Below are positions 1 to 64,000 of a stretch of 64,000 bases of DNA, piece by piece. The notes under the pieces are model-generated. The model saw nothing but the letters and a program-made list of their open reading frames with translations. It made no database searches and had not been told where the DNA came from. Both the position numbers and the translations under genes were made by a program. This DNA is from Oscillospiraceae bacterium. GTDB taxonomy: Bacteria > Bacillota > Clostridia > Oscillospirales > UBA929. Location: NCBI GenBank assembly GCA_031549605.1, contig JAVBPM010000031.1, positions 28,001 through 92,000 on the forward strand, given 5' to 3'. Numbering within the stretch: the first letter of the stretch is position 1; each line of letters begins with the position of its first letter.

Positions 1-2
1 TG

Positions 3-350
3 GTGCTGTGGGCCACTTGGGCGCAAGAGAGCGTGGCGCTGCTGCCGACACTGGCCGAGCTGCAAACACAGCTGCCCGACGGCGTTTCGCTGCTCGGTGT
101 TGTCACCGATGTCGACGACGTGGGCCAGCTGCAGGAGCAGGCGCTGGCGCTGGCACAGGCGGCCGGTGGTTTCTACCCCATTCTGATGAACAACCACACC
201 ATGTTTTCCATGACCGACAAGGCAAACGCCTTCCCCACATTGCTTTTTTACAACCAAAGCGGCGATATTGTGGGTGAGCCGATTGTACCGTCCTCGGCCA
301 CTGTAACCGACCTGCTGGGCTACATAGCCGAACACCGCGCACAGGGATAA
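3..350 (+). CDS. thioredoxin-fold TlpA/ResA-like protein, C-terminal part (5' end outside window)
   Basis: ORF enters from window edge. LWATWAQES...AFPTLLFYNQSGDIVG fits the thioredoxin-fold WCxxC...FPT pattern, but Ala/Ser replace both Cys. Terminator follows. Confidence 0.5.
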   Translation: MLWATWAQESVALLPTLAELQTQLPDGVSLLGVVTDVDDVGQLQEQALALAQAAGGFYPILMNNHTMFSMTDKANAFPTLLFYNQSGDIVGEPIVPSSATVTDLLGYIAEHRAQG

Positions 351-356
351 ACGACA

Positions 357-382
357 GCGGGCGCGAAAGCGTCCGCTTTTTT
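357..382 (+). terminator. rho-independent terminator
   Basis: Hairpin GCGGGCGC-gaaa-GCGTCCGC followed by TTTTTT, 7 nt after the upstream stop codon. Confidence 0.6.
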
Positions 383-398
383 GTTGGGAGTGACCGCC

Positions 399-1052
399 AT
401 GCCGCTGCTCAAGTGGATAGATAAGCTGCTGTTTCCCAACCGCTGCCTCGCCTGCCGTCGTCTGCAGAAGGGCGACGATGTGCTGTGCGATAGCTGCCGC
501 AGGACGTTGGGCCACCGCAACGACCCCACCATTTCCTTTGCCGGACAGCCCTTTGCCGTCTGCATCGCCCCTTTTGGCTACAACGCCACCGGCCGCAAGC
601 TGCTGCACGCCTATAAATTCCACGGGCACTTTATGGCCGCGCCCTGGCTGGCCGACCGCATAGTTGACACGCTCTCACCATATACTGAACAGAGCATCGA
701 CTGCGTTACCTGGGTGCCGCTGCACGTCGGCCGCTACCGCGAGCGCGGCTACAGCCAAAGTCACCTGCTGGCCAAGGGCATCGCGCAACGATTGGAGCTG
801 CCGCTGGTGCGCGCACTGGTAAAACAGTCGCCCACCGCGCGCCAGAGCAGCGTCAAAGGCGTGCGCGCCCGCCGTGCCAACGTCAAGGGCGCCTTTTCCG
901 CCCGTTCCGCACTGGTCAAGGACAAGACTGTGCTGCTCGTCGACGACGTCTGGACCACCGGCGCCACCATGAATGAGTGCTGCTGGACACTGCACGCCGC
1001 CGGCGTCAAGGCCGTTTACTGCGCCACCGCCCTGTCAGTCGATGCAAAATAA
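399..1052 (+). CDS. comFC: ComF family protein (amidophosphoribosyltransferase-like)
   Basis: N-terminal Cys pairs (CLACRR, CDSCRR) and C-terminal PRTase motif VLLVDDVWTTGATMNEC. ATG 399 is preceded by GGGAG; the ORF track starts at TTG 381. Confidence 0.8.
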   Translation: MPLLKWIDKLLFPNRCLACRRLQKGDDVLCDSCRRTLGHRNDPTISFAGQPFAVCIAPFGYNATGRKLLHAYKFHGHFMAAPWLADRIVDTLSPYTEQSIDCVTWVPLHVGRYRERGYSQSHLLAKGIAQRLELPLVRALVKQSPTARQSSVKGVRARRANVKGAFSARSALVKDKTVLLVDDVWTTGATMNECCWTLHAAGVKAVYCATALSVDAK

Positions 1053-1132
1053 TTGTCGCGTCTGTTGATTGCGCTGCCACTTTTGTTGGCATAATAGCTG
1101 TATCACGGACGAAGGCAGGTCGGAGAGCGATT

Positions 1133-2158
1133 ATGTTTGGCAAGGATATTGGACTCGATTTAGGCACCGCATCGGTGCTGTTGTTTGTCAAAGGCAAGGG
1201 CATCGTGCTCACCGAGCCGAGCGTTGTTGCCGTTGACAAGGGCAACGGGCGTCTGCTCAAGGTGGGCGCCGAGGCGCAAAAAATGCTGGGCCGCACGCCC
1301 GGCAACATCATTGCGCTGCGCCCGCTGCGCGAAGGCGTGATTAGCGACTTTGAAATGACCGAGCTGATGATCAAGGAATTTCTGCGCAAAGTGGCATCGT
1401 GGCGTTTTTTCAAGCCGCGCGTGATTATCTGCGTGCCGAGCGGCATCACCGAGGTTGAGGAGCGCGCCGTTTACGACGCCGGGCTCAACGCCGGCGCGCG
1501 CCGTGTGTTTATGGTGCAGGAACCGCTGGCCGCCGCGTTGGGCGCCGGCATTGACATTAGCAAGCCCAACGGCCACATGGTCGTTGATATCGGCGGCGGC
1601 ACCACCGACGTCGCGGTCATCAGCCTGTCTAACATCGTCGACAGCGACTCCATCAAGGTGGCCGGCGACCAGTTCGACGACGCCACGGTCAAATACATCC
1701 GCAAAAAGCACAACGTACTCATTGGCGAGCGCACAGCCGAGGAGCTGAAAAAAACCATCGGCTGCGTGTCGCCACGACCCGAGGAGGTGGCGCTGACCAT
1801 TCGCGGCCGCTGCTTGGTCACGGGGCTGCCCAAGGAGTTCACCGTCACTTCGTCCGAGATGATTGAGGCCTATGAGGAAGCCAGCACGCGCATTCTGGAG
1901 GCCGTTCACGGCATGCTGGAGCGCACACCGCCCGAGCTGGTGGCCGACATTGCCGCCAACGGCATTGTCATGACCGGCGGCGGCAGCCTGCTGCATGGCT
2001 TCGACACGCTGATTGAAACCAAGACCGGCATCCACACCTATGTCGCCGACGAGGCCGTCAACTGCGTTGCGTACGGTACCGGCAAAAGCCTGGAGTACAT
2101 CGACGCCATGCAGGACGGCACTATCAATATATCGCGGAGAAAGCAGATGCAATCATGA
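1133..2158 (+). CDS. mreB: rod shape-determining actin-like protein MreB
   Basis: MFGKDIGLDLGTASVLLFVKGKG..., DIGGGTTDVAV, MTGGGSLL actin-fold motifs. Start moved to ATG 1133 inside ORF 977-2158. Confidence 0.9.
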   Translation: MFGKDIGLDLGTASVLLFVKGKGIVLTEPSVVAVDKGNGRLLKVGAEAQKMLGRTPGNIIALRPLREGVISDFEMTELMIKEFLRKVASWRFFKPRVIICVPSGITEVEERAVYDAGLNAGARRVFMVQEPLAAALGAGIDISKPNGHMVVDIGGGTTDVAVISLSNIVDSDSIKVAGDQFDDATVKYIRKKHNVLIGERTAEELKKTIGCVSPRPEEVALTIRGRCLVTGLPKEFTVTSSEMIEAYEEASTRILEAVHGMLERTPPELVADIAANGIVMTGGGSLLHGFDTLIETKTGIHTYVADEAVNCVAYGTGKSLEYIDAMQDGTINISRRKQMQS

Positions 2159-2889
2159 CACACCAGCCCTTTGTCCACACCTTCACCGCCAGCGGCAACC
2201 AAAGCGACTACACCGGCACGCTGCGCCCGTCGGCATTGCAGAGCACGCTGCTCGACTGCGCCTTTGCCCACGCCGAGCAGCTGGGGCTGACCCGTGAATT
2301 CACCTATCAACGCACCGGCGGCATTTGGGTCATCATCAAGCTGGCTGTCGCGCTGGACAAGCCCATTCTCTACAGCACCGAATACACCGTCACCACCTGG
2401 CCGCGCGGCCCGCAGGGTCCCTATTTTACGCGCGACTTTGTCATCACGCAGGACGGCGCGCCCATCGGCCGCGCCAGCAGCCAGTGGCTGATTACCAACC
2501 CACGCGACCAGAAAATCATCCGCCCGCGCGACATTCCCGAGGCGTGTGTCGCGCTGCTGACCGACCAGGCAGTGCAACTGCCGCTGACCAAGCTGACCGC
2601 GCCGGACAAGCTGTCGGCCATCGGCAGCCACACCGTCACCTACAGCGACATTGACATGAACCACCACGTCAACAACACGCGCTACCTCGACTTTGCCTGC
2701 GACGCGCTGGCGCTGCACGACAACAAGCAGCGCGTGGCCGGCTACCAAATTAACTACACCGCGCAGGTGCTGGCGGGTGAGACCGTCGAGCTGCTGGCCG
2801 CGCCGCTTGACGGCGGCTGGCAGTACATAGCCGGACAGGTCGACGGCAAAACCCGCTTTGAGCTCAAGCTGGCGCTGGCCGACGCCTGA
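2155..2889 (+). CDS. acyl-ACP thioesterase
   Basis: Signature YSDIDMNHHVNNTRYLDF and a size of 244 aa. ATGA overlap with the mreB stop. Confidence 0.75.
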   Translation: MTHQPFVHTFTASGNQSDYTGTLRPSALQSTLLDCAFAHAEQLGLTREFTYQRTGGIWVIIKLAVALDKPILYSTEYTVTTWPRGPQGPYFTRDFVITQDGAPIGRASSQWLITNPRDQKIIRPRDIPEACVALLTDQAVQLPLTKLTAPDKLSAIGSHTVTYSDIDMNHHVNNTRYLDFACDALALHDNKQRVAGYQINYTAQVLAGETVELLAAPLDGGWQYIAGQVDGKTRFELKLALADA

Positions 2890-2953
2890 TAACATGTATA
2901 ACAAAGCACCGCCGTTTTATATCACGGCGGTGCTACTATTTTGTGGCGGGGTG

Positions 2954-4123
2954 CTACTTCTTAATGCCACCCAAATTGGCCTGTGCCAACAGGTTGGTTT
3001 CAAAGGTAAAGCTGAGCGCGTCGTTGTCGCGGCTGCGCTTAAAGGCCAGCTCAATCAGCTTTGTCACCAGCTGGGTAAACGAAATGCCCATCGGCTCAAA
3101 GAGATAAAAGGCCAGCGACCCGGGCACGGTGTTCAACTCGTTGACGTAGACGCTGCCGTCGGCGTCGTCGAGAATAAAATCAATGCGCGCCACGCCGCCG
3201 CAACCCAACGATTGGAAGGCCTTGACCGCCATGTCCTGAATGGTCTTGGTCAGTGCGTCGGGGATGTCGGCGGGAATCTGGCGCGTCGCGCGCGCCATGC
3301 CCTTTTGGCCGCCGTTGCCCGACAAATACTTGTCCTGATAGCTCAAAATCTCGTCGCTGCCCGACGGCTGCTCACACACCGACGCCTGCGCCTCGACCGC
3401 GTCGCCCAGCACCGCACAGTTGATTTCGCGAATCGCCGTCACCGCCCGCTCGACCAGCACCCATTCGGCAAATCGCGCGGCATACTCCAACGCCGTGCGC
3501 AGCGCCGTGCGGTCGCGCGCAATCTGAATACCGACGCTCGAGCCCAAGTTGTTGGGCTTAACAATGACAGGATAACCAATCTGCGCCTCAATGTCGGCGC
3601 AAATGTCCTCGCCGTTGACGGCGATGCGCTGCCCGTGAAAGGTCAGATGCGGCAGCACCGGCACACCTACGGCGGCCAAACAGTGCTTAACCTTGCCCTT
3701 GTCCATGCACAGCGCGCCGCTCATCACGTCACAGCCGGCGTAGGGCAGCTGCAACGTGTCCAAAAAGCCGGCCAGTGTGCCATCCTCGGTGTGCGTGCCA
3801 TGCACCACCGGCAGCGCCACGTCCAGCGTGCCCAGCACCGCCGAGCGCAGCTTGGGCGCCGGATGCACCAGCATCACAACCGCCTTGCCCTCGCGCGCAA
3901 AGGTCACCTCAGTGCCGCGCTTGAGCAGCGCCGGCAGGTCGCGGTAGCTGTCAATGGTATCAAAGCCCTCGCCGGTCAGAAACCGGCCGTCCTTGGTCAT
4001 GTAAATGGCCACCGGCTCGTAGCGGTTGCGATCCATCGCCGCTATCGCCTGCATGGCGCTGATTACGCTGACCTCATGCTCGACGCTGCGGCCGCCGAAA
4101 AATACGCCCACCTTAATTTTCAC
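2954..4123 (-). CDS. ddl: D-alanine--D-alanine ligase
   Basis: MKIKVGVFFGGRSVEHEVSVISA... N-terminus and ATP-grasp C-terminus (VNELNTVPGSLAFYLF). Confidence 0.9.
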   Translation of the reverse strand: MKIKVGVFFGGRSVEHEVSVISAMQAIAAMDRNRYEPVAIYMTKDGRFLTGEGFDTIDSYRDLPALLKRGTEVTFAREGKAVVMLVHPAPKLRSAVLGTLDVALPVVHGTHTEDGTLAGFLDTLQLPYAGCDVMSGALCMDKGKVKHCLAAVGVPVLPHLTFHGQRIAVNGEDICADIEAQIGYPVIVKPNNLGSSVGIQIARDRTALRTALEYAARFAEWVLVERAVTAIREINCAVLGDAVEAQASVCEQPSGSDEILSYQDKYLSGNGGQKGMARATRQIPADIPDALTKTIQDMAVKAFQSLGCGGVARIDFILDDADGSVYVNELNTVPGSLAFYLFEPMGISFTQLVTKLIELAFKRSRDNDALSFTFETNLLAQANLGGIKK

Positions 4124-4138
4124 GCCATCACACCTCTG

Positions 4139-5683
4139 TTAATAATTATCCGGCAAATCATTTTCCAGCAGCGCCACCTTGGGTTGCCCACCGCTGTCCA
4201 GCGCGCGCAAGCGCGCAAACGCCTCTTGAATGGTCTTGACAACAATCAGCTTAGTCGGCTCGTAGCCGGCCTCGGCCAACCCCTCGGCAATCGGCTTGGT
4301 CTGCTGCTCGCCAACCAGTATGACGCAGTCGCACACCGCCGCCGCCTGCACACCAAAGGCCTTGTTCAGCTCTTCTTCGCGCTCACCCAGTTCCACCATG
4401 CCCGGTGTCACCAAAATCTTATAGCCGTCCACCAGCGCCAGCGTGTCCAGCGCCGCCTTGGCCCCTGTCGGATTGGCGTTAAAAGCGTCATCGATGATCG
4501 TGAACTCGCCCTGTTGCTTGAGCTCAAGCCGGTGCGGCACCGCCTTGAGCGTCAACGCCGCGCGCGCCAGCTGTCCCACCGCAACACCCAGCTTGTGCGC
4601 CACAGCCATGGCGCCGACAATGTTTAATACATTGTGGCGGCCAATCAACGGCGTGCGCATGGCCTGCGTTGTGCCGTCGGGCAGCGTCAGCACAAAACTC
4701 GACCCGCCGCGGTCAACGGCCAGCTCCGACGCGCGGTAGTCGGCGTCGCCAAAGCCGTACCGCACCACTGTCAGCCCCGTCATGTCCTGCGCGGCAATCG
4801 TTTCGTCGTCGGCATTGACAAACGAAAAACCGTCGGCCGGCAGCGCGCGCAGCAGTTCAAACTTGGTGTTGGCAATGTTGTCCATGTTGCCAAAGGTCTC
4901 CAGATGCGCCGGCCCAATGGCCGTCACCACGCCGTGTTTGGGGTGCACAATGTCGCAAATCTCCTGAATGTCGCCAACGTGCCGCGCGCCCATTTCGCAG
5001 ATAAACATCTCGTGCGCGGGACTCAGCTGGCCGCGAATGGTTTTTACAACACCCATCGGCGTGTTGTAGCTCTCGGGCGTCATCAGCGTATTGTAGGTCG
5101 TGTTGAGAAAAGCGTGCAGCATGTACTTGACCGATGTCTTGCCAAAACTGCCGGTCACGCCGATAATCGTCATGTCGGGTTTGGCGGCCAACAGCTTTTT
5201 GGCCGACCGCACATAGCCGTTGTTAATCGCCTTTTGCACCGGCGTCAGCAGCCAGTTGGACAGCGCCAGCCCGTAGGGCGTTAACAGCAGCAACAGCGCC
5301 GCCTGCGCAATCTGTGTGCGCTGCTCGTCAATGGCAAACATCGTGGCGTTGACGGCCGCCAACAGCAGCAGCCACAGCAGGTAGATGCGCCACGCGCGCG
5401 ACGTCATCACCAGCTTTTTCTTGGCCTTGTGCCGCGGCAGCATCAGCAGCGCCGCCACAGCCAACGAGAAACACGCGACGTACAACCCGCCCGTTTTCCA
5501 CAGGCTGGCCAACGCCGCCAGCACCAGCGGTATCGCCGCCGGCAGCAGCGTTTCGCCACCGTGCTCTTTCATCCATTTTTTATAAGAGGGCCACTGGTAG
5601 CTGCTCAACTGCAGCATGTGCAGAAAGCGCAGCGCCAGCACCGCCGCCGCCACCAGTGAAGTGCCATACAACGCAACAATCAT
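4139..5683 (-). CDS. murF: UDP-MurNAc-tripeptide--D-Ala-D-Ala ligase (MurF-like) with N-terminal membrane extension
   Basis: Mur ligase P-loop GVTGSFGKTSVKYM and DDAFNANP. The first ~150 aa contain about four hydrophobic helices. Sits directly upstream of ddl. Confidence 0.8.
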   Translation of the reverse strand: MIVALYGTSLVAAAVLALRFLHMLQLSSYQWPSYKKWMKEHGGETLLPAAIPLVLAALASLWKTGGLYVACFSLAVAALLMLPRHKAKKKLVMTSRAWRIYLLWLLLLAAVNATMFAIDEQRTQIAQAALLLLLTPYGLALSNWLLTPVQKAINNGYVRSAKKLLAAKPDMTIIGVTGSFGKTSVKYMLHAFLNTTYNTLMTPESYNTPMGVVKTIRGQLSPAHEMFICEMGARHVGDIQEICDIVHPKHGVVTAIGPAHLETFGNMDNIANTKFELLRALPADGFSFVNADDETIAAQDMTGLTVVRYGFGDADYRASELAVDRGGSSFVLTLPDGTTQAMRTPLIGRHNVLNIVGAMAVAHKLGVAVGQLARAALTLKAVPHRLELKQQGEFTIIDDAFNANPTGAKAALDTLALVDGYKILVTPGMVELGEREEELNKAFGVQAAAVCDCVILVGEQQTKPIAEGLAEAGYEPTKLIVVKTIQEAFARLRALDSGGQPKVALLENDLPDNY

Positions 5684-5686
5684 AGC

Positions 5687-6499
5687 CTACCTGCCGTTCA
5701 AAAAAGAGTCGAGTATCGCGCCGCAGCGGCCCCATTGCTCCAGCACGGCAAAATGTCCGGCACCCGCCAGCGTAACCAGTCCGGCGTCGGGCATCAGTTT
5801 TTCCATTTTCTGTCCAATCCACAGCGGCGCGGCATCGTCCTTATCGCCCCAAATCAGCAGCGTCGACGCCTTGACGCGCGGCAGCAGCTTGGTCTGGTCA
5901 ACAGCGACAAGGCGGCTCAGCGTGCCGCGCATCACCGGCGACGACGCCTTGTAGTCGGCCGACCCCTTTGACTGCCGGTACTTTTCCAGCAACTTGGGAA
6001 AGGGCTTGAGCGCCAGCTTGGCAGTTTTGAAGCTGTACACCTTGAGGTAATACTTCAGGCCGCGCTTGTTGCGCAGGCACGCGCCGGCCAGCACCACCAG
6101 CTTGCGGCAGACAATCGGGCAATCGTCAGCCGCCAGCAGACCGACGGCCACACGGCCGCCGTGCGAGTGACAGACAATAACCGCCTCACGCCAGCCCAGC
6201 TGCGCCAGCACCTCACGGGTAAAGCCCAAATAGTCATCCAGCTGCCATGGCCGTTGCGGCTCGGGCGTTTCGCCCACCCCCGGCATATTAAAGGCCGCCA
6301 CGGTATAGCGCTTGGCCAAATGGTCGAGCATGGGTCGGTAGAGGGCGTAGGGCGCACCCCAACCGTGCAAAAACAGCAGATTGGGGCCGCTGCCCCACAC
6401 CTCATTTTGCGTTGGGAACCCTAACACATCCACAGCACACACCCCATTTGCACAATGCAAATAGTATAGCACAAATCGCCAGCCGCGGCAACCCCGCAC
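5687..6499 (-). CDS. alpha/beta-fold hydrolase
   Basis: LLFLHGWGAP oxyanion region, nucleophile elbow VCHSHGGRV, C-terminal GAGHF. The true start may lie downstream of 6499. Confidence 0.65.
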   Translation of the reverse strand: MRGCRGWRFVLYYLHCANGVCAVDVLGFPTQNEVWGSGPNLLFLHGWGAPYALYRPMLDHLAKRYTVAAFNMPGVGETPEPQRPWQLDDYLGFTREVLAQLGWREAVIVCHSHGGRVAVGLLAADDCPIVCRKLVVLAGACLRNKRGLKYYLKVYSFKTAKLALKPFPKLLEKYRQSKGSADYKASSPVMRGTLSRLVAVDQTKLLPRVKASTLLIWGDKDDAAPLWIGQKMEKLMPDAGLVTLAGAGHFAVLEQWGRCGAILDSFLNGR

Positions 6500-6584
6500 C
6501 GACCCGCTCGGTAAAAACTATGCGGCCGGTAGTTTATCCTATGCCCAACAACATTACATCTATATTTCAAAGCCGCAAATACCG

Positions 6585-6613
6585 TTGACACTAGGACTTT
6601 ATCTTGTTACAGT
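6585..6613 (+). promoter_or_regulatory. putative sigma-A type promoter
   Basis: TTGACA (6585-6590), 17-nt spacer, TACAGT (6608-6613), about 35 nt upstream of the 6649 ATG with its AAAGGAGG RBS. Confidence 0.3.
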
Positions 6614-6648
6614 AAATTATCTTACTATGCAAAGGAGGCGAAAAGGCA

Positions 6649-7593
6649 ATGGCAAAGCTGGCTAAACTGCAGCGCTTCGCTGTACCCATCCATGCCCCGT
6701 TATTTGTACTGGCCGTTGTCTTGTCGCTGCTGTTCAACCCCAAGCCGGTGCCCTACGACGGTCCCATCGGCTTTTTTACCGCCTATGTTGTGCTGGTTGC
6801 CGCGCTGTTTGGCACCGGCCACGGCTTTATCGGCGCCGTACTCGCCACCTTTCTCAGCTTTATGAGCCGCATGAGCGAATCAGTCAAGTGGTATCAGGTC
6901 TTTGAGGACGGCACCTTTTTGGCCCATTTCGCCATCATTATGGGCTTGTCGCTAACCGTCGGCATCTTGCACGACGCACTGATGTATACCTATCGCAGCG
7001 CCGCCGAAAAAGCCGAGCGGGACGCCGAAGCGGCGTCCGACACCGCCACGAGCGAAAAACAAGAGCAGCTCGAGGAGCTGATGGCCGAAAACGAGCGCCT
7101 ACGCACCGAGCTGCTGGCCTCGGAAAAACGCCGCGGCCGCGTCACGCCGCAACTGGTGCATGATTTGCCGGCACCCGAGCCAACTGTCGAGCCGGTCTAC
7201 GTCGAGCCGACGCCGGAGCCGCAAATGATTCAGCACATCGTCACGCAGGCCGTGCCCGAAGTCGCGCTACAGCAGCCCCTGCCCCAACCGGTCGCCGAGC
7301 CGGTCTACCAGCCGGTCGAGCCGCCCATCGCCGCTGAGCCGGCGCCCGTGCAGCAACTGCCGCTGTACGACATCATGCCGGTCGCCGAACCAACCGAGCA
7401 GCCGCCGCGCCCGACTCAGCTGACCAAGGTCTACTGGTTCTCCGGCACACCGCAGGCCGAGTCCGCCGGCGACAACCTCATTCCCTTCAAGGTCACACAG
7501 CCCGCGGCCAACGACGACAGCTACCAGCGCGTTGCGCCCACGCCCAAGAAAACATTTACATTTTTACAAAACACTATGCGCCCCAACGGATGA
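6649..7593 (+). CDS. membrane protein with coiled-coil and proline-rich C-terminal region
   Basis: N-terminal hydrophobic helices, an acidic coiled coil (EKQEQLEELMAENERLRTELLASEKRR), then a P/E/V-rich low-complexity tail. Strong RBS. Confidence 0.5.
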   Translation: MAKLAKLQRFAVPIHAPLFVLAVVLSLLFNPKPVPYDGPIGFFTAYVVLVAALFGTGHGFIGAVLATFLSFMSRMSESVKWYQVFEDGTFLAHFAIIMGLSLTVGILHDALMYTYRSAAEKAERDAEAASDTATSEKQEQLEELMAENERLRTELLASEKRRGRVTPQLVHDLPAPEPTVEPVYVEPTPEPQMIQHIVTQAVPEVALQQPLPQPVAEPVYQPVEPPIAAEPAPVQQLPLYDIMPVAEPTEQPPRPTQLTKVYWFSGTPQAESAGDNLIPFKVTQPAANDDSYQRVAPTPKKTFTFLQNTMRPNG

Positions 7594-7673
7594 CTTGCGT
7601 CATCCGTTTTTTTCCGCGCATGACACCGCGCTGACACGCCACACTAACGGCAAACGTCATCTCGGAGGCAGTC

Positions 7674-8624
7674 ATGAAAAAATTTACGGCCCTGACACTG
7701 GCCATTATCCTGCTGCTGGCGCTGACCGCGCCGCCAGCCGCCGCGCTTATCAAATGGGTCGATTTCGACGTGCCCTACCAAGCGCTGGAAGCCGCCATGA
7801 AACTCGACATCGAAAGCAAAGACAAGGCGGTGCACCTGCCGTGGGTCGATTTAATCAGCCTGCTTGCCTGCCAGTACGGCGGCAATTTCAAGCGCTATCG
7901 GCAGGCCGATCTCAACGCCTGGGCCGACAAGCTGACCGACGGCCGTCCGCTGGCTGAACTGAGCAAGCCCTACAAGCATTTCAGCTACTTTCAAGAAGCC
8001 TACGGCGCCGTGCTCGGCGGCCTGCTGGGCGACTACCGCATAAAGGACGACAGCGGCCAGTGGCAGACACGGTACGGCCTACGCGCCTATTCGCCCTTAG
8101 CCGCTACGTTTCCCTACAGCCACTGCGACGACTTCGGCGCGGGACGCAGCTACGGCTTCAAGCGCAAGCACCTTGGCCACGACATGATGTGTGCTACCGG
8201 CACGCCGGTCATCTGCGTCGAGTCCGGCCGCGTCGAGGTGATGGGCTGGAACAAGTACGGAGGCTGGCGCGTCGGCATCCGCAGCCTGGACGGCCGGCGC
8301 TATTACTACTATGCCCACCTGCGCAAGGATCGACCCTTTCACGCCAATCTGATGCAGGACGCGCTGGTCTATGCCGGCGACGTCATCGGCTATGTCGGCC
8401 GCACCGGTTACTCCGACAACGAAAACGTCAACAACATTAAAACCAGCCATCTCCATTTTGGCCTGCAACTGGTATTTGACGAGAGCCAGAAGGAGTGCAA
8501 CAGCGAGATTTGGGTCGACGTCTACCCACTTGTGAGGCTGCTCAATCGCCACAGAGCGCACGTCCTCCGCGTGGCCGAAAACAAGGAATTCTACACACAA
8601 AATAGAATTGACCCGGTTCTGTAG
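7674..8624 (+). CDS. M23 family metallopeptidase (secreted)
   Basis: Signal-like N-terminus. M23 motifs HLGHDMM, GYVGRTGYS, SHLHFGL. Confidence 0.8.
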   Translation: MKKFTALTLAIILLLALTAPPAAALIKWVDFDVPYQALEAAMKLDIESKDKAVHLPWVDLISLLACQYGGNFKRYRQADLNAWADKLTDGRPLAELSKPYKHFSYFQEAYGAVLGGLLGDYRIKDDSGQWQTRYGLRAYSPLAATFPYSHCDDFGAGRSYGFKRKHLGHDMMCATGTPVICVESGRVEVMGWNKYGGWRVGIRSLDGRRYYYYAHLRKDRPFHANLMQDALVYAGDVIGYVGRTGYSDNENVNNIKTSHLHFGLQLVFDESQKECNSEIWVDVYPLVRLLNRHRAHVLRVAENKEFYTQNRIDPVL

Positions 8625-8642
8625 AAAACCGGGTCAATTTTT

Positions 8643-9056
8643 TCACTTTTCAGTGTTTAGGATGATATTATCGGTTCCGTTTCGTTCAAATTCGGCGATA
8701 TACGTCATAATACGGGCGTTGAGCTCCTCCTCGTCGCCCTCGTCAAGAGCCGCCAGCTGCATATCACGACGCGCCAGCTCCTCGGCCAGTATCTCGAAAA
8801 AGACGACATTTTCATAATCGAGCACAACCTCGTGAATCCCGCCCTCAACAAAGGAGCGCGACGGCACCAGCTCGCCCTGTAAAATCTCCGACAGGCTGGC
8901 CATACCGCGACCCGCCGCTTGCGCAAAGACTGACGATTCAACCTCGTCAAACTCGACAATACGGTCATCGCCGCGCGTTGAGTTAACCACCCAGTTGCCG
9001 ATATACACCAAATCCAACAAACGCCGAAACTGCTTATCCGTCAGCTTCAACTCCAT
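8643..9056 (-). CDS. hypothetical cytosolic protein
   Basis: 137-aa ORF with coding-like composition. No motif recognised. Confidence 0.45.
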   Translation of the reverse strand: MELKLTDKQFRRLLDLVYIGNWVVNSTRGDDRIVEFDEVESSVFAQAAGRGMASLSEILQGELVPSRSFVEGGIHEVVLDYENVVFFEILAEELARRDMQLAALDEGDEEELNARIMTYIAEFERNGTDNIILNTEK

Positions 9057-9090
9057 GAAAACACCTTTCTTCTATGCCGGCTGCGACCAC

Positions 9091-9741
9091 TCACTGCCGG
9101 TTTGAATCGTGGTCTGCCATGCTGCGTAGCAGCGCAAGCATTTCATTATTGCAGCGGGCGTTGTTAACCGAGTTAACGTAAACGCGCGTAAAGGCGCGCC
9201 CAACGGCATTAAAGAACATGCCAATGACAAAGCAAACGACGCCCAGCACAAAGAGAAAGAGAATCATCTCCAGTGACAGCCCGTCTTCACGCGGCGTGCC
9301 CTTGGCCGCCAGCAGCACGTCGTTGGCCGTCTGCGCGTGCTGATAGAGATAGTACGACAGATAGAAAATGCAGACGGGGATGAGCACTGAAAAGAGCGTC
9401 ACGCCCGTTTTCAGCATGGGAATGCGCGACCGGCCGTGGTCGTTGCCCACCGGCTCCTGCGGCTCGGCAACCGGCTGCTGCAGTGGTACCGATGGCAACA
9501 CCGGCACAGGCGTCGACACAGCGGCCGGAGTGGTCGGCTGTACAGGGCGCCCAACCTCATTGGCCAGCTCCACCTTGGCCGCCGCGGGAATGGCCAGCCC
9601 GTCGCGCTCGCGCAAAATCTGCTCGACCATGCGCACACCTTCCTCGGTAAAACCGGCCGGCTTTTGCATTACTTGATTCAATTTCTCAGTCGGCAGCTTT
9701 TTCAACTTTTCGTACAATTCATTTCCGACAATATTCGCCAT
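9091..9741 (-). CDS. hypothetical membrane protein (proline-rich linker, 2 TM)
   Basis: Soluble N-terminal region, a P/V/A-rich linker, and two C-terminal hydrophobic helices. Confidence 0.5.
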   Translation of the reverse strand: MANIVGNELYEKLKKLPTEKLNQVMQKPAGFTEEGVRMVEQILRERDGLAIPAAAKVELANEVGRPVQPTTPAAVSTPVPVLPSVPLQQPVAEPQEPVGNDHGRSRIPMLKTGVTLFSVLIPVCIFYLSYYLYQHAQTANDVLLAAKGTPREDGLSLEMILFLFVLGVVCFVIGMFFNAVGRAFTRVYVNSVNNARCNNEMLALLRSMADHDSNRQ

Positions 9742-9897
9742 ACATAATCCCTCCGTATGCTATAAATAAATACACTTTATCAACCATACCATTTAGTATA
9801 CACCCAAACACATTGATAAGCAAGTACAATCGCGTCTTTCGATTGACAGTCTATCGCCGTCACGGTACAATAACAAAAAAAGCAAGAGGGTGAACCC

Positions 9898-10698
9898 ATG
9901 GACAACCGCCCCATCGGCGTATTTGACTCCGGCCTCGGCGGGCTGACCGCCGTGCGCGCACTGCAACAGGCGGCGCCGCTTGAGCGCGTCGTTTACTTCG
10001 GCGACACCGGCCGCGTGCCCTACGGCGGCCGCTCGGCCGACACCATTACCACCTACACGCGTCAGGCGCTGACCTTTTTGCAGGCGCAGGACGTCAAATT
10101 CATCATCGTCGCCTGCGGCACCGCCAGTGCCGTGGCGCTGCCGCGTCTGACCGACCACCCCGGCGTGCCGCGGCTGGGCGTTGTTGAAGCCGCCGCCGGC
10201 CGCGCCGCCGCCGCCACACAAAACGGCCGTATCGGCATCATCGGAACCGCCGCCACCGTCAACAGCGGCGCCTACGTCACCGCGCTGCACGCGCGCAACG
10301 GTGCGCTGTCGGTCAGCAGTGTCGCCTGTCCGCTGCTTGTGCCACTGGTTGAAAACGGCCGGCTGCACCGCGGCGACATCGTGGTGGAAACCGTTGTGCG
10401 CGAGTATCTGGAGCCGCTCAAGGCACAGCATGTTGACACGCTGATTCTCGGCTGCACCCACTATCCGCTGCTGTCTCAACGCATCGCCGACGAAATGGGC
10501 GCGGACGTCACGCTTGTCGACTCGGGCCGTGAGGCGGCACTGTCAGCACTGGCGGCGCTCAAAACCGCCGAGCAGCTGGCCGACCACAAGCGGCCCGACC
10601 GCTATTACGTCAGCGACAGCGCACCCGGCTTTGCCGCACTGGCTTCGCTTTTTCTTCAAACCGACATCGGCGCGCAGGTACAGACAGTCGTGCTGTAA
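9898..10698 (+). CDS. murI: glutamate racemase
   Basis: IGVFDSGLGGLTAVRAL, IIVACGTAS, LILGCTHYPLL (both catalytic Cys motifs). Confidence 0.9.
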   Translation: MDNRPIGVFDSGLGGLTAVRALQQAAPLERVVYFGDTGRVPYGGRSADTITTYTRQALTFLQAQDVKFIIVACGTASAVALPRLTDHPGVPRLGVVEAAAGRAAAATQNGRIGIIGTAATVNSGAYVTALHARNGALSVSSVACPLLVPLVENGRLHRGDIVVETVVREYLEPLKAQHVDTLILGCTHYPLLSQRIADEMGADVTLVDSGREAALSALAALKTAEQLADHKRPDRYYVSDSAPGFAALASLFLQTDIGAQVQTVVL

Positions 10699-10715
10699 GA
10701 AGCTAGCGCCACGGA

Positions 10716-11978
10716 CTAGTCCGTGGCGCTGATAATATTACCCGTCAGTACAGCGCCATCGTGCCCTTCAATGAGCACCGGCAGGCACTGCCCGCGCCGG
10801 TCAACGCCGTTGTCGTCGACGCAGACCAAACTGTAATTGTCGGCATGGCCCTGCCAGCAGCCGGCCTTGCGTTCTTCAAAAATCACCTGCTGTACGCTAC
10901 CCACACAACCGGCGGCATAGCGGCTTGACGCCTCAGCTGCCGCGGCCGCCGCTCGGGCGGCGCGCTCTTTTTTCACCGCGCGCGTTAACTGACCCGCCAT
11001 CTCGGCCGCCTTGGTGCCGGCGCGGCGCGAATAGGGAAAGATATGCGCGTCAGCAAAGCTGCAGCGGCTAAAAAAGTCCAGCGAAGACGCCCATTCAGCG
11101 TCATCCTCACCGGGAAACCCGACCATAAAATCAGTCGTCACCGCAGCGTCGGGAAAGCTGGCGCGCAGCCGCGCCAGCGCCTGTTGGTATTGCTGCGTGT
11201 TATAGCGCCGCGCCATGCGGGCCAGCGTCGCGTCGCAGCCGCTCTGCAACGGCAAATGAAAATGATGGCACACATTGGGCAACGCCGCCATGGCCGCCAC
11301 CCAGTCGTCGGTCACCACACGCGGCTCCAGCGAACCCAGCCGAAATCGAATGTCGGGCCGCACACGGCACAACGCCGTCAGCAACCCTTTCAGCGGCGGT
11401 CGACCCGGCAAGTCAGCACCCCACGAGGATATTTCAATGCCCGTCACCACCACTTCACGCACACCGGTCAGCGCCTCGACCTGCGCCAGCACGTCGGCCA
11501 GCGGCAGCGACCGCGCCGGACCGCGCGCCGTCGGGATAATGCAATAGCTGCAATGAAAGCTGCACCCGTCCTGCACCTTCAAAAATGCGCGCGTACGGCC
11601 GGCCGCCGACGTCGCGGCAACGCCGGTACAGTCAACCGCCTTGCCCACGGCCAGCTCCAATCTGTCGGGCATCTGCTCTTTATTGTCTGTGCCCAGCACC
11701 ACATCAACGCCCAGCGCCGTCACGGCATTGGCGTCAACCTGCGAAAGGCAGCCCATGACCGCCAGCGTCGCGCCGGGCCGCAGCCGCCGCAACCGCCGAA
11801 TGGCCTGACGGCACTTGGCGTCGCTTATGGCCGTGACCGTGCAGGTGTTGAGCACATAGGCGTCGGCCGGCATGTCCCAGTCGACCTGCCGGTGGCCGCG
11901 CACCGTCAAAACTGTGGCCAACGTCGCCATTTCGGCCTGATTGGCCTTGCAGCCGATAGAATGAAGGGCAAAAAGCAT
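10716..11978 (-). CDS. mtaB: radical-SAM methylthiotransferase (MtaB/MiaB family)
   Basis: N-terminal MTTase domain (GCKANQ...NTCTVT), radical SAM CSFHCSYCIIP, TRAM-like C-terminus. ATG 11978 is preceded by AGGAGA; the ORF track extends to 12002. Confidence 0.8.
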   Translation of the reverse strand: MLFALHSIGCKANQAEMATLATVLTVRGHRQVDWDMPADAYVLNTCTVTAISDAKCRQAIRRLRRLRPGATLAVMGCLSQVDANAVTALGVDVVLGTDNKEQMPDRLELAVGKAVDCTGVAATSAAGRTRAFLKVQDGCSFHCSYCIIPTARGPARSLPLADVLAQVEALTGVREVVVTGIEISSWGADLPGRPPLKGLLTALCRVRPDIRFRLGSLEPRVVTDDWVAAMAALPNVCHHFHLPLQSGCDATLARMARRYNTQQYQQALARLRASFPDAAVTTDFMVGFPGEDDAEWASSLDFFSRCSFADAHIFPYSRRAGTKAAEMAGQLTRAVKKERAARAAAAAAEASSRYAAGCVGSVQQVIFEERKAGCWQGHADNYSLVCVDDNGVDRRGQCLPVLIEGHDGAVLTGNIISATD

Positions 11979-12114
11979 ATTTTTTTCTCCTGAAAGTAGC
12001 AATATTTATCCATTTCGCCGCTTGCCTGCCGCGGCAAAACAGCGTATACTGATAACGTCTACAAATTGTAACGGAAAAAGAGCGCTCTGACAAGAGCAAG
12101 AAAGGAGATTTACT

Positions 12115-12351
12115 ATGAAAGAATTCAACGTGCTGCTCACCTCCATCAACGATGTCAAGCAGTTTGTCAACGCCGCCTGCAGCCAGTCGTGCGACATCGA
12201 CATCGTCAGCGGCCGCTACGTCATCGACGCCAAGAGCATTATGGGTATTTTCAGCGTCGATTTGGCCAAACCCATTAAGGTCGAGGTTCGCGGCTCCGAC
12301 GAGGACGCCAACAGCTTCTACGAAATGGTGAAGCAGTTCCAGCAGGCCTAA
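12115..12351 (+). CDS. HPr-fold small protein (His15-less HPr-like)
   Basis: Aligns by eye with HPr. The Ser46 region AKSIMG is kept, but the His15 position reads SINDV. Confidence 0.7.
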   Translation: MKEFNVLLTSINDVKQFVNAACSQSCDIDIVSGRYVIDAKSIMGIFSVDLAKPIKVEVRGSDEDANSFYEMVKQFQQA

Positions 12352-12502
12352 AGCCAGCAACATCAAAAGCCGCCGAAAGGCGGCTTTTTTCTGCCAAAAA
12401 AGGCATGAACAGCCCAAAATGGAGCGCTATTCCTCGTATCGTTTGTCGGATTTTGCTTAATCTAAGGCCGACAATCTGATTATTTGCAAGGAGTGACCGT
12501 TT

Positions 12503-13636
12503 ATGAAAAAGGGGCTGTTAACCCTTCTGACCATATTGTGCCTGTTTGCCGTAGCCGCGTCGGCGGCGCCGGCACCGCCGACCATCGAAGCGCCGTCGGT
12601 TTGCCTGATTGAAAAAGAAACCGGCACCATTCTCTTTGAAAAAAACGCGCACGAAAAGCTGGCGCCCGCCAGCGTTACCAAGGTCATGACCATGCTGCTG
12701 GTCATGGAGGCCATCGACAGCGGCCGCATTGCCAAGACCGACATGGTCACCATCAGCGCCAGCGCCCAGAGCATGGGCGGCAGCCAGGTTTTTTTGGCCG
12801 AGGGCGAGCAGTACAGCGTCCACGACCTGCTCAAGGGCATGGTTATCGCTTCAGGCAACGACGCGTCGGTGGCGCTGGCCGAGCATATCAGCGGCGCCGA
12901 GAGCACCTTTGTCGCCGCCATGAACGAGCGCGCCAAGCAACTGGGCATGAAGGACACCCATTTTGTCAACTGCTGCGGTCTTGACGCCGACGGCCATGTC
13001 ACCAGTGCCCACGACATTGCACTGATGAGTGCCGAGCTGCTCAACCGCCACCCCGACATCAAAAACTACACCACCATTTGGCAGGACACGCTGCGCGACG
13101 GCACCTTCGGACTGGACAACACCAACAAGCTGGTGCGCTTCTACCCCGGCGCCACCGGCCTGAAAACCGGCTCCACCGGCAAGGCCAAATGCTGTGTGGC
13201 CGGCAGCGCCGAGCGCGACGGCATTGAGTATATTGCCGTTGTCATGGCTGCGCCCACCTCCGACCTGCGCTTTGCCACCGCGCGCACGCTGCTCGACTTT
13301 GCTTTTGCCAACTACGCGCTGGTGCCGACCCAACCCAGCGAGGTGCTGACACCCATTCCCGTGTTGAAAGGATTGCAGGACAACGTGCAACCCATCATCA
13401 AGGGCGACAGCAAGGTGCTGGTGGAAAAAAGCCGGCTGTCCGACGTCAAGGTTGTTGTCGATCTCGTATCCGACGTGCAGGCGCCGGTCGAGCAGGGCCA
13501 AAAGTTGGGCAGCGTCACGGTTGTGCTGGGTGACAAGCCGCTGGCCGAGCACGATATCGTCGCCGCCGACGCTGTCAAGCAAAAGCGCTGGACACACTAC
13601 CTGTACGAACTGCTGCAAAAGGCAGCCATGGCATGA
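12503..13636 (+). CDS. dacB: D-alanyl-D-alanine carboxypeptidase (PBP5-like)
   Basis: Signal peptide. SxxK (SVTKVMT), SGN (ASGNDAS), KTG (LKTGST). Confidence 0.85.
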   Translation: MKKGLLTLLTILCLFAVAASAAPAPPTIEAPSVCLIEKETGTILFEKNAHEKLAPASVTKVMTMLLVMEAIDSGRIAKTDMVTISASAQSMGGSQVFLAEGEQYSVHDLLKGMVIASGNDASVALAEHISGAESTFVAAMNERAKQLGMKDTHFVNCCGLDADGHVTSAHDIALMSAELLNRHPDIKNYTTIWQDTLRDGTFGLDNTNKLVRFYPGATGLKTGSTGKAKCCVAGSAERDGIEYIAVVMAAPTSDLRFATARTLLDFAFANYALVPTQPSEVLTPIPVLKGLQDNVQPIIKGDSKVLVEKSRLSDVKVVVDLVSDVQAPVEQGQKLGSVTVVLGDKPLAEHDIVAADAVKQKRWTHYLYELLQKAAMA

Positions 13637-14283
13637 GCCCCCGCCGGGCAACGGCAGGACCGGTAACGCTGTTGACGCTCGTCCTGTCGTTGACCGCCTG
13701 CCAAGCGTCGCACGGCCCTATCTCCACACGCTCCCCCACCACAACGGCAATTATTACAAATTCAAGCTCGCAACCACCCATTTCAACGCCATCCGCCACA
13801 ACAAACACGCCGGCAAGCCCCACCAACACCCCGCCTGAACGTCACCGCTTTGCCACGCCCATTGTAGACGATCTCGCGGCGCGCACCACCAACCTAAAGT
13901 TGGCCTGCCAAGCGCTTGACGGCCGAGTCGTTGAGCCGGACGCGACGCTGTCCTTCAACGACACCGTCGGTGCGCGCACACCCGAGCGCGGCTACCGGCT
14001 GGCCAAGGTCTATATCGACGGCGAAAAGGTCGACGAATACGGCGGCGGCATCTGTCAGGTGGCCACAACGCTCTACAACGCGGCGCTGGCCGCCGGCTGG
14101 CAGGCTGTCGAGCACCACCCGCACGGCGGCGACAAACCCATTCCCTACGCACAAGACATTGAGGACGCCACCGTCTACTACGGCGAGCTGGACCTCAAGC
14201 TCAAAAACACCGGCGACCACCCCGTCACCCTGCACGCCGCCGTGCGCGACCAAGAGGTCGTCGTCGAGCTGGTACCACAATAA
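13633..14283 (+). CDS. VanW domain protein (lipoprotein-like N-terminus)
   Basis: LTACQ lipobox-like signal, S/T/P-rich linker, VanW core YGGGICQVATTLYNAAL. ATGA overlap with the dac gene. Confidence 0.75.
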   Translation: MSPRRATAGPVTLLTLVLSLTACQASHGPISTRSPTTTAIITNSSSQPPISTPSATTNTPASPTNTPPERHRFATPIVDDLAARTTNLKLACQALDGRVVEPDATLSFNDTVGARTPERGYRLAKVYIDGEKVDEYGGGICQVATTLYNAALAAGWQAVEHHPHGGDKPIPYAQDIEDATVYYGELDLKLKNTGDHPVTLHAAVRDQEVVVELVPQ

Positions 14284-14376
14284 CGCGCAAAAAAGCAGCA
14301 CCGTCCGCATGATTGCGAACGGTGCTGCATCCATTACCATCTGTAATAATTTGTCGAATCGCTACAATGTGAAGCG

Positions 14377-16752
14377 TTATTTCAGCCGTTTGAGCACGCG
14401 CAGCACCAGCACCGACATGTCGTCACGGCTGCCGTTGCGCTGCTGGGCCTGCTCCAAAATCGATGTGGCCAAGTCCTTGCAATCGCCGTCGCCGCTTTTG
14501 GCAATCATCTGCTGCAGCCACTGATCCGACAACGGATCGGCGATGCCGTCGCTGACGATAACCAGCAGGTTGCCGTGACTCGCCTTCATTGTCGTTACGT
14601 CGAGCGACTGCCGTTCTCGCACCGCCACACCGGCCGGCAACGCCGAGCAGGTCACGCGATGCACCTTTTCACCGCGCCGAATGTAGGACGGCGCCGCACC
14701 GTACTTGTAAAATTTGGCCTCACCATTGAGCAGGTCGAGCACCAACATATCGACCGTGACAAACTCGTCGCCATTGTCACCCTTGGCCAGCAGCGCCGAA
14801 TTCACCGTGCGAAGCGCCGTGTCCGGCGCGATGCCGACCCGCAAAAAGTGCTCCAGCAGCCGCACCACCCAGCCTGACTCACGCGCCGCCTTTGCGCCGC
14901 TGCCCATGCCATCCGACAACAGCGCAATCAACCGCCCGTCGGGCAGCTTAAAATAGGTGCCGCTGTCGCCGCTGACCTGCTCGCCCTCCTTTTGGGCCGC
15001 CGCCGATCCGACCTGCACGCGCAACGGCTCACACTGCGTAAACAGTAGCTGCTCGGCGTCATCGGTCACCAGCCGCTCGGGCAAATTCAACGGTACCTCC
15101 AGCGCATCGCTCAACTCCTTGGCCAAGGCGCGGCGATCGTGGTACAGCGACGTGACGTTGCTGTCCTCAATCTCCACCGTCACCCGTTCGCCGCTACGCG
15201 TCACCACCGCGCGCGCCGGCGAATTGCGCTCGGCCAGCAACACGCGCACGCGCTGTTCGGCGCTGGGATAGCGCTCCTGCCCGTGCTCCAGCTGCGCCGA
15301 CATACCCCTAAGCAGCCGCGCCGTCTCGGCGTACTGATGGCTGACCAGTCCACGGTTTTCATTCATGCGGTTGTTGTACCGGCGTCGGTAAAACAGCGAA
15401 ATTGACTCCTCGTTGGCAATATCGATAAACTGGCTAAACGACAGGCAACGAGCCCGAAACCAGTCGGCAAAGTCCTCGCGTTGCACCGTGCGGTGCTTGC
15501 GCAGCGACAGCGCGGCGCCCTGCATGGCGTCGCAGGTGCGCGCAAACTCTTTTTCCCAGCATATGCGCATCAGCGCGCACTGGTGGCACAGTCGCGTCGC
15601 CACGCGGTCAATTACCAGCGCCTCGTCGCTGACCTGCGGCCGTTCCTCGACCTGCCACGCCGCCTCCAACGCCTTGTGCAGCGCCGAATAGGCTGTCGCT
15701 GTCTGGGCCAGCATCTGCGCCGCCCGTTTTTGCAGGCGCAAATCGGGCGTTGTATCGACCTCCGGCACAGCGCGCGCCGTCAACCGCCGGTTCAGCGTAC
15801 CCAAAGCACTGTCAGGAATGAGCATAAACAGCACACTGGCGACAAAGGCCTCTAACAGCACCGAACTGCGCACCATGTTGTTGACCAGCCACAGCGTCGA
15901 TACAGCATGGCTGACAACAAAGACGCTGACCGACCACAGCCGCCCGTTTTCCCGAAAGATGCCGGCCATTAAGCCGCTGACGCCGTAGGCCATACTGAAA
16001 TAGGGCATACCCCACGCCAGATCCATGGCCAACCCAATGCTGACGCCGCCGGCCGCACCGGCACCGGCGCCGCCGCGCAGCGCCATAAACATAACCACCA
16101 TCAGCGCCAGCGTCCGGCCCGGCGACAAAACGCCCATAACCAGCACCGACGAAATTGACAGCAACACGGTGCCAAATAGGATGATATAGCTAATCGAGCG
16201 CTTGAGCACCGATGACGGCCGGCTGTCCTCGGCCACCGAAATACCATCCTGCAACGCAATGCTATAGAAATAGGTGCCCCCGGCCGCCAGCACCAGCTCG
16301 GTGACCAGCACCAGCACCTCCTGCGAGCCGGCCGCATTGGCCATAAAGACAAGCCGCACCACCGCCGTGGCCAACAGTGCCGTGAGCGGCATAAAGTAAC
16401 TTTTTTTCATCAGCGGCGTGTTGGCAAACACAATGGCCGTCACCAGCGTCAGCACCGCCGCCGCCACATAGATAATGCCGTTGGCCGTCTCCCACATCTG
16501 CAAATAGCCCAACAGCACGCCGAGAAAGCCGGCGGCGCCCGTCATGCCAACGCCGGCTGCCGCCACAAACGCCACGCCAAACGGCGCACTGTGGTCAAAC
16601 ACCACGCCGTGCGCCAGGCTGTAGCCAATGCCAAAATACAGCGCCGCCATGGCCGCACGGCGCACACCCGTCTTGGCCGACAGCGCCTTGACCCGTTTCA
16701 GCGCACCGACACCGACACCACCAACCAGCTTTTGAACCGTAGAATCCTTCAC
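14377..16752 (-). CDS. spoIIE: stage II sporulation protein E (PP2C phosphatase, polytopic)
   Basis: About 10 hydrophobic helices, then a C-terminal PP2C domain (LSDGMGSGAKAARES...VSDGI...DDMSVLVLRV). GTG 16752 is preceded by GAAGAGGGGA; the ORF track extends to 16905. Confidence 0.85.
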   Translation of the reverse strand: MKDSTVQKLVGGVGVGALKRVKALSAKTGVRRAAMAALYFGIGYSLAHGVVFDHSAPFGVAFVAAAGVGMTGAAGFLGVLLGYLQMWETANGIIYVAAAVLTLVTAIVFANTPLMKKSYFMPLTALLATAVVRLVFMANAAGSQEVLVLVTELVLAAGGTYFYSIALQDGISVAEDSRPSSVLKRSISYIILFGTVLLSISSVLVMGVLSPGRTLALMVVMFMALRGGAGAGAAGGVSIGLAMDLAWGMPYFSMAYGVSGLMAGIFRENGRLWSVSVFVVSHAVSTLWLVNNMVRSSVLLEAFVASVLFMLIPDSALGTLNRRLTARAVPEVDTTPDLRLQKRAAQMLAQTATAYSALHKALEAAWQVEERPQVSDEALVIDRVATRLCHQCALMRICWEKEFARTCDAMQGAALSLRKHRTVQREDFADWFRARCLSFSQFIDIANEESISLFYRRRYNNRMNENRGLVSHQYAETARLLRGMSAQLEHGQERYPSAEQRVRVLLAERNSPARAVVTRSGERVTVEIEDSNVTSLYHDRRALAKELSDALEVPLNLPERLVTDDAEQLLFTQCEPLRVQVGSAAAQKEGEQVSGDSGTYFKLPDGRLIALLSDGMGSGAKAARESGWVVRLLEHFLRVGIAPDTALRTVNSALLAKGDNGDEFVTVDMLVLDLLNGEAKFYKYGAAPSYIRRGEKVHRVTCSALPAGVAVRERQSLDVTTMKASHGNLLVIVSDGIADPLSDQWLQQMIAKSGDGDCKDLATSILEQAQQRNGSRDDMSVLVLRVLKRLK

Positions 16753-17025
16753 AGTCGTCCCCTCTTCCGTTCGAGCGGCACACCGCCGCAGCAATCCACC
16801 ACAAGTGCAACAGGCAGCGCCTGTCCGTACTTGACAGTATACTGGAATAAATTGGAAGAGCCTGTCAAACCGCGGCGATGTCGAAGAAAAAAGATGACAT
16901 AACAAGATTACAGCGCAACTAAAGCAAAAACACTACGCCGATTTAGTTTACATAAACAGTTTACAAATCAGGTCATCCCACCACTTTACAGCTGCCACCC
17001 GCTGTGCTATACTAACATCCACCAT

Positions 17026-17109
17026 GCGGACGTGGTGGAATGGCAGACACGCTGGATTTAGGTTCCAGTGCCGAAAGGCATAGGGGTTCAAGTCCCCTCG
17101 TCCGCACCA
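17026..17109 (+). tRNA. tRNA-Leu (anticodon UAG), CCA encoded
   Basis: Acceptor GCGGACG/CGTCCGC, anticodon stem CTGGA/TCCAG with loop TTTAGGT, long variable arm TGCCGAAAGGCAT, T-arm GGGGTTCAAGTCCCC. Confidence 0.9.
17084..17109 (+). repeat. attL core (3' end of tRNA-Leu)
   Basis: GGGTTCAAGTCCCCTCGTCCGCACCA, identical to 63840-63865. Confidence 0.85.
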
Positions 17110-17115
17110 ACAGAG

Positions 17116-17150
17116 AAAAGACCGCTACACGACGTGTTGCGGTCTTTTCG
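17116..17150 (+). terminator. rho-independent terminator after tRNA (phage-derived arm)
   Basis: AAAAGACCGC...GCGGTCTTTT long hairpin with an inner ACACG/CGTGT stem, followed by TTTTCGTT. Confidence 0.6.
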
Positions 17151-17239
17151 TTGCGGCACAAACGACTCACGCCTGTTGCGTTCGGAGCAATTTTGCCGTT
17201 ATCGGCAGTGTCAGTTAGCAATAAGTAAAGCACTTTCCA

Positions 17240-17267
17240 CTAAAACGCTAACTAAAACGCTAACTAA
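17240..17267 (+). repeat. tandem 12-bp repeats, putative integrase arm-type sites (P' arm)
   Basis: CTAA + AACGCTAACTAA + AACGCTAACTAA. The same 12-mer pair occurs at 63772-63795. Confidence 0.55.
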
Positions 17268-17528
17268 ATACACTGTTATGCCTTCCCAAAACGCCGTGAG
17301 CATGGCAAGCACACTCGCGGCGTTTTTCGAAAATCATGGTTTTGGAGGTGCACTTCCTCCGTTTCCTAAATATTTGCTAGCGGTCAATACACCCAACAAG
17401 CAGCGGCGTTGTCCGCCGCAGCGCCTTATTCAGAACCGAGGCAATCATTGCGACGTTTGCCGCAGAGGTAACTGTTAAGCAATCGGGATGTTACATTTCT
17501 TTTTGTTTGTCAAACAGCGAGTCTCCCT

Positions 17529-17660
17529 TCAGTTTCCAAAGCTCTCCACCCGCCGCGAGAAATGCATCGAGTTTATCCTTACAAATTGTAACATTGCGAT
17601 ACTCGCTTGTACGCGAGTCTCTTCTGCGCATAAGGCCAGTAGATACCGATTTACATTCAT
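17529..17660 (-). CDS. possible small ORF (43 aa), unknown
   Basis: Hand translation gives MNVNRYLLALCAEETRVQASIAMLQFVRINSMHFSRRVESFGN, preceded by AAGGAAGGAG. Below the ORF-track cutoff and overlapped by plus-strand ORFs. Confidence 0.25.
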   Translation of the reverse strand: MNVNRYLLALCAEETRVQASIAMLQFVRINSMHFSRRVESFGN

Positions 17661-17724
17661 CCGACTCCTTCCTTAATTCTTCAATCAGCAGGCCATCGGT
17701 GCGAATCCGCTAACCAGCTCCAAA

Positions 17725-17757
17725 ATGACCGACCAAACGGTCGGTCATTAATTTTTT
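17725..17757. terminator. bidirectional-looking hairpin terminator
   Basis: ATGACCGACC-aaac-GGTCGGTCAT, flanked by AAAA upstream and TAATTTTTT downstream. Confidence 0.5.
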
Positions 17758-17937
17758 CTCAACTTTTTATCATTATTAGTGTTCGTGTAATTTATCATGG
17801 TGTTTGCTTGTATTTATCTTGGCATAGCTTTAGCGCCCGACGTCAGGGCTAGCACAAGGGCCGCCAACTGCTCGTGTCACTAAATACTGACCTATTCTTC
17901 AACTCTCAATAACTACCCATTTTCTCGACAATAAATC

Positions 17938-17997
17938 AATCAATTGATTATTTACTGACTTTTTTCGACACGAAATTGCATTACATTTATATATAAT
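17938..17997 (+). promoter_or_regulatory. putative operator palindrome and promoter of the four-gene cassette
   Basis: Perfect 12-bp palindrome AATCAATTGATT (17938-17949). TTCGAC (17964-17969), 17 nt, TTATAT/TATAAT (17987-17997). Very AT-rich leader. Confidence 0.25.
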
Positions 17998-18036
17998 CGT
18001 CTTCAGTATTATTATAAAAGAAAGCGAGTTAAGGAT

Positions 18037-18753
18037 ATGAAGTATCTAAGCATTAAGAGAGCGTTCACTTCCGGTCAACTCATGAGGGATGTAATTCGAA
18101 GCAGCCGGGTGCAACTGCTTACCGAATGGCGGCTAGTGCGTCGAGGGCGACTAGATTGCCAAAACGGAATACTGCGCCAAATCGGGGATTATTTTACATC
18201 TCCATTCATCACACAAGAAGCTAGTTTGTGCAACGCCGCCATGGAAGCAGAAAAAGAGTTTTATGCTAGGGTCTCGACAAACGCTCAAGTGTCCGCTACA
18301 ACGTTGTCCCTAGCAATTGAACGAGCATTTTACACACCCACCTATCCGCAATTACCATTGTTAAATACTGCCTGCGCTGACGCGTTCGAAAAAGAGGACA
18401 ACGCATCCGACCGCGAAGCGCAGGGTAGACCTGAAGCGGCCCATATGCACGTTCAATATTATTCACCGATACATACAACTGAAAACCAAGAAATCCTTTT
18501 TGAGAACTATAAATCCCTTCGTGAGCGGTGCCATTTCCTTCAAAGCAAAGAGGCGCGGATTACCATCCTGCGTTGCAATCAACTGCGCGAACTTTTATAC
18601 GCGCGAATTGCAGCTTATTGGCGCGGCGCTTTGCGCGGCGACGAAAATTCTATGCTTGGTCTGCCACCGGTATTTGACATTTCTCCAGTTTTATGCAACC
18701 CGGAGGAAATTTTTTCAAAGCAATTTATTCAGCCAAACGAAGGAGGCAATTAG
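18037..18753 (+). CDS. cassette gene 1: hypothetical soluble helical protein (238 aa)
   Basis: Long ORF in the AT-rich segment and first gene of the coupled operon. No catalytic or binding motif recognised. Confidence 0.7.
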   Translation: MKYLSIKRAFTSGQLMRDVIRSSRVQLLTEWRLVRRGRLDCQNGILRQIGDYFTSPFITQEASLCNAAMEAEKEFYARVSTNAQVSATTLSLAIERAFYTPTYPQLPLLNTACADAFEKEDNASDREAQGRPEAAHMHVQYYSPIHTTENQEILFENYKSLRERCHFLQSKEARITILRCNQLRELLYARIAAYWRGALRGDENSMLGLPPVFDISPVLCNPEEIFSKQFIQPNEGGN

Positions 18754-18755
18754 CA

Positions 18756-19235
18756 ATGCACTATACGTGGCCATTTACCAAGCGAAAGTCCGCATTTCAA
18801 TTTCGCGCACCATTTAACGCCCCTGCCCACAAAATGCACAAACTCAGCAAATCAAAACAACGCGAAATAACAGCTCTCGTAGAGCGCTACGCAGCTAATC
18901 TGCGTAGAAAAGGAGTTGATCCCGGCGTTTGCCTCGTACTGCTCGAAAGCTATGTTGATAAGCTAATTGCCACCGAAAAGCGATCCGTCAACCAAGAGTA
19001 CCGAGGCATTCAAAGTGAAATTGAGCAACGTTACATTCGTCGATACGCAGACTTATCAGAGGCAACGCAGTGTTCAGCACAGCTCGCTCTAGAAATAGAA
19101 AACACTGAGTTCGAGTACCAGTTTATTACGAAACTTTACAAACACCACAATCCGCTCAGTAAGTTGCGAAACGGATTTACTTCTAGCGCCTGCAACGGCA
19201 GAGAAGACGATGGGGGCGATAACGACAATGACTGA
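18756..19235 (+). CDS. cassette gene 2: hypothetical helical protein with acidic tail (159 aa)
   Basis: ATG 18756 lies 2 nt after the gene-1 stop and 9 nt after AGGAGG. Basic N-terminus, coiled-coil-like middle, C-terminal REDDGGDNDND. Confidence 0.7.
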   Translation: MHYTWPFTKRKSAFQFRAPFNAPAHKMHKLSKSKQREITALVERYAANLRRKGVDPGVCLVLLESYVDKLIATEKRSVNQEYRGIQSEIEQRYIRRYADLSEATQCSAQLALEIENTEFEYQFITKLYKHHNPLSKLRNGFTSSACNGREDDGGDNDND

Positions 19236-19968
19236 TCTGTTTAAGATTAAGATGAATGGTACATTTAAGTACTCAATAGACACTGAACTAAGAAATTCCT
19301 TGGAAAAGGGCATGTGGTTCACACGAAGTTCTGTTTACGTCCCCGTACTTCTTATTTTGCTACTCGTTGATATAGCCGGTTTTTTTCAGATTACGAATCA
19401 AGTAATCGTCTCTGCGCCTACTTTAAAGGGAATTATTGTTGTCGGGTTTGGCGTTGCGTTTGAGGTGGCGCCGTTATACATTGGTTACGCTGTTTGCCTA
19501 AGATGCTACGATCTTGGGGCGCCTATCCGGAACTATATTCTCTGTTTCTCCGCCTCATCTACTCTTCTCGGTATAGTCGCCAACTTCTTCTTGCGTTTTT
19601 TCACCTTGGACACAACCGCACCGAACCACTCCTTTACCGTTGCGCTAGTAATGTTTTTATTGCCAATTATCACGAGCCTAATGAACCTAGTCTTTGGCTG
19701 CCTAAGCTTCGACCCTCTGCTAATGGAACTGCGGCGGTTGGCAAAGAAACTTTATACTTTAAAGTCGCTAAATAATCAGATGGTTGGGCTAATAGCGGAG
19801 TACAGTGCTGACTCTGACAACAAGCAGCTCGAGTTGTACGGCGCAAAGGTCGCTTACGACGATACAATAGAGGAGCTATCTTTGCTGCAGACACAGTTGA
19901 AGGCGTATGTGCAAACCTGCGCCACATCACAAAGCTTTATGACAGACATTGGAGGTCGAGCTATATGA
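19210..19968 (+). CDS. cassette gene 3: 4-TM membrane protein with cytoplasmic coiled-coil tail
   Basis: Four hydrophobic helices (VYVPVLLILLLVDIAGFF, GIIVVGFGVAFEVAPLYIGYAV, ILCFSASSTLLGIVANFFLRFF, FTVALVMFLLPIITSLMNLVFGCL), then a heptad-like tail. The alternative start at 19228 overlaps the gene-2 stop by 8 nt. Confidence 0.75.
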   Translation: MGAITTMTDLFKIKMNGTFKYSIDTELRNSLEKGMWFTRSSVYVPVLLILLLVDIAGFFQITNQVIVSAPTLKGIIVVGFGVAFEVAPLYIGYAVCLRCYDLGAPIRNYILCFSASSTLLGIVANFFLRFFTLDTTAPNHSFTVALVMFLLPIITSLMNLVFGCLSFDPLLMELRRLAKKLYTLKSLNNQMVGLIAEYSADSDNKQLELYGAKVAYDDTIEELSLLQTQLKAYVQTCATSQSFMTDIGGRAI

Positions 19969-21281
19969 AAAAATTTCCAGTTGCGCTTCTTATATTCTTT
20001 TCCACAGCAATAAGCTTATTATGCGGATGCGACCGTGTCCCCCCTCCCGGCCCCCCAGTAAAACTGGTCGTTCTGTTGGGCGCTCACTCCAACAGCAAGA
20101 CTTTTGATCGAAAAGATATGTTGACACAGCAATTTACAACTGCATATTCATCTTTAGGTGGGATACGGGTAGTTGCGATTGATGGTACTCCTGATGTTTC
20201 ACTTGACGAAAGCGGACAGGCTGTCGGTGCCCCCGATAAAGATAAATTCGCTGCATTCAAACTCAACAGAGATGTTTATACAGTCAGTCAGCTCGACCAA
20301 CAGCTCAAACCGTTTGTCGATACCGCGTACTTACAAATTGAAAAACTGCACCCAGATTGCGACGAATTTGACACTCTGATGGCTTTTTGGAAGTCCGAAG
20401 CAGCCTTCTCGAGCATTTACACTGATGCATCCGACAAAACCACACCGAAAAAGATAATAATCATAATCGACACTGGGCTTAGCACCTCCGGGGCGTTAAA
20501 CTTTGTAAATGCAGACTATTTGTCTCTGGCAGAGGCTGAAATTAACACACTAATTAATGGCCTTAGCGCTGCTAATGAATTGCCCGATCTGAATGGGGTC
20601 GACGTGTTTTGGTATGGCATAGGTGCAGTTGCCTCTCCACAAAAAAAACTATCCAACGGCCAAATCGAGAAACTTAAAGACATTTGGGAGGCGCTCATTA
20701 AAAAAGCCGGCGGCTATGTAGAGTTTTATCCCCTTGTCGAGACTGGCGATGAAAAGCAAGATTATACTGTTTCCGTTGTTCGCTTGCCCGCCACGCAAGA
20801 ATCACCGACGCCAACAACAATGTCGCCCCCATCCCCGCACCCGTCTCGCTCAAATACTCCAACCAGCGTGTACTTCCACTATGAGACAACAAACTACTCC
20901 GACAGCCCACAAGCACTAAAAGACTTGGAGTATGTTGCGAAACAAATCGAAAGCAATCCCGGCGAGAAATGGTGGATAATTGGCTGTACCGCCACAACTG
21001 AAAAACGTCTTTCAGTAAGCGATATTCTACGCAGCAGGGACACAAACACTCCCCATTTATCTATTAAAAGGGTAAATGCCGTGTTGCGTTATTTCGAAGA
21101 ATTAGGCATTCCTAAATCCCGGTTCATACTCTCCGCACAGGGGGCTTCTGACCCTTGGCACGTCTCCGACACAGTAGACACCGGGGCAATGCAAGAAAAC
21201 CGACGCGTGATTCTCGTCCGCGACAGTGATATTGCCAGCAACGAGGACAGAGCCAAACTTGAGCTTGGAGTCTTTGAGTAG
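19965..21281 (+). CDS. cassette gene 4: lipoprotein with alpha/beta N-domain, P/S/T linker and OmpA-like C-terminal domain
   Basis: ATGA overlap with gene 3. Signal plus lipobox MKKFPVALLIFFSTAISLLCGC. Alternating strand/helix region (VKLVVLLGAHS, IRVVAIDG, KKIIIIIDTGLSTSG, VDVFWYGIG). C-terminus follows the OmpA_C pattern (VYFHY...WWIIGCTATTEK...LSIKRVNAVLRYFEELGIPKSRF...ENRRVILV). Confidence 0.8.
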   Translation: MKKFPVALLIFFSTAISLLCGCDRVPPPGPPVKLVVLLGAHSNSKTFDRKDMLTQQFTTAYSSLGGIRVVAIDGTPDVSLDESGQAVGAPDKDKFAAFKLNRDVYTVSQLDQQLKPFVDTAYLQIEKLHPDCDEFDTLMAFWKSEAAFSSIYTDASDKTTPKKIIIIIDTGLSTSGALNFVNADYLSLAEAEINTLINGLSAANELPDLNGVDVFWYGIGAVASPQKKLSNGQIEKLKDIWEALIKKAGGYVEFYPLVETGDEKQDYTVSVVRLPATQESPTPTTMSPPSPHPSRSNTPTSVYFHYETTNYSDSPQALKDLEYVAKQIESNPGEKWWIIGCTATTEKRLSVSDILRSRDTNTPHLSIKRVNAVLRYFEELGIPKSRFILSAQGASDPWHVSDTVDTGAMQENRRVILVRDSDIASNEDRAKLELGVFE

Positions 21282-21311
21282 CAATCTCCGTCTATCTTTT
21301 CGCTACAAACC

Positions 21312-21349
21312 AAAAATAGGACAGAGGAAGGACGACACCCCTTCCTCTG
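21312..21349 (-). terminator. terminator of lysis operon (convergent with cassette)
   Basis: CAGAGGAAGG-acgacacc-CCTTCCTCTG perfect 10-bp stem. On the minus strand it is followed by CTATTTTTGG. Confidence 0.6.
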
Positions 21350-21383
21350 CCCGTAGAATTATGTATGGAATTGATTCCGTGTG

Positions 21384-21710
21384 CTAGTAATTACAATGCG
21401 CACTGTTCCGCTCGCCCCGCATCTCCATCCCCTGCTTGACCCACTGGTGCCCGCCGGTGGCGACCAGTGCGCAGACGCCGCCCTGCTTGATGGCGACGAG
21501 CGCCACCTGCGCGACCTCGGACAAGCTGCCTACCGGCATGGTCGTCAGCGCCGTGATGGCGGCCAGCAGGATGCCGACGCCGCCGAGTATGTACGGGATG
21601 AGCTTGTTGCTGATTTTCGGCGCATGGTGCTTGATGAGAGCGCCCAGCACAGCCAGCGCCGTGGTGATCCACACAAAGGTGGGGTTGATGAGCGTGTTGA
21701 TGTCCATCAC
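21384..21710 (-). CDS. phage holin
   Basis: 108 aa with 2-3 hydrophobic helices and a charged C-terminus, immediately downstream of and overlapping the endolysin gene. The ATG at 21707 is also a possible start. Confidence 0.75.
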   Translation of the reverse strand: MMDINTLINPTFVWITTALAVLGALIKHHAPKISNKLIPYILGGVGILLAAITALTTMPVGSLSEVAQVALVAIKQGGVCALVATGGHQWVKQGMEMRGERNSAHCNY

Positions 21711-22513
21711 TTCACCCCGAGTTTCTTAGCCATGCGGCCCTGCACGACAAGCCCGCGCAGGTCCGACTCTTTGATGGCCAGCTTGCCGTCGCCGACGCCG
21801 CCGAGCAGATTGTGGTCGACCAGATACTTGATAGGCTCCTGTGCCCAGACGGGCAGTTCCTCAATGGTGTTGTACACCGGCGCATTCACCTTCTGCTCCA
21901 GCGCGTCGATGCGGTCGCTCAATTCCTCATACTGTGTCATGGTCAAGCCCTCCTCGTTCTTTTCATATTTGGCGTAGTTGGGTCGTGCGTAGCCCGCGAT
22001 GCGCGAGTAAGCCAGCGCGTAGCGTTTGATGGCCACCTCGCCGCCGTTGGCGATGACCTCACTGCCGCCGCTGGTGTTGCCCTCGATGGTGTAGACGTTC
22101 TTGGCGTCGACCTTGCAGACGATGCCGGTGTGGACAATCAAGTTCTTGTCCTTAGCGTCGCGGAACATGATGATGTCGCCCGGCTGCGGGTTGCCGTCGA
22201 CCCACATCCCCTTTTTCTTAAACATCTTCGTGCCGGTCGTGCAACCGGCAAAGTGCGGCGCGATGTCCTGCTGGATGGCCGTGCCCAGCGCCCGGCGCAT
22301 AACGCAGCTGACGAACATGGCGCACCACGGCTCGCCCTGCAGGGTAGAGCCAAAGTAGTCCTTGTACCACTTGGCAAAGATGGTGTAGTTGTCGCGTCCG
22401 GCATTGGCCTTGAAGTTGAGCAGATAGGCCTCGGACGGGTTGGTGGTGCGCTTCTTTTCGAGGTAGCCGAGCCATTTGTTGGCCTCGGCCAGCACCGCGT
22501 TGGCTAATTCCAT
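21707..22513 (-). CDS. endolysin, CHAP/NlpC-P60-type amidase with C-terminal wall-binding module
   Basis: Catalytic Cys context GEPWCAMFVSCV and His context NLIVHTGIV. The C-terminal 70 aa resemble a single SLH-like module (WAQEPIKYLVDHNLLGGVGDGKL). Confidence 0.8.
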   Translation of the reverse strand: MELANAVLAEANKWLGYLEKKRTTNPSEAYLLNFKANAGRDNYTIFAKWYKDYFGSTLQGEPWCAMFVSCVMRRALGTAIQQDIAPHFAGCTTGTKMFKKKGMWVDGNPQPGDIIMFRDAKDKNLIVHTGIVCKVDAKNVYTIEGNTSGGSEVIANGGEVAIKRYALAYSRIAGYARPNYAKYEKNEEGLTMTQYEELSDRIDALEQKVNAPVYNTIEELPVWAQEPIKYLVDHNLLGGVGDGKLAIKESDLRGLVVQGRMAKKLGVK

Positions 22514-22526
22514 GGTGTACTCCTTT

Positions 22527-22841
22527 CTATTCCGACTCAGAGGTTGGCCAGTCCATCATTTTCTTATAGAGAGACTCAGCCGTGCCGTTGCCGTCCATTT
22601 GCTTGTAGGCCTTGTAGACCTCATCCAGCGTCTTTCGCGCGTAGATGGGCAGACACATCGGCTCCTCGTACTTGTTGTACATCTGCACAATGCGGTCGTA
22701 CAGAATGGCCTTCATGCCACTTTGTGCGGCTGACAACTTCTTGAACATCTTTTTCATGTAGGCGATCAGTCCCGCCCACACCGCCGTTGTCAGCAGCGAA
22801 AACCCTACCGCGATGAATGTGTCTGTGCTCATACGCATCAC
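22527..22841 (-). CDS. small membrane-anchored phage protein (possible lysis accessory)
   Basis: One N-terminal TM (FIAVGFSLLTTAVWAGLIAYM) and a position directly upstream of the endolysin. Confidence 0.5.
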   Translation of the reverse strand: MMRMSTDTFIAVGFSLLTTAVWAGLIAYMKKMFKKLSAAQSGMKAILYDRIVQMYNKYEEPMCLPIYARKTLDEVYKAYKQMDGNGTAESLYKKMMDWPTSESE

Positions 22842-22872
22842 CTTTTCTGCAAAAATAATACGCCCTGCGGTG

Positions 22873-23307
22873 TTACTGGAAATAGGTCAGGTCGCTGTAA
22901 TACCGTGCATTAGCCGCCATAAGCCACTGATAGCAGGTCCACAGTGCGGCCAATATCCGCTCGATATCGTTGGCGTTCTCATAGGTGCGGAGCTGCACGG
23001 GCGCCGGTGGCGTGTCTGGCAGCACCGCAAATACGCGCCGAAGCTCGGCGACACTGGACAAGGTCAGCGCATTGAGTTGTTGGGTGACGAGCGTGCCCTG
23101 CTCCCAGTCTGCTTTTCCCCACGCGCTATTGCTGTACCCGGCTGCATTCAGCGCCACGGACAACTCATTGATTGCTCCTCCCACCCGATTGCGGTCAATG
23201 TGATCATAGCAACCCTTGAGACGCTGCGCAGCATTCACGCCGCTGGCTTGGCAAGCTTGCGCCTCCGCCACATCCGCCGCCGTTCTGTCGTATACAAGCG
23301 CCTCCAT
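22873..23307 (-). CDS. hypothetical tail-associated protein
   Basis: 144-aa ORF downstream of the tail fibre gene. Function inferred from position only. Confidence 0.45.
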   Translation of the reverse strand: MEALVYDRTAADVAEAQACQASGVNAAQRLKGCYDHIDRNRVGGAINELSVALNAAGYSNSAWGKADWEQGTLVTQQLNALTLSSVAELRRVFAVLPDTPPAPVQLRTYENANDIERILAALWTCYQWLMAANARYYSDLTYFQ

Positions 23308-23310
23308 GAA

Positions 23311-25017
23311 CTAGGCCTCGCCGCCGAATCTCGGATTGCCGAGGTAGGTAAGCGTGCCATCAAAGTCAACCACGCCAATCGCCTTGGATCCGGGATACTT
23401 AGGCGCGAATTGGTAGCTATTGCCCTGCGCCATATACACTTTTTTCCCCGCATTTGGCGACCCCAAGTTGACGGCCTTAACCCGCATGGGGCCGATAGCA
23501 ACTAGACAGGCATTACCCGTGGGTGTGTTGCCCGAAGCCTCCAGCGCAACGCCCATAATTTTAGGCTCGACGGCCGAGGTGTCGGCGGTGTACAGATATG
23601 TTGTAGCCGTCGAACCGGCGACGTAAATTGTCGGTGGGCTGTTTGGCATAACGCTCACCAGTTTGACCGACGTTCCGGCGTCCAGTATGTTGGTAGTGAC
23701 CTCGCCAATAAGTACATTTGGCCATTGTTCAGAGGTATCAAAGGAGTAGATTGTGCAGCTCAGCGTCCCCGTCGACGCGTCCAGGTTTACCGCCTCAAAG
23801 TGGGCAAATGTGTCATACCTGTGCCGCAAGTCCTTCAGAGCGTAGGGCTTGGCCGACGGGTGGCTCGTTGACGCCCACAGCGAAAGCGTGCCGCTGTCCG
23901 CCGTGATCACGGTAAAGGCTGTCATACCCCTGAACTCCGCGACTACAACACGCCCATCCACCGTTGTGACAATTGGGTTGGCGTACGATATCGCCATGGT
24001 TGCATCCTCGCTGATGGAAAGCGTATTGCCCGCCCAGTTGATAAGCACCGCGTGGGATGTACCATTGGGCGCCTTGACAATGGCCACAGCATATTCGCTG
24101 TCGAGTATCGCAATCGGCGGCGTCTCTGTCGCGGCGGCATCGTAGGATGTTGTGCTCGATGGGTAAAGCGAGCTGTATCGGATGACAGGGCTGCCTGTTG
24201 CATGCGCGTCGACCTTTACAAAGTACGTACCGGCAGCTGTAACTACCTGCAACAGAAAATCAGCCGTATTTACCGCTCTACGTGCAACTGTGTAGCGCTG
24301 CACATTGGTCAGCGACATACTGACGAGGCCAGTCCCATCGGAAAACATGACATTGTCAATAATATTAAACGTGCGGTAATACAACAGGTTGTTGATGATG
24401 AGAAATAGGCAGCCGCGATTGCCCGACGCGTGTGCGGACACAAACGCCGGCGAGGTCGATGGAATGCCAATCGACAGCGACGAGCGCTGCGTCAAAACGC
24501 CTGTCTGCCCATCTACGGTAAACGAGCGCAAGTCTAGTCGCGGTGGACCGGATAACACCTTATAGCCAAACAGGCAGTTGTCGGATGCGCCCTGGCCGCA
24601 CATTGCGAACCCGCTTGCGGCCGAACCCGCCGCCTTTGCTACCGGCACCGTTTCGTCGCTTTCATAGGCTACCTCGGCCATCTTGACCCCGTTATTTCCG
24701 TCCATGTACACGGCAGCCCCTGCGCTCACAGCGCCCGACGCTCGAAAGGTGACGCCGTGCCAGTCGGAGATGTCCTTCATGTTATTGGGCGCAATTGGGA
24801 TGGCACCATAGCCGGGGGATGACGACGGAGTATCAGCCAGCCAGTCCTCAATCGGTTGCTGGAAGGCCTTGTTAATTTTCGTGCCTTCCTGCGATACTGT
24901 GCCGGGTGCCGGCACGAGGTCGTAGGTCCCAGCGTTGCTGCCGTCCGGTGCTTTCAGGGTGTAGCGGTTTGGAAACTGAACCACGCGGTCCTTAACATCC
25001 CTTTTGTTAAATTTCAT
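23311..25017 (-). CDS. tail fibre / receptor-binding protein
   Basis: N-terminus MKFNKRDVKDRVVQFPNRYTL...GT.INKA is typical of Firmicutes phage receptor-binding tail proteins. The remainder is beta-rich. Confidence 0.6.
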   Translation of the reverse strand: MKFNKRDVKDRVVQFPNRYTLKAPDGSNAGTYDLVPAPGTVSQEGTKINKAFQQPIEDWLADTPSSSPGYGAIPIAPNNMKDISDWHGVTFRASGAVSAGAAVYMDGNNGVKMAEVAYESDETVPVAKAAGSAASGFAMCGQGASDNCLFGYKVLSGPPRLDLRSFTVDGQTGVLTQRSSLSIGIPSTSPAFVSAHASGNRGCLFLIINNLLYYRTFNIIDNVMFSDGTGLVSMSLTNVQRYTVARRAVNTADFLLQVVTAAGTYFVKVDAHATGSPVIRYSSLYPSSTTSYDAAATETPPIAILDSEYAVAIVKAPNGTSHAVLINWAGNTLSISEDATMAISYANPIVTTVDGRVVVAEFRGMTAFTVITADSGTLSLWASTSHPSAKPYALKDLRHRYDTFAHFEAVNLDASTGTLSCTIYSFDTSEQWPNVLIGEVTTNILDAGTSVKLVSVMPNSPPTIYVAGSTATTYLYTADTSAVEPKIMGVALEASGNTPTGNACLVAIGPMRVKAVNLGSPNAGKKVYMAQGNSYQFAPKYPGSKAIGVVDFDGTLTYLGNPRFGGEA

Positions 25018-25033
25018 ACTCTTTTTCCTCCTT

Positions 25034-26644
25034 CTATGTAGACGTCCGTCCGATTACGGACCCCGTCGCTCTGATGTTTGTTGTGCCGAACTGTAGGGCC
25101 AGGCGCTCCATAACGCCAACCGCGCCGCCCAGCGAGGTGGTCTGCCCCACGCCTTCAAACGCGTAGAGATAACCACCTTCAAACGACGCTGTCGCTCGAT
25201 AATATCCGTATAGCCGCTCCATTAACCCCTCAATGTCACTCGCCAGCGTCTGCTGTTTGACTTCCTCCACGTCGGCATCGACAGAAAGGTCTGGCGGGCA
25301 ACTGATAGCCTTTTCGGAGTGCGTATACTTCATGCCGTTGATGATTGTGTCGCGCACCGGATCGCCGGTCAGCGTTACAAAGTTGGTGCCCTGCTCGACA
25401 ATAGTGCCGTTGTACACGGTGATGTTGTATACCGGCCCGTCAAATTTGACAGTCCGCTGTCCCACGAACTGCTCTTTGAACAGTGTCTCTTGTGCACCGG
25501 CGTCCTCGGTGTATGTGTGCTGCGTAAAGACAATGCCGTCCTTTGGCTTTTGCAGCGACTTTTTGCCGCCGGTATAAGTTCGGTCGGACAAGACAGTTGC
25601 CGCCGCATCGGGCGACGGCCGTATGATCCTCACCGTGCTGCCGCGTGACGCGTCAGGATAAACGCCCAGCGCACAGCACACCAGCGCCAATGCGTCGCGC
25701 CGCTTGCAGATAGGAATCCATCCGTGCAGCGGCGCGTGGAGAATATCGTCTGTCGCCTCAATGTGGAATAGCCCGCCCACAATGTCAGCCAACACATCAC
25801 GGGCATAGGTGCCGAAATAGATTCCGCCCATAAATTCGGGTCGGCTGTCTAGCACACCCAGTGCGTCGACGGCGTCAATGGCGTACTTTTTGTGCGCCAC
25901 ACCAAGTTCTTCCACCGCTTCAGTCACGTAGAAATGGCCAACCTCGTTATCGTTCCATAGCACACTCAGCTCTTGCTCGGTCGAAAAACGAAAAGGAACC
26001 TGATCGGCCGTGTTGACGTTGACCTTCGCGCTGTCAATGTAAACAGTGCGGCATGAGCCGTCCATGCCCTTGTTGACGACAACGCCACCCACCTCCAGCT
26101 CGTCCGGGCCAAACTCGCGACGCATACCAAAGATTAGCTTTTCAAACTTCAAAAAGGCGTGTCCGTAGTTCAGTGTGTGAAAGGTAACGGCGACCCCGTC
26201 ATAGTTGTCCACCTCTTGCAGACAGACATATTCAGCTCTGTCGGGGTAGTAGTCACGCCGCACGAGTTGCACAGCCCCTCGGTACCACGCCACGCTCACC
26301 GCTGTAGCAAAGCAGTTCTTGGCTGGGTCAAACCGCAGCGTAACGCCAATCGACGAGATAGGCTTTGTCAACGCAACGTGTAGCGAGGGCAGAAGCGGAA
26401 ATGAGCCGTCCGCCTCCGAAAGTGATGCGCTCCACAATCCGTGCGGCCGACGCGCATCAAATTCAACGCAACTGCCATCGAGCACAAACTGGTTGTGTTC
26501 ACAGGTCTGCTCCTTGCATCCGTTGGCCGTGTCGTCCAGCAGCGTCGTCAATCGGCTAAACGATGCGTTCTGCGTAACCGTGGTCACCGAAGCCGACTCC
26601 CGTGTGCCGACCGCGACGTCGTGATAGACCACCTTGAGCGCCAT
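25034..26644 (-). CDS. tail / baseplate structural protein
   Basis: 536-aa ORF in the distal tail module. Assignment from position only. Confidence 0.5.
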   Translation of the reverse strand: MALKVVYHDVAVGTRESASVTTVTQNASFSRLTTLLDDTANGCKEQTCEHNQFVLDGSCVEFDARRPHGLWSASLSEADGSFPLLPSLHVALTKPISSIGVTLRFDPAKNCFATAVSVAWYRGAVQLVRRDYYPDRAEYVCLQEVDNYDGVAVTFHTLNYGHAFLKFEKLIFGMRREFGPDELEVGGVVVNKGMDGSCRTVYIDSAKVNVNTADQVPFRFSTEQELSVLWNDNEVGHFYVTEAVEELGVAHKKYAIDAVDALGVLDSRPEFMGGIYFGTYARDVLADIVGGLFHIEATDDILHAPLHGWIPICKRRDALALVCCALGVYPDASRGSTVRIIRPSPDAAATVLSDRTYTGGKKSLQKPKDGIVFTQHTYTEDAGAQETLFKEQFVGQRTVKFDGPVYNITVYNGTIVEQGTNFVTLTGDPVRDTIINGMKYTHSEKAISCPPDLSVDADVEEVKQQTLASDIEGLMERLYGYYRATASFEGGYLYAFEGVGQTTSLGGAVGVMERLALQFGTTNIRATGSVIGRTST

Positions 26645-26645
26645 G

Positions 26646-27035
26646 CTAACCCACCACCCGTCGCGGTTTCAGCTGCGTCACGGTGAACTGAATGCCGCCG
26701 AAGCGATTGCCGTTGTGCGCCTTGCGCAGGACGTCGCTGACTGACGTAATCTTAGCGGCAAAGGTAATCTCCCCCTGCGCGTAAGGCAGCGTCACAACGC
26801 GCGGGCTCTTGGGCGCTGTCAAGTCCTCGACAAAGGCGTCGTATTGCGCTTTGTCGCCGCCTCGCGGCTCGACCGTCACGTCAAAGCTCTCGCGCGTGGC
26901 AATGGCGTCGGCCACCTCGCTACCGTCCATCAACAGCCCCGCCGTGACGCTGTCAATCTGAATGTCAAAGCTGCGCTTGATAACGCCCACCTCGCCGACG
27001 TTGTACCCAACGCCGTCCAGCTTGATTAAACTCAT
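26646..27035 (-). CDS. small tail structural protein
   Basis: 129 aa, tightly packed between tail genes. Confidence 0.45.
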   Translation of the reverse strand: MSLIKLDGVGYNVGEVGVIKRSFDIQIDSVTAGLLMDGSEVADAIATRESFDVTVEPRGGDKAQYDAFVEDLTAPKSPRVVTLPYAQGEITFAAKITSVSDVLRKAHNGNRFGGIQFTVTQLKPRRVVG

Positions 27036-27049
27036 AGTGCCCCTCCCCG

Positions 27050-28618
27050 TTACGCGGCCATATCGATAAAATACGGATACTCTTCATTGCCGGACAACTC
27101 CAGCTCAGACAACGGCTTAATGTACTTGGCCATCGTCGACCAGTTGGCCGCCGCCTTGTATGCTGCCACCGACTCGACCGGCACGTAGATGGCGCCCAGT
27201 TTGTTGAGCGCGCTGATGTAGCTGGCATTGGCCAGCGCCGGAGGCACGGTTGCCAAAAACACCAGCTCAGTGATGCCGGTCGATGTGATGCTGCCGGTGA
27301 TGCTCGTAAAATTTTCGCCGATAACCAGCCGTTGCAAGCCGTTGTTGTTGGCCAGTGCCGGCAGCGGCATTTCGTTTTCCGGCAGCAGCTCCAACGTCCC
27401 GCGCAGTAGCTGTACCCAGTTGGCCGTATTGGTCGCAGCTGTACCGGTCAGAATGATGCGCAGGTTGTGCAGTGGCAGCGAGTAGGTGTTCAACATCATG
27501 CCCGTACCCGAGCACCGCACCGTATAGGCCAGATTGACCGTGTGTGACAGGTAATAGGAGTAGAAGGCGTTGATGCCCACCTCACGGATTGTGTCAGTGA
27601 TTTGCTCGGACGCTGAGCCGTTGTCAAAGAAGTTATCCGGTAACGAGCTGATGCCACGAGGTAAAACATAGCGCCCCAATGCAGCCGTTAAAAACATCCC
27701 ATACTTCTCCAGCGTCTGCACTGTGGCAGGTATGGAGATAGACCGCATTTGCTTGGCACTGTTGAACGAGTACGCTGCAATTGTAGTGTACCCGCGCGGT
27801 ATGGTCAGGTGCCGCAGCATATAGTTGTTATACGTCAAGTATTGCACCATGTCGCTGTTTTGCCCGTTGGCGGGTAGTGACACATACCGCAAGTTGTAGA
27901 AGTTGTAACAGGTGTAATTGCGCAGTACCACGTAATCGGAAAAGTACACCTTGAGTATCCCCGCCGACGATGTCGACGCCACCATTGGCGTGCTGGCTGT
28001 CCCGTTTCCCATACGGTACGGGACGTTGTCACGGCTTTTTACCTTGATGTGATACAAGCCCTCATCGCTGTAAGTATGCGCCTTGGTGCCGCCTGTGGGC
28101 ACGGTATAAGCCTCCGTCACCCCGTCGCCCCAATCGATGTCTACCATTGCCGCATCGCTCTCGCGAGCGAAGTACAGCGAACACGCCAGCGTGTACTGCG
28201 ATACGGCCTTAAACCAGATGTGTGTGCAGTCATCGACTGTTCTGTACGTCGCGCCGACGTCGATGTGGCCGGGTATCGTTAGTCCCCGTTCACTCTCGCG
28301 GTAGCGCAGGTTGCTCAGTTCCTCCAACGTGTAATTCCAACCGGCGAACTCCAGCCACTCGTCGTGGCAGGGCGCTTCGGCGGGATACGCCGCGCTCTGT
28401 CCGGTGTGGTAGCACTTGCTCGACAGCACCGTGCCGTCTATATCAAAAAACCGCACCTCGTGCGGCCCGTTGGCGATGGACAGTATCTTGTCGGGGTAGT
28501 CCTCGACTGGCGTGCCCTCCGGCACCGGCTGACCCTGCGCCTCGATGGCAGCCTTGATGCCATCGAGCCCGGCGTTGGCGCGCGTTATGTCGTCGCTGTA
28601 TATTGCCACAACGCTCAT
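27050..28618 (-). CDS. leucine-rich-repeat (BspA-type) tail-associated protein
   Basis: Repeated approx 22-24 aa units of the type L..I.IP..V..I...AF......L..V.L, e.g. MRSISIPATVQTLEKYGMF and LRHLTIPRGYTTIAAYSF. Confidence 0.6.
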   Translation of the reverse strand: MSVVAIYSDDITRANAGLDGIKAAIEAQGQPVPEGTPVEDYPDKILSIANGPHEVRFFDIDGTVLSSKCYHTGQSAAYPAEAPCHDEWLEFAGWNYTLEELSNLRYRESERGLTIPGHIDVGATYRTVDDCTHIWFKAVSQYTLACSLYFARESDAAMVDIDWGDGVTEAYTVPTGGTKAHTYSDEGLYHIKVKSRDNVPYRMGNGTASTPMVASTSSAGILKVYFSDYVVLRNYTCYNFYNLRYVSLPANGQNSDMVQYLTYNNYMLRHLTIPRGYTTIAAYSFNSAKQMRSISIPATVQTLEKYGMFLTAALGRYVLPRGISSLPDNFFDNGSASEQITDTIREVGINAFYSYYLSHTVNLAYTVRCSGTGMMLNTYSLPLHNLRIILTGTAATNTANWVQLLRGTLELLPENEMPLPALANNNGLQRLVIGENFTSITGSITSTGITELVFLATVPPALANASYISALNKLGAIYVPVESVAAYKAAANWSTMAKYIKPLSELELSGNEEYPYFIDMAA

Positions 28619-29121
28619 GTCGTCACCCCGTCCAAGTGCGCTCGCAAGCTGGCATCCATTGGCAATGCGGCCAACACAGCGTCAACCATGTCCTGCTGGT
28701 CTGCGTCTGTGTAATAGTCGATATTGCGCTGCGGGGTGTAGCCGTCCGCGCCGGTGTCGCCTTTGGGACCAGTTGCGCCGGGTTCTCCTTTGCCACCCTG
28801 TGGGCCTTGCGGCCCATCCGCTCCCACTGGGCCCCGCTCGCCGCGCTCACCCTGTGGGCCGGCGGGGCCGACCTCGCCTTGTGGGCCTTGAGCGCCTTGC
28901 GGTCCGATGGGGCCGATATCGCCCTTGTCCCCTTTAGGGCCGACTGGCCCCGCTTCACCACGTTCACCCTGCGGCCCCGCGTCGCCGGTGTTGCCCTTTT
29001 CACCTTGCGGCCCCTGTGGACCGGGCGGCCCTGCAAAGCCGGTCTGGCCACTCAGGCCGCCGTCACCGGCAATGCGGCCGGTTAATGTGCCGCCCTCTAT
29101 GCGGCCAATCAACTCAGTCAT
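28615..29121 (-). CDS. collagen-like triple-helix repeat protein (tail fibre component)
   Basis: About 33 uninterrupted G-X-Y triplets ([41 protein letters not shown]...). Confidence 0.85.
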
Positions 29122-29437
29122 AGGTCACCTCGGCCCCCAGCCGAAACACGTCCGGCCCGACGATGGTATAGACGTCGCCGTTGGCTAGTGTCAGCTCGAT
29201 GTCAAAGACGTAGTCGCCAAAATCAAGGCCGCTGGTGTCGGCGGGGTCGATGACCAACAGCGCAGCGCCGTCGATAAAGTCGCGGATTTCCTTGCTTATC
29301 AGCTTTTCGCCATCCAGCGCAGACCGGCGCACGGTAACCCGCACGACGTCGCCGGACACAAACGGCACAAACTTGCCGCTCGCGTCCATTGCCCTGATCA
29401 CCCTCCGACAGGTGTCACCCCGTGTCATGGTTAGCAT
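29114..29437 (-). CDS. small tail protein downstream of tape measure
   Basis: 107 aa and beta-rich. Overlaps neighbouring genes by a few nt. Confidence 0.45.
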
Positions 29438-29448
29438 CTGTATCCCTC

Positions 29449-32400
29449 CTACGCCTTTCCGTCTAAATAGCCGTATCTTTGCAGCCCAACACCCAGTCGT
29501 TCAAAGAAGGTGCGCTCGTCCAGCGTCCGCCCAAACGTCAGATTGTTGGTCACCTCGGGCGCCGGTACGTGCACCTCGACCTTGGGCGTCGTGATGTTGA
29601 CCACGTTGGCCTTGAGCGCAATGCTGGCCTTGTCGGCGTCAAAGACGTCGAGCACCCGTTGCCGCGCCAACTCAGCGCCCAGCTTCTCCTGCTGCCGCTC
29701 GTAGTAGGCGGCGGGACTGACCGTCGCCGCCTGGTCTTTGCGGATGTCGGCCAGTATGCTCTTAGGAATTTTGGCCACTACGCCGTCCATGATGTCGCCG
29801 GGGAATGTCGCGGCAAACGACGCACCAATCTTGTCGACCAGTGCGTCAATAGTGCCCTTGATGCGGTCTAGGATGCTCTGTTTTCCGGCGTCAAAGCCGT
29901 CCGCGATACCGTCTGCCAGCGACTTGCCGATGCTGTTGGCCGACTTGGTGACGTCGAGCGCGGCAATTTCCTTGAGTGTCTCGGCGCGCAGGTCTTTGAG
30001 CTCCTCGGTCGCCTGTTTGTTGGCCAATCGCTGCTTTTCGGCGTACAGGTCGGCGTAGTGCGTCAGCTGCTCGTCGGTCATGCGCAGCAGTGCCGCGATT
30101 TCGTCGTTAGCTGCCGGTCCCATCTCGCGCAGCGAATCAAGCATCCCGCCCTCAATGCCCCGCTCGGCCAGCGCGGCTATGTTGTCCGACCATATCGTCA
30201 GCATAGCCACCTGATCCTCAGCGTTGGCAATCAGCCGGTCTTCTGACGTGTACTTGGGCAGCTCGACCTCGTCAAACAGGCCGTAGCTGTTGAAAATCTG
30301 CTGCGCGCGCGCCTGATGGGCGTCGGCGTAGCGCTGCTGAATGGCGTCGACCTCGGCGGCGATTTCCAGTTTGAGGTCGCGCAGCCGCTCCTCGGCCTCG
30401 ATGCGCTGCTCGGTACCGGCGGCGTACTGTTTCTGCAAGGTCGCCCACGCGCGGTACTCGTCAGCCAGCGACATTTGCTCGTACCGCTTCTTGTCGTCGA
30501 TGGCTTTCTTGGCCGCCTCAAAGTCGCGCTGTGTGATTCCCTGCTTAACGCGGTAAATCTCGCGCTGCATCTCAATGTATTCTTCCGTACCGGCGGCATA
30601 GCGCTTCAAAACGCGGTTGTAGGCGGCAATTTCCTCTTCCAACGACAGCCGCCCGTAGTACTTTTCTGTCTCAATCCAGCGCATCGAGTGTTCAAACTGG
30701 GCGCGCTTGGCGTCAATGACCTTCTGCGCCGCCTCAGCCGCGCGCTCGGCAGCTGCCTCTTGCGCCTCAAGGTTGGCCTCGCGCATCTCTTTCTCCACGC
30801 GGTAAACCTCACGGTCTATCTGCTTGCGCTGCTCACTGCCAGCGACAAAAGCCTTTTGCAGCGCCTTGTACGCCTCCAGCTCGCCCGAAAGCGACAGCCG
30901 GTCAAAGTACTTCTCGTCGTCAATCCAGCTCTCAGCGGCGTCAAGAACGCTGTCAGCCAGCTCACGCGCCGCCTTAACGGCCTCCGACTCGTTCTCTTTG
31001 ATGCCAACCGCAACGCCCAACGCGATGTTTTTACCCACGATGTCGCGCATAACCTTGGAGGGTGACCGGATTTGAGCGACAGCCTTGGCGGCGCCGATGG
31101 TATCTATCATCATGTGCTTGGACGCGGTTGCGGCAACTTTCGCATTATCGCTAATCCCCAGCATTAAGCCCAGGACAAAGTTTTTGCCCGATTCTTTCAT
31201 GACCCGCGACGGGGAGCGCTCTTGCGATACAGCCTTGGCGCTACCAATCGTCTTACGCATCATGGCAGCGGCGGCAGACGATGCTAGGCCTGTATGGTCC
31301 TCAATACCCAAAGCAAGCCCCTGTGCGACGTATTTGCCAATCGTGTAGAAGTCGCGTTCTCCGGCGGTCATTTCCTGCTCAATTCTCTTTGCAAGACTGC
31401 TAGCGGCTGCCGAAGCGCGCGGGGTGTTGTCGCGTAGACCCTTAGCCACAGCCTCGGAAACGGAGCCGCCAGTATAGTGGAATGTACCGTACAACTCCTT
31501 GATCTCGTCGACTGATAGTTCCCCTAGCCCCTTTGCCGCTTTAGCCACAAGATATGCGTATCTCTCAGCGCCGCCTGCGGCTTCACGCGCCGCCGCTTCC
31601 CCCGCCTCTCGGTACACGCCGTTGAGGTTATCAAGTTCTTCATCGGTTGCCTTAACCCAAAGCGCAACCGATTGACCCATTTTTTCAACACCCTGCTCTG
31701 ACAGCTCTTGGATAAGCTCCGGGTCAAGCCCCCTTTCGGCCAGTTTCCGCAGATTCTCTGCCCAATTTTGCTTATCAGCAAGGTTTTTCTTCAGGTTGTC
31801 GGCGGCATTTTCGGCTGAGATGGCCTCCTCTGTCGTAAGCCGCTTGAACGCGTTTATCACACCGTCAACATAGTCGTCGGCGGCCTTTTCACTTTCTTCG
31901 AGAGCCTTGGTGTAGTCTTCAAGAAGCATGCCGCGCTCATTAGCGGCGTCACGCATGGCGTCGGTCAGCTTGGCTTCTTCGTCTGCCCGTCGCTGGGCGA
32001 TTTCGGCCTGCTCTTTTTCCGCAGCGGACATTGCAGCCGTGCTATCTTCTGTTGCGGCAGCATACTTCCCTTGCTCCTCGGTGAGTATTTTAAGACTGCC
32101 AGTCGTATGGTCCAGCTTGAAACGCAGCGACGCTTGCTGCTCCGCATTTTCCTTTGATGCTTGCCCCAATTCAACTGCTTGGATCAGCGCCAGCCCTTCC
32201 GCCTCTGTAAGCTCTGCCATGCCCATGGCTTGTGTCTCGGCGGTGAATATCCAGTTCTTTCCGTACTTAGTCTTCAACTCAAGCGCAGTGGCATACATCT
32301 CTTGACCCTTTGTCCCTTCGACTAAAAGGTCATTGATTCTGGCTTGTCGTTCCGCCTGGTCTGCATCAAGCTTTTGCAATTCAGTGCGCCAGCCTTTTTG

Positions 32401-34365
32401 TGCAGCCAACGTAGCCTCAATTTCAGCGGCCAATTCAAGATGCTTTGTGTAATTGGCGAGTTCTTCACTTGACTTAGACAACGTATTTGTCGTCTCGTCA
32501 TATGACAGATTCAGCCCTTCAATTTCTCCATTGAGTGCCTTTACCTTTTCTGCAATAAGGTCTTGATAGCCTCCGTGGGTCTTTTGCGCTTCAACAAGTT
32601 CGATTAACTCATTCTTCAATGCCGTAGTGCCCTCTGCTTCAGCTTTTGCGGTTGCAACCATGTCATCGCCTTGCTCTATAGACCTCTGTGTTTCCTCTCT
32701 GGCGCGCTCGGTCGCCTCGGCGATTTCTTTCATTTCTTCTTTGTGTTTCTTCATCGCCGCCGACGGCTTGTTGAATGCGCTAGCGAGTCCCGCCATCAAG
32801 CCCGTAAGGGCGGTAACGGCTGTTATGGCCAGCATGACAGGGTTTGCGTTCAGCAATTTGACGATAGCATTAAACGCTTTTACCGCAATGCCCAGCGCGT
32901 ACAGCGCTCCTGCCGCAACCAGTACGCCTTTGATAAAACCCTCAAAGAGGCTTTCGGAGCTGGCAAGTTGCTCGCCAATAGCGCTAAAAAGAGCACCAAC
33001 CAACATCAGCCCGGCTTCAATGATAATGGGTATCAACTCCACGAGAGCCGTCACAAACACCTCGATTAGCGACGACACCGCCGCAACCACCGCCGCCTTA
33101 TTGTCAATCAGCCCCTGCACAAACGATTTGAGCAGCGACACGGCCATATTGACGACCTGCGGCGCGAAGCTGGCGGCTTTTTCCACCAACTCGGCAAACA
33201 GCTTGCCCGCCTCGCTAACCAGCCCTTGCATACCGCCCGTTTCAAACGACTTTAGCAGTTTGTCAAACGCGCCGTCGGCGTACTGCACCACATTACGCAG
33301 CGGCTTTTGAAAGCCCTCGTAGATGCCGATTCCCAGTGTCTCCATCGTGCCCGTCAGCGCCTCGACATCGCCCTTGAGGTTGTCCAACCGCTGCGCCGCC
33401 ACATCGGCGGCCTTGACCTTGTCCATTGCGGCGGCCATCTTCTTGACGCCCTCGGCACCCTCTTTGAACAGCACGTTACCCGCGCGGACGGCGTCCGACC
33501 CGAAGATGGTCTCCAGCGCCATAGCCCGCTCGGCGTCCGACAGTCCGTGCAACGACGTCTGCAGGATACCGGCGATTTCCTCCATCGACCGCAACGAGCC
33601 TTTGGCGTCGTAAAATTTGCTGGTGCCCTGCTCAGTCATCAGCCCCAGCCGCTTGAAAGTGACTGCCTGTTTCTCGGTCAGCGGCTGCAGGTTCATCAGC
33701 ATGGTCTTGAGACTTGTACCGGCGTCTGAGCCCTTGAGGCCATTCTGTGCAAACAGGGCGAGACCTGTGGCTGTATCCTTGAAGGTCATGCCCATGCCGG
33801 ACGCGACAGACGACACCTGCGACAGCCCCATCTTCATCCCCATGACATCAGTCGCCGAGGCGTTGGCCGCACCGGCGAGGATGTTGGCCGCGTCGCCGAC
33901 CGTCAGCGCATCGTCACGGAAGGCATTCAACGCCGTTGACGCCACCTCGGCGGCATCTGCGACACCAATCTCGCCCGCCGCCGCCAAATCCAGCGCGCCG
34001 GTCAAGCCGCCGCCCAGCACCTGCTCGGTCGTCAGACCGGCTTTGAGCAGTTCCTCTATGGCGTTGGCGCTCTCCGATGCCGAATAGACCGTGTCAGCAC
34101 CCGCCTTTTTGGCCGCCGCGCCCAGCTTTACCATCTCGGCCTCGGTGGCGCCCGACACCGCCTTGATGCCGCTCATGGACGCCTCGTAGTCAGCGCCCAG
34201 CTTGACAACAGGCGCACCGATGGCCATAATGCCCGCGCTCACGGCAGCCAGCGACTTGACAGCCATACCGCTCCAGCGTTTGATTGTGCTGTCGAGACCG
34301 CCCAGCAGCCGCTTTAATTCTGCGTCGTCGAACCCGACCGCGATTTTGATTGACCCGTCTGCCAT
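29449..34365 (-). CDS. tail tape measure protein
   Basis: 1638 aa, helical, A/E/K-rich, with a hydrophobic central segment, internal repeats and the canonical position after the tail chaperones. Confidence 0.9.
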   Translation of the reverse strand: MADGSIKIAVGFDDAELKRLLGGLDSTIKRWSGMAVKSLAAVSAGIMAIGAPVVKLGADYEASMSGIKAVSGATEAEMVKLGAAAKKAGADTVYSASESANAIEELLKAGLTTEQVLGGGLTGALDLAAAGEIGVADAAEVASTALNAFRDDALTVGDAANILAGAANASATDVMGMKMGLSQVSSVASGMGMTFKDTATGLALFAQNGLKGSDAGTSLKTMLMNLQPLTEKQAVTFKRLGLMTEQGTSKFYDAKGSLRSMEEIAGILQTSLHGLSDAERAMALETIFGSDAVRAGNVLFKEGAEGVKKMAAAMDKVKAADVAAQRLDNLKGDVEALTGTMETLGIGIYEGFQKPLRNVVQYADGAFDKLLKSFETGGMQGLVSEAGKLFAELVEKAASFAPQVVNMAVSLLKSFVQGLIDNKAAVVAAVSSLIEVFVTALVELIPIIIEAGLMLVGALFSAIGEQLASSESLFEGFIKGVLVAAGALYALGIAVKAFNAIVKLLNANPVMLAITAVTALTGLMAGLASAFNKPSAAMKKHKEEMKEIAEATERAREETQRSIEQGDDMVATAKAEAEGTTALKNELIELVEAQKTHGGYQDLIAEKVKALNGEIEGLNLSYDETTNTLSKSSEELANYTKHLELAAEIEATLAAQKGWRTELQKLDADQAERQARINDLLVEGTKGQEMYATALELKTKYGKNWIFTAETQAMGMAELTEAEGLALIQAVELGQASKENAEQQASLRFKLDHTTGSLKILTEEQGKYAAATEDSTAAMSAAEKEQAEIAQRRADEEAKLTDAMRDAANERGMLLEDYTKALEESEKAADDYVDGVINAFKRLTTEEAISAENAADNLKKNLADKQNWAENLRKLAERGLDPELIQELSEQGVEKMGQSVALWVKATDEELDNLNGVYREAGEAAAREAAGGAERYAYLVAKAAKGLGELSVDEIKELYGTFHYTGGSVSEAVAKGLRDNTPRASAAASSLAKRIEQEMTAGERDFYTIGKYVAQGLALGIEDHTGLASSAAAAMMRKTIGSAKAVSQERSPSRVMKESGKNFVLGLMLGISDNAKVAATASKHMMIDTIGAAKAVAQIRSPSKVMRDIVGKNIALGVAVGIKENESEAVKAARELADSVLDAAESWIDDEKYFDRLSLSGELEAYKALQKAFVAGSEQRKQIDREVYRVEKEMREANLEAQEAAAERAAEAAQKVIDAKRAQFEHSMRWIETEKYYGRLSLEEEIAAYNRVLKRYAAGTEEYIEMQREIYRVKQGITQRDFEAAKKAIDDKKRYEQMSLADEYRAWATLQKQYAAGTEQRIEAEERLRDLKLEIAAEVDAIQQRYADAHQARAQQIFNSYGLFDEVELPKYTSEDRLIANAEDQVAMLTIWSDNIAALAERGIEGGMLDSLREMGPAANDEIAALLRMTDEQLTHYADLYAEKQRLANKQATEELKDLRAETLKEIAALDVTKSANSIGKSLADGIADGFDAGKQSILDRIKGTIDALVDKIGASFAATFPGDIMDGVVAKIPKSILADIRKDQAATVSPAAYYERQQEKLGAELARQRVLDVFDADKASIALKANVVNITTPKVEVHVPAPEVTNNLTFGRTLDERTFFERLGVGLQRYGYLDGKA

Positions 34366-34380
34366 TATGTACCCACCACC

Positions 34381-34980
34381 TTAACTGCCAATATCGCCCC
34401 ACAGCGCCTCAAACGCGTCGCGCTCGGCTTGTTCCTCGCCCGACAGTGTTTCGGGCAGTTGAGCCGCTTCTTTGGCCGCGTAGACTGCCGCATAGTTCTT
34501 CTGCCCCGTGTACTCGCTCAGGTCGAGCCCGCGCCAATGCAGTTTTTTTCGAAACGGAGTGTCCTCCGACAAATTCGAGAGTAAGATGCGAAATTTGAAC
34601 CAATGCAAAAAGGAGCCGTCCATCAGGTCGATGTCGTACTCCTTGAGAAACGATGCGTAGATTTCCTCGGCGTCGTGCTCGTAGCAAAAGGCCACGCCGC
34701 TGGCCTCGTCGCGCTGCAGGCGACTGTCGTCGGTCGGCTTGCGCTCCAGCGAGATAAACAGCGCCAACGCCGCCATCGGGTCGTCCGGCGCGGTCTCGCC
34801 AAATAGCAGCCTGCCAACAATCTCGGGCACCTGACTGGGTATGATGACAGGGTCGCGCACAATGCGCATCACCTTGAGGATGTTGCGAAAATCAGGCGCG
34901 ATTTCAAAGGTATTCCCCTCCACCGTAACAGTAGAGGGGAACACCAAATCATTTTTACGGCTGAGCGAAAACCCGCTCAC
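34381..34980 (-). CDS. tail assembly chaperone-position protein (Gp15-like)
   Basis: 199 aa between the first chaperone-like ORF and the tape measure. GTGA overlap with the upstream gene. Confidence 0.5.
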   Translation of the reverse strand: MSGFSLSRKNDLVFPSTVTVEGNTFEIAPDFRNILKVMRIVRDPVIIPSQVPEIVGRLLFGETAPDDPMAALALFISLERKPTDDSRLQRDEASGVAFCYEHDAEEIYASFLKEYDIDLMDGSFLHWFKFRILLSNLSEDTPFRKKLHWRGLDLSEYTGQKNYAAVYAAKEAAQLPETLSGEEQAERDAFEALWGDIGS

Positions 34981-35336
34981 TCGAGCACCTCAGCCACGTC
35001 GGTGTTGTAGGCTTTGACGGCGGCGTCGGCGATGGCGACGGCAATGCGAATGCAGTCGGTCATACCAACCGGTACGCCGCCGGTCAGCTTCTTCAGCGCA
35101 CCGTCACCCAGCACCTCGTCAATCCAGCTCTTTGCGCCGCCGATAGCGGCCACAATGGTCGCCACGTCACCGCTGGCAGCGGCAGCCTTGAGCTCGTCGC
35201 GGAGGCTGGCCGCTTTCGCCATGATATCCTGGTCGGACTGACGCAGCGTGAAGTTGATGCCGTTGATGTCGACCGTTTTGGCCTTGGGCATCTTGATGGT
35301 GACCGCGCCGTCCGCCTTCGTTTTCTTCTCAGCCAT
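34977..35336 (-). CDS. tail assembly chaperone-position protein
   Basis: 119 aa immediately after the major tail gene. Confidence 0.5.
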   Translation of the reverse strand: MAEKKTKADGAVTIKMPKAKTVDINGINFTLRQSDQDIMAKAASLRDELKAAAASGDVATIVAAIGGAKSWIDEVLGDGALKKLTGGVPVGMTDCIRIAVAIADAAVKAYNTDVAEVLE

Positions 35337-35346
35337 GTTGCGCCTC

Positions 35347-35847
35347 CTAAGCTACGGTCAGGTCAGCCGCCGGGGTAAAGACCGGCTTGCCGTCGGCGAT
35401 GGTCGCGCCGCCCTGTTTCGGGTCGCCGCGCTGGGCCAGCGTGAAGGTCAACACGCCGGTGGCGATGTTGTAGCTCTCGACGGTGACCAGCACATCGGTC
35501 AGCGCGGCTACCTGCGCCGGTGGCGTCACGCCGTCGATGGGCTGCTGGTACACGCGCAGCGCTTTGGTGACGGCCTCGCTGCCGGTGACCTGACGGTTGT
35601 ACAGGTCAAAGACAAAGTCGTATACCGCGTCGCCGACGTAGGCGGTCAGCGGCATCGAGGTGGTGGGCTTGTAACCTTCCAGCTCCGTGGTCGCGGCGCT
35701 GTCCTCGATGAAGTCGAAGTCGGCCGTCTTGGGGTTCATGGTGTCGGTCCATTCGACCGACTTACCCACACGCGCCCAATTTTCCGTCGCCTCGCCCGGC
35801 TTGGTGTTCAGGAACAGATAGTTGAGATACTTTTTGATTTTTTCCAT
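35347..35847 (-). CDS. major tail protein
   Basis: MEKIKKYLNYLFLNTKPGE...; ATG 35847 preceded by GGAGGA. Size and position are typical of a siphovirus tail tube. Confidence 0.65.
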   Translation of the reverse strand: MEKIKKYLNYLFLNTKPGEATENWARVGKSVEWTDTMNPKTADFDFIEDSAATTELEGYKPTTSMPLTAYVGDAVYDFVFDLYNRQVTGSEAVTKALRVYQQPIDGVTPPAQVAALTDVLVTVESYNIATGVLTFTLAQRGDPKQGGATIADGKPVFTPAADLTVA

Positions 35848-35849
35848 GG

Positions 35850-36284
35850 TTATTTTTCCTCCAAATACGTAATTTGCGCGGGGAATTGAAATACCACCGC
35901 GTTGCCCTCGTCGAGCTGTCCCGCGTACTGCGGGTTGTCGGCGAGGCATTGCAGCTCGTAACAGCTGCAGTTGGGTCCGAAGTCGGGGTAGTTACCGGCG
36001 TCCTGCTGCGCGTCAATCCACGCCTGCCACTGCCGCAGCGTCATCATGCCGTCCGTGTTGACCGTGTCGGTCGTGTCGGACAGCTCGCGCCGAATGCGCA
36101 GGCAGAACAGATAGCGGCGCAGCTTGCTGCCGTCCATGTAAGGCTCGGCGCTCTCCTCCGGCATAGAGATGAGCGCAATGTCGCCGTTGGCCTCGGTCAG
36201 AAAACCGAACAGCACAGCGCCGCTCGCCTCGGCGTTCTCGGACATCCAGTCCATCAACGCCTTGTCTTTGTCAATGACAGCCAA
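35850..36284 (-). CDS. head-tail/tail completion protein
   Basis: 144 aa in the head-tail connector block. Confidence 0.45.
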   Translation of the reverse strand: MAVIDKDKALMDWMSENAEASGAVLFGFLTEANGDIALISMPEESAEPYMDGSKLRRYLFCLRIRRELSDTTDTVNTDGMMTLRQWQAWIDAQQDAGNYPDFGPNCSCYELQCLADNPQYAGQLDEGNAVVFQFPAQITYLEEK

Positions 36285-36632
36285 TCAACCACCCCTTTTC
36301 TTGATATAGGCTTGCACGCTCTGTACGAGGTCGCCGCGACGTGCTTGCAGCATGGCTTTGTCCCAGTAGGCTGCCGTGCCTTTTGTCGTGTGCTTAAAGC
36401 TGACCCCGTGGTACTGCCGCGCCGCGTAAGGCGACACATAGGTGACAAGGCCGTGGTCGCCCTCAACGGTTACCTTTACTTTCTCGCGCAAGTGACCATC
36501 TCGCCTCGGCACATAGTCGTTCATAAACTTTCTCGCCATCGAAGCCGTAAACATCAGCGTCGGCTTGTTCTTGACCTTGTCGTTGATAATCGTGTCAACC
36601 GGCTTATTCCACTTAAAGCTAACCTTCGACAT
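36285..36632 (-). CDS. head-tail joining protein
   Basis: MSKVSFKWNKPVD...; ATG 36632 with a GGAGGG RBS. The ORF track extends upstream to 36779. Confidence 0.45.
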   Translation of the reverse strand: MSKVSFKWNKPVDTIINDKVKNKPTLMFTASMARKFMNDYVPRRDGHLREKVKVTVEGDHGLVTYVSPYAARQYHGVSFKHTTKGTAAYWDKAMLQARRGDLVQSVQAYIKKRGG

Positions 36633-37041
36633 GGTAGTGCCCTCCGCGCCGGTAGGCCTGTGTGTTGTCCGACACGGCGCTGATTTTGAACGCGTCGGGC
36701 TTGAGCGTCTCCAGCACCTTGGCCGCTGTGTTGTCGCCCTCGCCGGTAATGTCGAGGTCGTGCTCGCCGCGTGCCACAATGTCGCCGGGTCGCAACGTGA
36801 AGCTGCACCGCTTGGCCGCCTCGCCCGCGCTATCCCACGTCGCGGGGCTCAGATAGGCCGGATTGTCGGCAATCAGCACCCGCGCTGTGGTGGCCGTGCT
36901 GGCCGTCTGACCGCTGACCGTCCGCGCGACCTGGTTCTGCCACGAGCAGCCCAAAACAATATGGCGGAACCACTTGTCCTTTTTGGTGGACGGGTCCCGC
37001 CATTTATTCCAGATTGTCGTGGGTTCATAAGCACCCAGCAT
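36619..37041 (-). CDS. head closure / head-tail joining protein
   Basis: MLGAYEPTTIWNKW...; ATG 37041 lies directly after the upstream stop at 37043. Confidence 0.45.
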   Translation of the reverse strand: MLGAYEPTTIWNKWRDPSTKKDKWFRHIVLGCSWQNQVARTVSGQTASTATTARVLIADNPAYLSPATWDSAGEAAKRCSFTLRPGDIVARGEHDLDITGEGDNTAAKVLETLKPDAFKISAVSDNTQAYRRGGHYHVEG

Positions 37042-37042
37042 G

Positions 37043-37396
37043 TCAAACACCTCGGTAGCGCTGTATTGGCGTGAAGTAGAGGGCGACGATACCGGCGGCT
37101 TTGGCCTGCGTGTTCTGCACGCCTTTTTCTTGACTCGGCAGCCCGTAGGTCTCGCTGTAGGAGCCGTTGGAAAAGGACAGCACCGGCTTGTTGAGCTGAT
37201 GCTCATCCTTGTACAGCATGTCCATCAGCTCGCACACGCCGCGCCGGTTGGCGGCGGTTATGTCGTTGTCAGACAGCTGATCAAAGGTGTGTGCCCTTAC
37301 ATACTGCTCGGCCATGGCCTCGTAGCGGTCAAACTCAGCCACCGGCACCGTGCTATACCCCAAGCCGGAATACTGCCCTTGCGTCAGATACGGCAT
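37043..37396 (-). CDS. head-tail connector (gp6-like position)
   Basis: 117 aa, first gene after the capsid block. Confidence 0.5.
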   Translation of the reverse strand: MPYLTQGQYSGLGYSTVPVAEFDRYEAMAEQYVRAHTFDQLSDNDITAANRRGVCELMDMLYKDEHQLNKPVLSFSNGSYSETYGLPSQEKGVQNTQAKAAGIVALYFTPIQRYRGV

Positions 37397-37416
37397 CGAT
37401 ACCGCCCCTTTCGTGC

Positions 37417-37614
37417 TTACTTGCCGGTTTTGCCGGCAGCTTTCTTGGCCGCTTCGGCAGCGGCAGCCTCCTCGGCAGCTTTCTTGGCCGCTTCGGCCTC
37501 ATCGTCGACGACGGCAAAGCGGTCGGGATTAGCCTCCCACGCGCCGGTGACAATGGCGTTGTCGCTCTCCAGCGTGCAGCCGGTCATGTTGTCCTTCACC
37601 TTCATGTCCGCCAC
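37417..37614 (-). CDS. small capsid-associated protein with A/K/E-rich tail
   Basis: 65 aa directly after the major capsid gene. C-terminus AEAAKKAAEEAAAAEAAKKAAGKTGK. Confidence 0.4.
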   Translation of the reverse strand: MADMKVKDNMTGCTLESDNAIVTGAWEANPDRFAVVDDEAEAAKKAAEEAAAAEAAKKAAGKTGK

Positions 37615-37617
37615 CCC

Positions 37618-38451
37618 TTACGCCGCGACCTTGACGATGAGGTCGGGTGTGACAGCGGCCACGCCGTAGTAGTAGAACAGCGACACGGCATAGGCCTCGG
37701 ACAGCGGAATCTTCTCGGCGGTGTAGGGGCGCGGCAGCACGGGCATGGCCACGGCGCCGTCAATCATGCCGAGGATGCTGACACCGGTCGGCAGATAGAC
37801 CGAGCTGTACACCTTGACGCCGTGGAAGATTTTGAACTCTTCGGCGGCGGTGTCGACGTTGGCTCTGACCGTCTTGTCCAGCGAACTGCGCAACGCGCCG
37901 TAGGTGGCGGTGTCGAGAATGATGTTGATCATGTCGCGGTCGACGCCATCGACGTAGTCGTTCTTGGTCGTCTCAATCTGCTGAATGACCGCCTCGACCT
38001 TGTCGGCAATTTCGGTCGCCGTCGGAGTGGCGGCTGTCGCGGCAGTGGCGGCGCACTGGAAGAATGCGCGTTCCAGCTCACGACCCATGGTCTTCTCGTG
38101 GTTGGCCGAGCGCTTGGTCAACAGGCCGTCGACGCCGTACAGCAGCGTATCCTTCTGCTCGACCTCCTCGACGATCTCGCGGTCAATGTCGATTTTGACG
38201 GTGACGGGCGACGCTTTCAGGTTGGCGCCCTTGCCGCCGCTGCGAGCCGTACCATAGGCGGCCGATTTGGCGTTGGCAAAGCGCTTGGCTTCAACCGAGC
38301 CGCTGGCGGGGTCGCCGGACAGGTCGGTGTTTTTCAACAGCGTCGAAAGCGTGCCTTTCTGCACGTTGTCGATGACCTTACCATACAGCTCGGACAGAAA
38401 GTCCTTGCCGGTGGGGTCGAGCAAAATGCTCAGTGCTTCAATTCTTGACAT
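37618..38451 (-). CDS. major capsid protein
   Basis: 277 aa immediately downstream of the scaffold gene. Composition and length fit an HK97-fold coat protein. Assigned by position. Confidence 0.7.
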   Translation of the reverse strand: MSRIEALSILLDPTGKDFLSELYGKVIDNVQKGTLSTLLKNTDLSGDPASGSVEAKRFANAKSAAYGTARSGGKGANLKASPVTVKIDIDREIVEEVEQKDTLLYGVDGLLTKRSANHEKTMGRELERAFFQCAATAATAATPTATEIADKVEAVIQQIETTKNDYVDGVDRDMINIILDTATYGALRSSLDKTVRANVDTAAEEFKIFHGVKVYSSVYLPTGVSILGMIDGAVAMPVLPRPYTAEKIPLSEAYAVSLFYYYGVAAVTPDLIVKVAA

Positions 38452-38475
38452 AGTGTGTTACTCCTTTTCTTTTTG

Positions 38476-39045
38476 TTAGATTACGGTCGGGTGCGTGGTG
38501 GTTGCCGCCGTGCTCGGCGCGTCGCCTACGGGCGGAATGACGACGGCGGGAGCGCTCTCATCCACGAAGATGCCGGGCATGGGGTCGTCGCCCTCACCCT
38601 TGGTCATGGCGGCAAAGAGCTGCTCGCGGCTCTTACCGGCGTTGCTTGGGTCTTCCAGCGCCGCGTTGATTTCCCGCTCGAAGTGCGCCGCCGTCATGGC
38701 GTTGACGAACTTGTGGCCGCCGAGGAACTCACGCGTGTCGGCGTGCAGCTTGACCTTGGTCAGCTCCTTGTCGTTGTCAGCCTTGAGCTGCTCCATGTCC
38801 TTGAGCAGCTGGGCGTTGGCCACTCGCAGCGCGTCAAAGTCCTTGCCCTCAAAACTCTTGAGCTTCGTCTCAACCTCTGCCAACTGGCCCTGCGCGGTGT
38901 CGCGCTCGGCGGTGATGGTGGCCAGTGCGTCCTCGGCCTGCTTGACTTTCGTCTGCTCGGCTGCGACGTCCCTGCCGTATTCGGCCATCACAAAGGCGAT
39001 TTGCGCCTCGGTCAAGCCCTGATCTTGCAGTTTCTTGGTATCCAT
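38476..39045 (-). CDS. capsid scaffolding protein
   Basis: 189 aa, highly helical and charged (QAEDALATITAERDTAQGQLAEVETKLKSFEGKD), upstream of the capsid gene. Confidence 0.7.
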   Translation of the reverse strand: MDTKKLQDQGLTEAQIAFVMAEYGRDVAAEQTKVKQAEDALATITAERDTAQGQLAEVETKLKSFEGKDFDALRVANAQLLKDMEQLKADNDKELTKVKLHADTREFLGGHKFVNAMTAAHFEREINAALEDPSNAGKSREQLFAAMTKGEGDDPMPGIFVDESAPAVVIPPVGDAPSTAATTTHPTVI

Positions 39046-39140
39046 GTGTCTACTCCTTTCGTATTAGGTTGTTTTAGGTGTGTAACCAGCCACCACGAAT
39101 CGACTGTTTTAGGTCTAATCTACTGACCGATTTTGGGTAT

Positions 39141-39170
39141 AACAAAAGCGCCCTGTCACAGGCGCTTTGC
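39141..39170 (-). terminator. hairpin terminator inside structural gene array
   Basis: AGCGCC(C)TG-tca-CAGGCGCT stem. On the minus strand it is followed by TTTTGTTA. Lies about 20 nt after the stop at 39188. Confidence 0.45.
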
Positions 39171-39187
39171 TATTGAGTTTTAGGCGG

Positions 39188-39655
39188 TCATCCGACCGCG
39201 AGGCAGATATCTTTCAGCCGATCGCTCCGCTCGGAAAGTTGACGCTTCATGCTGTCGACCTTGGCATATTCGCGCTTTACGGTGCTGAATTTGCTACTGG
39301 CTTCATCGCCAAGCCCATTTACCACCGAGAGCATGGCGTCAGATAATTCACCACCCAGCAGTGTGAGGATGTTCTTGTCGCCATGCGGCGCCTCTCTATA
39401 GCGCGGGTCGGCAGCAAGCACCTTCTCAAGCTGGAAGATGTGCTCTGACAGCGGCTGAGCCGCCTCATGGACTCGCTTCTGCAAGTTTCGCGCCTTCAGG
39501 TCGAGAAAGATAACGGGATAATCATAGCCACAGTGCGGACACGCGAAATAGGTCTCCTGCACCACAATCGTTCGCCCGTCAACCGTCTTCGTGTGACTGC
39601 GCTTTTTCAGCTTGGTAAGCTCAAATGTCTCGCCACATTTGGCGTCACATTGCAT
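39188..39655 (-). CDS. zinc-ribbon protein, unknown function (moron-like)
   Basis: CDAKCGETF...CPHCGYDY Cys pairs. Lower GC than its neighbours. The ORF track starts at TTG 39709, but ATG 39655 is more plausible. Confidence 0.5.
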   Translation of the reverse strand: MQCDAKCGETFELTKLKKRSHTKTVDGRTIVVQETYFACPHCGYDYPVIFLDLKARNLQKRVHEAAQPLSEHIFQLEKVLAADPRYREAPHGDKNILTLLGGELSDAMLSVVNGLGDEASSKFSTVKREYAKVDSMKRQLSERSDRLKDICLAVG

Positions 39656-39745
39656 CTGCAAAATAGCATTCTCCTCTCTCGGACATCCATTCAAACCACA
39701 GACCCGCAAAACCGATAGTGTTTAACGGGATCGAAATCGATCTGT

Positions 39746-39991
39746 TTAAACATTGTCTACGACGCGTATATCTTCGACTTCAGAAACATAGATAACCGTC
39801 CACGGTTCATGGTCGCTTGCGCTAATCTCTATGCTCTCCTCTTCGTGCTCGCCACTTTCATAATCGTGGTATTCCTCATCGTGCCCTCTATACAGGCCCT
39901 CCATCGGAGGTGCGTCATCAAGAAATGTTATCAGTAGCGTTGTTTCGCCTTCGATAGCATTTAGCGCTTTGATGCGCTCTAACAATGTCAT
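39746..39991 (-). CDS. small acidic protein, candidate immunity partner of the MuF C-terminal domain
   Basis: 81 aa, very acidic (HDEEYHDYESGEHEEESIEISASDHE). The start overlaps the stop of the MuF gene by 4 nt. Confidence 0.5.
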   Translation of the reverse strand: MTLLERIKALNAIEGETTLLITFLDDAPPMEGLYRGHDEEYHDYESGEHEEESIEISASDHEPWTVIYVSEVEDIRVVDNV

Positions 39992-41562
39992 GGCTCTGTC
40001 TCCTTCCTTGGCACAATATGCGTCCCTGTTTTTCTGTAGTGAATTTTGAAGCTGTTAGTTTGGTATTCAGCACCGCCACTAACGGCAATTCCAATCGGCT
40101 TGTCTGCGCGGACAACCTCACGTTTTGTGAATGCACCCGCTCTTGTCTTCGCAAAGGTGCCAGTACCGGCGTATCTATCCACAAGCCGCTGTGCATCATC
40201 AAGGCCACCAAATATATAGCTCTTGCCTTCAATGTACTTGTCACCCTTTATATGCTCAAGCTGTTTGCTCTTAATTATGTTTAATTTCTGCGATCCGTCC
40301 TTTATCTGACTACGGATGTAGTCTACCGCTTTATTATACTCCAGTTCGCTTTGCGCTGCAAGCTTTTTGACCCCTGCGCCCCGCGTGTACCTCGCCACCG
40401 CCGCTCGTTCCGGCTGCGTCGGCAAGCCCATCTGCTTGCTGAACGCCACATACTGCTGGTTGATGGTCGTAACCCGCGCTTTTTCCAGCAGGGCCGCCTC
40501 GTGGTCGCCTGCCTTTTCAAACGCCACGGCGCGGTCTTTGTGCTTGCGCAGCTCACTTTCAAAGCGGCGCTGGCGCTGCGTGGCCTCGTAGGTGGTGTAG
40601 CTGCCGTTGCCATAGTCGTGCTTGACCATTTCCTCGGCGTTCATGCGGTCGAGCTGCTCGGGCGTGTAGTTAGCCACCGAAACGTCCATCATAATGGGCA
40701 TGGAGTAGTGGCGGCAGCCATAGTCGTACAAATGGTGCTCAACGCTGCGATGAAACTCTTGGTTGGAGAACTGCCGACCCTGAAACCACATGTGCTCCGG
40801 ACGCGACCCGCTGTGCCAGTCTATCTCGACGCCGTCCGAGCCGAACTCGGCACCCTCACGCGCTGACTGCTCCTGCACCAGCCGCGACAACGCATCGTTG
40901 ACCGCCTGCCGGACGCTGCTGTCCAGCCGTCGCGTGGTGCCGCTCGGATACTTGACCTTGGTGATGCCGTTGTCGTCAAAGGCGTCAGACAGGCCACCGT
41001 CGGCCAGCCGCTGCACTGTCTTGTGCATGACGCTGTTGAAGTCGTCTGCGCCCAGCATCACTTGCGAGGCGGCGTAGTCGATATGCGACTGATAGGCCGC
41101 GCTCCACGGGCGCCACACCGGCGTGTCGTCCAGCCGCAGCTTTACCGAACGCGGGCTGTAAAAGCCTCGGTTGGCCGTTAGCTGTGTCACCCGCTCGGCT
41201 GTCTCGCGGCTTGCCTTGCGCACAATAGCCTTGAGCGGTTCATGCTCGGCATACGGCACAAAGATGCGTCCGGCAGCTTCGTAGGCCGGTTGCGTGGCGT
41301 TGTGGCGCGTCGCCGACATCAGCGCAAGCAGTGCGGCAATCCCCACAGCAGCGCTGGCGTCGGTGCGCTCCATAGCCGCCTCAAGCGCCGCCAGTTCCTC
41401 GCTGGCATCAGTCAGAAGCTTCAACGCCGCCAAGTCGTGCTTGCCAACCTCGCCGATGCGCTTGATTCGCTCGCACAGCGACACAACCATGTCGCGCTCG
41501 GCCTGACGGTACTGCGCGGCAATGCTGTCGACCAGTGCGTCAAGCTGCTCCTTGGTCAGCAT
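39988..41562 (-). CDS. MuF/SPP1-gp7-like minor head protein with extra C-terminal domain
   Basis: MuF core motif VEIDWHSGSRPEHMWFQGRQF and a position after the portal gene. The last ~125 aa are an AT-richer appended domain ending ...FKIHYRKTGTHIVPRKETEP. Confidence 0.8.
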   Translation of the reverse strand: MLTKEQLDALVDSIAAQYRQAERDMVVSLCERIKRIGEVGKHDLAALKLLTDASEELAALEAAMERTDASAAVGIAALLALMSATRHNATQPAYEAAGRIFVPYAEHEPLKAIVRKASRETAERVTQLTANRGFYSPRSVKLRLDDTPVWRPWSAAYQSHIDYAASQVMLGADDFNSVMHKTVQRLADGGLSDAFDDNGITKVKYPSGTTRRLDSSVRQAVNDALSRLVQEQSAREGAEFGSDGVEIDWHSGSRPEHMWFQGRQFSNQEFHRSVEHHLYDYGCRHYSMPIMMDVSVANYTPEQLDRMNAEEMVKHDYGNGSYTTYEATQRQRRFESELRKHKDRAVAFEKAGDHEAALLEKARVTTINQQYVAFSKQMGLPTQPERAAVARYTRGAGVKKLAAQSELEYNKAVDYIRSQIKDGSQKLNIIKSKQLEHIKGDKYIEGKSYIFGGLDDAQRLVDRYAGTGTFAKTRAGAFTKREVVRADKPIGIAVSGGAEYQTNSFKIHYRKTGTHIVPRKETEP

Positions 41563-41565
41563 GGC

Positions 41566-42870
41566 CTACTCCGCCACCGCAATCGGCAAATTCTCGGCCG
41601 CCGTCTCGACATCCTCGCCGGTGATGTAGGCGCGTACCTCCTCGGGTCGGATGACGCCCATCGCCGCGCCCTGCCTTAACTGCTCGAAGCTCTCGGCGCT
41701 GTCCTCAATGAGCGCATAGCTCCAGTCGTAGTTGAGCTCGTACTTGCCGGACGGTGCCAACCGGTTGACCGTGGCCAGCACGTCGCAGGCATAAGCGTAC
41801 CCGTCAAGCGTCGCCTCAATGTTCTTGCGCAGCGCGTCGACCAGGGCAAAGGTGTCGAAGGTAGAGCGCTTGATGGCCGTCGCCGTGCCGTCTGTGTTGT
41901 CGAGGTCAGTCAGCACGCCCTTGTTGACGCCGATGGCCTTTTCCAGCAGTGACAGCCGGAAGTTGACCATGTCAACCATCTGCTGCGTGCGAATGTCGGG
42001 TGAAAAGACCTCGAAGAAAGGCTTGTCGTCGACGCCAACGGTGGCATCAAGCTTTTTGAAGATGTTGGCGCCGGGCAGAATGCGCTCCTTGCCGTCAGGC
42101 CCCTTGGAGAACAGACGCACGTCGGCGCCAATAAAGGCCTCCTTGTTGGCCATCTCGCGTTGCATGATGGCCAGCGCCTCGACAATCTCATCCATCAGCG
42201 TCTCACAGCCAAAGGTGACCGGCACGCCCTTGAACGCCGTCTCAGCCTTACGGTTGGCAGTCGGGCAGCGTAAATACGCCCACAGCGGCTGCTTGACGTT
42301 GGTGATCGTCTGCTCGGGCGGCAGACCAGCCCACGACGGCACTTTGTCCAGCGGCACCTCGTGACCGTTGCACTCAGCCTTCTGTTGGATGGTGTAGACA
42401 CCGTTGGCGGCCAGCGTGTGCACCTCCAGCCGCTCGTAAGTCCTGCCGTCCACCTGCTCAACCGCCGCGAGAAACGCCGCCTTGGCGACCGTCTCGCCGC
42501 GCCGCTCCAGCACGATCAACCTTGTCTGGTCGAGTACGTCAAGATAGAGCTTGCCATCCATCACCCACGGCTTGAGCACCACACCGCCTACGCCAAGCGC
42601 CCGTGCCGCGATAGGCCGCAAGCCGTCGACGCAGCGCTGCACAGCGTCACCAATCAGCACAGCCCGCGCGTTGACGCCCCCCACCTCAATGGTGGCGTCG
42701 GCCACCGCCACAGTCGCCACCTTGTTGGCCACGACGGCGGTCAGGTTGAACTTGGAGATGTCGGCGTACCGCTCGGCAAAAGCGACATCGTCGACCTCCT
42801 CGGCCACCTTGGGCTTGACGCCGAGCCACCGCAACAGCCACCGCAGCGCCTCTTGAATTTTCAATCGCAT
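41566..42870 (-). CDS. portal protein
   Basis: 434 aa between the large terminase and MuF genes. Confidence 0.8.
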   Translation of the reverse strand: MRLKIQEALRWLLRWLGVKPKVAEEVDDVAFAERYADISKFNLTAVVANKVATVAVADATIEVGGVNARAVLIGDAVQRCVDGLRPIAARALGVGGVVLKPWVMDGKLYLDVLDQTRLIVLERRGETVAKAAFLAAVEQVDGRTYERLEVHTLAANGVYTIQQKAECNGHEVPLDKVPSWAGLPPEQTITNVKQPLWAYLRCPTANRKAETAFKGVPVTFGCETLMDEIVEALAIMQREMANKEAFIGADVRLFSKGPDGKERILPGANIFKKLDATVGVDDKPFFEVFSPDIRTQQMVDMVNFRLSLLEKAIGVNKGVLTDLDNTDGTATAIKRSTFDTFALVDALRKNIEATLDGYAYACDVLATVNRLAPSGKYELNYDWSYALIEDSAESFEQLRQGAAMGVIRPEEVRAYITGEDVETAAENLPIAVAE

Positions 42871-42882
42871 TGTACACCGCCT

Positions 42883-44130
42883 CTATTCTCCGGCCTCTCG
42901 CCAAATCATGTTTGTCGCATAACGCACCGCGTCAATGCAATGGTCGTTGCCGTCTTGGAACTGGTCTATCAGACTGCCGTCGGGCGCCTTGGCATAGGAA
43001 AAGTCGGAAAACTCACGCGCCGCAGTGGGGCAGCGCCGCTCGTCAATGACGATTTCGCTCAATCCCTGTAGCCACTTCATCGAGTAGTTGCGGCTGCCCG
43101 GCTTCTTGCTGGCCGCCAGCGCTCTATCCAGCCCGTAAGCGCGCAGGTCGGCAATCGAACGCTTGTCGCTGTTGTCGCAAATCAGCGTGTCATCGGGCTG
43201 CACGCCCTCGGCCACCAACCGCTCGTAGACGTCGTGACTGCTGGCGCGGTACAGTATGGCCTCGCCGTATATGTACAGCTTGCGTAGCCCATGCTCGTAG
43301 TGGCATCGCACATAAGCGGTCGGGTCGGGGTAATAGCCCCAGTCCAGCCCGTGACAGGCGCGTTCAAAGCCTTTGATGTCCTCATCAGAGATGGCGGCCA
43401 GCGTGACGTTTTCAAAGGCCAGCCCCTCGACAACGCCCCAGTCGCCGAGACCGGCCACACGGTAGCGTGTCGGGTCGCGCAGCTTCATGCTTCCAAACAT
43501 TAGCCGGTCGGCCTCGTCCAAAAACTCGTTGCAGGTATAGTTGGTCGTCTTGGCCAGTACATCGGGTGACGGTCGACAGTCAAAGAACCGCGCCTTGAGC
43601 CAGTGCCGTCCGCTCCACGGGTTGAATGTTAGCGTCACTTGCTTAAACAGCGGCGGCTCGACATGACCGCGAATGGATTCGTCCAGCATATTGAAGTCGG
43701 CCTCGCTGCCCACCTCGTAGGCTTCCTCGATCCACATCCAGCACAGCGAGCCCCGCTCGACCGTGATGGAGGTAATCTTCATGGGGTCGTCAAGGCCGCG
43801 AAAGAGTATCTTCTGCCCCGTCGGGCGGTAGGTCATTTCGAGCGGCGACTCCTTGCAGTCCCACCACATCTCAACACCCAGCCGCCGCATCGCCCACTTG
43901 AGGTCGGTGTAGCAGCTGTCCTTGAGTGTGCGGAACACCTTGCGCACCACCAGCAGGTTGGCGTCGGGGTACTGCATCAGCCGCACAATAAAGTTGAGCG
44001 CCGTCGTCTTGGATTTCTTGCTGGCGCGGCTACCCTTGCAGACGCGATAACGGCCTCTAAACGCCCAAAAGTCGCCGTAGCCGCCGCCAACTATGTCGGG
44101 GATGGATGTCGTCTTACGGGGCAACGTCAT
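42883..44130 (-). CDS. terL: terminase large subunit
   Basis: Walker A-like KGSRASKKSKT, a C-terminal nuclease region, and ATG 44130 (MTLPRKTT...). The ORF track extends to 44334. Confidence 0.85.
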   Translation of the reverse strand: MTLPRKTTSIPDIVGGGYGDFWAFRGRYRVCKGSRASKKSKTTALNFIVRLMQYPDANLLVVRKVFRTLKDSCYTDLKWAMRRLGVEMWWDCKESPLEMTYRPTGQKILFRGLDDPMKITSITVERGSLCWMWIEEAYEVGSEADFNMLDESIRGHVEPPLFKQVTLTFNPWSGRHWLKARFFDCRPSPDVLAKTTNYTCNEFLDEADRLMFGSMKLRDPTRYRVAGLGDWGVVEGLAFENVTLAAISDEDIKGFERACHGLDWGYYPDPTAYVRCHYEHGLRKLYIYGEAILYRASSHDVYERLVAEGVQPDDTLICDNSDKRSIADLRAYGLDRALAASKKPGSRNYSMKWLQGLSEIVIDERRCPTAAREFSDFSYAKAPDGSLIDQFQDGNDHCIDAVRYATNMIWREAGE

Positions 44131-44590
44131 CAGCCCCTGACAGCACCACCGGCACGGCGTCAAGCTGCACCTTGTCGGTAAAGAGCGCGTACCGCTTGCC
44201 CAGTAGCTCGGCGGCTTTGTTGACGTCAGACAGCCGCGGCCTGATGGGTACGACAACAGGCTCCTCTCGCTCCCTGGTGGTCCTCTTGCCGTTCTTGTCG
44301 TAGCCGCTGGTGCGGCTCTTGACAGTGACGACAACGTGCTCGTCCTCTTGGCGGCGCAAAACGCGGGTCAGCGTCTCCATGACCTCAGTAGCGTCGGCGA
44401 TGCGATTTGACTTGATTTCTTCGAGCAATTGGTCGATTCTGTCGCGAATCTTATGTTTTTTCAATAGGGCGCCAGCCATTTGAGCGGCGCTCCGCCCTTC
44501 ATACCCTGCCCGAATGGCCGCCTGCGTCGCGTTACAGTCGACGATATACTCCTGGCAGAACCGCTCCTGCCGGTCATTCAATTCAGCCAT
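44114..44590 (-). CDS. terS: terminase small subunit
   Basis: MAELNDRQERFCQEYIVDCNATQAAIRAGY is the classic small-terminase HTH N-terminus. Confidence 0.75.
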   Translation of the reverse strand: MAELNDRQERFCQEYIVDCNATQAAIRAGYEGRSAAQMAGALLKKHKIRDRIDQLLEEIKSNRIADATEVMETLTRVLRRQEDEHVVVTVKSRTSGYDKNGKRTTREREEPVVVPIRPRLSDVNKAAELLGKRYALFTDKVQLDAVPVVLSGADDVAP

Positions 44591-44789
44591 ATCCATCCCC
44601 TCTGTCGTGACCATTGCGGTGAAGTCACCAACACGGTCAAACGCAAACAACCCTCCGCCTCAGCTTTGGGTTGTTGTCTATGTGGTCGTGCAGGCGACAG
44701 CCGCAGCGTCTCCTCCGCGCCGGGCGCGTTACGTCTGTGGCCACCACTTGCACGGTATTACTTTAGCACATAAAGCGGGGTCAAAACTG

Positions 44790-45245
44790 TCAACTTTCCG
44801 TTTCGTAGACGACCACCAATCCGAGGTGTGTGCCCGTAAGGATATAGCACTTGCGCAGATACCTCGCGATTGTCGACACGCTCATGCCCAAGTGCAGGGC
44901 GGCGCCCTCTACGCTCTCGCCATCCCACTGGGTGGCTTTTAACGCCTTGTAGATGTCCTCCCAGTAGTCAACCGCCCGTATCTGCTGCAGCATATAGTCA
45001 ACGGCGTCGCGCTCGCGTACCAGCGCCTGAATGCGCTTTGACTTGAGAATACCGCAAGCCGCGCCAAAGGTAGGGTCAGGCATACCCGACCGCACCTTGA
45101 CACCGCTGCCCTGTCGGTAGATGATGTTGCGCTCCTCGGCATCAATCATCCCGGCAACATGCGGGTAGTTTTTGATAGCTCTCTTGATGGCCGATTTATC
45201 GATGTACTCATACCGTACCGCCACTTGACACGCCGCTCCCTTCAT
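44790..45245 (-). CDS. late-gene transcriptional regulator (ArpU/RinA/sigma-like HTH)
   Basis: C-terminal HTH ESVEGAALHLGMSVSTIARYLRKC. Sits just upstream of the terminase genes. Confidence 0.5.
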   Translation of the reverse strand: MKGAACQVAVRYEYIDKSAIKRAIKNYPHVAGMIDAEERNIIYRQGSGVKVRSGMPDPTFGAACGILKSKRIQALVRERDAVDYMLQQIRAVDYWEDIYKALKATQWDGESVEGAALHLGMSVSTIARYLRKCYILTGTHLGLVVVYETES

Positions 45246-45296
45246 GTTAACATAACCTTGTTGACGGGTCGTCTTCCGAAAGGGAGGCGGCTTTTT

Positions 45297-45701
45297 CTAT
45301 TGCGCTCCTGCGGTATGCCGTGGGATATATGTGCACGTCTCGTGATATTGCTCTATTTTTCGCATCTTGCCAAGAACTTCACGAAGGTGGTTCAAAACCG
45401 TTTCGATGTCCATCACGCTCATTCGTTTATCGTCGGTCAGTAATCTGTACAGCGGCTCTAACAGCTCAACCACGTCTTTGGCTTTGCGGCGAGCCTTCAA
45501 GTTGTCGCGCTGCGCTTTCGCCACCTGTGCCAGTTGTGCCGTTTTCAGGCAGTCCAGCTCGACCCGGTGCAAATAATCGGTCGTGCACCTGTCGCACTCG
45601 CCCACAATTTCGTAGGCAGTTACGTAGGTGCGCTGTATCTCTGTACATAACCGAAGAAAATCTGCCAGCCGCTCTGTTGCGTTGGCGTCCATCTTCCCCA
45701 T
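45297..45701 (-). CDS. hypothetical phage protein
   Basis: 134-aa helical ORF with RBS AAAAGGGGATGGTGAGG. Confidence 0.5.
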   Translation of the reverse strand: MGKMDANATERLADFLRLCTEIQRTYVTAYEIVGECDRCTTDYLHRVELDCLKTAQLAQVAKAQRDNLKARRKAKDVVELLEPLYRLLTDDKRMSVMDIETVLNHLREVLGKMRKIEQYHETCTYIPRHTAGAQ

Positions 45702-45773
45702 GCCTCACCATCCCCTTTTTGTCATTCGCTCAAGATGCTCATCCAGCCGCTTTTGCGCCGCTGTTGCTCATCT

Positions 45774-45953
45774 TCACCCTCTCCTTTCCGGCCTCGCAGC
45801 CGTCATCTCGATGTCTGCTCGCTCGCCGTCGCGGAAGCGCAGCTGCACGGTGCCATGGAACAGCAGTCGCAGCCTGTCCCAAAAACCGGCGCGCCACTTA
45901 GTGAGCCATGTACCGTCCGTCTGCTGTTGGCGGTATGTTGTCAGCGTTAGCAT
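45774..45953 (-). CDS. small hypothetical phage protein
   Basis: MLTLTTYRQQQTDGTW...; ATG 45953 preceded by GAAGGAGG. Overlaps the upstream stop by 7 nt. Confidence 0.4.
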   Translation of the reverse strand: MLTLTTYRQQQTDGTWLTKWRAGFWDRLRLLFHGTVQLRFRDGERADIEMTAARPERRG

Positions 45954-46189
45954 GAGGTTGCCTCCTTCGGTGTGAATTGGTTCTTCACCCGGTGAACGCA
46001 TTCACTGCACGGATACCTATAAAACTGCCACGCCTCGCTTTGCAATTTATGCCGACACTTGTCACAGCACCCCTTTCGCTCATCGGCGTCCTCATATTCA
46101 GCGAGTCGCTTGTAAATCTGCGAATAGCCTGGTTGCTGTGCCATGTCGGTGTCTGCTGTAATTTCTTTAACGGTCGTCAGTCTTTCCAT
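45947..46189 (-). CDS. small zinc-ribbon phage protein
   Basis: MERLTTVKE...CCDKCRHK...CSECVH; ATG 46189 preceded by AAGAGGAGGA. Confidence 0.5.
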   Translation of the reverse strand: MERLTTVKEITADTDMAQQPGYSQIYKRLAEYEDADERKGCCDKCRHKLQSEAWQFYRYPCSECVHRVKNQFTPKEATSC

Positions 46190-46313
46190 TTTCGTATCCT
46201 CCTCTTTTGTGCAGCAAGGTGGGAACCCCAACACCTCCCACGGCCCCGGAATTACGTTGGTCTTACGGCTACTTTATCGCCCACCACCGACCGGCTGACT
46301 TCAGCCCTGCACG

Positions 46314-46607
46314 TTATTCCAACCCGAACCGTTCAACCACCATTCTGCGAAAGCACAGTTCGCACCAAAAACTTTGCCATTGACCATCGCATACAAAGCC
46401 ATTTCCTATTCGAAACGACTCGCCGCATTCACAGCAGTCAAAAGGGTGCGGTTCGTCGACGATGCCGCCAAGCGCTCCCATCTGGTCATTTAGTGAAGCT
46501 TTCGGAATTGGCAGCTTGTTGCGCTGGTTACATTGCTCTGCCCACACCACTTTTTTCAACCTGTCTGTTTCGCTGCATCGTGGCGGGGCCACGCCTATTG
46601 GTTTCAC
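46314..46607 (-). CDS. small Cys-rich phage protein
   Basis: GTG start with a GGGGGAG RBS. Contains CCECGESF...CELC. Confidence 0.4.
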   Translation of the reverse strand: MKPIGVAPPRCSETDRLKKVVWAEQCNQRNKLPIPKASLNDQMGALGGIVDEPHPFDCCECGESFRIGNGFVCDGQWQSFWCELCFRRMVVERFGLE

Positions 46608-46766
46608 GTCGGTTTCTCCCCCTTCCTTTCGTCACCCACCTGACCGCCAACGGCCTACGTGGCCAGCGCCTTATGCACGGGCAGCGCGACCACGCGCAAA
46701 ACCGGTGGCTGCCCTCACCGTTGAGGTAGACGCACCCGGCGCAGGTGCCGGTGTTGGATGCTAGCG

Positions 46767-47438
46767 TCACTCTACCCACACCCTTTCGGGCAGCCTTGAA
46801 AGTAAACTGTCGTAGTCGTTTCTTGCTCGATAGTCGTATGGATCCTGGATACACTTTTCGTAGGCGTCCTCTACCGACCTAACTGATTTCAGCAACTCCG
46901 CTCTGTCGTCACGCAATGCATCGAATGTTGCTTTGAGGCAATCGTAGCTGTGTCTGACGTCCAGAAAGCACATCATGACGCCGATACATTGACCGGCAGT
47001 GGCTATTAGCGTATCCTTTGTCAGTGTGGCCAGTCTCTTGCCTGACACACCTTGCGCAAGCTCTGCCTCAAATTTCGTCAAACTGAAGTAGTCCTCCTCA
47101 ACGCTGTCATACCCGACCATTGAGTAGGCATCTCCCAATGACCCAACAAAGAAATCGTCAAAGTGTTCGGTCACATACCCATCACTAATTGTGCTTATCA
47201 ATCTCTCGCATTTGTTGGATAGGTCGGCAAACATCATGCGAAACGCGTGAATCTCGTCAGTATCGCCGCCGAAGACGTCTAGCAACGTTTCATCATCCTC
47301 TACCGCCCACTCCAAATCGCAACACTCGTCTTGAATCGAATACAGCTCATCGCACAACCTTTCCCGCTGGATGAGGGCAAGCGCCGCTCGTTTGTAACGC
47401 AGATTTCGGGCTTTATCCGCTCTTGTCATTGGTTGCAT
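46767..47438 (-). CDS. acidic hypothetical phage protein
   Basis: 223 aa, D/E-rich and AT-richer than its neighbours. Immediately downstream of the two methyltransferase genes. Confidence 0.55.
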   Translation of the reverse strand: MQPMTRADKARNLRYKRAALALIQRERLCDELYSIQDECCDLEWAVEDDETLLDVFGGDTDEIHAFRMMFADLSNKCERLISTISDGYVTEHFDDFFVGSLGDAYSMVGYDSVEEDYFSLTKFEAELAQGVSGKRLATLTKDTLIATAGQCIGVMMCFLDVRHSYDCLKATFDALRDDRAELLKSVRSVEDAYEKCIQDPYDYRARNDYDSLLSRLPERVWVE

Positions 47439-47451
47439 CGTCTACCCCTCC

Positions 47452-48732
47452 CTACACCGCCACAATTTCGTCGAGCTGGGCGGCCACAATACCCTGTATC
47501 AAATACTCCACGCACGGCAGCGCGACGCTGTTGCCCAGCGCTTTGTAGCGCGCGCTGTCGCTGATTGGCTTGCCGTCGTGGGCGTAAGCCGTCCAACCGT
47601 CAGGAAAACCCTGTAGCCGCTCGCATTCTGTCGGCGTGAGGCGGCGGACGGTCTGCTGTTGTTCCAACACGCAAATGCCGCCTTGGTTTTTTGCTTGGTC
47701 AGGCGGTGCGCAATCAAGCGTTTTTGCCGTTTCGACTTGTCTGCACCCGCTGTGTGGGTTGCTTGATTTCATGCTGTTCGATGCTAGGCTGTCAAAACTG
47801 TATGCGACGCCGGTGACCAAATCCGTTGCGTCTTTGTAGTCTCGTGCCTTGACTGTACTCGCTTGCTCGGATTGCTTGTAATCACCGATGGCCTGCATGG
47901 CGAACACCGCGTGTCGGTCGAACACATACCCCGCCGGATTCCTCCCGCCGCCGCCATCCGCCCCGCTGAGTGTTGGGCTTACACCGCTCGGTGTGAAGAT
48001 GCGTCGCTCTTGAGTGTCCCATCCTGTGAGATAATCTGTGCCTGTAGGGCTGCTTTCAGTGCCTCCGGCAACTCCTTGCCGCGATTCTCCGCCCGTCGTA
48101 AAATGCCCACGCAGGCTTTCGGGCTTAAATAGTACTTCTGCGGCACGTCGACCTCTAAAATCTGCGACAAGAAAGACTCTCTTGCGACGCTGGGGCACTC
48201 CCCAAAATTGTGCGTCTGGTGTTCGCCATCCAAAGTCGCACTGGTAGCCTCGCACCATTCCGGCGTCAGCCCATCTTCCTTGCACAGGCATTGGAAGCTC
48301 GGCATTTGCAAAGGATTGCAGCACGGCTCTAAAATCAAGCCCGTCATTTGATGACAAAGCTCCTGGGACGTTTTCCCAAATAGCCCAAGTTGGATATAGC
48401 CCATTGGTCGCTGCCCTCATTTCCTCTATGATGCGCATGGCCTCACCAAGCAGTCCTGACCGCGCCCCGGCCAACCCAGCGCGTTTACCGGCCGTGCTAA
48501 AGTCCTGACACGGGCTGCCGAATGTGACGATGTCCACCGGCTCAATCTCGGCACCATTGATTTTCGTGATGTCGCCGAGGTGCTTCATGTTCGGGAAGTG
48601 ACGTTTCGTAATACTGATGGGCGCGGCTTCGATTTCGCTCGCCCATACCGGCTCAATGCCGTACCATGCGGCGACACACGGGAAGCCGCCTATGCCGTCG
48701 AAAAGGCTGCCGAGTTTTAGTGGTGCACTCAT
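47452..48732 (-). CDS. dcm: DNA (cytosine-5)-methyltransferase
   Basis: Motifs LFDGIGGF (I), FGSPCQDFS (IV), ENVPG (VI), QRRKRVFLV (VIII), TECERLQGFPDGWT (X). ATG 48732 preceded by GGGAGGGG. Confidence 0.9.
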   Translation of the reverse strand: MSAPLKLGSLFDGIGGFPCVAAWYGIEPVWASEIEAAPISITKRHFPNMKHLGDITKINGAEIEPVDIVTFGSPCQDFSTAGKRAGLAGARSGLLGEAMRIIEEMRAATNGLYPTWAIWENVPGALSSNDGLDFRAVLQSFANAELPMPVQGRWADAGMVRGYQCDFGWRTPDAQFWGVPQRRKRVFLVADFRGRRAAEVLFKPESLRGHFTTGGESRQGVAGGTESSPTGTDYLTGWDTQERRIFTPSGVSPTLSGADGGGGRNPAGYVFDRHAVFAMQAIGDYKQSEQASTVKARDYKDATDLVTGVAYSFDSLASNSMKSSNPHSGCRQVETAKTLDCAPPDQAKNQGGICVLEQQQTVRRLTPTECERLQGFPDGWTAYAHDGKPISDSARYKALGNSVALPCVEYLIQGIVAAQLDEIVAV

Positions 48733-48752
48733 GTCGGTATCCCCTCCCACAG

Positions 48753-51254
48753 CTACGCACCCTCCTCCAGCAGGTCAAACAGCGTCGGCTGGCCAACGTC
48801 CTGCTCGGCCGCCTTCAGGTACCCAACGCCGTCGCGGAAGTAGTCGAGGCTCAACTCGGTGCCTATGCCGTACCGTCCCGCCTTCACGGCTCGCAGTGGC
48901 ACGGTAAACAGACCGGCAAACGGGTCAAAGACCACATCGCCCTTGTTTGAAAAGCGGTTTATGATGCGGTCTACGATATCGAGCTGCAGCGGACAGACGT
49001 GCATTTGGAGGTTGCCACGGCGTTGGTCTGTGTTAAGTGTTCGCATCCGATTGATGTCGTCCCACACCTCGTCGCTCCAACTGCCCGGCTGCATCACCGC
49101 AAAGGTGGACGGTAGCTTGCCGTCTTTGTCCAGTTCTTTTGCCATCTCAATATGAGCCTCATAGTCGTAGACCGTTCCGCGCGAGTATTTACGGAATAAC
49201 GTTTGTATTTTCCCGCTCTCTGCCGACATGATTTCCGCCTTGGTCACAAGTCGATCGCCGGAACTGCGCCAAAAGCCCGATGCGTCAATCTGCCACTGCG
49301 CCCGCGTGTAATCCTCTTTGCTCTTTTCAACCGGCACGTCGGCAAATCCGTCAGAGGTGTCGCTGGGCAGCTTGCGAAACAGCAAAATATACTCAGGACA
49401 CCCTACCCCCATTTTTGTGCCGTCCCTGCACTGCATGGACCAGCCAAGCCGATAGGTCTGGTTGTTCTCGCGCACAACGTCGGTCACCACGGTGATCATC
49501 CCGAAGTAACGGAATCCGTGGCGGGTGTAGTGGTCGATGCACATTGCGTGGAATGGCTCGATGGTTGGGAACCCGTCACCCGTCACGCTGCCGAACTGCA
49601 CTCGGTCTTTGACATGGCAGGCAAAGATGCGGCCGGGCTGCAAGATGCGCAGTAGCTGCGGCGTGAGATAATCCATCTGCTCAAAGAATTTGGCGGTGTT
49701 TTCGTTGTGACCGAAGTCGTTGTAGCTGGGTGTGTACTCGTAGTGGTTGGAAAACGGAATTGATGTATGGATTAACCCCACGCTGTCGCTTTCCATCTGC
49801 TCACATTCGAGAATGCAATCGTTATGTATGGCAGTAAACTGTTGACCCTGAACCTTCACACGTTCCACTCCTATCGACCGAGCCATCTTGTCTACCATGG
49901 ACACGCCGGACAGCCCGTGCTTTTTAATAATGCCTGTCATGACCTCGGTCAGCGCGTCATGTTGTTTCCACTTAGCCATAAGCACCTTGAGTATCTCCTG
50001 CTCACCCTCGGTGTAGATGATGTCGATAATGACCTGCTCACTCTGTAGAAAGCGGTAGATGCGGTGAATGGCTTGAATGAAGTCGTTGAACTCGTAATCA
50101 ATGCCGACAAAAATGGCGCGGTGGCAGTGCCGTTGAAAGTTGCAGCCGGAGCCGGACAGGCTTTTCTTGGTAGCAAACAGCTTCACCCTACCCTCGGCAA
50201 AGTCGATGACGCGCCGCTCGCGTGCGTCAAGGTCCATAGACCCGAATATGTCCACCGCATGCGGTAGTGCCGCTTTGATCTCGTGCCGCTCGGCCTCAAG
50301 GTCATGCCATAGGATAAAATGCTCATCAGGTGACATGTTCACGATTTCAGCCATTTTTGCAACACGTGCGCGGATACTGTCTCGTTTTTCTCCTGCGGCA
50401 TCGGACAGCGATAGTGAGGCGTCGCGCAGCAGTTTTGTCTGTCCGTCCTTGTCTGAATCGACCGCGGCGTAGTCGGTTTCAATCATGTGCAACCGCACGT
50501 CCATCGGCGGCAGGGCGTAGCCTTTGTCGTCATAGCCGAGATCAGACGGTTTTGTGATAAACAGTGCCCAACTGGACACCCACAGCCAAAACTCTTGTTC
50601 TTTGTGCGGGTATAGGGTAAGGTTGTTGGCTTTGGTGCTGTCTCGCTTAAAGAACCGGGTCAGCGCTTGGCCGGTGTCCATGACTTCTAGGTACCCAGCG
50701 TAATGAATCAGTTCCTTGTAGCGATTGGGCGATGGCGTCGCTGTCGACACCAGCTTATAGGGCACGCCCCTGAATTTATCGAGAAACGTCTGATAGGTCT
50801 TGCTGCCAAACGACCGCAGCACTGACGCCTCATCAAGACAGGTGGCCGTGAAGTGGCTCGGGTCGATGTCGCCGTCTCTCACCCGCTCATAGTTGGTGAG
50901 CAGTATCGCACCTTCTGCCGCTGCTGCTTCGGCCATGTTGCGGATGTATTGCGGTTCTGCCAACCCCAAAAGGTGTACTGCGTCGTGGACAAATTCCTGC
51001 TTGACGCCAAGTGGGCAGACAATCAGCGCTTTGCCGCCCATTTTTTCGGTGACGATGCGGCAATACTCCAACTGTTGTATCGTCTTTCCCAACCCGAACG
51101 ACTGAAACAGTGCCCGTTTACCGCCCTGTAACGCCCACACCACGCTGTCACGCTGGTGCGGCTTGAGCGCCGGGTGTATCTCGCTTGGGTCAATAGCAAA
51201 TCCGCTCTCGGTCGCCATTGCTATCTTAGAGCGGAGGAAGTCTGAATAGGTCAT
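48753..51254 (-). CDS. SNF2-type helicase fused to N6/N4 DNA methyltransferase
   Basis: N-terminal SNF2 motifs (LFQSFGLGKT, CLDEASVLRS, helicase-C region). C-terminal MTase motifs (TSIPF catalytic-like, VFDPFAGLFTVPLRA SAM-binding). ATG 51254. Confidence 0.85.
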   Translation of the reverse strand: MTYSDFLRSKIAMATESGFAIDPSEIHPALKPHQRDSVVWALQGGKRALFQSFGLGKTIQQLEYCRIVTEKMGGKALIVCPLGVKQEFVHDAVHLLGLAEPQYIRNMAEAAAAEGAILLTNYERVRDGDIDPSHFTATCLDEASVLRSFGSKTYQTFLDKFRGVPYKLVSTATPSPNRYKELIHYAGYLEVMDTGQALTRFFKRDSTKANNLTLYPHKEQEFWLWVSSWALFITKPSDLGYDDKGYALPPMDVRLHMIETDYAAVDSDKDGQTKLLRDASLSLSDAAGEKRDSIRARVAKMAEIVNMSPDEHFILWHDLEAERHEIKAALPHAVDIFGSMDLDARERRVIDFAEGRVKLFATKKSLSGSGCNFQRHCHRAIFVGIDYEFNDFIQAIHRIYRFLQSEQVIIDIIYTEGEQEILKVLMAKWKQHDALTEVMTGIIKKHGLSGVSMVDKMARSIGVERVKVQGQQFTAIHNDCILECEQMESDSVGLIHTSIPFSNHYEYTPSYNDFGHNENTAKFFEQMDYLTPQLLRILQPGRIFACHVKDRVQFGSVTGDGFPTIEPFHAMCIDHYTRHGFRYFGMITVVTDVVRENNQTYRLGWSMQCRDGTKMGVGCPEYILLFRKLPSDTSDGFADVPVEKSKEDYTRAQWQIDASGFWRSSGDRLVTKAEIMSAESGKIQTLFRKYSRGTVYDYEAHIEMAKELDKDGKLPSTFAVMQPGSWSDEVWDDINRMRTLNTDQRRGNLQMHVCPLQLDIVDRIINRFSNKGDVVFDPFAGLFTVPLRAVKAGRYGIGTELSLDYFRDGVGYLKAAEQDVGQPTLFDLLEEGA

Positions 51255-51354
51255 GTGCTTTACCTCGATTTGTTGAAGTTTGGTTTCTCCGGCACTCGCC
51301 GCATTCGTATGTACAAGCTCCAGCCGGTTAGGTCGTTGTAGACGCACTCGGTGG

Positions 51355-51558
51355 CTAAGTTTTTACGCCGTCCCACGCTTCACGTATTTTCAGCAGTTCT
51401 GCGACCAGCGACGGTATGCTTTCGAGACCGATATGAACCCGCCCGTCTTTACCGGCGATAATCTCAACGCCGCAGTCTCGCATCAGGTAGGTCACATTGC
51501 GGAAGTGCTCGCTGTCGAAAATCAAGCCCTCGTTCTCCGGCTTTTTGGGTCGTGCCAT
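51355..51558 (-). CDS. small hypothetical phage protein
   Basis: MARPKKPENEGLIFD... starting at ATG 51558. The ORF track extends upstream through the preceding gene. Confidence 0.4.
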   Translation of the reverse strand: MARPKKPENEGLIFDSEHFRNVTYLMRDCGVEIIAGKDGRVHIGLESIPSLVAELLKIREAWDGVKT

Positions 51559-52031
51559 CAGTGCACCTCCGTAAATTCGCACCCGTCCAGCCACGTCACG
51601 CCGAGCGCGTAGGCCTGCCAGCAGTCGGCTTTGAAACCGTAGAACCAGCCGGGCGCTGCCTTGGTGCCCTTGTCGCCAAAACGGTCTTTGAGCGCTTGGA
51701 TGGCGTTGCCGTCCTTGGCACGGGCGCTGTGACATAGGTTCAGTTTAACCTCGCGCCGCAGGATGGTGGCGCACCTTGTCTTGTCTGGACAAGCCTCTAT
51801 GAACCGACCAATCCACACGCAGGCATCAAGCACCTCTTTGCCCACCGGCATACCGTAGCTGGACATCATCTCAACGACCACAGCGTCAAGGTAGTTCGGC
51901 GTGGCGGCCAGCGTGGCGATATGCGCTTTGACCTTGGTGTTGTCCTCTTTGGCAAAGCCAAGCGGCCTGTACTGCTCGTCCATCAGCACCCACGCGCTCT
52001 GTGTTGTGCCGGGGTCTATCGCGAGTATCAT
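51558..52031 (-). CDS. RuvC-like Holliday junction resolvase
   Basis: MILAIDPGTTQSAW (first catalytic Asp), VVVEMM, ADCWQAYA. Size 157 aa. Confidence 0.65.
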   Translation of the reverse strand: MILAIDPGTTQSAWVLMDEQYRPLGFAKEDNTKVKAHIATLAATPNYLDAVVVEMMSSYGMPVGKEVLDACVWIGRFIEACPDKTRCATILRREVKLNLCHSARAKDGNAIQALKDRFGDKGTKAAPGWFYGFKADCWQAYALGVTWLDGCEFTEVH

Positions 52032-52831
52032 GTCTGACCCTCCCTCATGCGCCTCATCTGTTTGACGGCCTGTTGCTCAAAGGCGCCGGGCTGTCCTGTT
52101 TGGCTCTTGTCCTTGGCGCCGTCGAAGGAGCTGCCGCGCCGGTCGTCGCCCCAATGCTCACGGATGGCTTTGCGGACGACAAGGCTCCAATCCTTCCACT
52201 TGTACTTGTTGCCACTCGCCTGCGCCCGTTCCTCGACGACGGCAATGTAGCGGTCGACGTCAGCTTGTCCGAACTCAGCGGCGATGCGTTGGTATTCGTC
52301 GTCCGTCAGCTTGACCCAGCCGTATTGACCTCGAGCGTGTCGGGCGGGCGCGGCGTCGCGCGTCTGCGCGGCGCTCTCTCCCTCGCCAGAGGGAGCGTCT
52401 TCTTTCTTACCATTCTTTACATTCTTACCCTTCTTGATTGTGCCCATCGGTGTCCCATCGGTGTCCCAGCCGTGTCCCACTTTTTTGCTGTCAACTTGAA
52501 ATTTGTCCCAGTTTGCAACGGTTAGCACTGTCTTTTTTGTGTCACACGTAATTTCGAGCATACCGTCACTTTGTAAAAGGGTCAAAAAGCGCTGCACTGA
52601 CATGCGGCTCCAACCCCATCGCTCTGAAAGTTTCCGTGTCGACGTCACAAATTGACCTCGTTCCACTGTCGTCAGTGTACTTCCATGCAGAAACTTTTTT
52701 TGTTCGTGACTGGCCGACAATAGAATGTCGACCCATGCGTGAAATCGATCGTATGGCTTTTCGTTATATGTCCAGTTCGCCGTCACATCTCGGAACAGTT
52801 TTATCCATCCGAGGCTTGGCAGAGCAATCAC
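52028..52831 (-). CDS. replication initiation / replisome organiser protein
   Basis: N-terminal wHTH-like region (GWIKLFRDV...TSTRKLSERWGWSRMSVQRFLTLLQ) and a C-terminal DnaD-like region. Position in the replication module. Confidence 0.55.
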   Translation of the reverse strand: MIALPSLGWIKLFRDVTANWTYNEKPYDRFHAWVDILLSASHEQKKFLHGSTLTTVERGQFVTSTRKLSERWGWSRMSVQRFLTLLQSDGMLEITCDTKKTVLTVANWDKFQVDSKKVGHGWDTDGTPMGTIKKGKNVKNGKKEDAPSGEGESAAQTRDAAPARHARGQYGWVKLTDDEYQRIAAEFGQADVDRYIAVVEERAQASGNKYKWKDWSLVVRKAIREHWGDDRRGSSFDGAKDKSQTGQPGAFEQQAVKQMRRMREGQT

Positions 52832-52954
52832 CGCCTTTGCAATGGGGCGCCAACCGCGCCATACACGCGCCCCTGTAAACTCTATGCTTCATCAATGGCT
52901 CCCGACGGGCGCGGTTACGGCACGTCTGTGTGGGAGCGCTGTGGCCTTAGATTG

Positions 52955-53380
52955 CTAAAGCGGCAGCGTGCCGTCGTCGTCCATCAGCTCGGTAAAGCCG
53001 GTTGTGTCGAGTGGGCCGGTGTAGTCCCGTTCGACCTGCTGCCCTGCCGCTCCGTCGTCACGCTTGCGCTCGGCAAAGTGCACCTCGTTGGCAACGACCT
53101 CGTAGTTGACGCGCTTATTACCGTCCTTGTCCTCCCAGTGACGTTGTTGCAGTCGACCTGCCAGCGCCACCAGCATACCCTTGGCGAAATACTTGGCCAC
53201 AAAGTCGGCCTGACGGTCCCAGCAGGTGATGTCAATGAAGTCGGTCTGCTTCTCCTCGCCCGAGCGCACAAAGTCGCGTTCGACGGCAATGGTAAAGCTG
53301 GCCACTGACTTTCCCGCCTGTGTGCTGCGGAGTACGGGGTCGCGGGTCAGCCGACCCATGAGAATGACTTTGTTAAGCAC
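52955..53380 (-). CDS. ssb: single-stranded DNA-binding protein
   Basis: (V)LNKVILMGRLTRDPVLR OB-fold N-terminus and acidic tail DDDGTLPL. GTG 53380 overlaps the upstream stop. Confidence 0.85.
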   Translation of the reverse strand: MLNKVILMGRLTRDPVLRSTQAGKSVASFTIAVERDFVRSGEEKQTDFIDITCWDRQADFVAKYFAKGMLVALAGRLQQRHWEDKDGNKRVNYEVVANEVHFAERKRDDGAAGQQVERDYTGPLDTTGFTELMDDDGTLPL

Positions 53381-54419
53381 CGGGCGCACCCGCGCTTTCC
53401 TCGGTCGGAGGCGCTTCTGCCGCAATCAGCGACTGTATGTACGCCTTGGCCTCGTCGTACTGCGCGGCGGGGATGTCGGCCACCTTGGCAATGCCGCGCT
53501 TCTTCAGCCACACGCTGATGTCACCCTGCTTGCCCGTTTTGTTGCCCAGCGCCATCAGCTCCTTGGTCTGCTCGGCGCTGATTGCCTCGTTTTGGTTTTC
53601 ATTGGCGAGGTGAGCAAACGCATCGCCCAGCGACACCATGCCGTCTTCGAGCGAGGTCTTGAGTTCGCGCAGCCGGACGGCGTGGTCAGCTGTCCAAACC
53701 TTTGCCTCGACACCGCCGAGGAACTGCTCCAAATCCTTTTGAGTGACGCCAAACGAGGTAAATGCCTTGATAATCCCCTTGACTTGACCATCTCTCGCGT
53801 TTGGGTCGTTCATAGCGGCAATCAGCCGGTCGGAACAAACCGCGCGACACGACTCAACGGCGATTGATGTCACGTCACCCGGCAGCACCTGCAACAGACA
53901 GGCTCGCATGCGACGCGACCCGGCGTTGGCCTCCATCTCATAAATGTCGCGATCGTCGGTAATGGCGTAACCGCCCGACTTCGTGGTGCGCCAGTGGCGC
54001 ACTTCGAACTTGCGGTCGATGTAGGTGTTGGTCTCCAAGTCCCACGCATAGGCGCGTAGCACACTACGACCATTTGCGCGTTCCAGCACGTCGACACCGA
54101 ACTTGATGTTGCCCCAGTTGCGCGCCATCATCTCGGCCAGCCGGATAGACGGGCCGGTCACTGTTTCTTTGCCGCGCGGGAATACGTAGACGGCCTTTTC
54201 AGCCAGCGTCGGACGCCTGCACTCCTGCAGTATCCTGTCCATGCTGGCGCCGGGGTCGCGAGGGAACTGCTTGGCCATAACCACGAGCGCCTTGATTTCG
54301 GTAACTGCGCGAGCCTCCTCAACGGCGGCCAGTGCGTTGCCCTGCTCGTGTCTGCTTTGCTCTGCCAAAACAGATGGCGCGGCGGTCACGCCGTACGGGT
54401 TAATCATTGTATCGTTCAT
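53373..54419 (-). CDS. single-strand annealing recombinase (RecT-like)
   Basis: Lies between the PD-(D/E)XK exonuclease block and ssb. Sequence resembles RecT-type proteins from memory only. Confidence 0.5.
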   Translation of the reverse strand: MNDTMINPYGVTAAPSVLAEQSRHEQGNALAAVEEARAVTEIKALVVMAKQFPRDPGASMDRILQECRRPTLAEKAVYVFPRGKETVTGPSIRLAEMMARNWGNIKFGVDVLERANGRSVLRAYAWDLETNTYIDRKFEVRHWRTTKSGGYAITDDRDIYEMEANAGSRRMRACLLQVLPGDVTSIAVESCRAVCSDRLIAAMNDPNARDGQVKGIIKAFTSFGVTQKDLEQFLGGVEAKVWTADHAVRLRELKTSLEDGMVSLGDAFAHLANENQNEAISAEQTKELMALGNKTGKQGDISVWLKKRGIAKVADIPAAQYDEAKAYIQSLIAAEAPPTEESAGAPGA

Positions 54420-54428
54420 AGTGTCCTC

Positions 54429-55118
54429 CTACTGACGTACTGAGAGTTGTTCTTCTTGGTAAAACTCGACGCCGGGAACGGCAATCGTGCCTTTTGTGGT
54501 TCGCGCGAGCTGCACAAGCACCGCCATGTCGACGGGGCGAATGGTGACACCGGCCAACTCGATAGGCACGGCCTTTTCATCGGTGACCCGCACCCGCCAC
54601 ACCTTTCGGGTCGAGGTGCCGACGGCCACGGGCGCTGTCTGCATGGGCGCCGTGACCTTCATATCGCTCACCATCTGCGCCATGGCCACGTTTGTCTCGC
54701 TGCCGACAAGGTCACCGGCAGCCTCGGCGTCTACAGCGGCTTGTAGCAACCGCTCGGCCTCCTCCTGTTGCTTGCGGCGCATTTCCTCACGTTGACGTGC
54801 CGCCTCGGCCTCGACGGTGCGTTTGTAGCCAAGGATGGCATCCTTGACCGCTTTCTCTGCTTCTACGAGAGGTTGAAGCATCTGCTTCTCGCGGTCGCAC
54901 AGCGCCTGATGCGCCGCCTTGGCGCTGGCCTTGGGCGTCTGCCAGTAGTTGGTTACCGCCTGCTGTCTTGCCTTGATCTGCCGCACCACGTCGGCGGCAC
55001 GCTGGTAGTCTTCTGCTGTTACAATGGTCAGCGCCTGTGCGCTGGTAAGAAAAGCGCGGCCATCGCTGATAAGCTGCTGCTCGATGTCGACAGTCGGCCG
55101 TTGTGTTAATGCGTTCAT
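54429..55118 (-). CDS. coiled-coil recombination-module protein (Gp157-like position)
   Basis: 229 aa with a long charged helix (EAEAARQREEMRRKQQEEAERLLQ). Family uncertain. Confidence 0.4.
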   Translation of the reverse strand: MNALTQRPTVDIEQQLISDGRAFLTSAQALTIVTAEDYQRAADVVRQIKARQQAVTNYWQTPKASAKAAHQALCDREKQMLQPLVEAEKAVKDAILGYKRTVEAEAARQREEMRRKQQEEAERLLQAAVDAEAAGDLVGSETNVAMAQMVSDMKVTAPMQTAPVAVGTSTRKVWRVRVTDEKAVPIELAGVTIRPVDMAVLVQLARTTKGTIAVPGVEFYQEEQLSVRQ

Positions 55119-55726
55119 GGTTTGTTCTCCTTTGCCATTTCGTTGTTGAGCGCTAAGCAGTGCAGGAAGGTCTTGAGCCCGTCACCCACCTCGCGGAACA
55201 CATAGCGGCCATCCTTGAGCAGCTGCAGACCGTAGCGCTTACGGATCGTGTGTCCGTGGCTTTTCAGTATCTCGGCGTATCCGGCCAGCTGCGTTGCCAG
55301 CATGACAGGGTGAAAGGCGCTTGTGCACTTGAGGTCGACAAGGTCAATGCCTGTCCCATCGTCCGGCGTGACGTATCCGGCGCGGTCAATGGTACCGGCA
55401 TACATCAGCCCCTTGTGGTATCCGCGCCACTCGACAGCCGTCCACACGGGCTGATGCGCCGCCAAAAAGGCCTTGTACGCGGTGATGTAGCCGCCGGTGT
55501 CGTCGTCCTGCTCCTCAAAACCGTACAGGTCAAGGTTGGCCGTTTGCTCGTGGGCTCGCGTGCCCCTGTTTGCGGCGATGTGCAGCGTTTCGCCCGGTAT
55601 GCCGTCGTACAACTCACGGCTCATAAACCGCATGATGTGCGTGACGCTGGGCAGGATGCGCGAGCCGTCTAACGTGTATGTATGGGTGGCGTCAACAAAA
55701 CATAGCTTCGGCAGCGGCGCCATCAT
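55115..55726 (-). CDS. PD-(D/E)XK family exonuclease
   Basis: Motifs THTYTLDG...SVTHI, GTRAHE, GTIDR, IDLVDLKCT. Confidence 0.7.
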   Translation of the reverse strand: MMAPLPKLCFVDATHTYTLDGSRILPSVTHIMRFMSRELYDGIPGETLHIAANRGTRAHEQTANLDLYGFEEQDDDTGGYITAYKAFLAAHQPVWTAVEWRGYHKGLMYAGTIDRAGYVTPDDGTGIDLVDLKCTSAFHPVMLATQLAGYAEILKSHGHTIRKRYGLQLLKDGRYVFREVGDGLKTFLHCLALNNEMAKENKP

Positions 55727-56025
55727 ACCGGGTCACCCGCAGCGTCACAGAAATCGGCACAATCGCGGTGGTACAGCGTGCCGTCGTCAGCCTCCATGCC
55801 CTCGCCCTCTCGGACAGCACCATTGCAGTAGTCGCAGATGCCGAGTGGCCGGTTGCCGTACCTCCTGTCCGGGTCCAGCAAGCCGCGCCCGTGCGCCTCA
55901 TAGCCGACGTTGTTGTTGGGTCTCATGACAAGCCCCTCCTTGTGGGTTGCGGATGGCGTCTGCCGCTGGCAGTCGCAGCGCTCTCCGGCATCGAGCCGGG
56001 CACCGCAGTCTGTGCAGATTTTCAT
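55723..56025 (-). CDS. zinc-finger phage protein
   Basis: MKICTDCGARLDAGERCDC...CDYCNG...HRDCADFC. ATG 56025 forms an ATGA overlap with the upstream gene. Confidence 0.5.
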   Translation of the reverse strand: MKICTDCGARLDAGERCDCQRQTPSATHKEGLVMRPNNNVGYEAHGRGLLDPDRRYGNRPLGICDYCNGAVREGEGMEADDGTLYHRDCADFCDAAGDPV

Positions 56026-56183
56026 CCCGCCAACCCCTCTGTGATAATCGCCCACGCTTCACGCGCCGTCATGCCGGGGCGGACCGGCGCACCGTGTAGG
56101 ATGGTTCTGTGTCTGCACATGACATAGCAGCGGCAATTATAAATCGCCACGGCAAGCGGGCCGACAGTTAAGAAGCTTATCAT
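56022..56183 (-). CDS. small hydrophobic phage protein (53 aa)
   Basis: MISFLTVGPLAVAIYNCRCYVMC..., GGAGGTG RBS, ATGA overlaps at both ends. Confidence 0.4.
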   Translation of the reverse strand: MISFLTVGPLAVAIYNCRCYVMCRHRTILHGAPVRPGMTAREAWAIITEGLAG

Positions 56184-56452
56184 CCCGCACCTCCACAGCT
56201 TGTCCACCAGCTCACGACCACGCCGCCAGCGCTGACCAGCGTCGCCGGTAGCAACAGCATGACCAGCGCCGGAAACAGTCCCGCCCACGGCTGGGAAAAC
56301 GACCACAGCGCCAGCGCGACGCCGAGCACCGCGGCGATGGCCAACAGGCCTTGACAGATAATGCGGCGGGTTGTATACTCTGGTTGACTGTTTTCGCGTG
56401 TGCCTGATGGAGTGTCCAGCTCCACGGGCACTTTTTCTTTTGTTGCGTTCAT
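56180..56452 (-). CDS. small membrane protein (2 TM)
   Basis: GGAGG lies 8 nt upstream. Helices IICQGLLAIAAVLGVALALW and LFPALVMLLLPATLVSAGGVVV. Confidence 0.5.
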   Translation of the reverse strand: MNATKEKVPVELDTPSGTRENSQPEYTTRRIICQGLLAIAAVLGVALALWSFSQPWAGLFPALVMLLLPATLVSAGGVVVSWWTSCGGAG

Positions 56453-56470
56453 CTACGGTGCCTCCTGTCG

Positions 56471-56719
56471 TCAGTATTGAATGCAGCCTTTTAGGTCGTC
56501 GATTGGGATGCCCAAAACGCGGCACAGTTTTAACAACGTGCCCAGCGGCAGTTTTTCCGGCACCTTGAGGTAATCACGCGCCGATCTCTCACACATGCCA
56601 AGTACGCTTGCTACCTCATCGCGTGTCATTTCGTTTGCTTCAATTGCCCCGCTGACGAGTGCGCGTAACCGGTTATAGTCTTTCCGCTTGTCAAAGCGCG
56701 TTGCTGGCATTTTTCTCAC
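56471..56719 (-). CDS. XRE-family HTH regulator heading the early leftward operon
   Basis: HTH MTRDEVASVLGMCERSARDYLK. First gene of the minus-strand early operon. Confidence 0.7.
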   Translation of the reverse strand: MRKMPATRFDKRKDYNRLRALVSGAIEANEMTRDEVASVLGMCERSARDYLKVPEKLPLGTLLKLCRVLGIPIDDLKGCIQY

Positions 56720-56724
56720 CCCCT

Positions 56725-56741
56725 TTGTCGTTTCTTGTCGT
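56725..56741. promoter_or_regulatory. direct repeats TTGTCGT x2 at 10-bp spacing
   Basis: TTGTCGTttcTTGTCGT in the divergent intergenic region 56720-56811. Confidence 0.25.
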
Positions 56742-56811
56742 CATCTGGCGGTGGCGTTTTGCCGGTTGTTGGTGTATGCTGGTTGTAACTACTTTTGAAA
56801 GGGTGGAAGCT

Positions 56812-58329
56812 ATGAAAAAGACTTGTGTGACTCTCGCGTTACTGATGCTTGTGGGGCTGGTTGGGTGCGGGAGCAAGAAGGCTGCGGAGACATCGACTGC
56901 GACGGCATCGACTAACGGCGGCGAGTCGTGGATGCAGCACTACACCGAGGCGGTGCGCCAACAATATGCGGTCAAGAGTGACGCCGAGGCCAAACGGGGC
57001 GACTTGATAGCCGTCTCCGGCACCGTTAAAAGCATCACTTCTTTCGTCGGCACGCAGGGGTACGAGATCGTTCTCGGCACCAAGGACGGCGACTGGCTTG
57101 TTGTGCTTGAGGGAACCGCCAACCCAAGGCCTTCCGTCGACAAAGAGGCAACCTTTTACGGTGTGTACAACGGCCTATCTGACGATGCCGACCTTGCAAT
57201 TTCCGACACCCCGACGTTGTATGTCGCTAGATACACAGTGAACGGGATTTCAAGGAAAACCTTCATCAAGGGCTTTGACATTGCTGACAGTTACGAGGGC
57301 AAGAGTGCCATGGAAATACGTAAAGATTTGCCGCCAACGCATACACCGCGACCCACTCAAACAGCAACCCCTGCCTCGACACCCGCACCCACAGCAACGC
57401 CAACGCCGGAGCGAACCGAATCATTTAAGGACATATCCTTCACCGTACCGTCCGGTGGCATATATCAAGATGGCAAGGATGAAGATAACAAGTGGGTCAT
57501 CGTGGAAAGCAATGGCACAATTTTGTGGTCAGCCCATTTAATGACTACTGAACCTACGCTCACGGATGTAAGCGTAGAAACAGAAAGTGAATTTTGGGCA
57601 ACAATCAATTTGATGACCGAGGCCGAAAGCAGCGCCATGACCTTTGGCGACAAGGACACCAGGTGCTGGTACGCCCGCGGCACGTGTGAACTTGGCGAGG
57701 CAAAGGAAATAACGTACACGGAGCGCATGGCATTTAAGGTCAAGGGGACGTTCTATGTTATCCTTTGTTTCCTCGACGGTAAGCCGACCGCAACAGATGC
57801 GGAGCGAGCTCCACTTTTGAACTTCCTCGCCTCCGTCGAACTTACGGGAACTGCCGCCGCCACGGCAACTTTTGAGAGCGGCCAATATGAGATAGGCACG
57901 GATATGCCTGCGGGTGAATACGTACTGGAAGCCTACGGGTCCTCTGCTTATTTCGCGATTACTACTGACGCAAACGGTGATGACATCTACGCCAACGACA
58001 ACTTTTCAAACCACTCTATAGTCACAGTTAAAGATGGGCAGTACCTAGAGCTCAGTCGCTGCAACGCGGTGCCAATTGACGAGGCCGAGAACTACGCGGA
58101 GGGGTTGGCATCACTGCCGGAGGGGATGTATAAAATCGGTTTACATTTGCCAGCCGGTAAATACAAACTTGAGGCCACCGGCAGCAGAGGCGGTTATTAC
58201 GGCCTTTACAATTCGTCGACACATAAAAACATTGTCAGCAACGACAACTTTGACGGGTCACGCTATGTGTCCGTAAAGGACGGTCAATACCTCGTTCTGA
58301 GTCGCTGTGAACTGATTGTCGGGGAGTAG
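56812..58329 (+). CDS. prophage lipoprotein with duplicated C-terminal module
   Basis: MKKTCVTLALLMLVGLVGCG lipobox, a T/P-rich linker, and two ~65-aa repeats (57871-58070 and 58114-58320). ATG 56812. Confidence 0.75.
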   Translation: MKKTCVTLALLMLVGLVGCGSKKAAETSTATASTNGGESWMQHYTEAVRQQYAVKSDAEAKRGDLIAVSGTVKSITSFVGTQGYEIVLGTKDGDWLVVLEGTANPRPSVDKEATFYGVYNGLSDDADLAISDTPTLYVARYTVNGISRKTFIKGFDIADSYEGKSAMEIRKDLPPTHTPRPTQTATPASTPAPTATPTPERTESFKDISFTVPSGGIYQDGKDEDNKWVIVESNGTILWSAHLMTTEPTLTDVSVETESEFWATINLMTEAESSAMTFGDKDTRCWYARGTCELGEAKEITYTERMAFKVKGTFYVILCFLDGKPTATDAERAPLLNFLASVELTGTAAATATFESGQYEIGTDMPAGEYVLEAYGSSAYFAITTDANGDDIYANDNFSNHSIVTVKDGQYLELSRCNAVPIDEAENYAEGLASLPEGMYKIGLHLPAGKYKLEATGSRGGYYGLYNSSTHKNIVSNDNFDGSRYVSVKDGQYLVLSRCELIVGE

Positions 58330-58421
58330 GTGTCCGCTTCCAGTCTCCCTTGTGGCTTTGCGTGATGTCTATTGTCCACATTTAGTCGCCACAGTATATT
58401 TGGCGAAAGGAGGTGAGGGAA

Positions 58422-59000
58422 GTGGAGGCTGTTTTTTTAGCACTTGTCAGTCAATCCGCACCACCTGCACCTATCTTGCTCAGCCGAGAGAACATACTGG
58501 CCACAATTTCAATTGCGGCATTTCTCATGTCACTACTTAGCTGGATTTTCGCTTGGTTTCGTCGGCGTTTGCGAATAAACTTGACAACCATTGCGTACGA
58601 AGCGAACGAGAAGCGCAGCCCGTACCGAGGCAGTCGAATCATCTACCTTACTCTCGAAAACCCATCCAACACTCCCGTTGTCATAAGGCATTTCTTCCTC
58701 GGCTCAAAGCAGGGCAAGGTTCAGTGTTGCCTTTTGCCCGTGCGCATTGGGGGCAAAACAGTGAACGAGAACGGACGCTCAAGCTGCGTGGCTGAATATT
58801 TTTCAGCAAGTTTTCCAATTACGCTTCCGGCGTTGGCGGCAGATAATTATCTTCTTCTTTTTGAAGATGCCTCACATATTCTTGCAACTGGTGCCACGGA
58901 AGCGAATCTTGAAGTTGTGACCACACGCGGCTCGAAATGGAAAAGGATACCGTTATGTTGTCCTTCGTTCCGAACACTTCTTGGTTTTCCTCAAAAATAG
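58422..59000 (+). CDS. single-pass membrane protein, unknown
   Basis: GTG 58422 after AAAGGAGGTG, TM ILATISIAAFLMSLLSWIFAWF, beta-rich C-terminal domain. Confidence 0.55.
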   Translation: MEAVFLALVSQSAPPAPILLSRENILATISIAAFLMSLLSWIFAWFRRRLRINLTTIAYEANEKRSPYRGSRIIYLTLENPSNTPVVIRHFFLGSKQGKVQCCLLPVRIGGKTVNENGRSSCVAEYFSASFPITLPALAADNYLLLFEDASHILATGATEANLEVVTTRGSKWKRIPLCCPSFRTLLGFPQK

Positions 59001-59036
59001 TGTACCTCATTGGACTATGCCACTCCCTTCGTACCC

Positions 59037-59070
59037 GCCGCCCGGCCACCCGCCGGGCGGCTTTGCTTTA
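59037..59070 (+). terminator. rho-independent terminator
   Basis: GCCGCCCGG-ccacccg-CCGGGCGGC hairpin followed by TTTGCTTT. Confidence 0.55.
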
Positions 59071-59279
59071 CGCTGTGTAAACATCGGCATCAGACATTTC
59101 ATATGAGATACAAAAAACGCACTTGATTGCCAACAACCTTAAGTCACAGTTGGACTCCATTTTGGATGAAGCACAGGTTTTCGACGATCGCCAAGAAGCT
59201 CGACAGGCTTTAATAAGCGAGCGACTCGACAAAGTTGACGCAACACAGCGTTCCCTAGAGCAAAGAATCAACGAGTTGA

Positions 59280-59456
59280 CTACGCCAGCAAGCAATAAAC
59301 AACCAACGCAATAGCGCTGACAAAGATGCCGGACAGAAGTGCGATGTGGGGAGCAACTGCGCATAAAGCTTTTCGCTTAGCATAACGGTACTCTTCAAAC
59401 GTCAAACCATCATATATTTGACGCTCAATTTCGCCTGCCTTTTTTTCGTTGAGCAC
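59280..59456 (-). CDS. small tail-anchored membrane protein (58 aa)
   Basis: Hand translation gives VLNEKKAGEIERQIYDGLTFEEYRYAKRKALCAVAPHIALLSGIFVSAIALVVYCLLA. GTG after GAAAGGAGA, 14 nt downstream of the RHH-1 stop. Below the ORF-track cutoff. Confidence 0.4.
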   Translation of the reverse strand: MLNEKKAGEIERQIYDGLTFEEYRYAKRKALCAVAPHIALLSGIFVSAIALVVYCLLA

Positions 59457-59470
59457 GGTGTATCTCCTTT

Positions 59471-59629
59471 CTACGCTGTGTCGGACATTGGCGGCGGATT
59501 TTGCTCAGCCAACCAACCCCAAATAATATGGAGCAGTAATCCGTTGACAGTCATGCCGCGCTGTTTAGCGTGTCGTTTAAGCTGTGTTCGGACATTGTCC
59601 GGCGGTCGGAACGAAAGTATCTTTGGCAC
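59471..59629 (-). CDS. ribbon-helix-helix protein RHH-1 (52 aa)
   Basis: Hand translation gives VPKILSFRPPDNVRTQLKRHAKQRGMTVNGLLLHIIWGWLAEQNPPPMSDTA. GTG after AAGGGAGGG. Strand-helix-helix pattern. Confidence 0.55.
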   Translation of the reverse strand: MPKILSFRPPDNVRTQLKRHAKQRGMTVNGLLLHIIWGWLAEQNPPPMSDTA

Positions 59630-59648
59630 GGTCAGCCCTCCCTTTTCG

Positions 59649-59741
59649 GTGATGTCACTGATACTATATCAGTTGTTATCAGTGATGTCAATATGAAAGT
59701 AGAATTATTATTGATAATGTTTTATTATCATAGTGACATCA
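59649..59741. promoter_or_regulatory. operator-like repeats between divergent RHH genes
   Basis: GTGATGTCA at 59649 and 59682, inverted TGACATCA at 59734, 9-bp inverted repeat TCACTGATA (59655) / TATCAGTGA (59677), and an extra TATCAG at 59667. Confidence 0.4.
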
Positions 59742-59760
59742 AGAAAGGTTGGTTGGTAAT

Positions 59761-59943
59761 ATGGCAACAGATAAGCGTCCGACTATGCTTAGGCTCCCTG
59801 ACGAAACCTATGAAAAAATCAGATATCTTGCATTTGTAGAGCGCCGCTCCATCAACATGGAAATTGAGCACGCTTTAGATGTGTACATCACGGCGCATGA
59901 GGCCCTGCACGGGCCAATTCAGCTTCCCGACCCAGTTGAATAA
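59761..59943 (+). CDS. ribbon-helix-helix (Arc/CopG-like) protein RHH-2
   Basis: MATDKRPTMLRLPDETYEKIRYLAFVERRSINMEIEHALDVYI. The ORF track starts at TTG 59749. Confidence 0.6.
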   Translation: MATDKRPTMLRLPDETYEKIRYLAFVERRSINMEIEHALDVYITAHEALHGPIQLPDPVE

Positions 59944-60046
59944 GCCACAGCACTCGGTCATTGACGCTTACATTTAGCCGCTGCGCCTCTTGTCTGAGTT
60001 GCTCCAACATCTCAGCCGGGAGGCGTAGTGTCGTTTGCTCGCGCAT
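59888..60046 (-). CDS. ribbon-helix-helix protein RHH-3 (52 aa), convergent with RHH-2
   Basis: Hand translation gives MREQTTLRLPAEMLEQLRQEAQRLNVSVNDRVLWLIQLGREAELARAGPHAP. ATG after GAAAGGAG. Resembles RHH-1. Its tail overlaps the RHH-2 tail by 56 nt. Confidence 0.45.
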   Translation of the reverse strand: MREQTTLRLPAEMLEQLRQEAQRLNVSVNDRVLWLIQLGREAELARAGPHAP

Positions 60047-60177
60047 CTTCCCACTCCTTTCGACAGGTTTCGATTGTGCGGTGGGTGATTTTGGTGTATG
60101 CTTAGGTAACTACAGCGTAAAAAGTCAAACGGTGCATACTCGAAATAAGCTCAACACTAATTAATGAGGTGCTAAAT

Positions 60178-60873
60178 ATGGCCGCTAAATTTTGCATGAT
60201 GTGCGGAAACCCACTTGGACTGTTGAACACAAAGAAGTCGGCGGACGGCGTCTTATGTAGCAACTGTGCGTCTATTGCCTCAAACCCACAGTTCTTTACC
60301 GTTGAGCAAATTCAAGGGCTTTGGCAAGCGCACGCTTATCGGCAGAGTGTATTTGCGCCTGCTACTCGCATACCGCTTTCTATGACAATCGCCGTGCTGG
60401 TTGATCCCACGCGGAAGATGTTCTCATTTGAGGGTGCGGATCCAATCTACTGCTTTGGTGAGGTCGAAGACGCAGACGTTGTCACTACGGGCGGCAAGGT
60501 AATCACCAAGAAGAAGGGTGGCATCACGCGAGCCGTTACAGGCGGGTTGCTCTTTGGTGCCGCTGGTGCGATCGTGGGAGCGGGTACGGCTAAAAGCCAA
60601 ACGAAGACAGTGGGAGACTATCAGCAACTGGTCGTCCGCATCTCGCACTTCACCGGCAATATCACCAAGAAGTTCACGTGGCCGAGCTCTCGCAACGTCG
60701 AGTTTTGGGAGTATTGCATGGCGAATGCTGAGGCAGAGAATGCCATCCCCGCACAACCCGCGGCTCAGCTTAGCGCCGCCGATGAAATTGCCAAGTTCAA
60801 AACCCTGCTTGACCAAGGCGTAATTACTCAGGAAGAGTTCGAGGTAAAGAAGAGACAATTACTTGGCCTGTGA
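60178..60873 (+). CDS. zinc-ribbon / glycine-zipper / SHOCT-domain protein
   Basis: N-terminal CMMCGNPL...LCSNC, central GGLLFGAAGAIVGAG, C-terminal SHOCT-like AADEIAKFKTLLDQGVITQEEFEVKKRQLLGL. ATG 60178 after GAGGTG. Confidence 0.7.
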   Translation: MAAKFCMMCGNPLGLLNTKKSADGVLCSNCASIASNPQFFTVEQIQGLWQAHAYRQSVFAPATRIPLSMTIAVLVDPTRKMFSFEGADPIYCFGEVEDADVVTTGGKVITKKKGGITRAVTGGLLFGAAGAIVGAGTAKSQTKTVGDYQQLVVRISHFTGNITKKFTWPSSRNVEFWEYCMANAEAENAIPAQPAAQLSAADEIAKFKTLLDQGVITQEEFEVKKRQLLGL

Positions 60874-60885
60874 CGCTGCTTTGCT

Positions 60886-61089
60886 TTACGCTGTGTCAGC
60901 AAACAGGTCAGCGGGCAAAACATCGAGAGCTTTTGCGATTGACAAAATGTGTTCTTCTCGCATGACCTTCCGTCCTGTCAATAGCGCATTAAATTCCTTA
61001 ACGTTAAAACCTGCTTTTTCTGCCAAAAGGCTCTGCTTAATGCATTTGGCTTTCATGACACGGCGCGTGTTCGTTGCCACCACTCCCAC
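60886..61089 (-). CDS. Cro-like XRE-family HTH protein
   Basis: HTH IKQSLLAEKAGFNVKEFNALLTGRK. GTG 61089 after GGAGGAGG. Divergent from the CI-like gene. Confidence 0.65.
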   Translation of the reverse strand: MGVVATNTRRVMKAKCIKQSLLAEKAGFNVKEFNALLTGRKVMREEHILSIAKALDVLPADLFADTA

Positions 61090-61110
61090 AATCTCACCTC
61101 CTCCACGTTT

Positions 61111-61240
61111 GTTCGCGTATCTCGAACTATTCACAGTATAGTCGTGTATCTCGAACTTGTCAATAGTGTTTTAAGAAAAAAGTTTGCACTTCTTGAACTT
61201 TTTTTCTTGACTGTTAAAGACCAGTCGTATATACTCGAAC
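61111..61240. promoter_or_regulatory. immunity switch region: three operator-like sites and CI promoter
   Basis: O1 GTTCGcgtatctCGAAC (61111-61127), O2 AGTCGTGTATCTCGAAC (61140-61156), O3 AGTCGTATATACTCGAAC (61223-61240). TTGACT (61207-61212), 17 nt, TATACT (61230-61235), which overlaps O3. Confidence 0.5.
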
Positions 61241-61256
61241 AACAAGGAGTGGTAAT

Positions 61257-61751
61257 ATGTCTTTTGGAAGCAGGATAAAGGAAGCCCGCAAAAACAAACA
61301 TCTCACCCAAGAACAGCTGGGCGAGATGATTGGTGTGGCTAAATCTACCGTCACCGGCTACGAAAAGGGGACATCCCACCCTGACGAAGGCAAGATCATA
61401 TCGCTGATGTCAGTGCTTAATGTTGACGCCAATTACCTTTGGCAGGATGACATCCCGGCGCATTCACACGTCAGGCGTTCACTCTCCCCCGCCGAACTCG
61501 CGCACATAAAAAAATACCGTGACCTCGACGATCACGGCAAAAAGTCAGTGGATTACATACTGAACAACGAGACAGAACGCTGCAAGGCGCAGGGTACGGG
61601 CGGATATGCAAGCGCCTCGTCGGGCGCCATCCCGCTTCCCTTCGCCGCGCAGGGTGGCGGCATTACCGTAAGCTACCTGACGCCGGAACAGGACAGGCAA
61701 GTCGACCTTGCCGCCGACGAGCTGGAGCGGAGATTGAAAGGGCAAGACTGA
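61257..61751 (+). CDS. CI-like XRE-family repressor
   Basis: HTH LTQEQLGEMIGVAKSTVTGYEKG. 164 aa, followed by ImmA and integrase genes. Confidence 0.8.
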   Translation: MSFGSRIKEARKNKHLTQEQLGEMIGVAKSTVTGYEKGTSHPDEGKIISLMSVLNVDANYLWQDDIPAHSHVRRSLSPAELAHIKKYRDLDDHGKKSVDYILNNETERCKAQGTGGYASASSGAIPLPFAAQGGGITVSYLTPEQDRQVDLAADELERRLKGQD

Positions 61752-61816
61752 CAGGAAAACATTACCATGTCGAATTGTGTCGATAGTGCTGTATACTGGT
61801 CACGAGGTGATCAGCT

Positions 61817-62692
61817 ATGCGTTACATTGAACGCGCTTCTAGTTCTTTTCTGAAGCGCACCGGCGGCAACCGGCTCCCTGTGCCCATTGAGGAGCTGCGG
61901 GACAACGTGATTATTGCGCCCTATTCTGCAGGCAGAGACCTCTTGACGCAGATGGAACAATGGGAATACGCGCAGACCGTGAAAGCCTGTTCGACCATAC
62001 GCAACGGCAAGCTGTACATATTTTATCGGGACGACCTGTCATACCACGAACGGCGCTTTGCCATCGCCCACGAATACGGTCATTACGTGCTCGGCCACAT
62101 AGCAGTCGGCGGCATTCTCGGCTACAGCGACGACGAGAACGTGCACAACAAGCAGGAGGACGAGGCCAACGCTTTCGCGCTGTATTGCCTGGCGCCTCCG
62201 GCGCTGCTGCGCGGCAAGCGTTGCCGAACAGCCAAGGACATTGAGGATGCGGCAGAGGTCGACGCCAACCACGCGCGCGAAATTCACTACAGGATGTTCG
62301 GCGAGTTGCACCCTCGCAAGCGGCTCCCACGTTGGGCGCTGTGGTCTGCAATCGGCGCAACGGCCACAGCCGCGACAATTACGGCCTGTCTCATACTTGC
62401 CCCCACCGACGACGGCACAACACACACCGACGCGCCGCCAGCGACGACGAGGATTATCGCACCCGCCACAACCAAAGCGCCGACGCCTGTCATTGCCACA
62501 CCGATTACAACGGCAGCGGTCGACACCTACTACTGGGTGGGCGAGGGAGAGGTGTACCATGCCTTTGCCGACTGCTCATACATAATAAACTCACGTAAAA
62601 TCATCAGCGGCACATTGGCCGAAGCACAACAGCACGACCCTGACCTGTGCCAGCGCTGTCGGGACAGGCTGGAGCGTGGCGACAGGCCATAA
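61817..62692 (+). CDS. ImmA/IrrE-family metalloprotease with TM segment and C-terminal Cys motif domain
   Basis: HEYGHYVLGH zinc motif. Hydrophobic helix WALWSAIGATATAATITACLILA, T/P/A-rich linker, and C-terminal YYWVGEGEVYHAFADCSYI...GTLAEA...CQRC. Confidence 0.8.
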   Translation: MRYIERASSSFLKRTGGNRLPVPIEELRDNVIIAPYSAGRDLLTQMEQWEYAQTVKACSTIRNGKLYIFYRDDLSYHERRFAIAHEYGHYVLGHIAVGGILGYSDDENVHNKQEDEANAFALYCLAPPALLRGKRCRTAKDIEDAAEVDANHAREIHYRMFGELHPRKRLPRWALWSAIGATATAATITACLILAPTDDGTTHTDAPPATTRIIAPATTKAPTPVIATPITTAAVDTYYWVGEGEVYHAFADCSYIINSRKIISGTLAEAQQHDPDLCQRCRDRLERGDRP

Positions 62693-62739
62693 ACAGAAAA
62701 AAGCCCTGCCATAAGGCAGGGCGCGAGAGGTGGTGTAAT

Positions 62740-63783
62740 ATGGTTGTCCCGGCGGCACGCAAGGTAACAAGCGGGAGATGGTTTATTCAGTTAAGGATTG
62801 GTGGCGAGAATGTAAACATTACCGAATCCACGGAAAAAAAGTGCATCGCGGCCGCGCGACTGCTCAAAGCTGAGTATCTGGCTGGTAAGCGCGTTAAGCA
62901 AGACATACCAAGCATCACTTTGCGCAGCGCCTGCACTGAGTACATCGAGACGCGGCGCTCGCGATTATCGCCCACTACCATTCAAGGGTACGAGAAAATC
63001 CGAGACAACAACTTTCAGGGCGTTATGGATAAACCCGTAAACCGAATTACATGGGAAAAGCTGGACAAAGCAATTGCGGACGAGTGCGCCATAGTGACTT
63101 GCCGAAAAAAGAAGATGTCGGCAAAGACCATACGTAACTCATTTATGTTCATCATCTCAGTGCTGAGAACGAATAAGATTAAGTTTGACGACCCTTTTTC
63201 TCTGCCGGAAATCAAAAGAACACCTATACAAATCCTACCTGCCGACGACGTGTACAGAACCGTTAAAGGAACCGACATTGAGCTGCCCTGCCTACTGGCC
63301 ATGTGGCTCACAATGTCCATATCGGAAATCCGTGGGCTCACCAAGTCGAAGTCAATACGAAACGGGCAGATCGCCATTGTGGAAACAGTTGTTGACATTG
63401 GGGGTAAACCAGTACGGAAAGAGGGCGGTAAAGAGATTGAGCGCACAAGAACACAAGCTATCCCATTGCACATACAGTGTTTAATAGATGCTGTTGACGG
63501 CGATATCATATGCCCCATCACAGCGCAAGCCATCAACAAGCGGCTTCAAAAACTGCTCGTCAAGAACGGCTTGCCGCCTATAAACTTTCACAAACTGCGG
63601 CACATATCTGCCTCCACAATGGCGGCATTGAACATTCCAACCAACTACGCACAGGAAAAAGGAGGCTGGAAAACCCCCTATACAATGAACACTGTTTACA
63701 CGCACACGTTTACAGAAGAACGCAAATTAGCAGACGCAAAAATGGACGCGTTTTTTGAAAACATTGTAAATAATGCTAACTAA
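62740..63783 (+). CDS. int: tyrosine recombinase / phage integrase
   Basis: Catalytic-domain pattern (...RGLTKS..., HKLRHISAST, GGWKTPYTMNTVYTH with the terminal Tyr). ATG 62740 after GAGAGG. Adjacent to attR. Confidence 0.9.
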   Translation: MVVPAARKVTSGRWFIQLRIGGENVNITESTEKKCIAAARLLKAEYLAGKRVKQDIPSITLRSACTEYIETRRSRLSPTTIQGYEKIRDNNFQGVMDKPVNRITWEKLDKAIADECAIVTCRKKKMSAKTIRNSFMFIISVLRTNKIKFDDPFSLPEIKRTPIQILPADDVYRTVKGTDIELPCLLAMWLTMSISEIRGLTKSKSIRNGQIAIVETVVDIGGKPVRKEGGKEIERTRTQAIPLHIQCLIDAVDGDIICPITAQAINKRLQKLLVKNGLPPINFHKLRHISASTMAALNIPTNYAQEKGGWKTPYTMNTVYTHTFTEERKLADAKMDAFFENIVNNAN

Positions 63784-63795
63784 AACGCTAACTAA
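63772..63795 (+). repeat. tandem 12-bp repeats, putative integrase arm-type sites (P arm)
   Basis: AATGCTAACTAA + AACGCTAACTAA, spanning the integrase stop codon. Matches 17244-17267. Confidence 0.55.
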
Positions 63796-63839
63796 CAGGC
63801 GAGTAAGCTGCGCCGCAGTCGGTATGTATCGTATTTCAC

Positions 63840-63865
63840 GGGTTCAAGTCCCCTCGTCCGCACCA
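63840..63865 (+). repeat. attR core (displaced 3' end of tRNA-Leu)
   Basis: GGGTTCAAGTCCCCTCGTCCGCACCA, identical to 17084-17109. No tRNA 5' part lies upstream. Confidence 0.85.
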
Positions 63866-63866
63866 T

Positions 63867-63909
63867 ATCGAGTGTTCATAACGCAAGTGAACACTCGATT
63901 TTCTTTTTG
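63867..63909 (+). terminator. native tRNA-Leu terminator (host side of attR)
   Basis: ATCGAGTGTTCA-taacgcaag-TGAACACTCGAT perfect 12-bp stem followed by TTTCTTTTTG. Confidence 0.7.
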
Positions 63910-64000
63910 TTAGCATTTCTTATGTAATGAGCGGCTGTTATAGTCGCTCATTTGCTGTTTCTTAGCTTGACAATCCACATAGGGGAAGAAAGTGTGTTTG

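What the first reader, a model, noticed from the sequence alone, without database searches (positions are those of the whole stretch)
18037..19235. Two orphan soluble proteins as putative cytoplasmic sensor and effector components
Gene 1 (238 aa) and gene 2 (159 aa) are predicted helical, contain no nuclease, NTPase, TIR, SIR2, protease or HTH motif that I can see, and are tightly linked to the membrane pair. Gene 2 is polarised: a basic N-terminus (FTKRKSAFQFRAP…KLSKSKQRE) and an extremely acidic tail (REDDGGDNDND). This is a pattern seen in proteins that dock onto basic partners or mimic nucleic acid. If the cassette is a defence system, the effector chemistry is not obvious, and that is what makes it interesting.
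Basis: inference. Interest (0 to 1): 0.55.

Follow-up and report, generated by a model that had tools for sequence, protein, structure and literature searches.

The report
Orphan coiled-coil pair in envelope cassette
Two real but unclassifiable helical cytoplasmic proteins are fixed partners of a membrane protein and a cell-wall-binding lipoprotein, in a rare four-gene cassette that mobile elements of gut Clostridia carry (here a prophage), so this is probably a new non-enzymatic exclusion or defence module whose function is untested.

Summary
**Observation.** It holds. Gene 1 (18037-18753, 238 aa) and gene 2 (18756-19235, 159 aa) are real, soluble and helical. They match no family in Pfam, NCBIfam, PHROGs, PADLOC or PDB sequences, and Foldseek finds nothing similar.

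**Not singletons.** The order g1-g2-g3-g4 recurs in 23 diverged cassettes from gut Clostridia. g1 is present in 19 of 21 assessable cassettes and g2 is recognisable in 21 of 22. An exhaustive search finds only 33 g1 clusters among 1.84 billion proteins. All are stand-alone, and all seven looked up lie in this cassette.

**Structures.**
- g1 models (pLDDT 79) as a long antiparallel coiled-coil hairpin with a conserved basic cap and a variable tip.
- g2 is a roughly three-helix protein. It has a conserved N-terminal R-x-P-Y/F motif, and its acidic tail is conserved across the family.

**Setting here.** The cassette is low-GC cargo inside a tRNA-Leu prophage, between attL and the holin/lysin genes. 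Elsewhere it lies beside relaxases, toxin-antitoxin pairs, and TIR, OLD-type and STAND genes.

**Best reading (inferred).** g1 and g2 form the cytoplasmic adaptor or regulatory arm of an envelope-spanning exclusion/defence module. Any effector is more likely the polar four-helix membrane protein g3 than g1 or g2. The cassette is not Zorya, Kiwa, PspA or Ltp.

The parts
17026..17109 (+). Host tRNA-Leu. Its last 26 bp (17084-17109) form the attL core of the prophage.
   Evidence: ARAGORN and Rfam tRNA at 57 bits. The 26-bp exact repeat recurs at 63840-63865.
17247..17267 (+). Repeat GCTAACTAAAACGCTAACTAA, also found at 63775-63795 next to the integrase. It is a possible integrase arm-type site and marks 17110 onward as phage DNA.
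   Evidence: Exact repeat search. The arm-site role is inferred.
17724..17749 (+). Hairpin with 11 base pairs followed by a T-run. It would insulate the cassette from upstream transcription.
   Evidence: Terminator scan. It is a consensus match only.
17986..18015 (+). Weak sigma-70-like promoter match (TTTATA, 18 nt, TATTAT) 22 nt upstream of g1.
   Evidence: 9 of 12 positions. The number of promoter-like sites in the region is not above the shuffled expectation, so this part is tentative.
18037..18753 (+). Gene 1, 238 aa. Cytoplasmic antiparallel coiled-coil hairpin (helices 56-99 and 144-201). The basic N-terminal cap is conserved (helix 27-42, beta-hairpin 47-54, motifs TEWRL..RGK.D and SPF..E..L). 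The closing motif LRC.Q...A....YW.G.L is also conserved. The tip (81-170) is variable and partly disordered.
18756..19235 (+). Gene 2, 159 aa. Small helical cytoplasmic protein. The N-terminus is disordered and carries a conserved R-x-P-Y/F motif. The core is helical (about 32-130). An NPL motif is followed by a conserved acidic C-terminal tail (REDDGGDNDND).
19210..19968 (+). Gene 3, 252 aa (246 aa if it starts at the conserved Met at 19228). Four-helix membrane protein with both ends inside the cell and an approximately 85-aa cytoplasmic C-terminal tail. The invariant membrane-embedded residues are D54, the segment F84 and A87-Y93 in the FEVAPLYIGY motif, N125, R129, T155, S156, N159 and D168-P169.
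   Evidence: The topology follows from hydropathy and the positive-inside distribution read from the sequence.
19965..21281 (+). Gene 4, 438 aa. Lipoprotein with an invariant Cys22 after a signal peptide. It has an unclassified domain of about 270 aa outside the cell (invariant D169, G171, T174 and G176 in the D-T-G-L-x-T-S-G motif) and a C-terminal OmpA-like peptidoglycan-binding domain.
21319..21352 (.). Hairpin with 14 base pairs between the convergent ends of g4 and the holin gene. It is a likely shared terminator.
   Evidence: The scan called it on the minus strand.
21384..22513 (-). Prophage lysis genes: holin (21384-21710) and CHAP endolysin (21707-22513). They lie next to the cassette and point towards it.
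   Evidence: Pfam Phage_holin_5_2 and CHAP on the same genes in L001.
62647..63865 (+). Tyrosine integrase (62647-63783) and the attR core (63840-63865). These mark the far end of the 46.8-kb prophage that contains the cassette.
   Evidence: Pfam Phage_integrase and the repeat.

Best explanation
g1 and g2 are the two cytoplasmic, non-enzymatic subunits of a conserved four-gene, envelope-spanning module (g1-g2-g3-g4). Mobile elements of gut Clostridia carry this module as cargo.

**Shown.**
- The four genes are co-oriented and have overlapping or abutting reading frames.
- They are inherited together.
- g1 is a long antiparallel coiled-coil hairpin. Its conserved surface is at the base, formed by the basic N-terminal cap and the YW.G.L end of helix 2. 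Its tip varies.
- g2 is a small helical protein with a conserved short N-terminal motif and a conserved acidic tail.
- g3 is a four-helix membrane protein with both termini in the cytoplasm.
- g4 is a lipoprotein with an OmpA-like wall-binding domain outside the cell.

**Inferred.**
- g1 and g2 dock on the cytoplasmic parts of g3. The acidic tail of g2 may pair with the strongly basic N-terminus of g1, which averages +8.5 over its first 40 residues.
- Together they act as the adaptor or regulatory arm of the complex.
- g4 and g3 report or control events at the wall and membrane.
- In this lysogen the cassette is a prophage moron. It most likely protects the host against incoming phages or other mobile DNA, either by blocking entry or by gated membrane leakage through g3.
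- g1 and g2 are not themselves catalytic effectors.
For: **Synteny.** There are 23 cassettes with under 90% g3 identity. g1 is present in 19 of 21 assessable cassettes and g2 is recognisable in 21 of 22.

**Shared history.** Pairwise identity matrices of the four proteins correlate, with Spearman 0.52-0.79.

**Family size and form.** There are 33 g1 clusters with E <= 1e-3 among 1.84 billion representatives. All are 118-274 aa and stand-alone. Every g1 homologue looked up lies in the same cassette.

**Fold.**
- g1 has pLDDT 79.3 and pTM 0.72 and forms a hairpin.
- Its conservation is concentrated at residues 21-80 and 171-200 and is low at 81-170.
- g2 is helical with disordered ends.
- Most family members have an acidic g2 tail.

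**No enzymatic or DNA-binding family**.

**Partners.**
- g3 has four membrane helices and invariant polar residues.
- g4 has an OmpA domain in 16 of 16 members and matches OmpA, MotY, Pal and MotB in the PDB.

**Mobile and defence context.**
- The cassette is inside the att-bounded prophage.
- Its GC3 is 45-51%, against 66-85% for the sampled phage structural, packaging and lysis genes and 76% for host spoIIE.
- Neighbours elsewhere include MobA/MobL, RepA_N, TnpV, NB-ARC/TPR and DUF1016.
- Others are an integrase and RelB/YoeB.
- Further neighbours are AAA_15, HipA, TIR and a relaxase, and a D5 primase.
Against: - No experiment or co-fold supports any contact between g1, g2 and g3.
- The charge-complementarity test was not significant.
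- The cassette was not found in 2.9 million IMG/VR viral contigs or in 50,697 phage genomes, so it is not a typical phage gene.
- Some carriers show ordinary chromosomal neighbours, for example IleRS in L002.
- PADLOC gives no supported match.
- The unclassified outer domain of g4 could hold an activity that changes the picture.
- The low conservation of g1 and g2 may only reflect the loose constraints on coiled coils, not an arms race.
Confidence: 0.45

Rival explanations
1. g4 and g3 sense phage attack at the envelope and signal through the g3 tail. One of g1 and g2 acts as the cytoplasmic sensor and the other as the true effector, for example by sequestering or mimicking nucleic acid through the acidic tail.
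For: - The layout is the same as in Zorya: a wall-binding protein, a membrane protein with a cytoplasmic helical tail and two soluble proteins. The Zorya architecture is described in PMC11946911.
- The acidic tail is conserved.
- g1 has a variable tip.
- Defence-type neighbours occur in other genomes.
Against: - g3 matches no MotA, ExbB or ZorA model or PDB chain.
- g4 is a lipoprotein, not a MotB/ZorB-type membrane-helix protein.
- g1 and g2 have no ZorC-, ZorD- or ZorE-like domain or any other catalytic fold.
- An acidic stretch of 9-20 residues is short for a DNA mimic.
Confidence: 0.15
2. The cassette is an accessory envelope module unrelated to defence. It tethers the wall to the membrane or reports envelope stress, and it gives the carrier a fitness trait such as wall integrity, adhesion or stress tolerance. 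g1 and g2 serve as a cytoskeleton-like scaffold beneath the membrane.
For: - OmpA-like lipoproteins such as Pal, YiaD and YfiB act in envelope tethering and stress signalling. These are the families that match the g4 C-domain.
- Coiled-coil proteins often act as scaffolds.
- Some loci have housekeeping neighbours.
- HTH regulators often lie upstream.
Against: - The distribution is rare and patchy, with 33 g1 clusters in 1.84 billion proteins.
- The composition is foreign to the prophage and host.
- The cassette repeatedly sits on a prophage, mobilisable elements and islands rich in toxin-antitoxin, TIR and STAND genes. This fits conflict cargo better than envelope housekeeping.
Confidence: 0.2
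3. The cassette is an addiction or toxin-antitoxin-like module. g3 is a membrane-damaging toxin. g1 and/or g2 hold it in check, and this stabilises the mobile element that carries the cassette.
For: - g3 has invariant charged and polar residues in its membrane helices.
- The genes are translationally coupled.
- The cassette lies on mobile elements and next to classical toxin-antitoxin pairs.
Against: - Four conserved genes, including a large wall-binding lipoprotein, are more than a toxin-antitoxin pair needs.
- g1 is dispensable in 2 of 21 cassettes.
- No toxicity data exist.
Confidence: 0.08
4. g1 and g2 are spurious or decaying ORFs in horizontally acquired junk DNA at the prophage end.
For: - The island is low in GC.
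- The word-indexed search of 5.8 billion proteins returned only the query itself.
Against: - Profile and exhaustive searches recover diverged homologues with conserved motifs, lengths, order and overlaps in more than 20 independent contigs.
- The g1 alignment yields a confident fold.
Confidence: 0.01

Closest known systems
Zorya anti-phage system (ZorAB with soluble ZorC/ZorD; PMC11946911)
   Same: - It is also a four-gene operon.
- It has a protein with an OmpA/MotB-like peptidoglycan-binding domain.
- It has a multi-pass membrane protein with a cytoplasmic helical tail.
- It has two soluble cytoplasmic partners.
- It is found in defence-type neighbourhoods.
   Different: - g3 has no detectable MotA, ExbB or ZorA relationship, and its tail is about 85 aa rather than hundreds.
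- g4 is anchored by a lipid, not by a ZorB/MotB membrane helix with the conserved Asp.
- g4 carries an extra unclassified domain of about 270 aa.
- g1 and g2 have no DNA-binding, helicase or nuclease domain.
- The hosts are Gram-positive Clostridia.
Prophage superinfection-exclusion membrane proteins and lipoproteins (Ltp of Streptococcus phage TP-J34, PMC3952083; P22 SieA, PMC10883804)
   Same: - They are prophage-encoded.
- They sit as cargo outside the structural and replication modules.
- They act through a surface-exposed lipoprotein (Ltp) or a membrane protein (SieA).
- No enzymatic chemistry is needed.
   Different: - There is no sequence similarity. PHROGs gives only unnamed OmpA-type families for g4.
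- The known examples are single proteins without dedicated cytoplasmic partners.
- This cassette is mostly found outside phages.
OmpA-like envelope lipoproteins used as tethers or stress sensors (Pal of Tol-Pal, YiaD, YfiB of YfiBNR)
   Same: The g4 C-terminal domain matches these families. In each case a lipoprotein is combined with peptidoglycan binding.
   Different: - Those systems are Gram-negative outer-membrane systems.
- None has partners resembling g1, g2 or g3.
- All scores fall far below the NCBIfam family cut-offs.
PspA/IM30/ESCRT-III membrane-stress proteins
   Same: g1 is of similar size. It has a basic N-terminal helix followed by a long antiparallel helical hairpin, and it is linked to a small membrane protein.
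   Different: - There is no Pfam hit.
- There is no PDB profile hit at E <= 10.
- No such description appears among the 50 Foldseek PDB matches listed.
- The beta-hairpin cap and the LRC/YW.G.L motifs are specific to g1.

Membership tests
Zorya | A membrane subunit of the MotA/ExbB/ZorA stator family | tested here: not met
   g3 has no Pfam or PADLOC family at E <= 1. The g3 profile finds no MotA, ExbB, TolQ or ZorA chain in the PDB at E <= 10.
Zorya | A ZorB/MotB-type partner with an N-terminal membrane helix and a peptidoglycan-binding domain | tested here: not met
   The OmpA-like domain is present. The N-terminus, however, is a lipoprotein signal with invariant Cys22, followed by a novel 270-aa domain. 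PADLOC ZorB scores only E = 0.029, over the OmpA part alone.
Zorya | Soluble partners ZorC/ZorD (or ZorE, ZorF/G) with DNA-binding or nuclease domains | tested here: not met
   No PADLOC, Pfam or PDB match for g1 or g2. The folds are a coiled-coil hairpin and a helical bundle.
Zorya | A long cytoplasmic coiled-coil tail on the membrane subunit | tested here: inconclusive
   g3 has an approximately 85-aa cytoplasmic C-terminal segment after its fourth membrane helix. No structure model of g3 was made.
Kiwa | KwaA membrane protein together with KwaB (DUF4868) | tested here: not met
   No PADLOC Kiwa model and no Pfam DUF4868 hit for any of the four proteins at E <= 1.
PADLOC candidate PDC-M41 (M41A) | A family-wide match to the M41A profile | tested here: not met
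   Only 1 of 12 g2 homologues matches, at E = 1.9e-4, and the match covers 80 of 298 profile positions.
Pfam DUF6323 | A score above the gathering threshold (30.6 bits) that is shared by homologues | tested here: not met
   12.1 bits, E = 0.17, in 1 of 9 g1 homologues.
PspA/IM30/ESCRT-III | Sequence or fold match to the PspA hairpin | tested here: not met
   Searches give no such match.
Ltp-type superinfection-exclusion lipoproteins | A prophage-encoded surface lipoprotein with Ltp-like repeat domains | tested here: not met
   g4 is a prophage-borne lipoprotein. However, PHROGs returns only unnamed families over the OmpA part, and tblastn against 50,697 phage genomes finds nothing.
OmpA-like peptidoglycan-binding domain (PF00691), for g4 only | A match to the OmpA_C-like profile | tested here: met
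   16 of 16 g4 homologues match, best E = 1.7e-12. The window copy scores E = 2.4e-5 and 25.0 bits, just under the 27.2-bit cut-off. The PDB profile hits reach E = 1.7e-11.
Functional anti-phage defence system (generic) | Measured protection against phage or other mobile DNA | not testable with these tools
   Only context is available: a prophage moron position and neighbours that include TIR, AAA_15, NB-ARC and toxin-antitoxin genes.

The most novel reading that the evidence does not exclude
The cassette is a previously undescribed class of mobile-element-borne immunity in Gram-positive gut bacteria. It would be a wall-tethered lipoprotein and four-helix membrane protein complex whose output is controlled entirely by two non-enzymatic coiled-coil proteins. 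The variable tip of g1 would read out an invader. The acidic tail of g2 would act as a releasable latch on the basic cap of g1. The complex would stop infection at the membrane without any nuclease, NTPase or NADase.
Probability: 0.3. Interest if true: 0.75.

Novelty: categorically new. Interest (0 to 1): 0.58.

Why it matters
- **An uncharted kind of system.** If the cassette protects its carrier, it adds a defence or exclusion system with no recognisable enzyme, built from a wall anchor, a small polar membrane protein and two coiled-coil proteins. Homology-based defence finders cannot see this kind of system.
- **An under-studied host group.** It occurs in strictly anaerobic gut Clostridia, where experimental defence biology is thin.
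- **A natural test case.** The prophage copy offers a direct comparison of the lysogen with and without four genes.
- **A limited claim even if defence fails.** If it is not defence, the result still defines four new protein families with fixed synteny. It also gives a confident fold for one of them (g1).

Tried and rejected
**Searches that found nothing useful**
1. The word-indexed search of 5.8 billion proteins returned only the query itself for g1 and g2. This was misleading, because diverged homologues exist and were reached through g3 synteny and the exhaustive search.
2. The DUF6323 hit for g1 and the PDC-M41A and DpdK hits for g2 each occur in a single family member. I rejected them as coiled-coil noise.
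3. Profile searches of PDB sequences gave only serine-tRNA ligase arm, UspA1, SYCE2 and LXG-type coiled coils at E >= 0.12.
4. Foldseek with g1 against PDB and BFVD, and with g2 against PDB, gave no hit at E <= 0.001.
5. hhalign of the g1 and g2 profiles gave probability 0.2%, so the two are not paralogues.
6. Phage genomes by DNA and protein, plasmids and IMG/VR contigs gave no relatives.
7. tblastx and blastn of the 927 bp between the tRNA and g1 against all related loci found no similarity.
8. Rfam found only the tRNA in the region.
9. The cluster look-up gave no names or organism.

**Tests that were blocked or inconclusive**
g2 could therefore be folded only as a single sequence, and g3 and g4 were not modelled.
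2. The charge-complementarity test compared the g2 tail with the g1 N-terminus, the g3 N-terminus and the g3 tail. It was not significant.
Full report
**1. What is at the coordinates**

The window has about 60% GC, but 17.1-21.3 kb drops to 44-47%. Four co-directional ORFs fill this island:
- g1, 18037-18753, 238 aa.
- g2, 18756-19235, 159 aa, with AAGGAGG 9 nt upstream of its start.
- g3, 19210-19968, 252 aa. The family-conserved Met is at 19228, which gives the overlap ATGACTGA with the g2 stop.
- g4, 19965-21281, 438 aa.

The g1 stop and g2 start are 2 nt apart, and g3 and g4 overlap by 4 nt.

g1 and g2 have no hydrophobic segment. Their maximum 19-residue hydropathy is 0.66 and 1.17, against 2.38 for g3. 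g2 carries net +8 in its first 35 residues and net -5 in its last 20.

**2. Where the cassette sits**

- tRNA-Leu lies at 17026-17109. Its last 26 bp recur exactly at 63840-63865, just after a tyrosine integrase at 62647-63783.
- A 21-bp repeat flanks both ends, at 17247 and 63775. It may be an integrase arm site; that role is inferred.
- Between these ends lie:
  - a holin and a CHAP lysin;
  - tail fibre-like ORFs;
  - a tape-measure protein;
  - the large terminase;
  - an SNF2-methylase fusion;
  - a repressor with an ImmA-like peptidase.
- The host side carries SpoIIE, so the host is a spore-forming Firmicute.

The cassette is therefore inside a 46.8-kb prophage, at the end opposite the integrase, between attL and the lysis genes. 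This is a typical position for a moron (an accessory cargo gene in a prophage).

Its GC3 is 45-51%. The lysin, tail fibre, tape-measure and terminase genes have 66-85%, and spoIIE has 76%. The cassette is therefore foreign to both phage and host.

A hairpin terminator precedes the cassette at 17724-17749, and another hairpin at 21319-21352 separates it from the convergent holin gene. The promoter match at 17986-18015 is weak and not above chance.

**3. Are g1 and g2 really orphans?**

No known family fits:
- Pfam, PADLOC, PHROGs and NCBIfam give nothing for g1 or g2 except isolated weak hits: DUF6323 at E = 0.17, PDC-M41A at E = 1.9e-4 and BlhA at E = 0.23.
- When every homologue is scanned, each of these hits appears in one member only. 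I treat them as coiled-coil noise.

The word-indexed search of 5.8 billion proteins returned only the query for both proteins. g3, however, has relatives at 34-40% identity.

Reading the contigs of these g3 relatives showed ORFs of matching size in the g1 and g2 positions. These ORFs align with the window proteins at 14-28% identity and share clear motifs:
- g1: TEWRL..RGK.D, SPF..E..L and LRC.Q...A....YW.G.L.
- g2: R-x-P-Y/F, Y(L/F).S, RRASD and NPL, followed by an acidic tail.

**4. How constant the partnership is**

I scanned GTDB genomes and JGI metagenomes with g3. I also looked up the contigs that carry seven g1 homologues, found through the exhaustive search and the related loci. Together with the g3 contigs this gave 23 cassettes with under 90% g3 identity. 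Profile HMMs gave these counts:
- g1 is present in 19 of 21 cassettes whose upstream DNA is available. It is absent in L014 and L019.
- g2 is recognisable in 21 of 22. In the remaining one (L024) a same-sized ORF with an acidic tail occupies the slot.

Pairwise identity matrices of the four proteins correlate, with Spearman 0.52-0.79. The cassette therefore travels as a unit.

Across these 14 complete cassettes, mean pairwise identity is 28% for g1 and 27% for g2, against 42% for g3 and 33% for g4.

The exhaustive HMMER search with g1 found 33 clusters with E <= 1e-3 among 1.84 billion representatives. All are 118-274 aa and none is fused to another domain. This is a rare, self-contained family.

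**5. Folds**

*g1.* With the 32-sequence alignment, AF2 gives pLDDT 79.3 and pTM 0.72. The model has:
- helix 27-42;
- a beta-hairpin at 47-54;
- a long helix 56-99;
- a low-confidence loop at 100-143;
- a long helix 144-201 that packs back along the first;
- a short helix 222-230.

Conservation is high at residues 21-80 and 171-200, which form the base of the hairpin and its cap. It is low at 81-170, the distal coiled coil and tip.

Foldseek finds no match with E <= 0.001 in the PDB or in viral models. The best hits are generic coiled coils: JetC, the p85 iSH2 domain, the V-ATPase stalk and EnvC.

The model has pLDDT 63.4, helices at 32-51, 56-97 and 102-146, and low-confidence termini. Foldseek gives nothing.

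The g1 and g2 profiles are unrelated to each other. Neither protein shows a catalytic, nucleotide-binding or helix-turn-helix fold.

**6. The partners**

*g3.*
- It has four hydrophobic helices, at about 41-63, 72-97, 107-129 and 141-166.
- Basic residues concentrate in the N-terminus, the second loop and the C-terminal 85 residues. Both ends are therefore cytoplasmic; I read this from the sequence.
- Invariant membrane-embedded residues include D54, the segment F84 and A87-Y93 (motif FEVAPLYIGY), N125, R129, T155, S156, N159 and D168-P169.
- It has no relative in Pfam, PADLOC or the PDB.

*g4.*
- It has a signal peptide with invariant Cys22, so it is a lipoprotein.
- Its outer domain of about 270 aa is unclassified and carries the invariant residues D169, G171, T174 and G176 (motif D-T-G-L-x-T-S-G).
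- Its OmpA-like domain is detected in 16 of 16 homologues. It matches OmpA, MotY, Pal, YfiB and MotB chains.

**7. Context elsewhere**

No relative was found in 2.9 million IMG/VR contigs, 50,697 phage genomes or PLSDB plasmids. The carriers are gut or rumen Clostridia MAGs.

Neighbourhoods vary, but they repeatedly contain mobile-element or conflict-type genes:
- MobA/MobL relaxase, RepA_N, IstB, TnpV, an NB-ARC/TPR protein and DUF1016.
- An integrase fragment and RelB/YoeB.
- An AAA_15 OLD-type ATPase, HipA, a TIR protein with a ParA-like ATPase, and a MobA/VirD2 relaxase.
- A D5 primase.

Several unrelated HTH regulators lie directly upstream. Some loci look chromosomal, for example with IleRS downstream.

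**8. Most likely mechanism**

Shown: this is a conserved, co-inherited four-gene module with translationally coupled genes. Its products span wall, membrane and cytoplasm.

Inferred:
- g1 and g2 form the cytoplasmic arm and dock on the cytoplasmic parts of g3.
- The conserved base of g1 and the short motifs of g2 (R-x-P-Y/F and the acidic tail) are the contact elements.
- The most consistently basic surface in the system is the g1 N-terminus, which averages +8.5 over 40 residues. The g2 tail averages -4.2. This makes g1 the natural 'basic partner', although charges do not co-vary significantly across 13 cassettes.
- g1 and g2 have no catalytic fold, whereas g3 has invariant polar residues in the membrane. 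Any effector activity is therefore more plausibly membrane-based: an entry block or a gated leak.
- The moron position and the mobile or defence-type neighbourhoods make exclusion of incoming phages or other mobile DNA the best functional guess.

I give this whole reading 0.45. The structural part alone (real, soluble, helical, obligate partners) rates about 0.9.

**9. Comparison with known systems**

- *Zorya.* The logic resembles Zorya, which has a ZorA5B2 wall-anchored motor with a cytoplasmic tail that recruits soluble ZorC and ZorD (PMC11946911). Every membership feature tested failed except the wall-binding domain.
- *Kiwa, PspA/ESCRT-III, Ltp-type exclusion lipoproteins and the PADLOC candidate M41.* These also fail membership.
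- *OmpA-like domain.* The g4 C-terminal domain is the only part that belongs to a known family.

**10. Verdict**

'Cytoplasmic partners of the membrane pair in a probable conflict system' holds, but 'sensor and effector' does not.
- The four families lie outside every described system, so I rate the cassette categorically new in kind, with function untested.
- Interest is moderate to high (0.58). Many uncharacterised cassettes exist. This one has fixed synteny, a clear envelope-spanning design without enzymes, a natural prophage test case and a host group that is little explored.

Noticed in passing
window 48753-51347 (-): An 864-aa prophage protein fuses an SNF2-related helicase domain to an N6/N4 DNA methylase domain. 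It may be a phage self-protection or anti-restriction function.
   Followed up: no
window 56600-61000: A second low-GC block (47-53% GC) lies near the lysogeny module. It holds a 556-aa lipoprotein-like orphan (56659-58329, no Pfam hit), a 195-aa orphan with a hydrophobic N-terminus (58413-59000) and a DUF4428+SHOCT protein (60169-60873). This looks like another cargo region of the same prophage.
   Followed up: partly
window 17084-17109 / 63840-63865 and 17247-17267 / 63775-63795: The prophage has an exact 26-bp att core at the 3' end of tRNA-Leu. It also has a 21-bp tandem-like repeat (GCTAACTAAAACGCTAACTAA) near both ends, which may be integrase arm sites.
   Followed up: partly
window 17491-17715 (-) and 17724-17749: A 72-codon stop-to-stop reading frame on the minus strand has only an internal 46-aa ORF. 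It lies next to a strong hairpin terminator. It looks like a gene remnant between attL and the cassette, and it has no similarity to any related locus.
   Followed up: partly
L021 13431-17297 and L022 3909-7775: In the cassette closest to the window's g1 (34% identity), five more co-directional genes follow g4 (172, 447, 251, 342 and 74 aa). One has a PP2C_2 phosphatase domain and the others have no Pfam hit. This may be an extended variant or a separate adjacent system.
   Followed up: no
L029 6769-8097: g4 is split into three ORFs in this metagenome contig, while g1, g2 and g3 are intact. This is either a decaying copy or sequencing frameshifts.
   Followed up: no
L016 5499-6620, L038 1088-2221; L029 2135-3262 (-), L034 114-1259 (-); L019 6603-7433 (-), L028 3785-4618 (-): Three mutually unrelated proteins recur immediately upstream of the cassette. 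One has a HAD-hydrolase domain and a short region similar to an HTH protein (51% identical between L016 and L038). The second is a divergently transcribed 375-381-aa protein of unknown family. The third is a divergently transcribed 276-aa HTH-like protein. This hints at local transcriptional control that the prophage copy lacks.
   Followed up: partly
L018 (JAMPEQ010000008.1): One carrier MAG is labelled Bacteroides sp., while all others are Clostridia/Bacillota. This may be a binning error or a cross-phylum transfer. The cassette there lies directly after a TIR-domain gene and a ParA-like ATPase gene.
   Followed up: no
L014 1219-2100: In one of the two cassettes that lack g1, the upstream slot holds an unrelated 293-aa membrane-anchored protein with no Pfam match. 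It may be a functional replacement for g1.
   Followed up: no

Follow-up and report, generated by a model that had tools for sequence, protein, structure and literature searches.

The closest described systems are the MuF polymorphic toxins, which are found in prophages of Firmicutes (PMC5576092, PMC3482391). Their genes directly follow the portal gene, a position that is the contextual hallmark of muf genes (PMC5576092). The proteins have an N-terminal domain of the MuF superfamily (PF04233, PF06152, MuF3, or MuF4; PMC5576092) and a variable C-terminal toxin domain, and a small ORF (<150 aa) lies directly downstream. PF06152 is the "MuF2" of Jamet et al. 2017 (PMC5576092). In Apk2, a (p)ppApp synthetase, and Bxa, an ADP-ribosyltransferase, a MuF capsid domain is joined to a C-terminal toxin in the head module, next to one or more small immunity genes (PMC11699363, PMC10083569). 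Ntox50 is explicitly listed as MuF-associated and MuF–Ntox50 fusions have been catalogued (PMC3482391, PMC5576092). In the MuF-toxin literature cited here, none of the toxins described as characterised is of the Ntox50 type.

Ntox50 is a family of BECR-fold RNases that includes Neisseria MafB2 and Bacillus subtilis YxiD, for which tRNase activity is proven. Its conserved residues are an N-terminal histidine, a C-terminal histidine, a lysine, and an HxVP motif (Zhang et al. 2012, PMC3482391). For YxiD, mutation of H447, H521, H528, or K524 abolishes tRNase activity (PMC12700104). YxiD is neutralised by YxxD, which uses an acidic β2–β3 loop (D33–D46; PMC12700104). MafI2, the partner of MafB2-CT in Neisseria meningitidis, differs from YxxD in fold and in recognition mode (PMC12700104). 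Zhang et al. 2012 give no immunity family for Ntox50 (PMC3482391).

We analysed a 64,000-nucleotide stretch of DNA (the window) in which a phage head gene ends in an Ntox50 domain and is followed by an 81-aa acidic ORF. We read this locus as a MuF-family polymorphic toxin–immunity module in the head-morphogenesis operon of a prophage, with the 81-aa ORF encoding the inhibitor, and give this reading a probability of about 0.8. [quoted passage not shown] It is supported by the presence of PF06152 and PF15542 in one ORF and by a linked family of small ORFs. No categorical difference separates the locus from other MuF polymorphic toxins; what distinguishes it is an identity of at most 36% between the 524-aa head protein and any relative found, and an immunity ORF that is an orphan by direct search. 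It differs from Apk2 and Bxa in toxin chemistry, here a predicted RNase. In Apk2 and Bxa there is a further, enzymatic immunity protein; here, a single candidate blocker is evident. The two genes, their parts, and the portal gene lie on the minus strand.

A MuF2–Ntox50 fusion in a prophage head module

The element is an integrated siphovirus-type prophage in a sporulating, high-GC Firmicute. It carries a tyrosine integrase (62647-63783) and an ImmA/IrrE-like gene (61817-62692), and is flanked by the host genes SpoIIE and tRNA-Leu. The head module is ordered terminase, portal, muf, scaffold, capsid, with TerL at 42883-44334. The portal gene (41566..42870; phrog_533, E 2e-52) is directly upstream of muf, with 3 nt between its stop and the start of muf. 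Positions 39100-41600, searched as nucleotides against GenBank phages, returned no match.

The muf gene is complete (39988..41562) and encodes a minor head protein of 524 aa that includes the C-terminal toxin domain. In the ORF listing and residue mapping it has DWHSGSRPEHMWFQGRQF at residue 248 and ends in ...FKIHYRKTGTHIVPRKETEP. phrog_581, "minor head protein", matches residues 1-521. PF06152 (Phage_min_cap2) matches residues 2-374, spanning model positions 1-364 of 366 (E 2.5e-44, 152 bits; cut-off 26.3). A core of the MuF/gp7 type had been noted here before. The MuF-type core stands, with PF06152 intact, but its exact family is PF06152 and not PF04233, the family of Mu F and SPP1 gp7. This MuF2 core (aa 1-395; 40378..41562), delimited by PF06152, alignment, and GC3, is common to all relatives and presumably associates with the portal and targets the protein to the capsid. 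It is followed by a linker or pre-toxin segment (aa 396-430; 40273..40377) that is not conserved among MuF2 relatives and already lies in low-GC DNA. A match to phrog_19468 begins at residue 412. PADLOC and NCBIfam gave no hits on the three proteins of the locus.

The toxin family, left as a guess in the earlier note, can now be named. By sequence, the C-terminal domain is a member of the Ntox50 family. PF15542 matches residues 431-518 over the full model length (positions 3-92 of 92; E 6.7e-24, 84.9 bits, Pfam cut-off 22.2), and scores 87.3 bits (E 1.2e-24) for the domain alone. Among 563 six-frame ORFs of the window, the 524-aa protein is the sole Ntox50 match. Sequence searches of the PDB with the C-terminal domain returned YxiD-CTD (9v8i_B, E 1.9e-5) and MafB2 (8hhj_B, E 1e-3). 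From the Pfam match, the PDB matches, and residue mapping, we place a predicted BECR-fold RNase domain at 40009..40272.

Alignment with YxiD (PDB 9V8I, PMC12700104) shows about 40% identity over the aligned core and the same H/H/K/HxVP set. The catalytic residues His437 (40252-40254) and His508 (40039-40041), together with Lys511 (40030-40032) and the HxVP motif His515-Ile-Val-Pro518 (40009-40020), are the counterparts of YxiD H447, H521, K524, and H528, respectively. With MafB2-CT (PDB 8HHJ), likewise an Ntox50-type RNase domain, the EHIKG/KHISG and HIVP motifs align. The delivery domains differ: a phage capsid protein here, LXG/T7SS in YxiD, and the MafB N-terminal secretion domain in MafB toxins. 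A further difference from YxiD is that the substrate-binding Lys446 has Glu436 as its counterpart. This position is also Q or E in other MuF2–Ntox50 proteins. Confidence was low (pLDDT 52) in an AF2 model of the toxin domain built from 3 sequences, and we did not rely on it; a Foldseek search with this poor model placed 9v8i_B (E 8e-4) and 8hhj_B at the top, with TM of only 0.35-0.41. We infer from the family match and the conserved residues that the domain has RNase activity and is toxic.

The same molecules could serve another purpose. A virion Ntox50 RNase might act in the phage infection cycle and not in bacterial competition, for example in host shut-off, in the destruction of host or rival-phage RNA, or in counter-defence at entry, while the 81-aa protein guards the producing cell during assembly. 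Such a role would suit a toxin fused to a capsid-internal, portal-associated protein of the late head operon, and what MuF toxins do biologically is described as unknown (PMC11699363). However, MuF toxins are reported to occur in temperate phages alone, in keeping with a model of benefit to the lysogen (PMC5576092). The presence of the immunity gene in the late operon fits both roles, and sequence decides for neither. We regard the infection-cycle role as possible but rather unlikely.

The 81-aa acidic ORF

The 81-aa ORF (39746..39991) is the predicted cognate immunity gene, an assignment based on its overlap with the toxin gene, its pI, a family profile, and an AF2 model. Its ATG overlaps the TGA of the toxin gene as ATGA (spacing -4 nt). 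A Shine-Dalgarno sequence, AAGGAGA, can be read within the end of the toxin gene (39999..40005), 7 nt upstream of this ATG. The encoded protein has 22 D+E against 4 K+R and a pI of 4.09. The acidity and the 4-nt overlap reported in the earlier note were thus both recovered.

We collected phage Ntox50 genes (n = 117) using a degenerate DNA pattern for IHYxKxGxHIVP. A short acidic ORF (52-85 aa, pI 4.05-5.31) directly follows 101 of them, and the commonest spacing after the Ntox50 stop (44/101) is -4 nt, the same as for the 81-aa ORF. A profile was built from 79 of these phage ORFs, independently of the ORF in the window. The 81-aa ORF matches it at 16.3 bits (E 2.3e-4), compared with a maximum of 11.5 in 2000 composition-matched shuffles, and is its sole match among the 563 window ORFs. 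HMMER aligns residues 39-78 only; the N-terminal half falls in register by MAFFT only. These scores suggest a weak, divergent membership of the short phage ORF family. Direct homology searches of 5.8 billion and 1.84 billion proteins with the 81-aa ORF recovered only itself, and a sequence search of the PDB found nothing.

The same pairing is seen among closer relatives of the head protein. In each of three MuF2 relatives with Ntox50 (the window locus, P0004, and P0008), a small ORF of the same profile directly follows the stop; those in the two other loci score 28 and 25 bits. BLASTP comparisons among the three small ORFs are not significant, and it is the 79-ORF profile only that links them. 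Four MuF2 relatives without Ntox50 have no such ORF. Co-variation of the small ORF with the tail, as expected of a toxin and its immunity gene in the earlier note, is therefore found both here and across the phage set. Toxin and immunity divergence also co-vary in the phage set (Mantel r 0.39, with 0/2000 permutations as high), a result that linkage alone would predict for adjacent genes. A related-loci search of viral contigs with the window's C-terminal domain recovered no relatives. The relatives that were recovered come mostly from metagenome assemblies.

An AF2 model of the 81-aa protein, computed from an alignment of 12 sequences, has the order α-β1-β2-loop-β3-β4-β5 (pLDDT 80.6, pTM 0.66). 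Its top Foldseek matches are Hfq/Sm proteins (TM 0.55-0.72), and the profile of the short-ORF family matches Lsm/Sm/Hfq proteins in the PDB and Sm families in Pfam. Residues 35-52 (RGHDEEYHDYESGEHEEE; 39836-39889) form an acidic loop with 9 D/E of 18, located between predicted β2 (30-34) and β3 (53-57). On the strength of the model, the predicted fold is thus a barrel of the Sm/Hfq type whose β2–β3 loop is acidic. In being acidic and Sm-like, with its acidic loop at this position, the predicted partner resembles YxxD. It is shorter (81 aa versus about 112 aa), ends without the α2 and extra strands that extend YxxD at its C-terminus, and has no demonstrable sequence homology to it. A YxxD-family HMM scored 1.9 bits on the 81-aa ORF, and hhalign of the short phage family against YxxD gave a probability of 20% (P 1.2e-3). 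In reciprocal HMM searches with shuffled controls, YxxD sequences reached at best about the 95th percentile of shuffles. With the link in hhalign and the reciprocal HMMs this marginal, membership of the YxxD family was rejected. Because sequence homology to YxxD is not demonstrable, we class the 81-aa ORF as YxxD-like in its predicted working only.

A predicted Sm/Hfq-like fold might equally be expected of an RNA-binding or assembly accessory protein, and an ORF that is an orphan in very large protein databases by direct search, with a modest profile score, might be spurious. Either would leave the 81-aa ORF with no part in immunity. We consider this very unlikely. With a pI of 4.09 and 22 acidic residues, the protein has a charge opposite to that required of an Sm/Hfq surface that binds RNA. 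The strong Shine-Dalgarno sequence and the ATGA overlap also speak against this reading, as do the recurrence of the same ORF family after phage Ntox50 genes, its absence from MuF2 relatives that lack Ntox50, and a foreign base composition that the ORF shares with the toxin domain. Inhibition of the toxin by the 81-aa protein remains the preferred reading.

A still less likely candidate for the immunity protein, or for a second one, is the 173-aa Zn-ribbon ORF (39188-39709), which is the next gene after the 81-aa ORF and precedes the scaffold gene. It has an intermediate GC3 (0.64) and a weak, below-cut-off likeness to YgiT/MqsA-type zinc-finger antitoxins (E 0.015-0.02), and for Bxa and Apk2 a pair of immunity genes has been documented. 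A gap of 36 nt nevertheless lies between the two ORFs, which are not coupled, and the 173-aa ORF belongs to phrog_1315, a family of unknown function. The 5447 ORFs of 184 other loci, the majority of which encode an Ntox50 toxin, include no relative of it, and it was rejected as part of the cassette on this ground.

Base composition and the cassette boundary

The lower GC content of the C-terminal extension, pointed out in the earlier note, is most pronounced at third codon positions. The MuF core (aa 1-395; 40378-41562) has a GC of 0.630 and a GC3 of 0.803, against 0.465 and 0.473 for the C-terminal 129 aa (39991-40377). The 81-aa ORF is similar to the latter (GC 0.469, GC3 0.481). The scaffold, portal, and major capsid genes have a GC3 of 0.83-0.84, with the scaffold at 0.84. 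In 60-nt windows, the composition changes at about 40340-40370. The cassette GC of 0.465 compares with a prophage mean of 0.579 (sd 0.037), and 0.27% of equal-length windows between 22 and 56 kb are equally GC-poor. Because GC3 goes from 0.80 to 0.47/0.48 and then to 0.84, the last ~630 bp, comprising the toxin C-terminal domain and the immunity gene (39746..40370), look like one acquired toxin–immunity cassette, compositionally foreign to the flanking head genes.

The protein alignment places the boundary at the same point. In the alignment with 12 relatives, the probable breakpoint that the earlier note had hoped to find in this way falls at about residues 386-395, where the conserved MuF2 core ends and the composition shifts. 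R386 is the last invariant column, short relatives stop there, and divergence sets in after about residue 395. Plain MuF2 relatives end at ~387-404 aa, and others carry different tails (PF03496 ADP-ribosyltransferase, PF18810 PBECR2, and unannotated domains). The tail is a variable extension, as first suspected, and not part of ordinary MuF proteins. Recombination where the MuF core ends probably brought in the whole cassette at once. Least likely of all is that the extension is a remnant that has lost activity, or an ordinary tail specific to the lineage, with a low GC that follows from amino-acid composition: the Glu436 substitution and the poor AF2 model would agree with a remnant, but the Pfam match spans the full model at 60 bits above the cut-off, the three catalytic histidines and the HxVP motif are all kept, other MuF2–Ntox50 proteins also have Q or E at the Lys446 position, and amino-acid composition does not drive a shift that peaks at third codon positions (0.80 to 0.47).

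Proposed mechanism and significance

In the mechanism we propose, the MuF2 domain would bind the portal and so place one or a few copies of the protein inside each capsid, by analogy with SPP1 gp7. The foreign cassette recombined onto the MuF2 C-terminus supplies an Ntox50 domain with a three-histidine active site, whose closest characterised relative, YxiD-CTD, cleaves tRNAs. The ATGA overlap and its own Shine-Dalgarno sequence couple translation of the 81-aa gene to that of the toxin gene. The acidic β2–β3 loop of the 81-aa protein most likely enters the basic RNA-binding and active-site cleft and blocks the toxin 1:1, as YxxD does with YxiD. Such a block would shield the lysogen or producing cell. 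The toxin may then be ejected with the DNA into a newly infected, non-immune cell, either a competitor or a host being taken over, a step that is hypothetical for the whole MuF family.

MuF–Ntox50 fusions were already known, and the locus extends a known family and leaves current understanding unchanged. For annotation, a "minor capsid protein" and a "hypothetical protein" become a predicted RNase toxin and its predicted inhibitor. In its sharp GC3 step, the locus gives a clean example of cassettes being swapped where the MuF core ends. Together with the 100-odd phage loci, this locus offers a compact, testable pair, with clear catalytic residues and a specific structural prediction for neutralisation, namely through an acidic β2–β3 loop on a mini Sm barrel.

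We lean, by a little, toward a broader interpretation of the acidic, Sm-like ORFs of 52-85 aa that follow most phage Ntox50 genes. These may constitute an unnamed, widespread immunity family that uses the YxxD mechanism in minimal form: the acidic β2–β3 loop of an Sm barrel would mimic RNA or plug the active site. If so, the extreme divergence of the 81-aa ORF, which has no match in 1.84 billion representative proteins, would reflect rapid co-evolution of toxin and immunity protein.

A MuF2 head protein with an Ntox50 tail

The prophage head genes lie on the minus strand in the order TerL (42883-44334), portal (41566-42870), a 524-aa minor head protein (39988-41562 in the ORF listing), an 81-aa ORF (39746-39991), a 173-aa ORF, scaffold (38476-39045), and major capsid (37618-38451), with the tape measure (29449-34365) later. 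A CHAP lysin (21707-22513), an ImmA/IrrE-like gene (61817-62692), and a tyrosine integrase (62647-63783) are also encoded. The host SpoIIE gene (14377-16905) and the adjoining tRNA-Leu (17026-17109) flank these genes and show an integrated prophage within a sporulating Firmicute of ~60% GC. The prophage ends and accessory genes lie within 17026-23500 and 56000-63783. An island of low GC (0.455) at 18-20 kb holds ORFs without a Pfam match. Two DNA methyltransferase genes in the prophage (47452-51347, minus strand), for a 432-aa C5-cytosine methylase and an 864-aa SNF2-related and N6/N4 methylase fusion, probably serve anti-restriction or epigenetic functions. The tail/host-recognition region encodes a 522-aa protein whose leucine-rich repeats are of the BspA type (PF13306; 27050-28618, minus strand).

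The large protein joins two Pfam domains. Phage_min_cap2 (PF06152), which Jamet et al. 2017 (PMC5576092) define as "MuF2" within the MuF superfamily, covers residues 2-374 (model positions 1-364 of 366, E 2.5e-44). The earlier note had proposed a possible MuF toxin/immunity pair from the layout and called the toxin family a guess; the tail now matches Ntox50 (PF15542) in full at residues 431-518 (model positions 3-92 of 92, E 6.7e-24). In PHROGs, the whole protein matches phrog_581, "minor head protein", and the tail matches the separate phrog_19468, of unknown function. For Ntox50, Zhang et al. 2012 (PMC3482391) predicted a BECR-fold RNase in which H, S, K, T, H, K and HxVP are conserved; they named MuF as one delivery context and gave no immunity family.

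The tail also has sequence matches to two Ntox50 toxins of solved structure: 9v8i_B, the YxiD-CTD of B. subtilis (E 1.9e-5), and 8hhj_B, the MafB2-CT of N. meningitidis (E 1e-3). These are the two best Foldseek matches of an AF2 model of the tail, which was built from only three sequences (pLDDT 52) and is not relied on. YxiD activity needs all of H447, H521, H528, K446, and K524 (Rohilla et al., PMC12700104). Their counterparts here are H437, H508, H515 (within H-I-V-P518), and K511, whereas K446 is replaced by Glu436; both other MuF2-Ntox50 proteins have Q or E at this position.

A low-GC cassette at the end of the MuF core

In a search of 5.8 billion proteins, the nearest relatives of the 524-aa protein share only 24-36% identity with it. 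Aligned with it, they share a core up to about residues 386-395, beyond which the sequences diverge. Some end at the core (387-433 aa). Two carry Ntox50 tails (P0004 and P0008), one an ADP-ribosyltransferase (PF03496), one PBECR2 (PF18810), and further relatives have unannotated tails. Among these relatives, the tail is not a conserved part of the MuF protein. Two relatives, P0003 and P0007, share an unannotated C-terminal domain (...RF.G....M.I.P..G.I...), possibly a new kind of MuF-associated toxin domain. In P0008 (L004:3460-4968), the second catalytic His of Ntox50 is Arg (IRYSKNGWHAFP), and the downstream Sm-like ORF is nonetheless kept.

The lower GC of the extension, remarked on in the earlier note, is a sharp step. 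The first 395 codons (40378-41562) have GC 0.630 and GC3 0.803, against 0.465 and 0.473 for the last 129 (39991-40377). The 81-aa ORF (39749-39991) has the same foreign composition (0.469 and 0.481). Values are 0.61-0.63 and 0.83-0.84 for the scaffold, portal, and capsid genes, and 0.539 and 0.636 for the 173-aa ORF (39191-39709). The change point, in 60-nt windows, lies at ~40340-40370, and only 0.27% of equal-sized prophage windows are as GC-poor as the low-GC segment. Since the shift is largest at third codon positions, it stems from foreign DNA and not from the amino-acid content. The GC3 step and the protein-level breakpoint fall together. The simplest reading is that tail and 81-aa ORF were gained as one unit, a cassette of ~630 bp from 39746 to ~40370.

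A family of acidic ORFs downstream of phage Ntox50 genes

As proposed, the 81-aa ORF is acidic (22 acidic and 4 basic residues, pI 4.09) and its ATG overlaps the TGA of the toxin gene as ATGA. A strong Shine-Dalgarno sequence, AAGGAGA (39999-40005, minus strand), lies inside the toxin gene end, 7 nt 5' of this ATG, a placement that fits translational coupling. Direct homology searches of protein databases returned only the ORF itself, and Pfam, NCBIfam, PADLOC, and the sequences in PDB gave no match to it. Both MuF2-Ntox50 relatives bear a small ORF at the stop codon (52 aa at -4 nt; 83 aa abutting).

A scan of IMG/VR for DNA that could encode IHYxKxGxHIVP yielded 117 Ntox50 ORFs, about half matching the MuF2 profile. 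An ORF of 52-85 aa and pI 4.05-5.31 follows in 101 of the 117, most often at -4 nt (44 cases). These short ORFs share a helix, V.V.LkDG....G, an acidic DNEPE-like stretch, SI.I, and finally E.EI.SIEVI. In five cases the locus ends before any ORF, and one is followed by something else. The other ten (L024, L030, L031, L065, L090, L095, L105, L107, L120, L121) have instead a 101-117 aa ORF of the YxxD type, so the B. subtilis-type immunity protein also circulates in phages.

A profile was built from 79 unique short ORFs, leaving out the window sequence. The window ORF scored 16.3 bits (maximum of 2000 composition-matched shuffles, 11.5) and was the sole match among the window's 563 six-frame ORFs (E 2.3e-4). 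HMMER aligned residues 39-78 only; MAFFT placed the ORF end-to-end in register with family members. The small ORFs of the two MuF2-Ntox50 relatives scored 28.4 and 25.4 bits, and no ORF scored in the loci of four relatives without Ntox50, in line with the expected co-variation of ORF and tail. In the phage set, small-ORF and toxin divergences co-vary (Mantel r 0.39, reached by 0 of 2000 permutations), linkage alone giving part of this signal. From these profile scores, controls, and alignments, we infer that the 81-aa ORF is a divergent member of a family genetically tied to Ntox50. One 144-aa ORF on a Logan contig (P0020) fuses two different short Sm-like immunity domains in tandem, which may reflect poly-immunity or an artefact of frame fusion.

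The short-ORF profile matches Lsm, Sm, and Hfq-like proteins in PDB (best E 0.002, with E < 1 for dozens of Sm proteins). Single members match Pfam SM-ATX, LSM, Gemin6, and LSM14, and some database entries are titled "LSM domain-containing protein". The AF2 model for the 81-aa ORF (from an alignment of 12 sequences; pLDDT 80.6, pTM 0.66) has a helix (3-9) and five strands (18-23, 30-34, 53-57, 65-68, 72-78), a predicted Sm topology with a long acidic loop between β2 and β3 (residues 35-52, RGHDEEYHDYESGEHEEE). In the crystal structure, YxxD is Sm-like and its acidic β2-β3 loop (D33-D46) enters the basic active site of YxiD, sterically excluding RNA (PMC12700104). The loop is evident in YxxD-type sequences retrieved from Bacillales genomes. 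In our literature search, the YxiD/YxxD paper alone linked an Sm-like fold to polymorphic-toxin immunity.

Sequence homology between the short family and YxxD is marginal. The two align in register by hhalign (P 1.2e-3, probability 20%). In HMM searches run both ways, the YxxD profile scores the window ORF 1.9 bits, and the scores of YxxD sequences with the short-family profile fall inside the shuffled-control range. We therefore rejected membership in the YxxD family and consider the 81-aa protein most likely YxxD-like in action. The short phage family, acidic and predicted to be Sm-like, parallels the recently solved YxxD mechanism.

Proposed action and alternative readings

The analysis shows the domain identities, active-site residues, cassette boundary, gene coupling, and small-ORF linkage to Ntox50, together with a predicted Sm-like fold that has an acidic loop. 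On established knowledge, the fusion protein should be packaged, and the acidic protein should block the toxin at a 1:1 ratio, most likely as YxxD does. Ntox50 domains have RNase or tRNase activity (PMC12700104). Toxin delivery into a newly infected cell and an ecological pay-off are hypothetical for the entire MuF family. As of 2024, MuF toxins were described as having no known biological role, the characterized members described being Apk2 and Bxa, the subject of that paper (PMC11699363). With the molecular picture unchanged, the toxin may instead act in the infection cycle of the phage itself and not in competition between bacteria.

The predicted fold would also suit an Sm/Hfq-like protein unrelated to immunity, a reading made unlikely by the charge, the coupling, and the co-occurrence with Ntox50. 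The Cys-rich, Zn-ribbon-like 173-aa ORF (39188-39709, minus strand), which follows the 81-aa ORF and precedes the scaffold gene, is an unlikely immunity gene, as relatives are absent from the 5447 ORFs of 184 other loci, most encoding an Ntox50 toxin. Probably 157 aa long from an internal ATG, it matches phrog_1315 (unknown function, E 6e-11), has a weak, sub-threshold likeness to YgiT/MqsA-type zinc fingers and an intermediate GC3 (0.64), and is possibly an independent moron. An inactive remnant is an unlikely description of a full-length Ntox50 domain with intact catalytic residues.

MuF-Ntox50 fusions with downstream small ORFs are already catalogued (PMC5576092, PMC3482391), and this toxin and its candidate immunity protein add a rather divergent example. 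A modest advance lies in the coherence of the ORFs that follow Ntox50 genes in phages: they make up an unnamed acidic family, predicted to be Sm-like.
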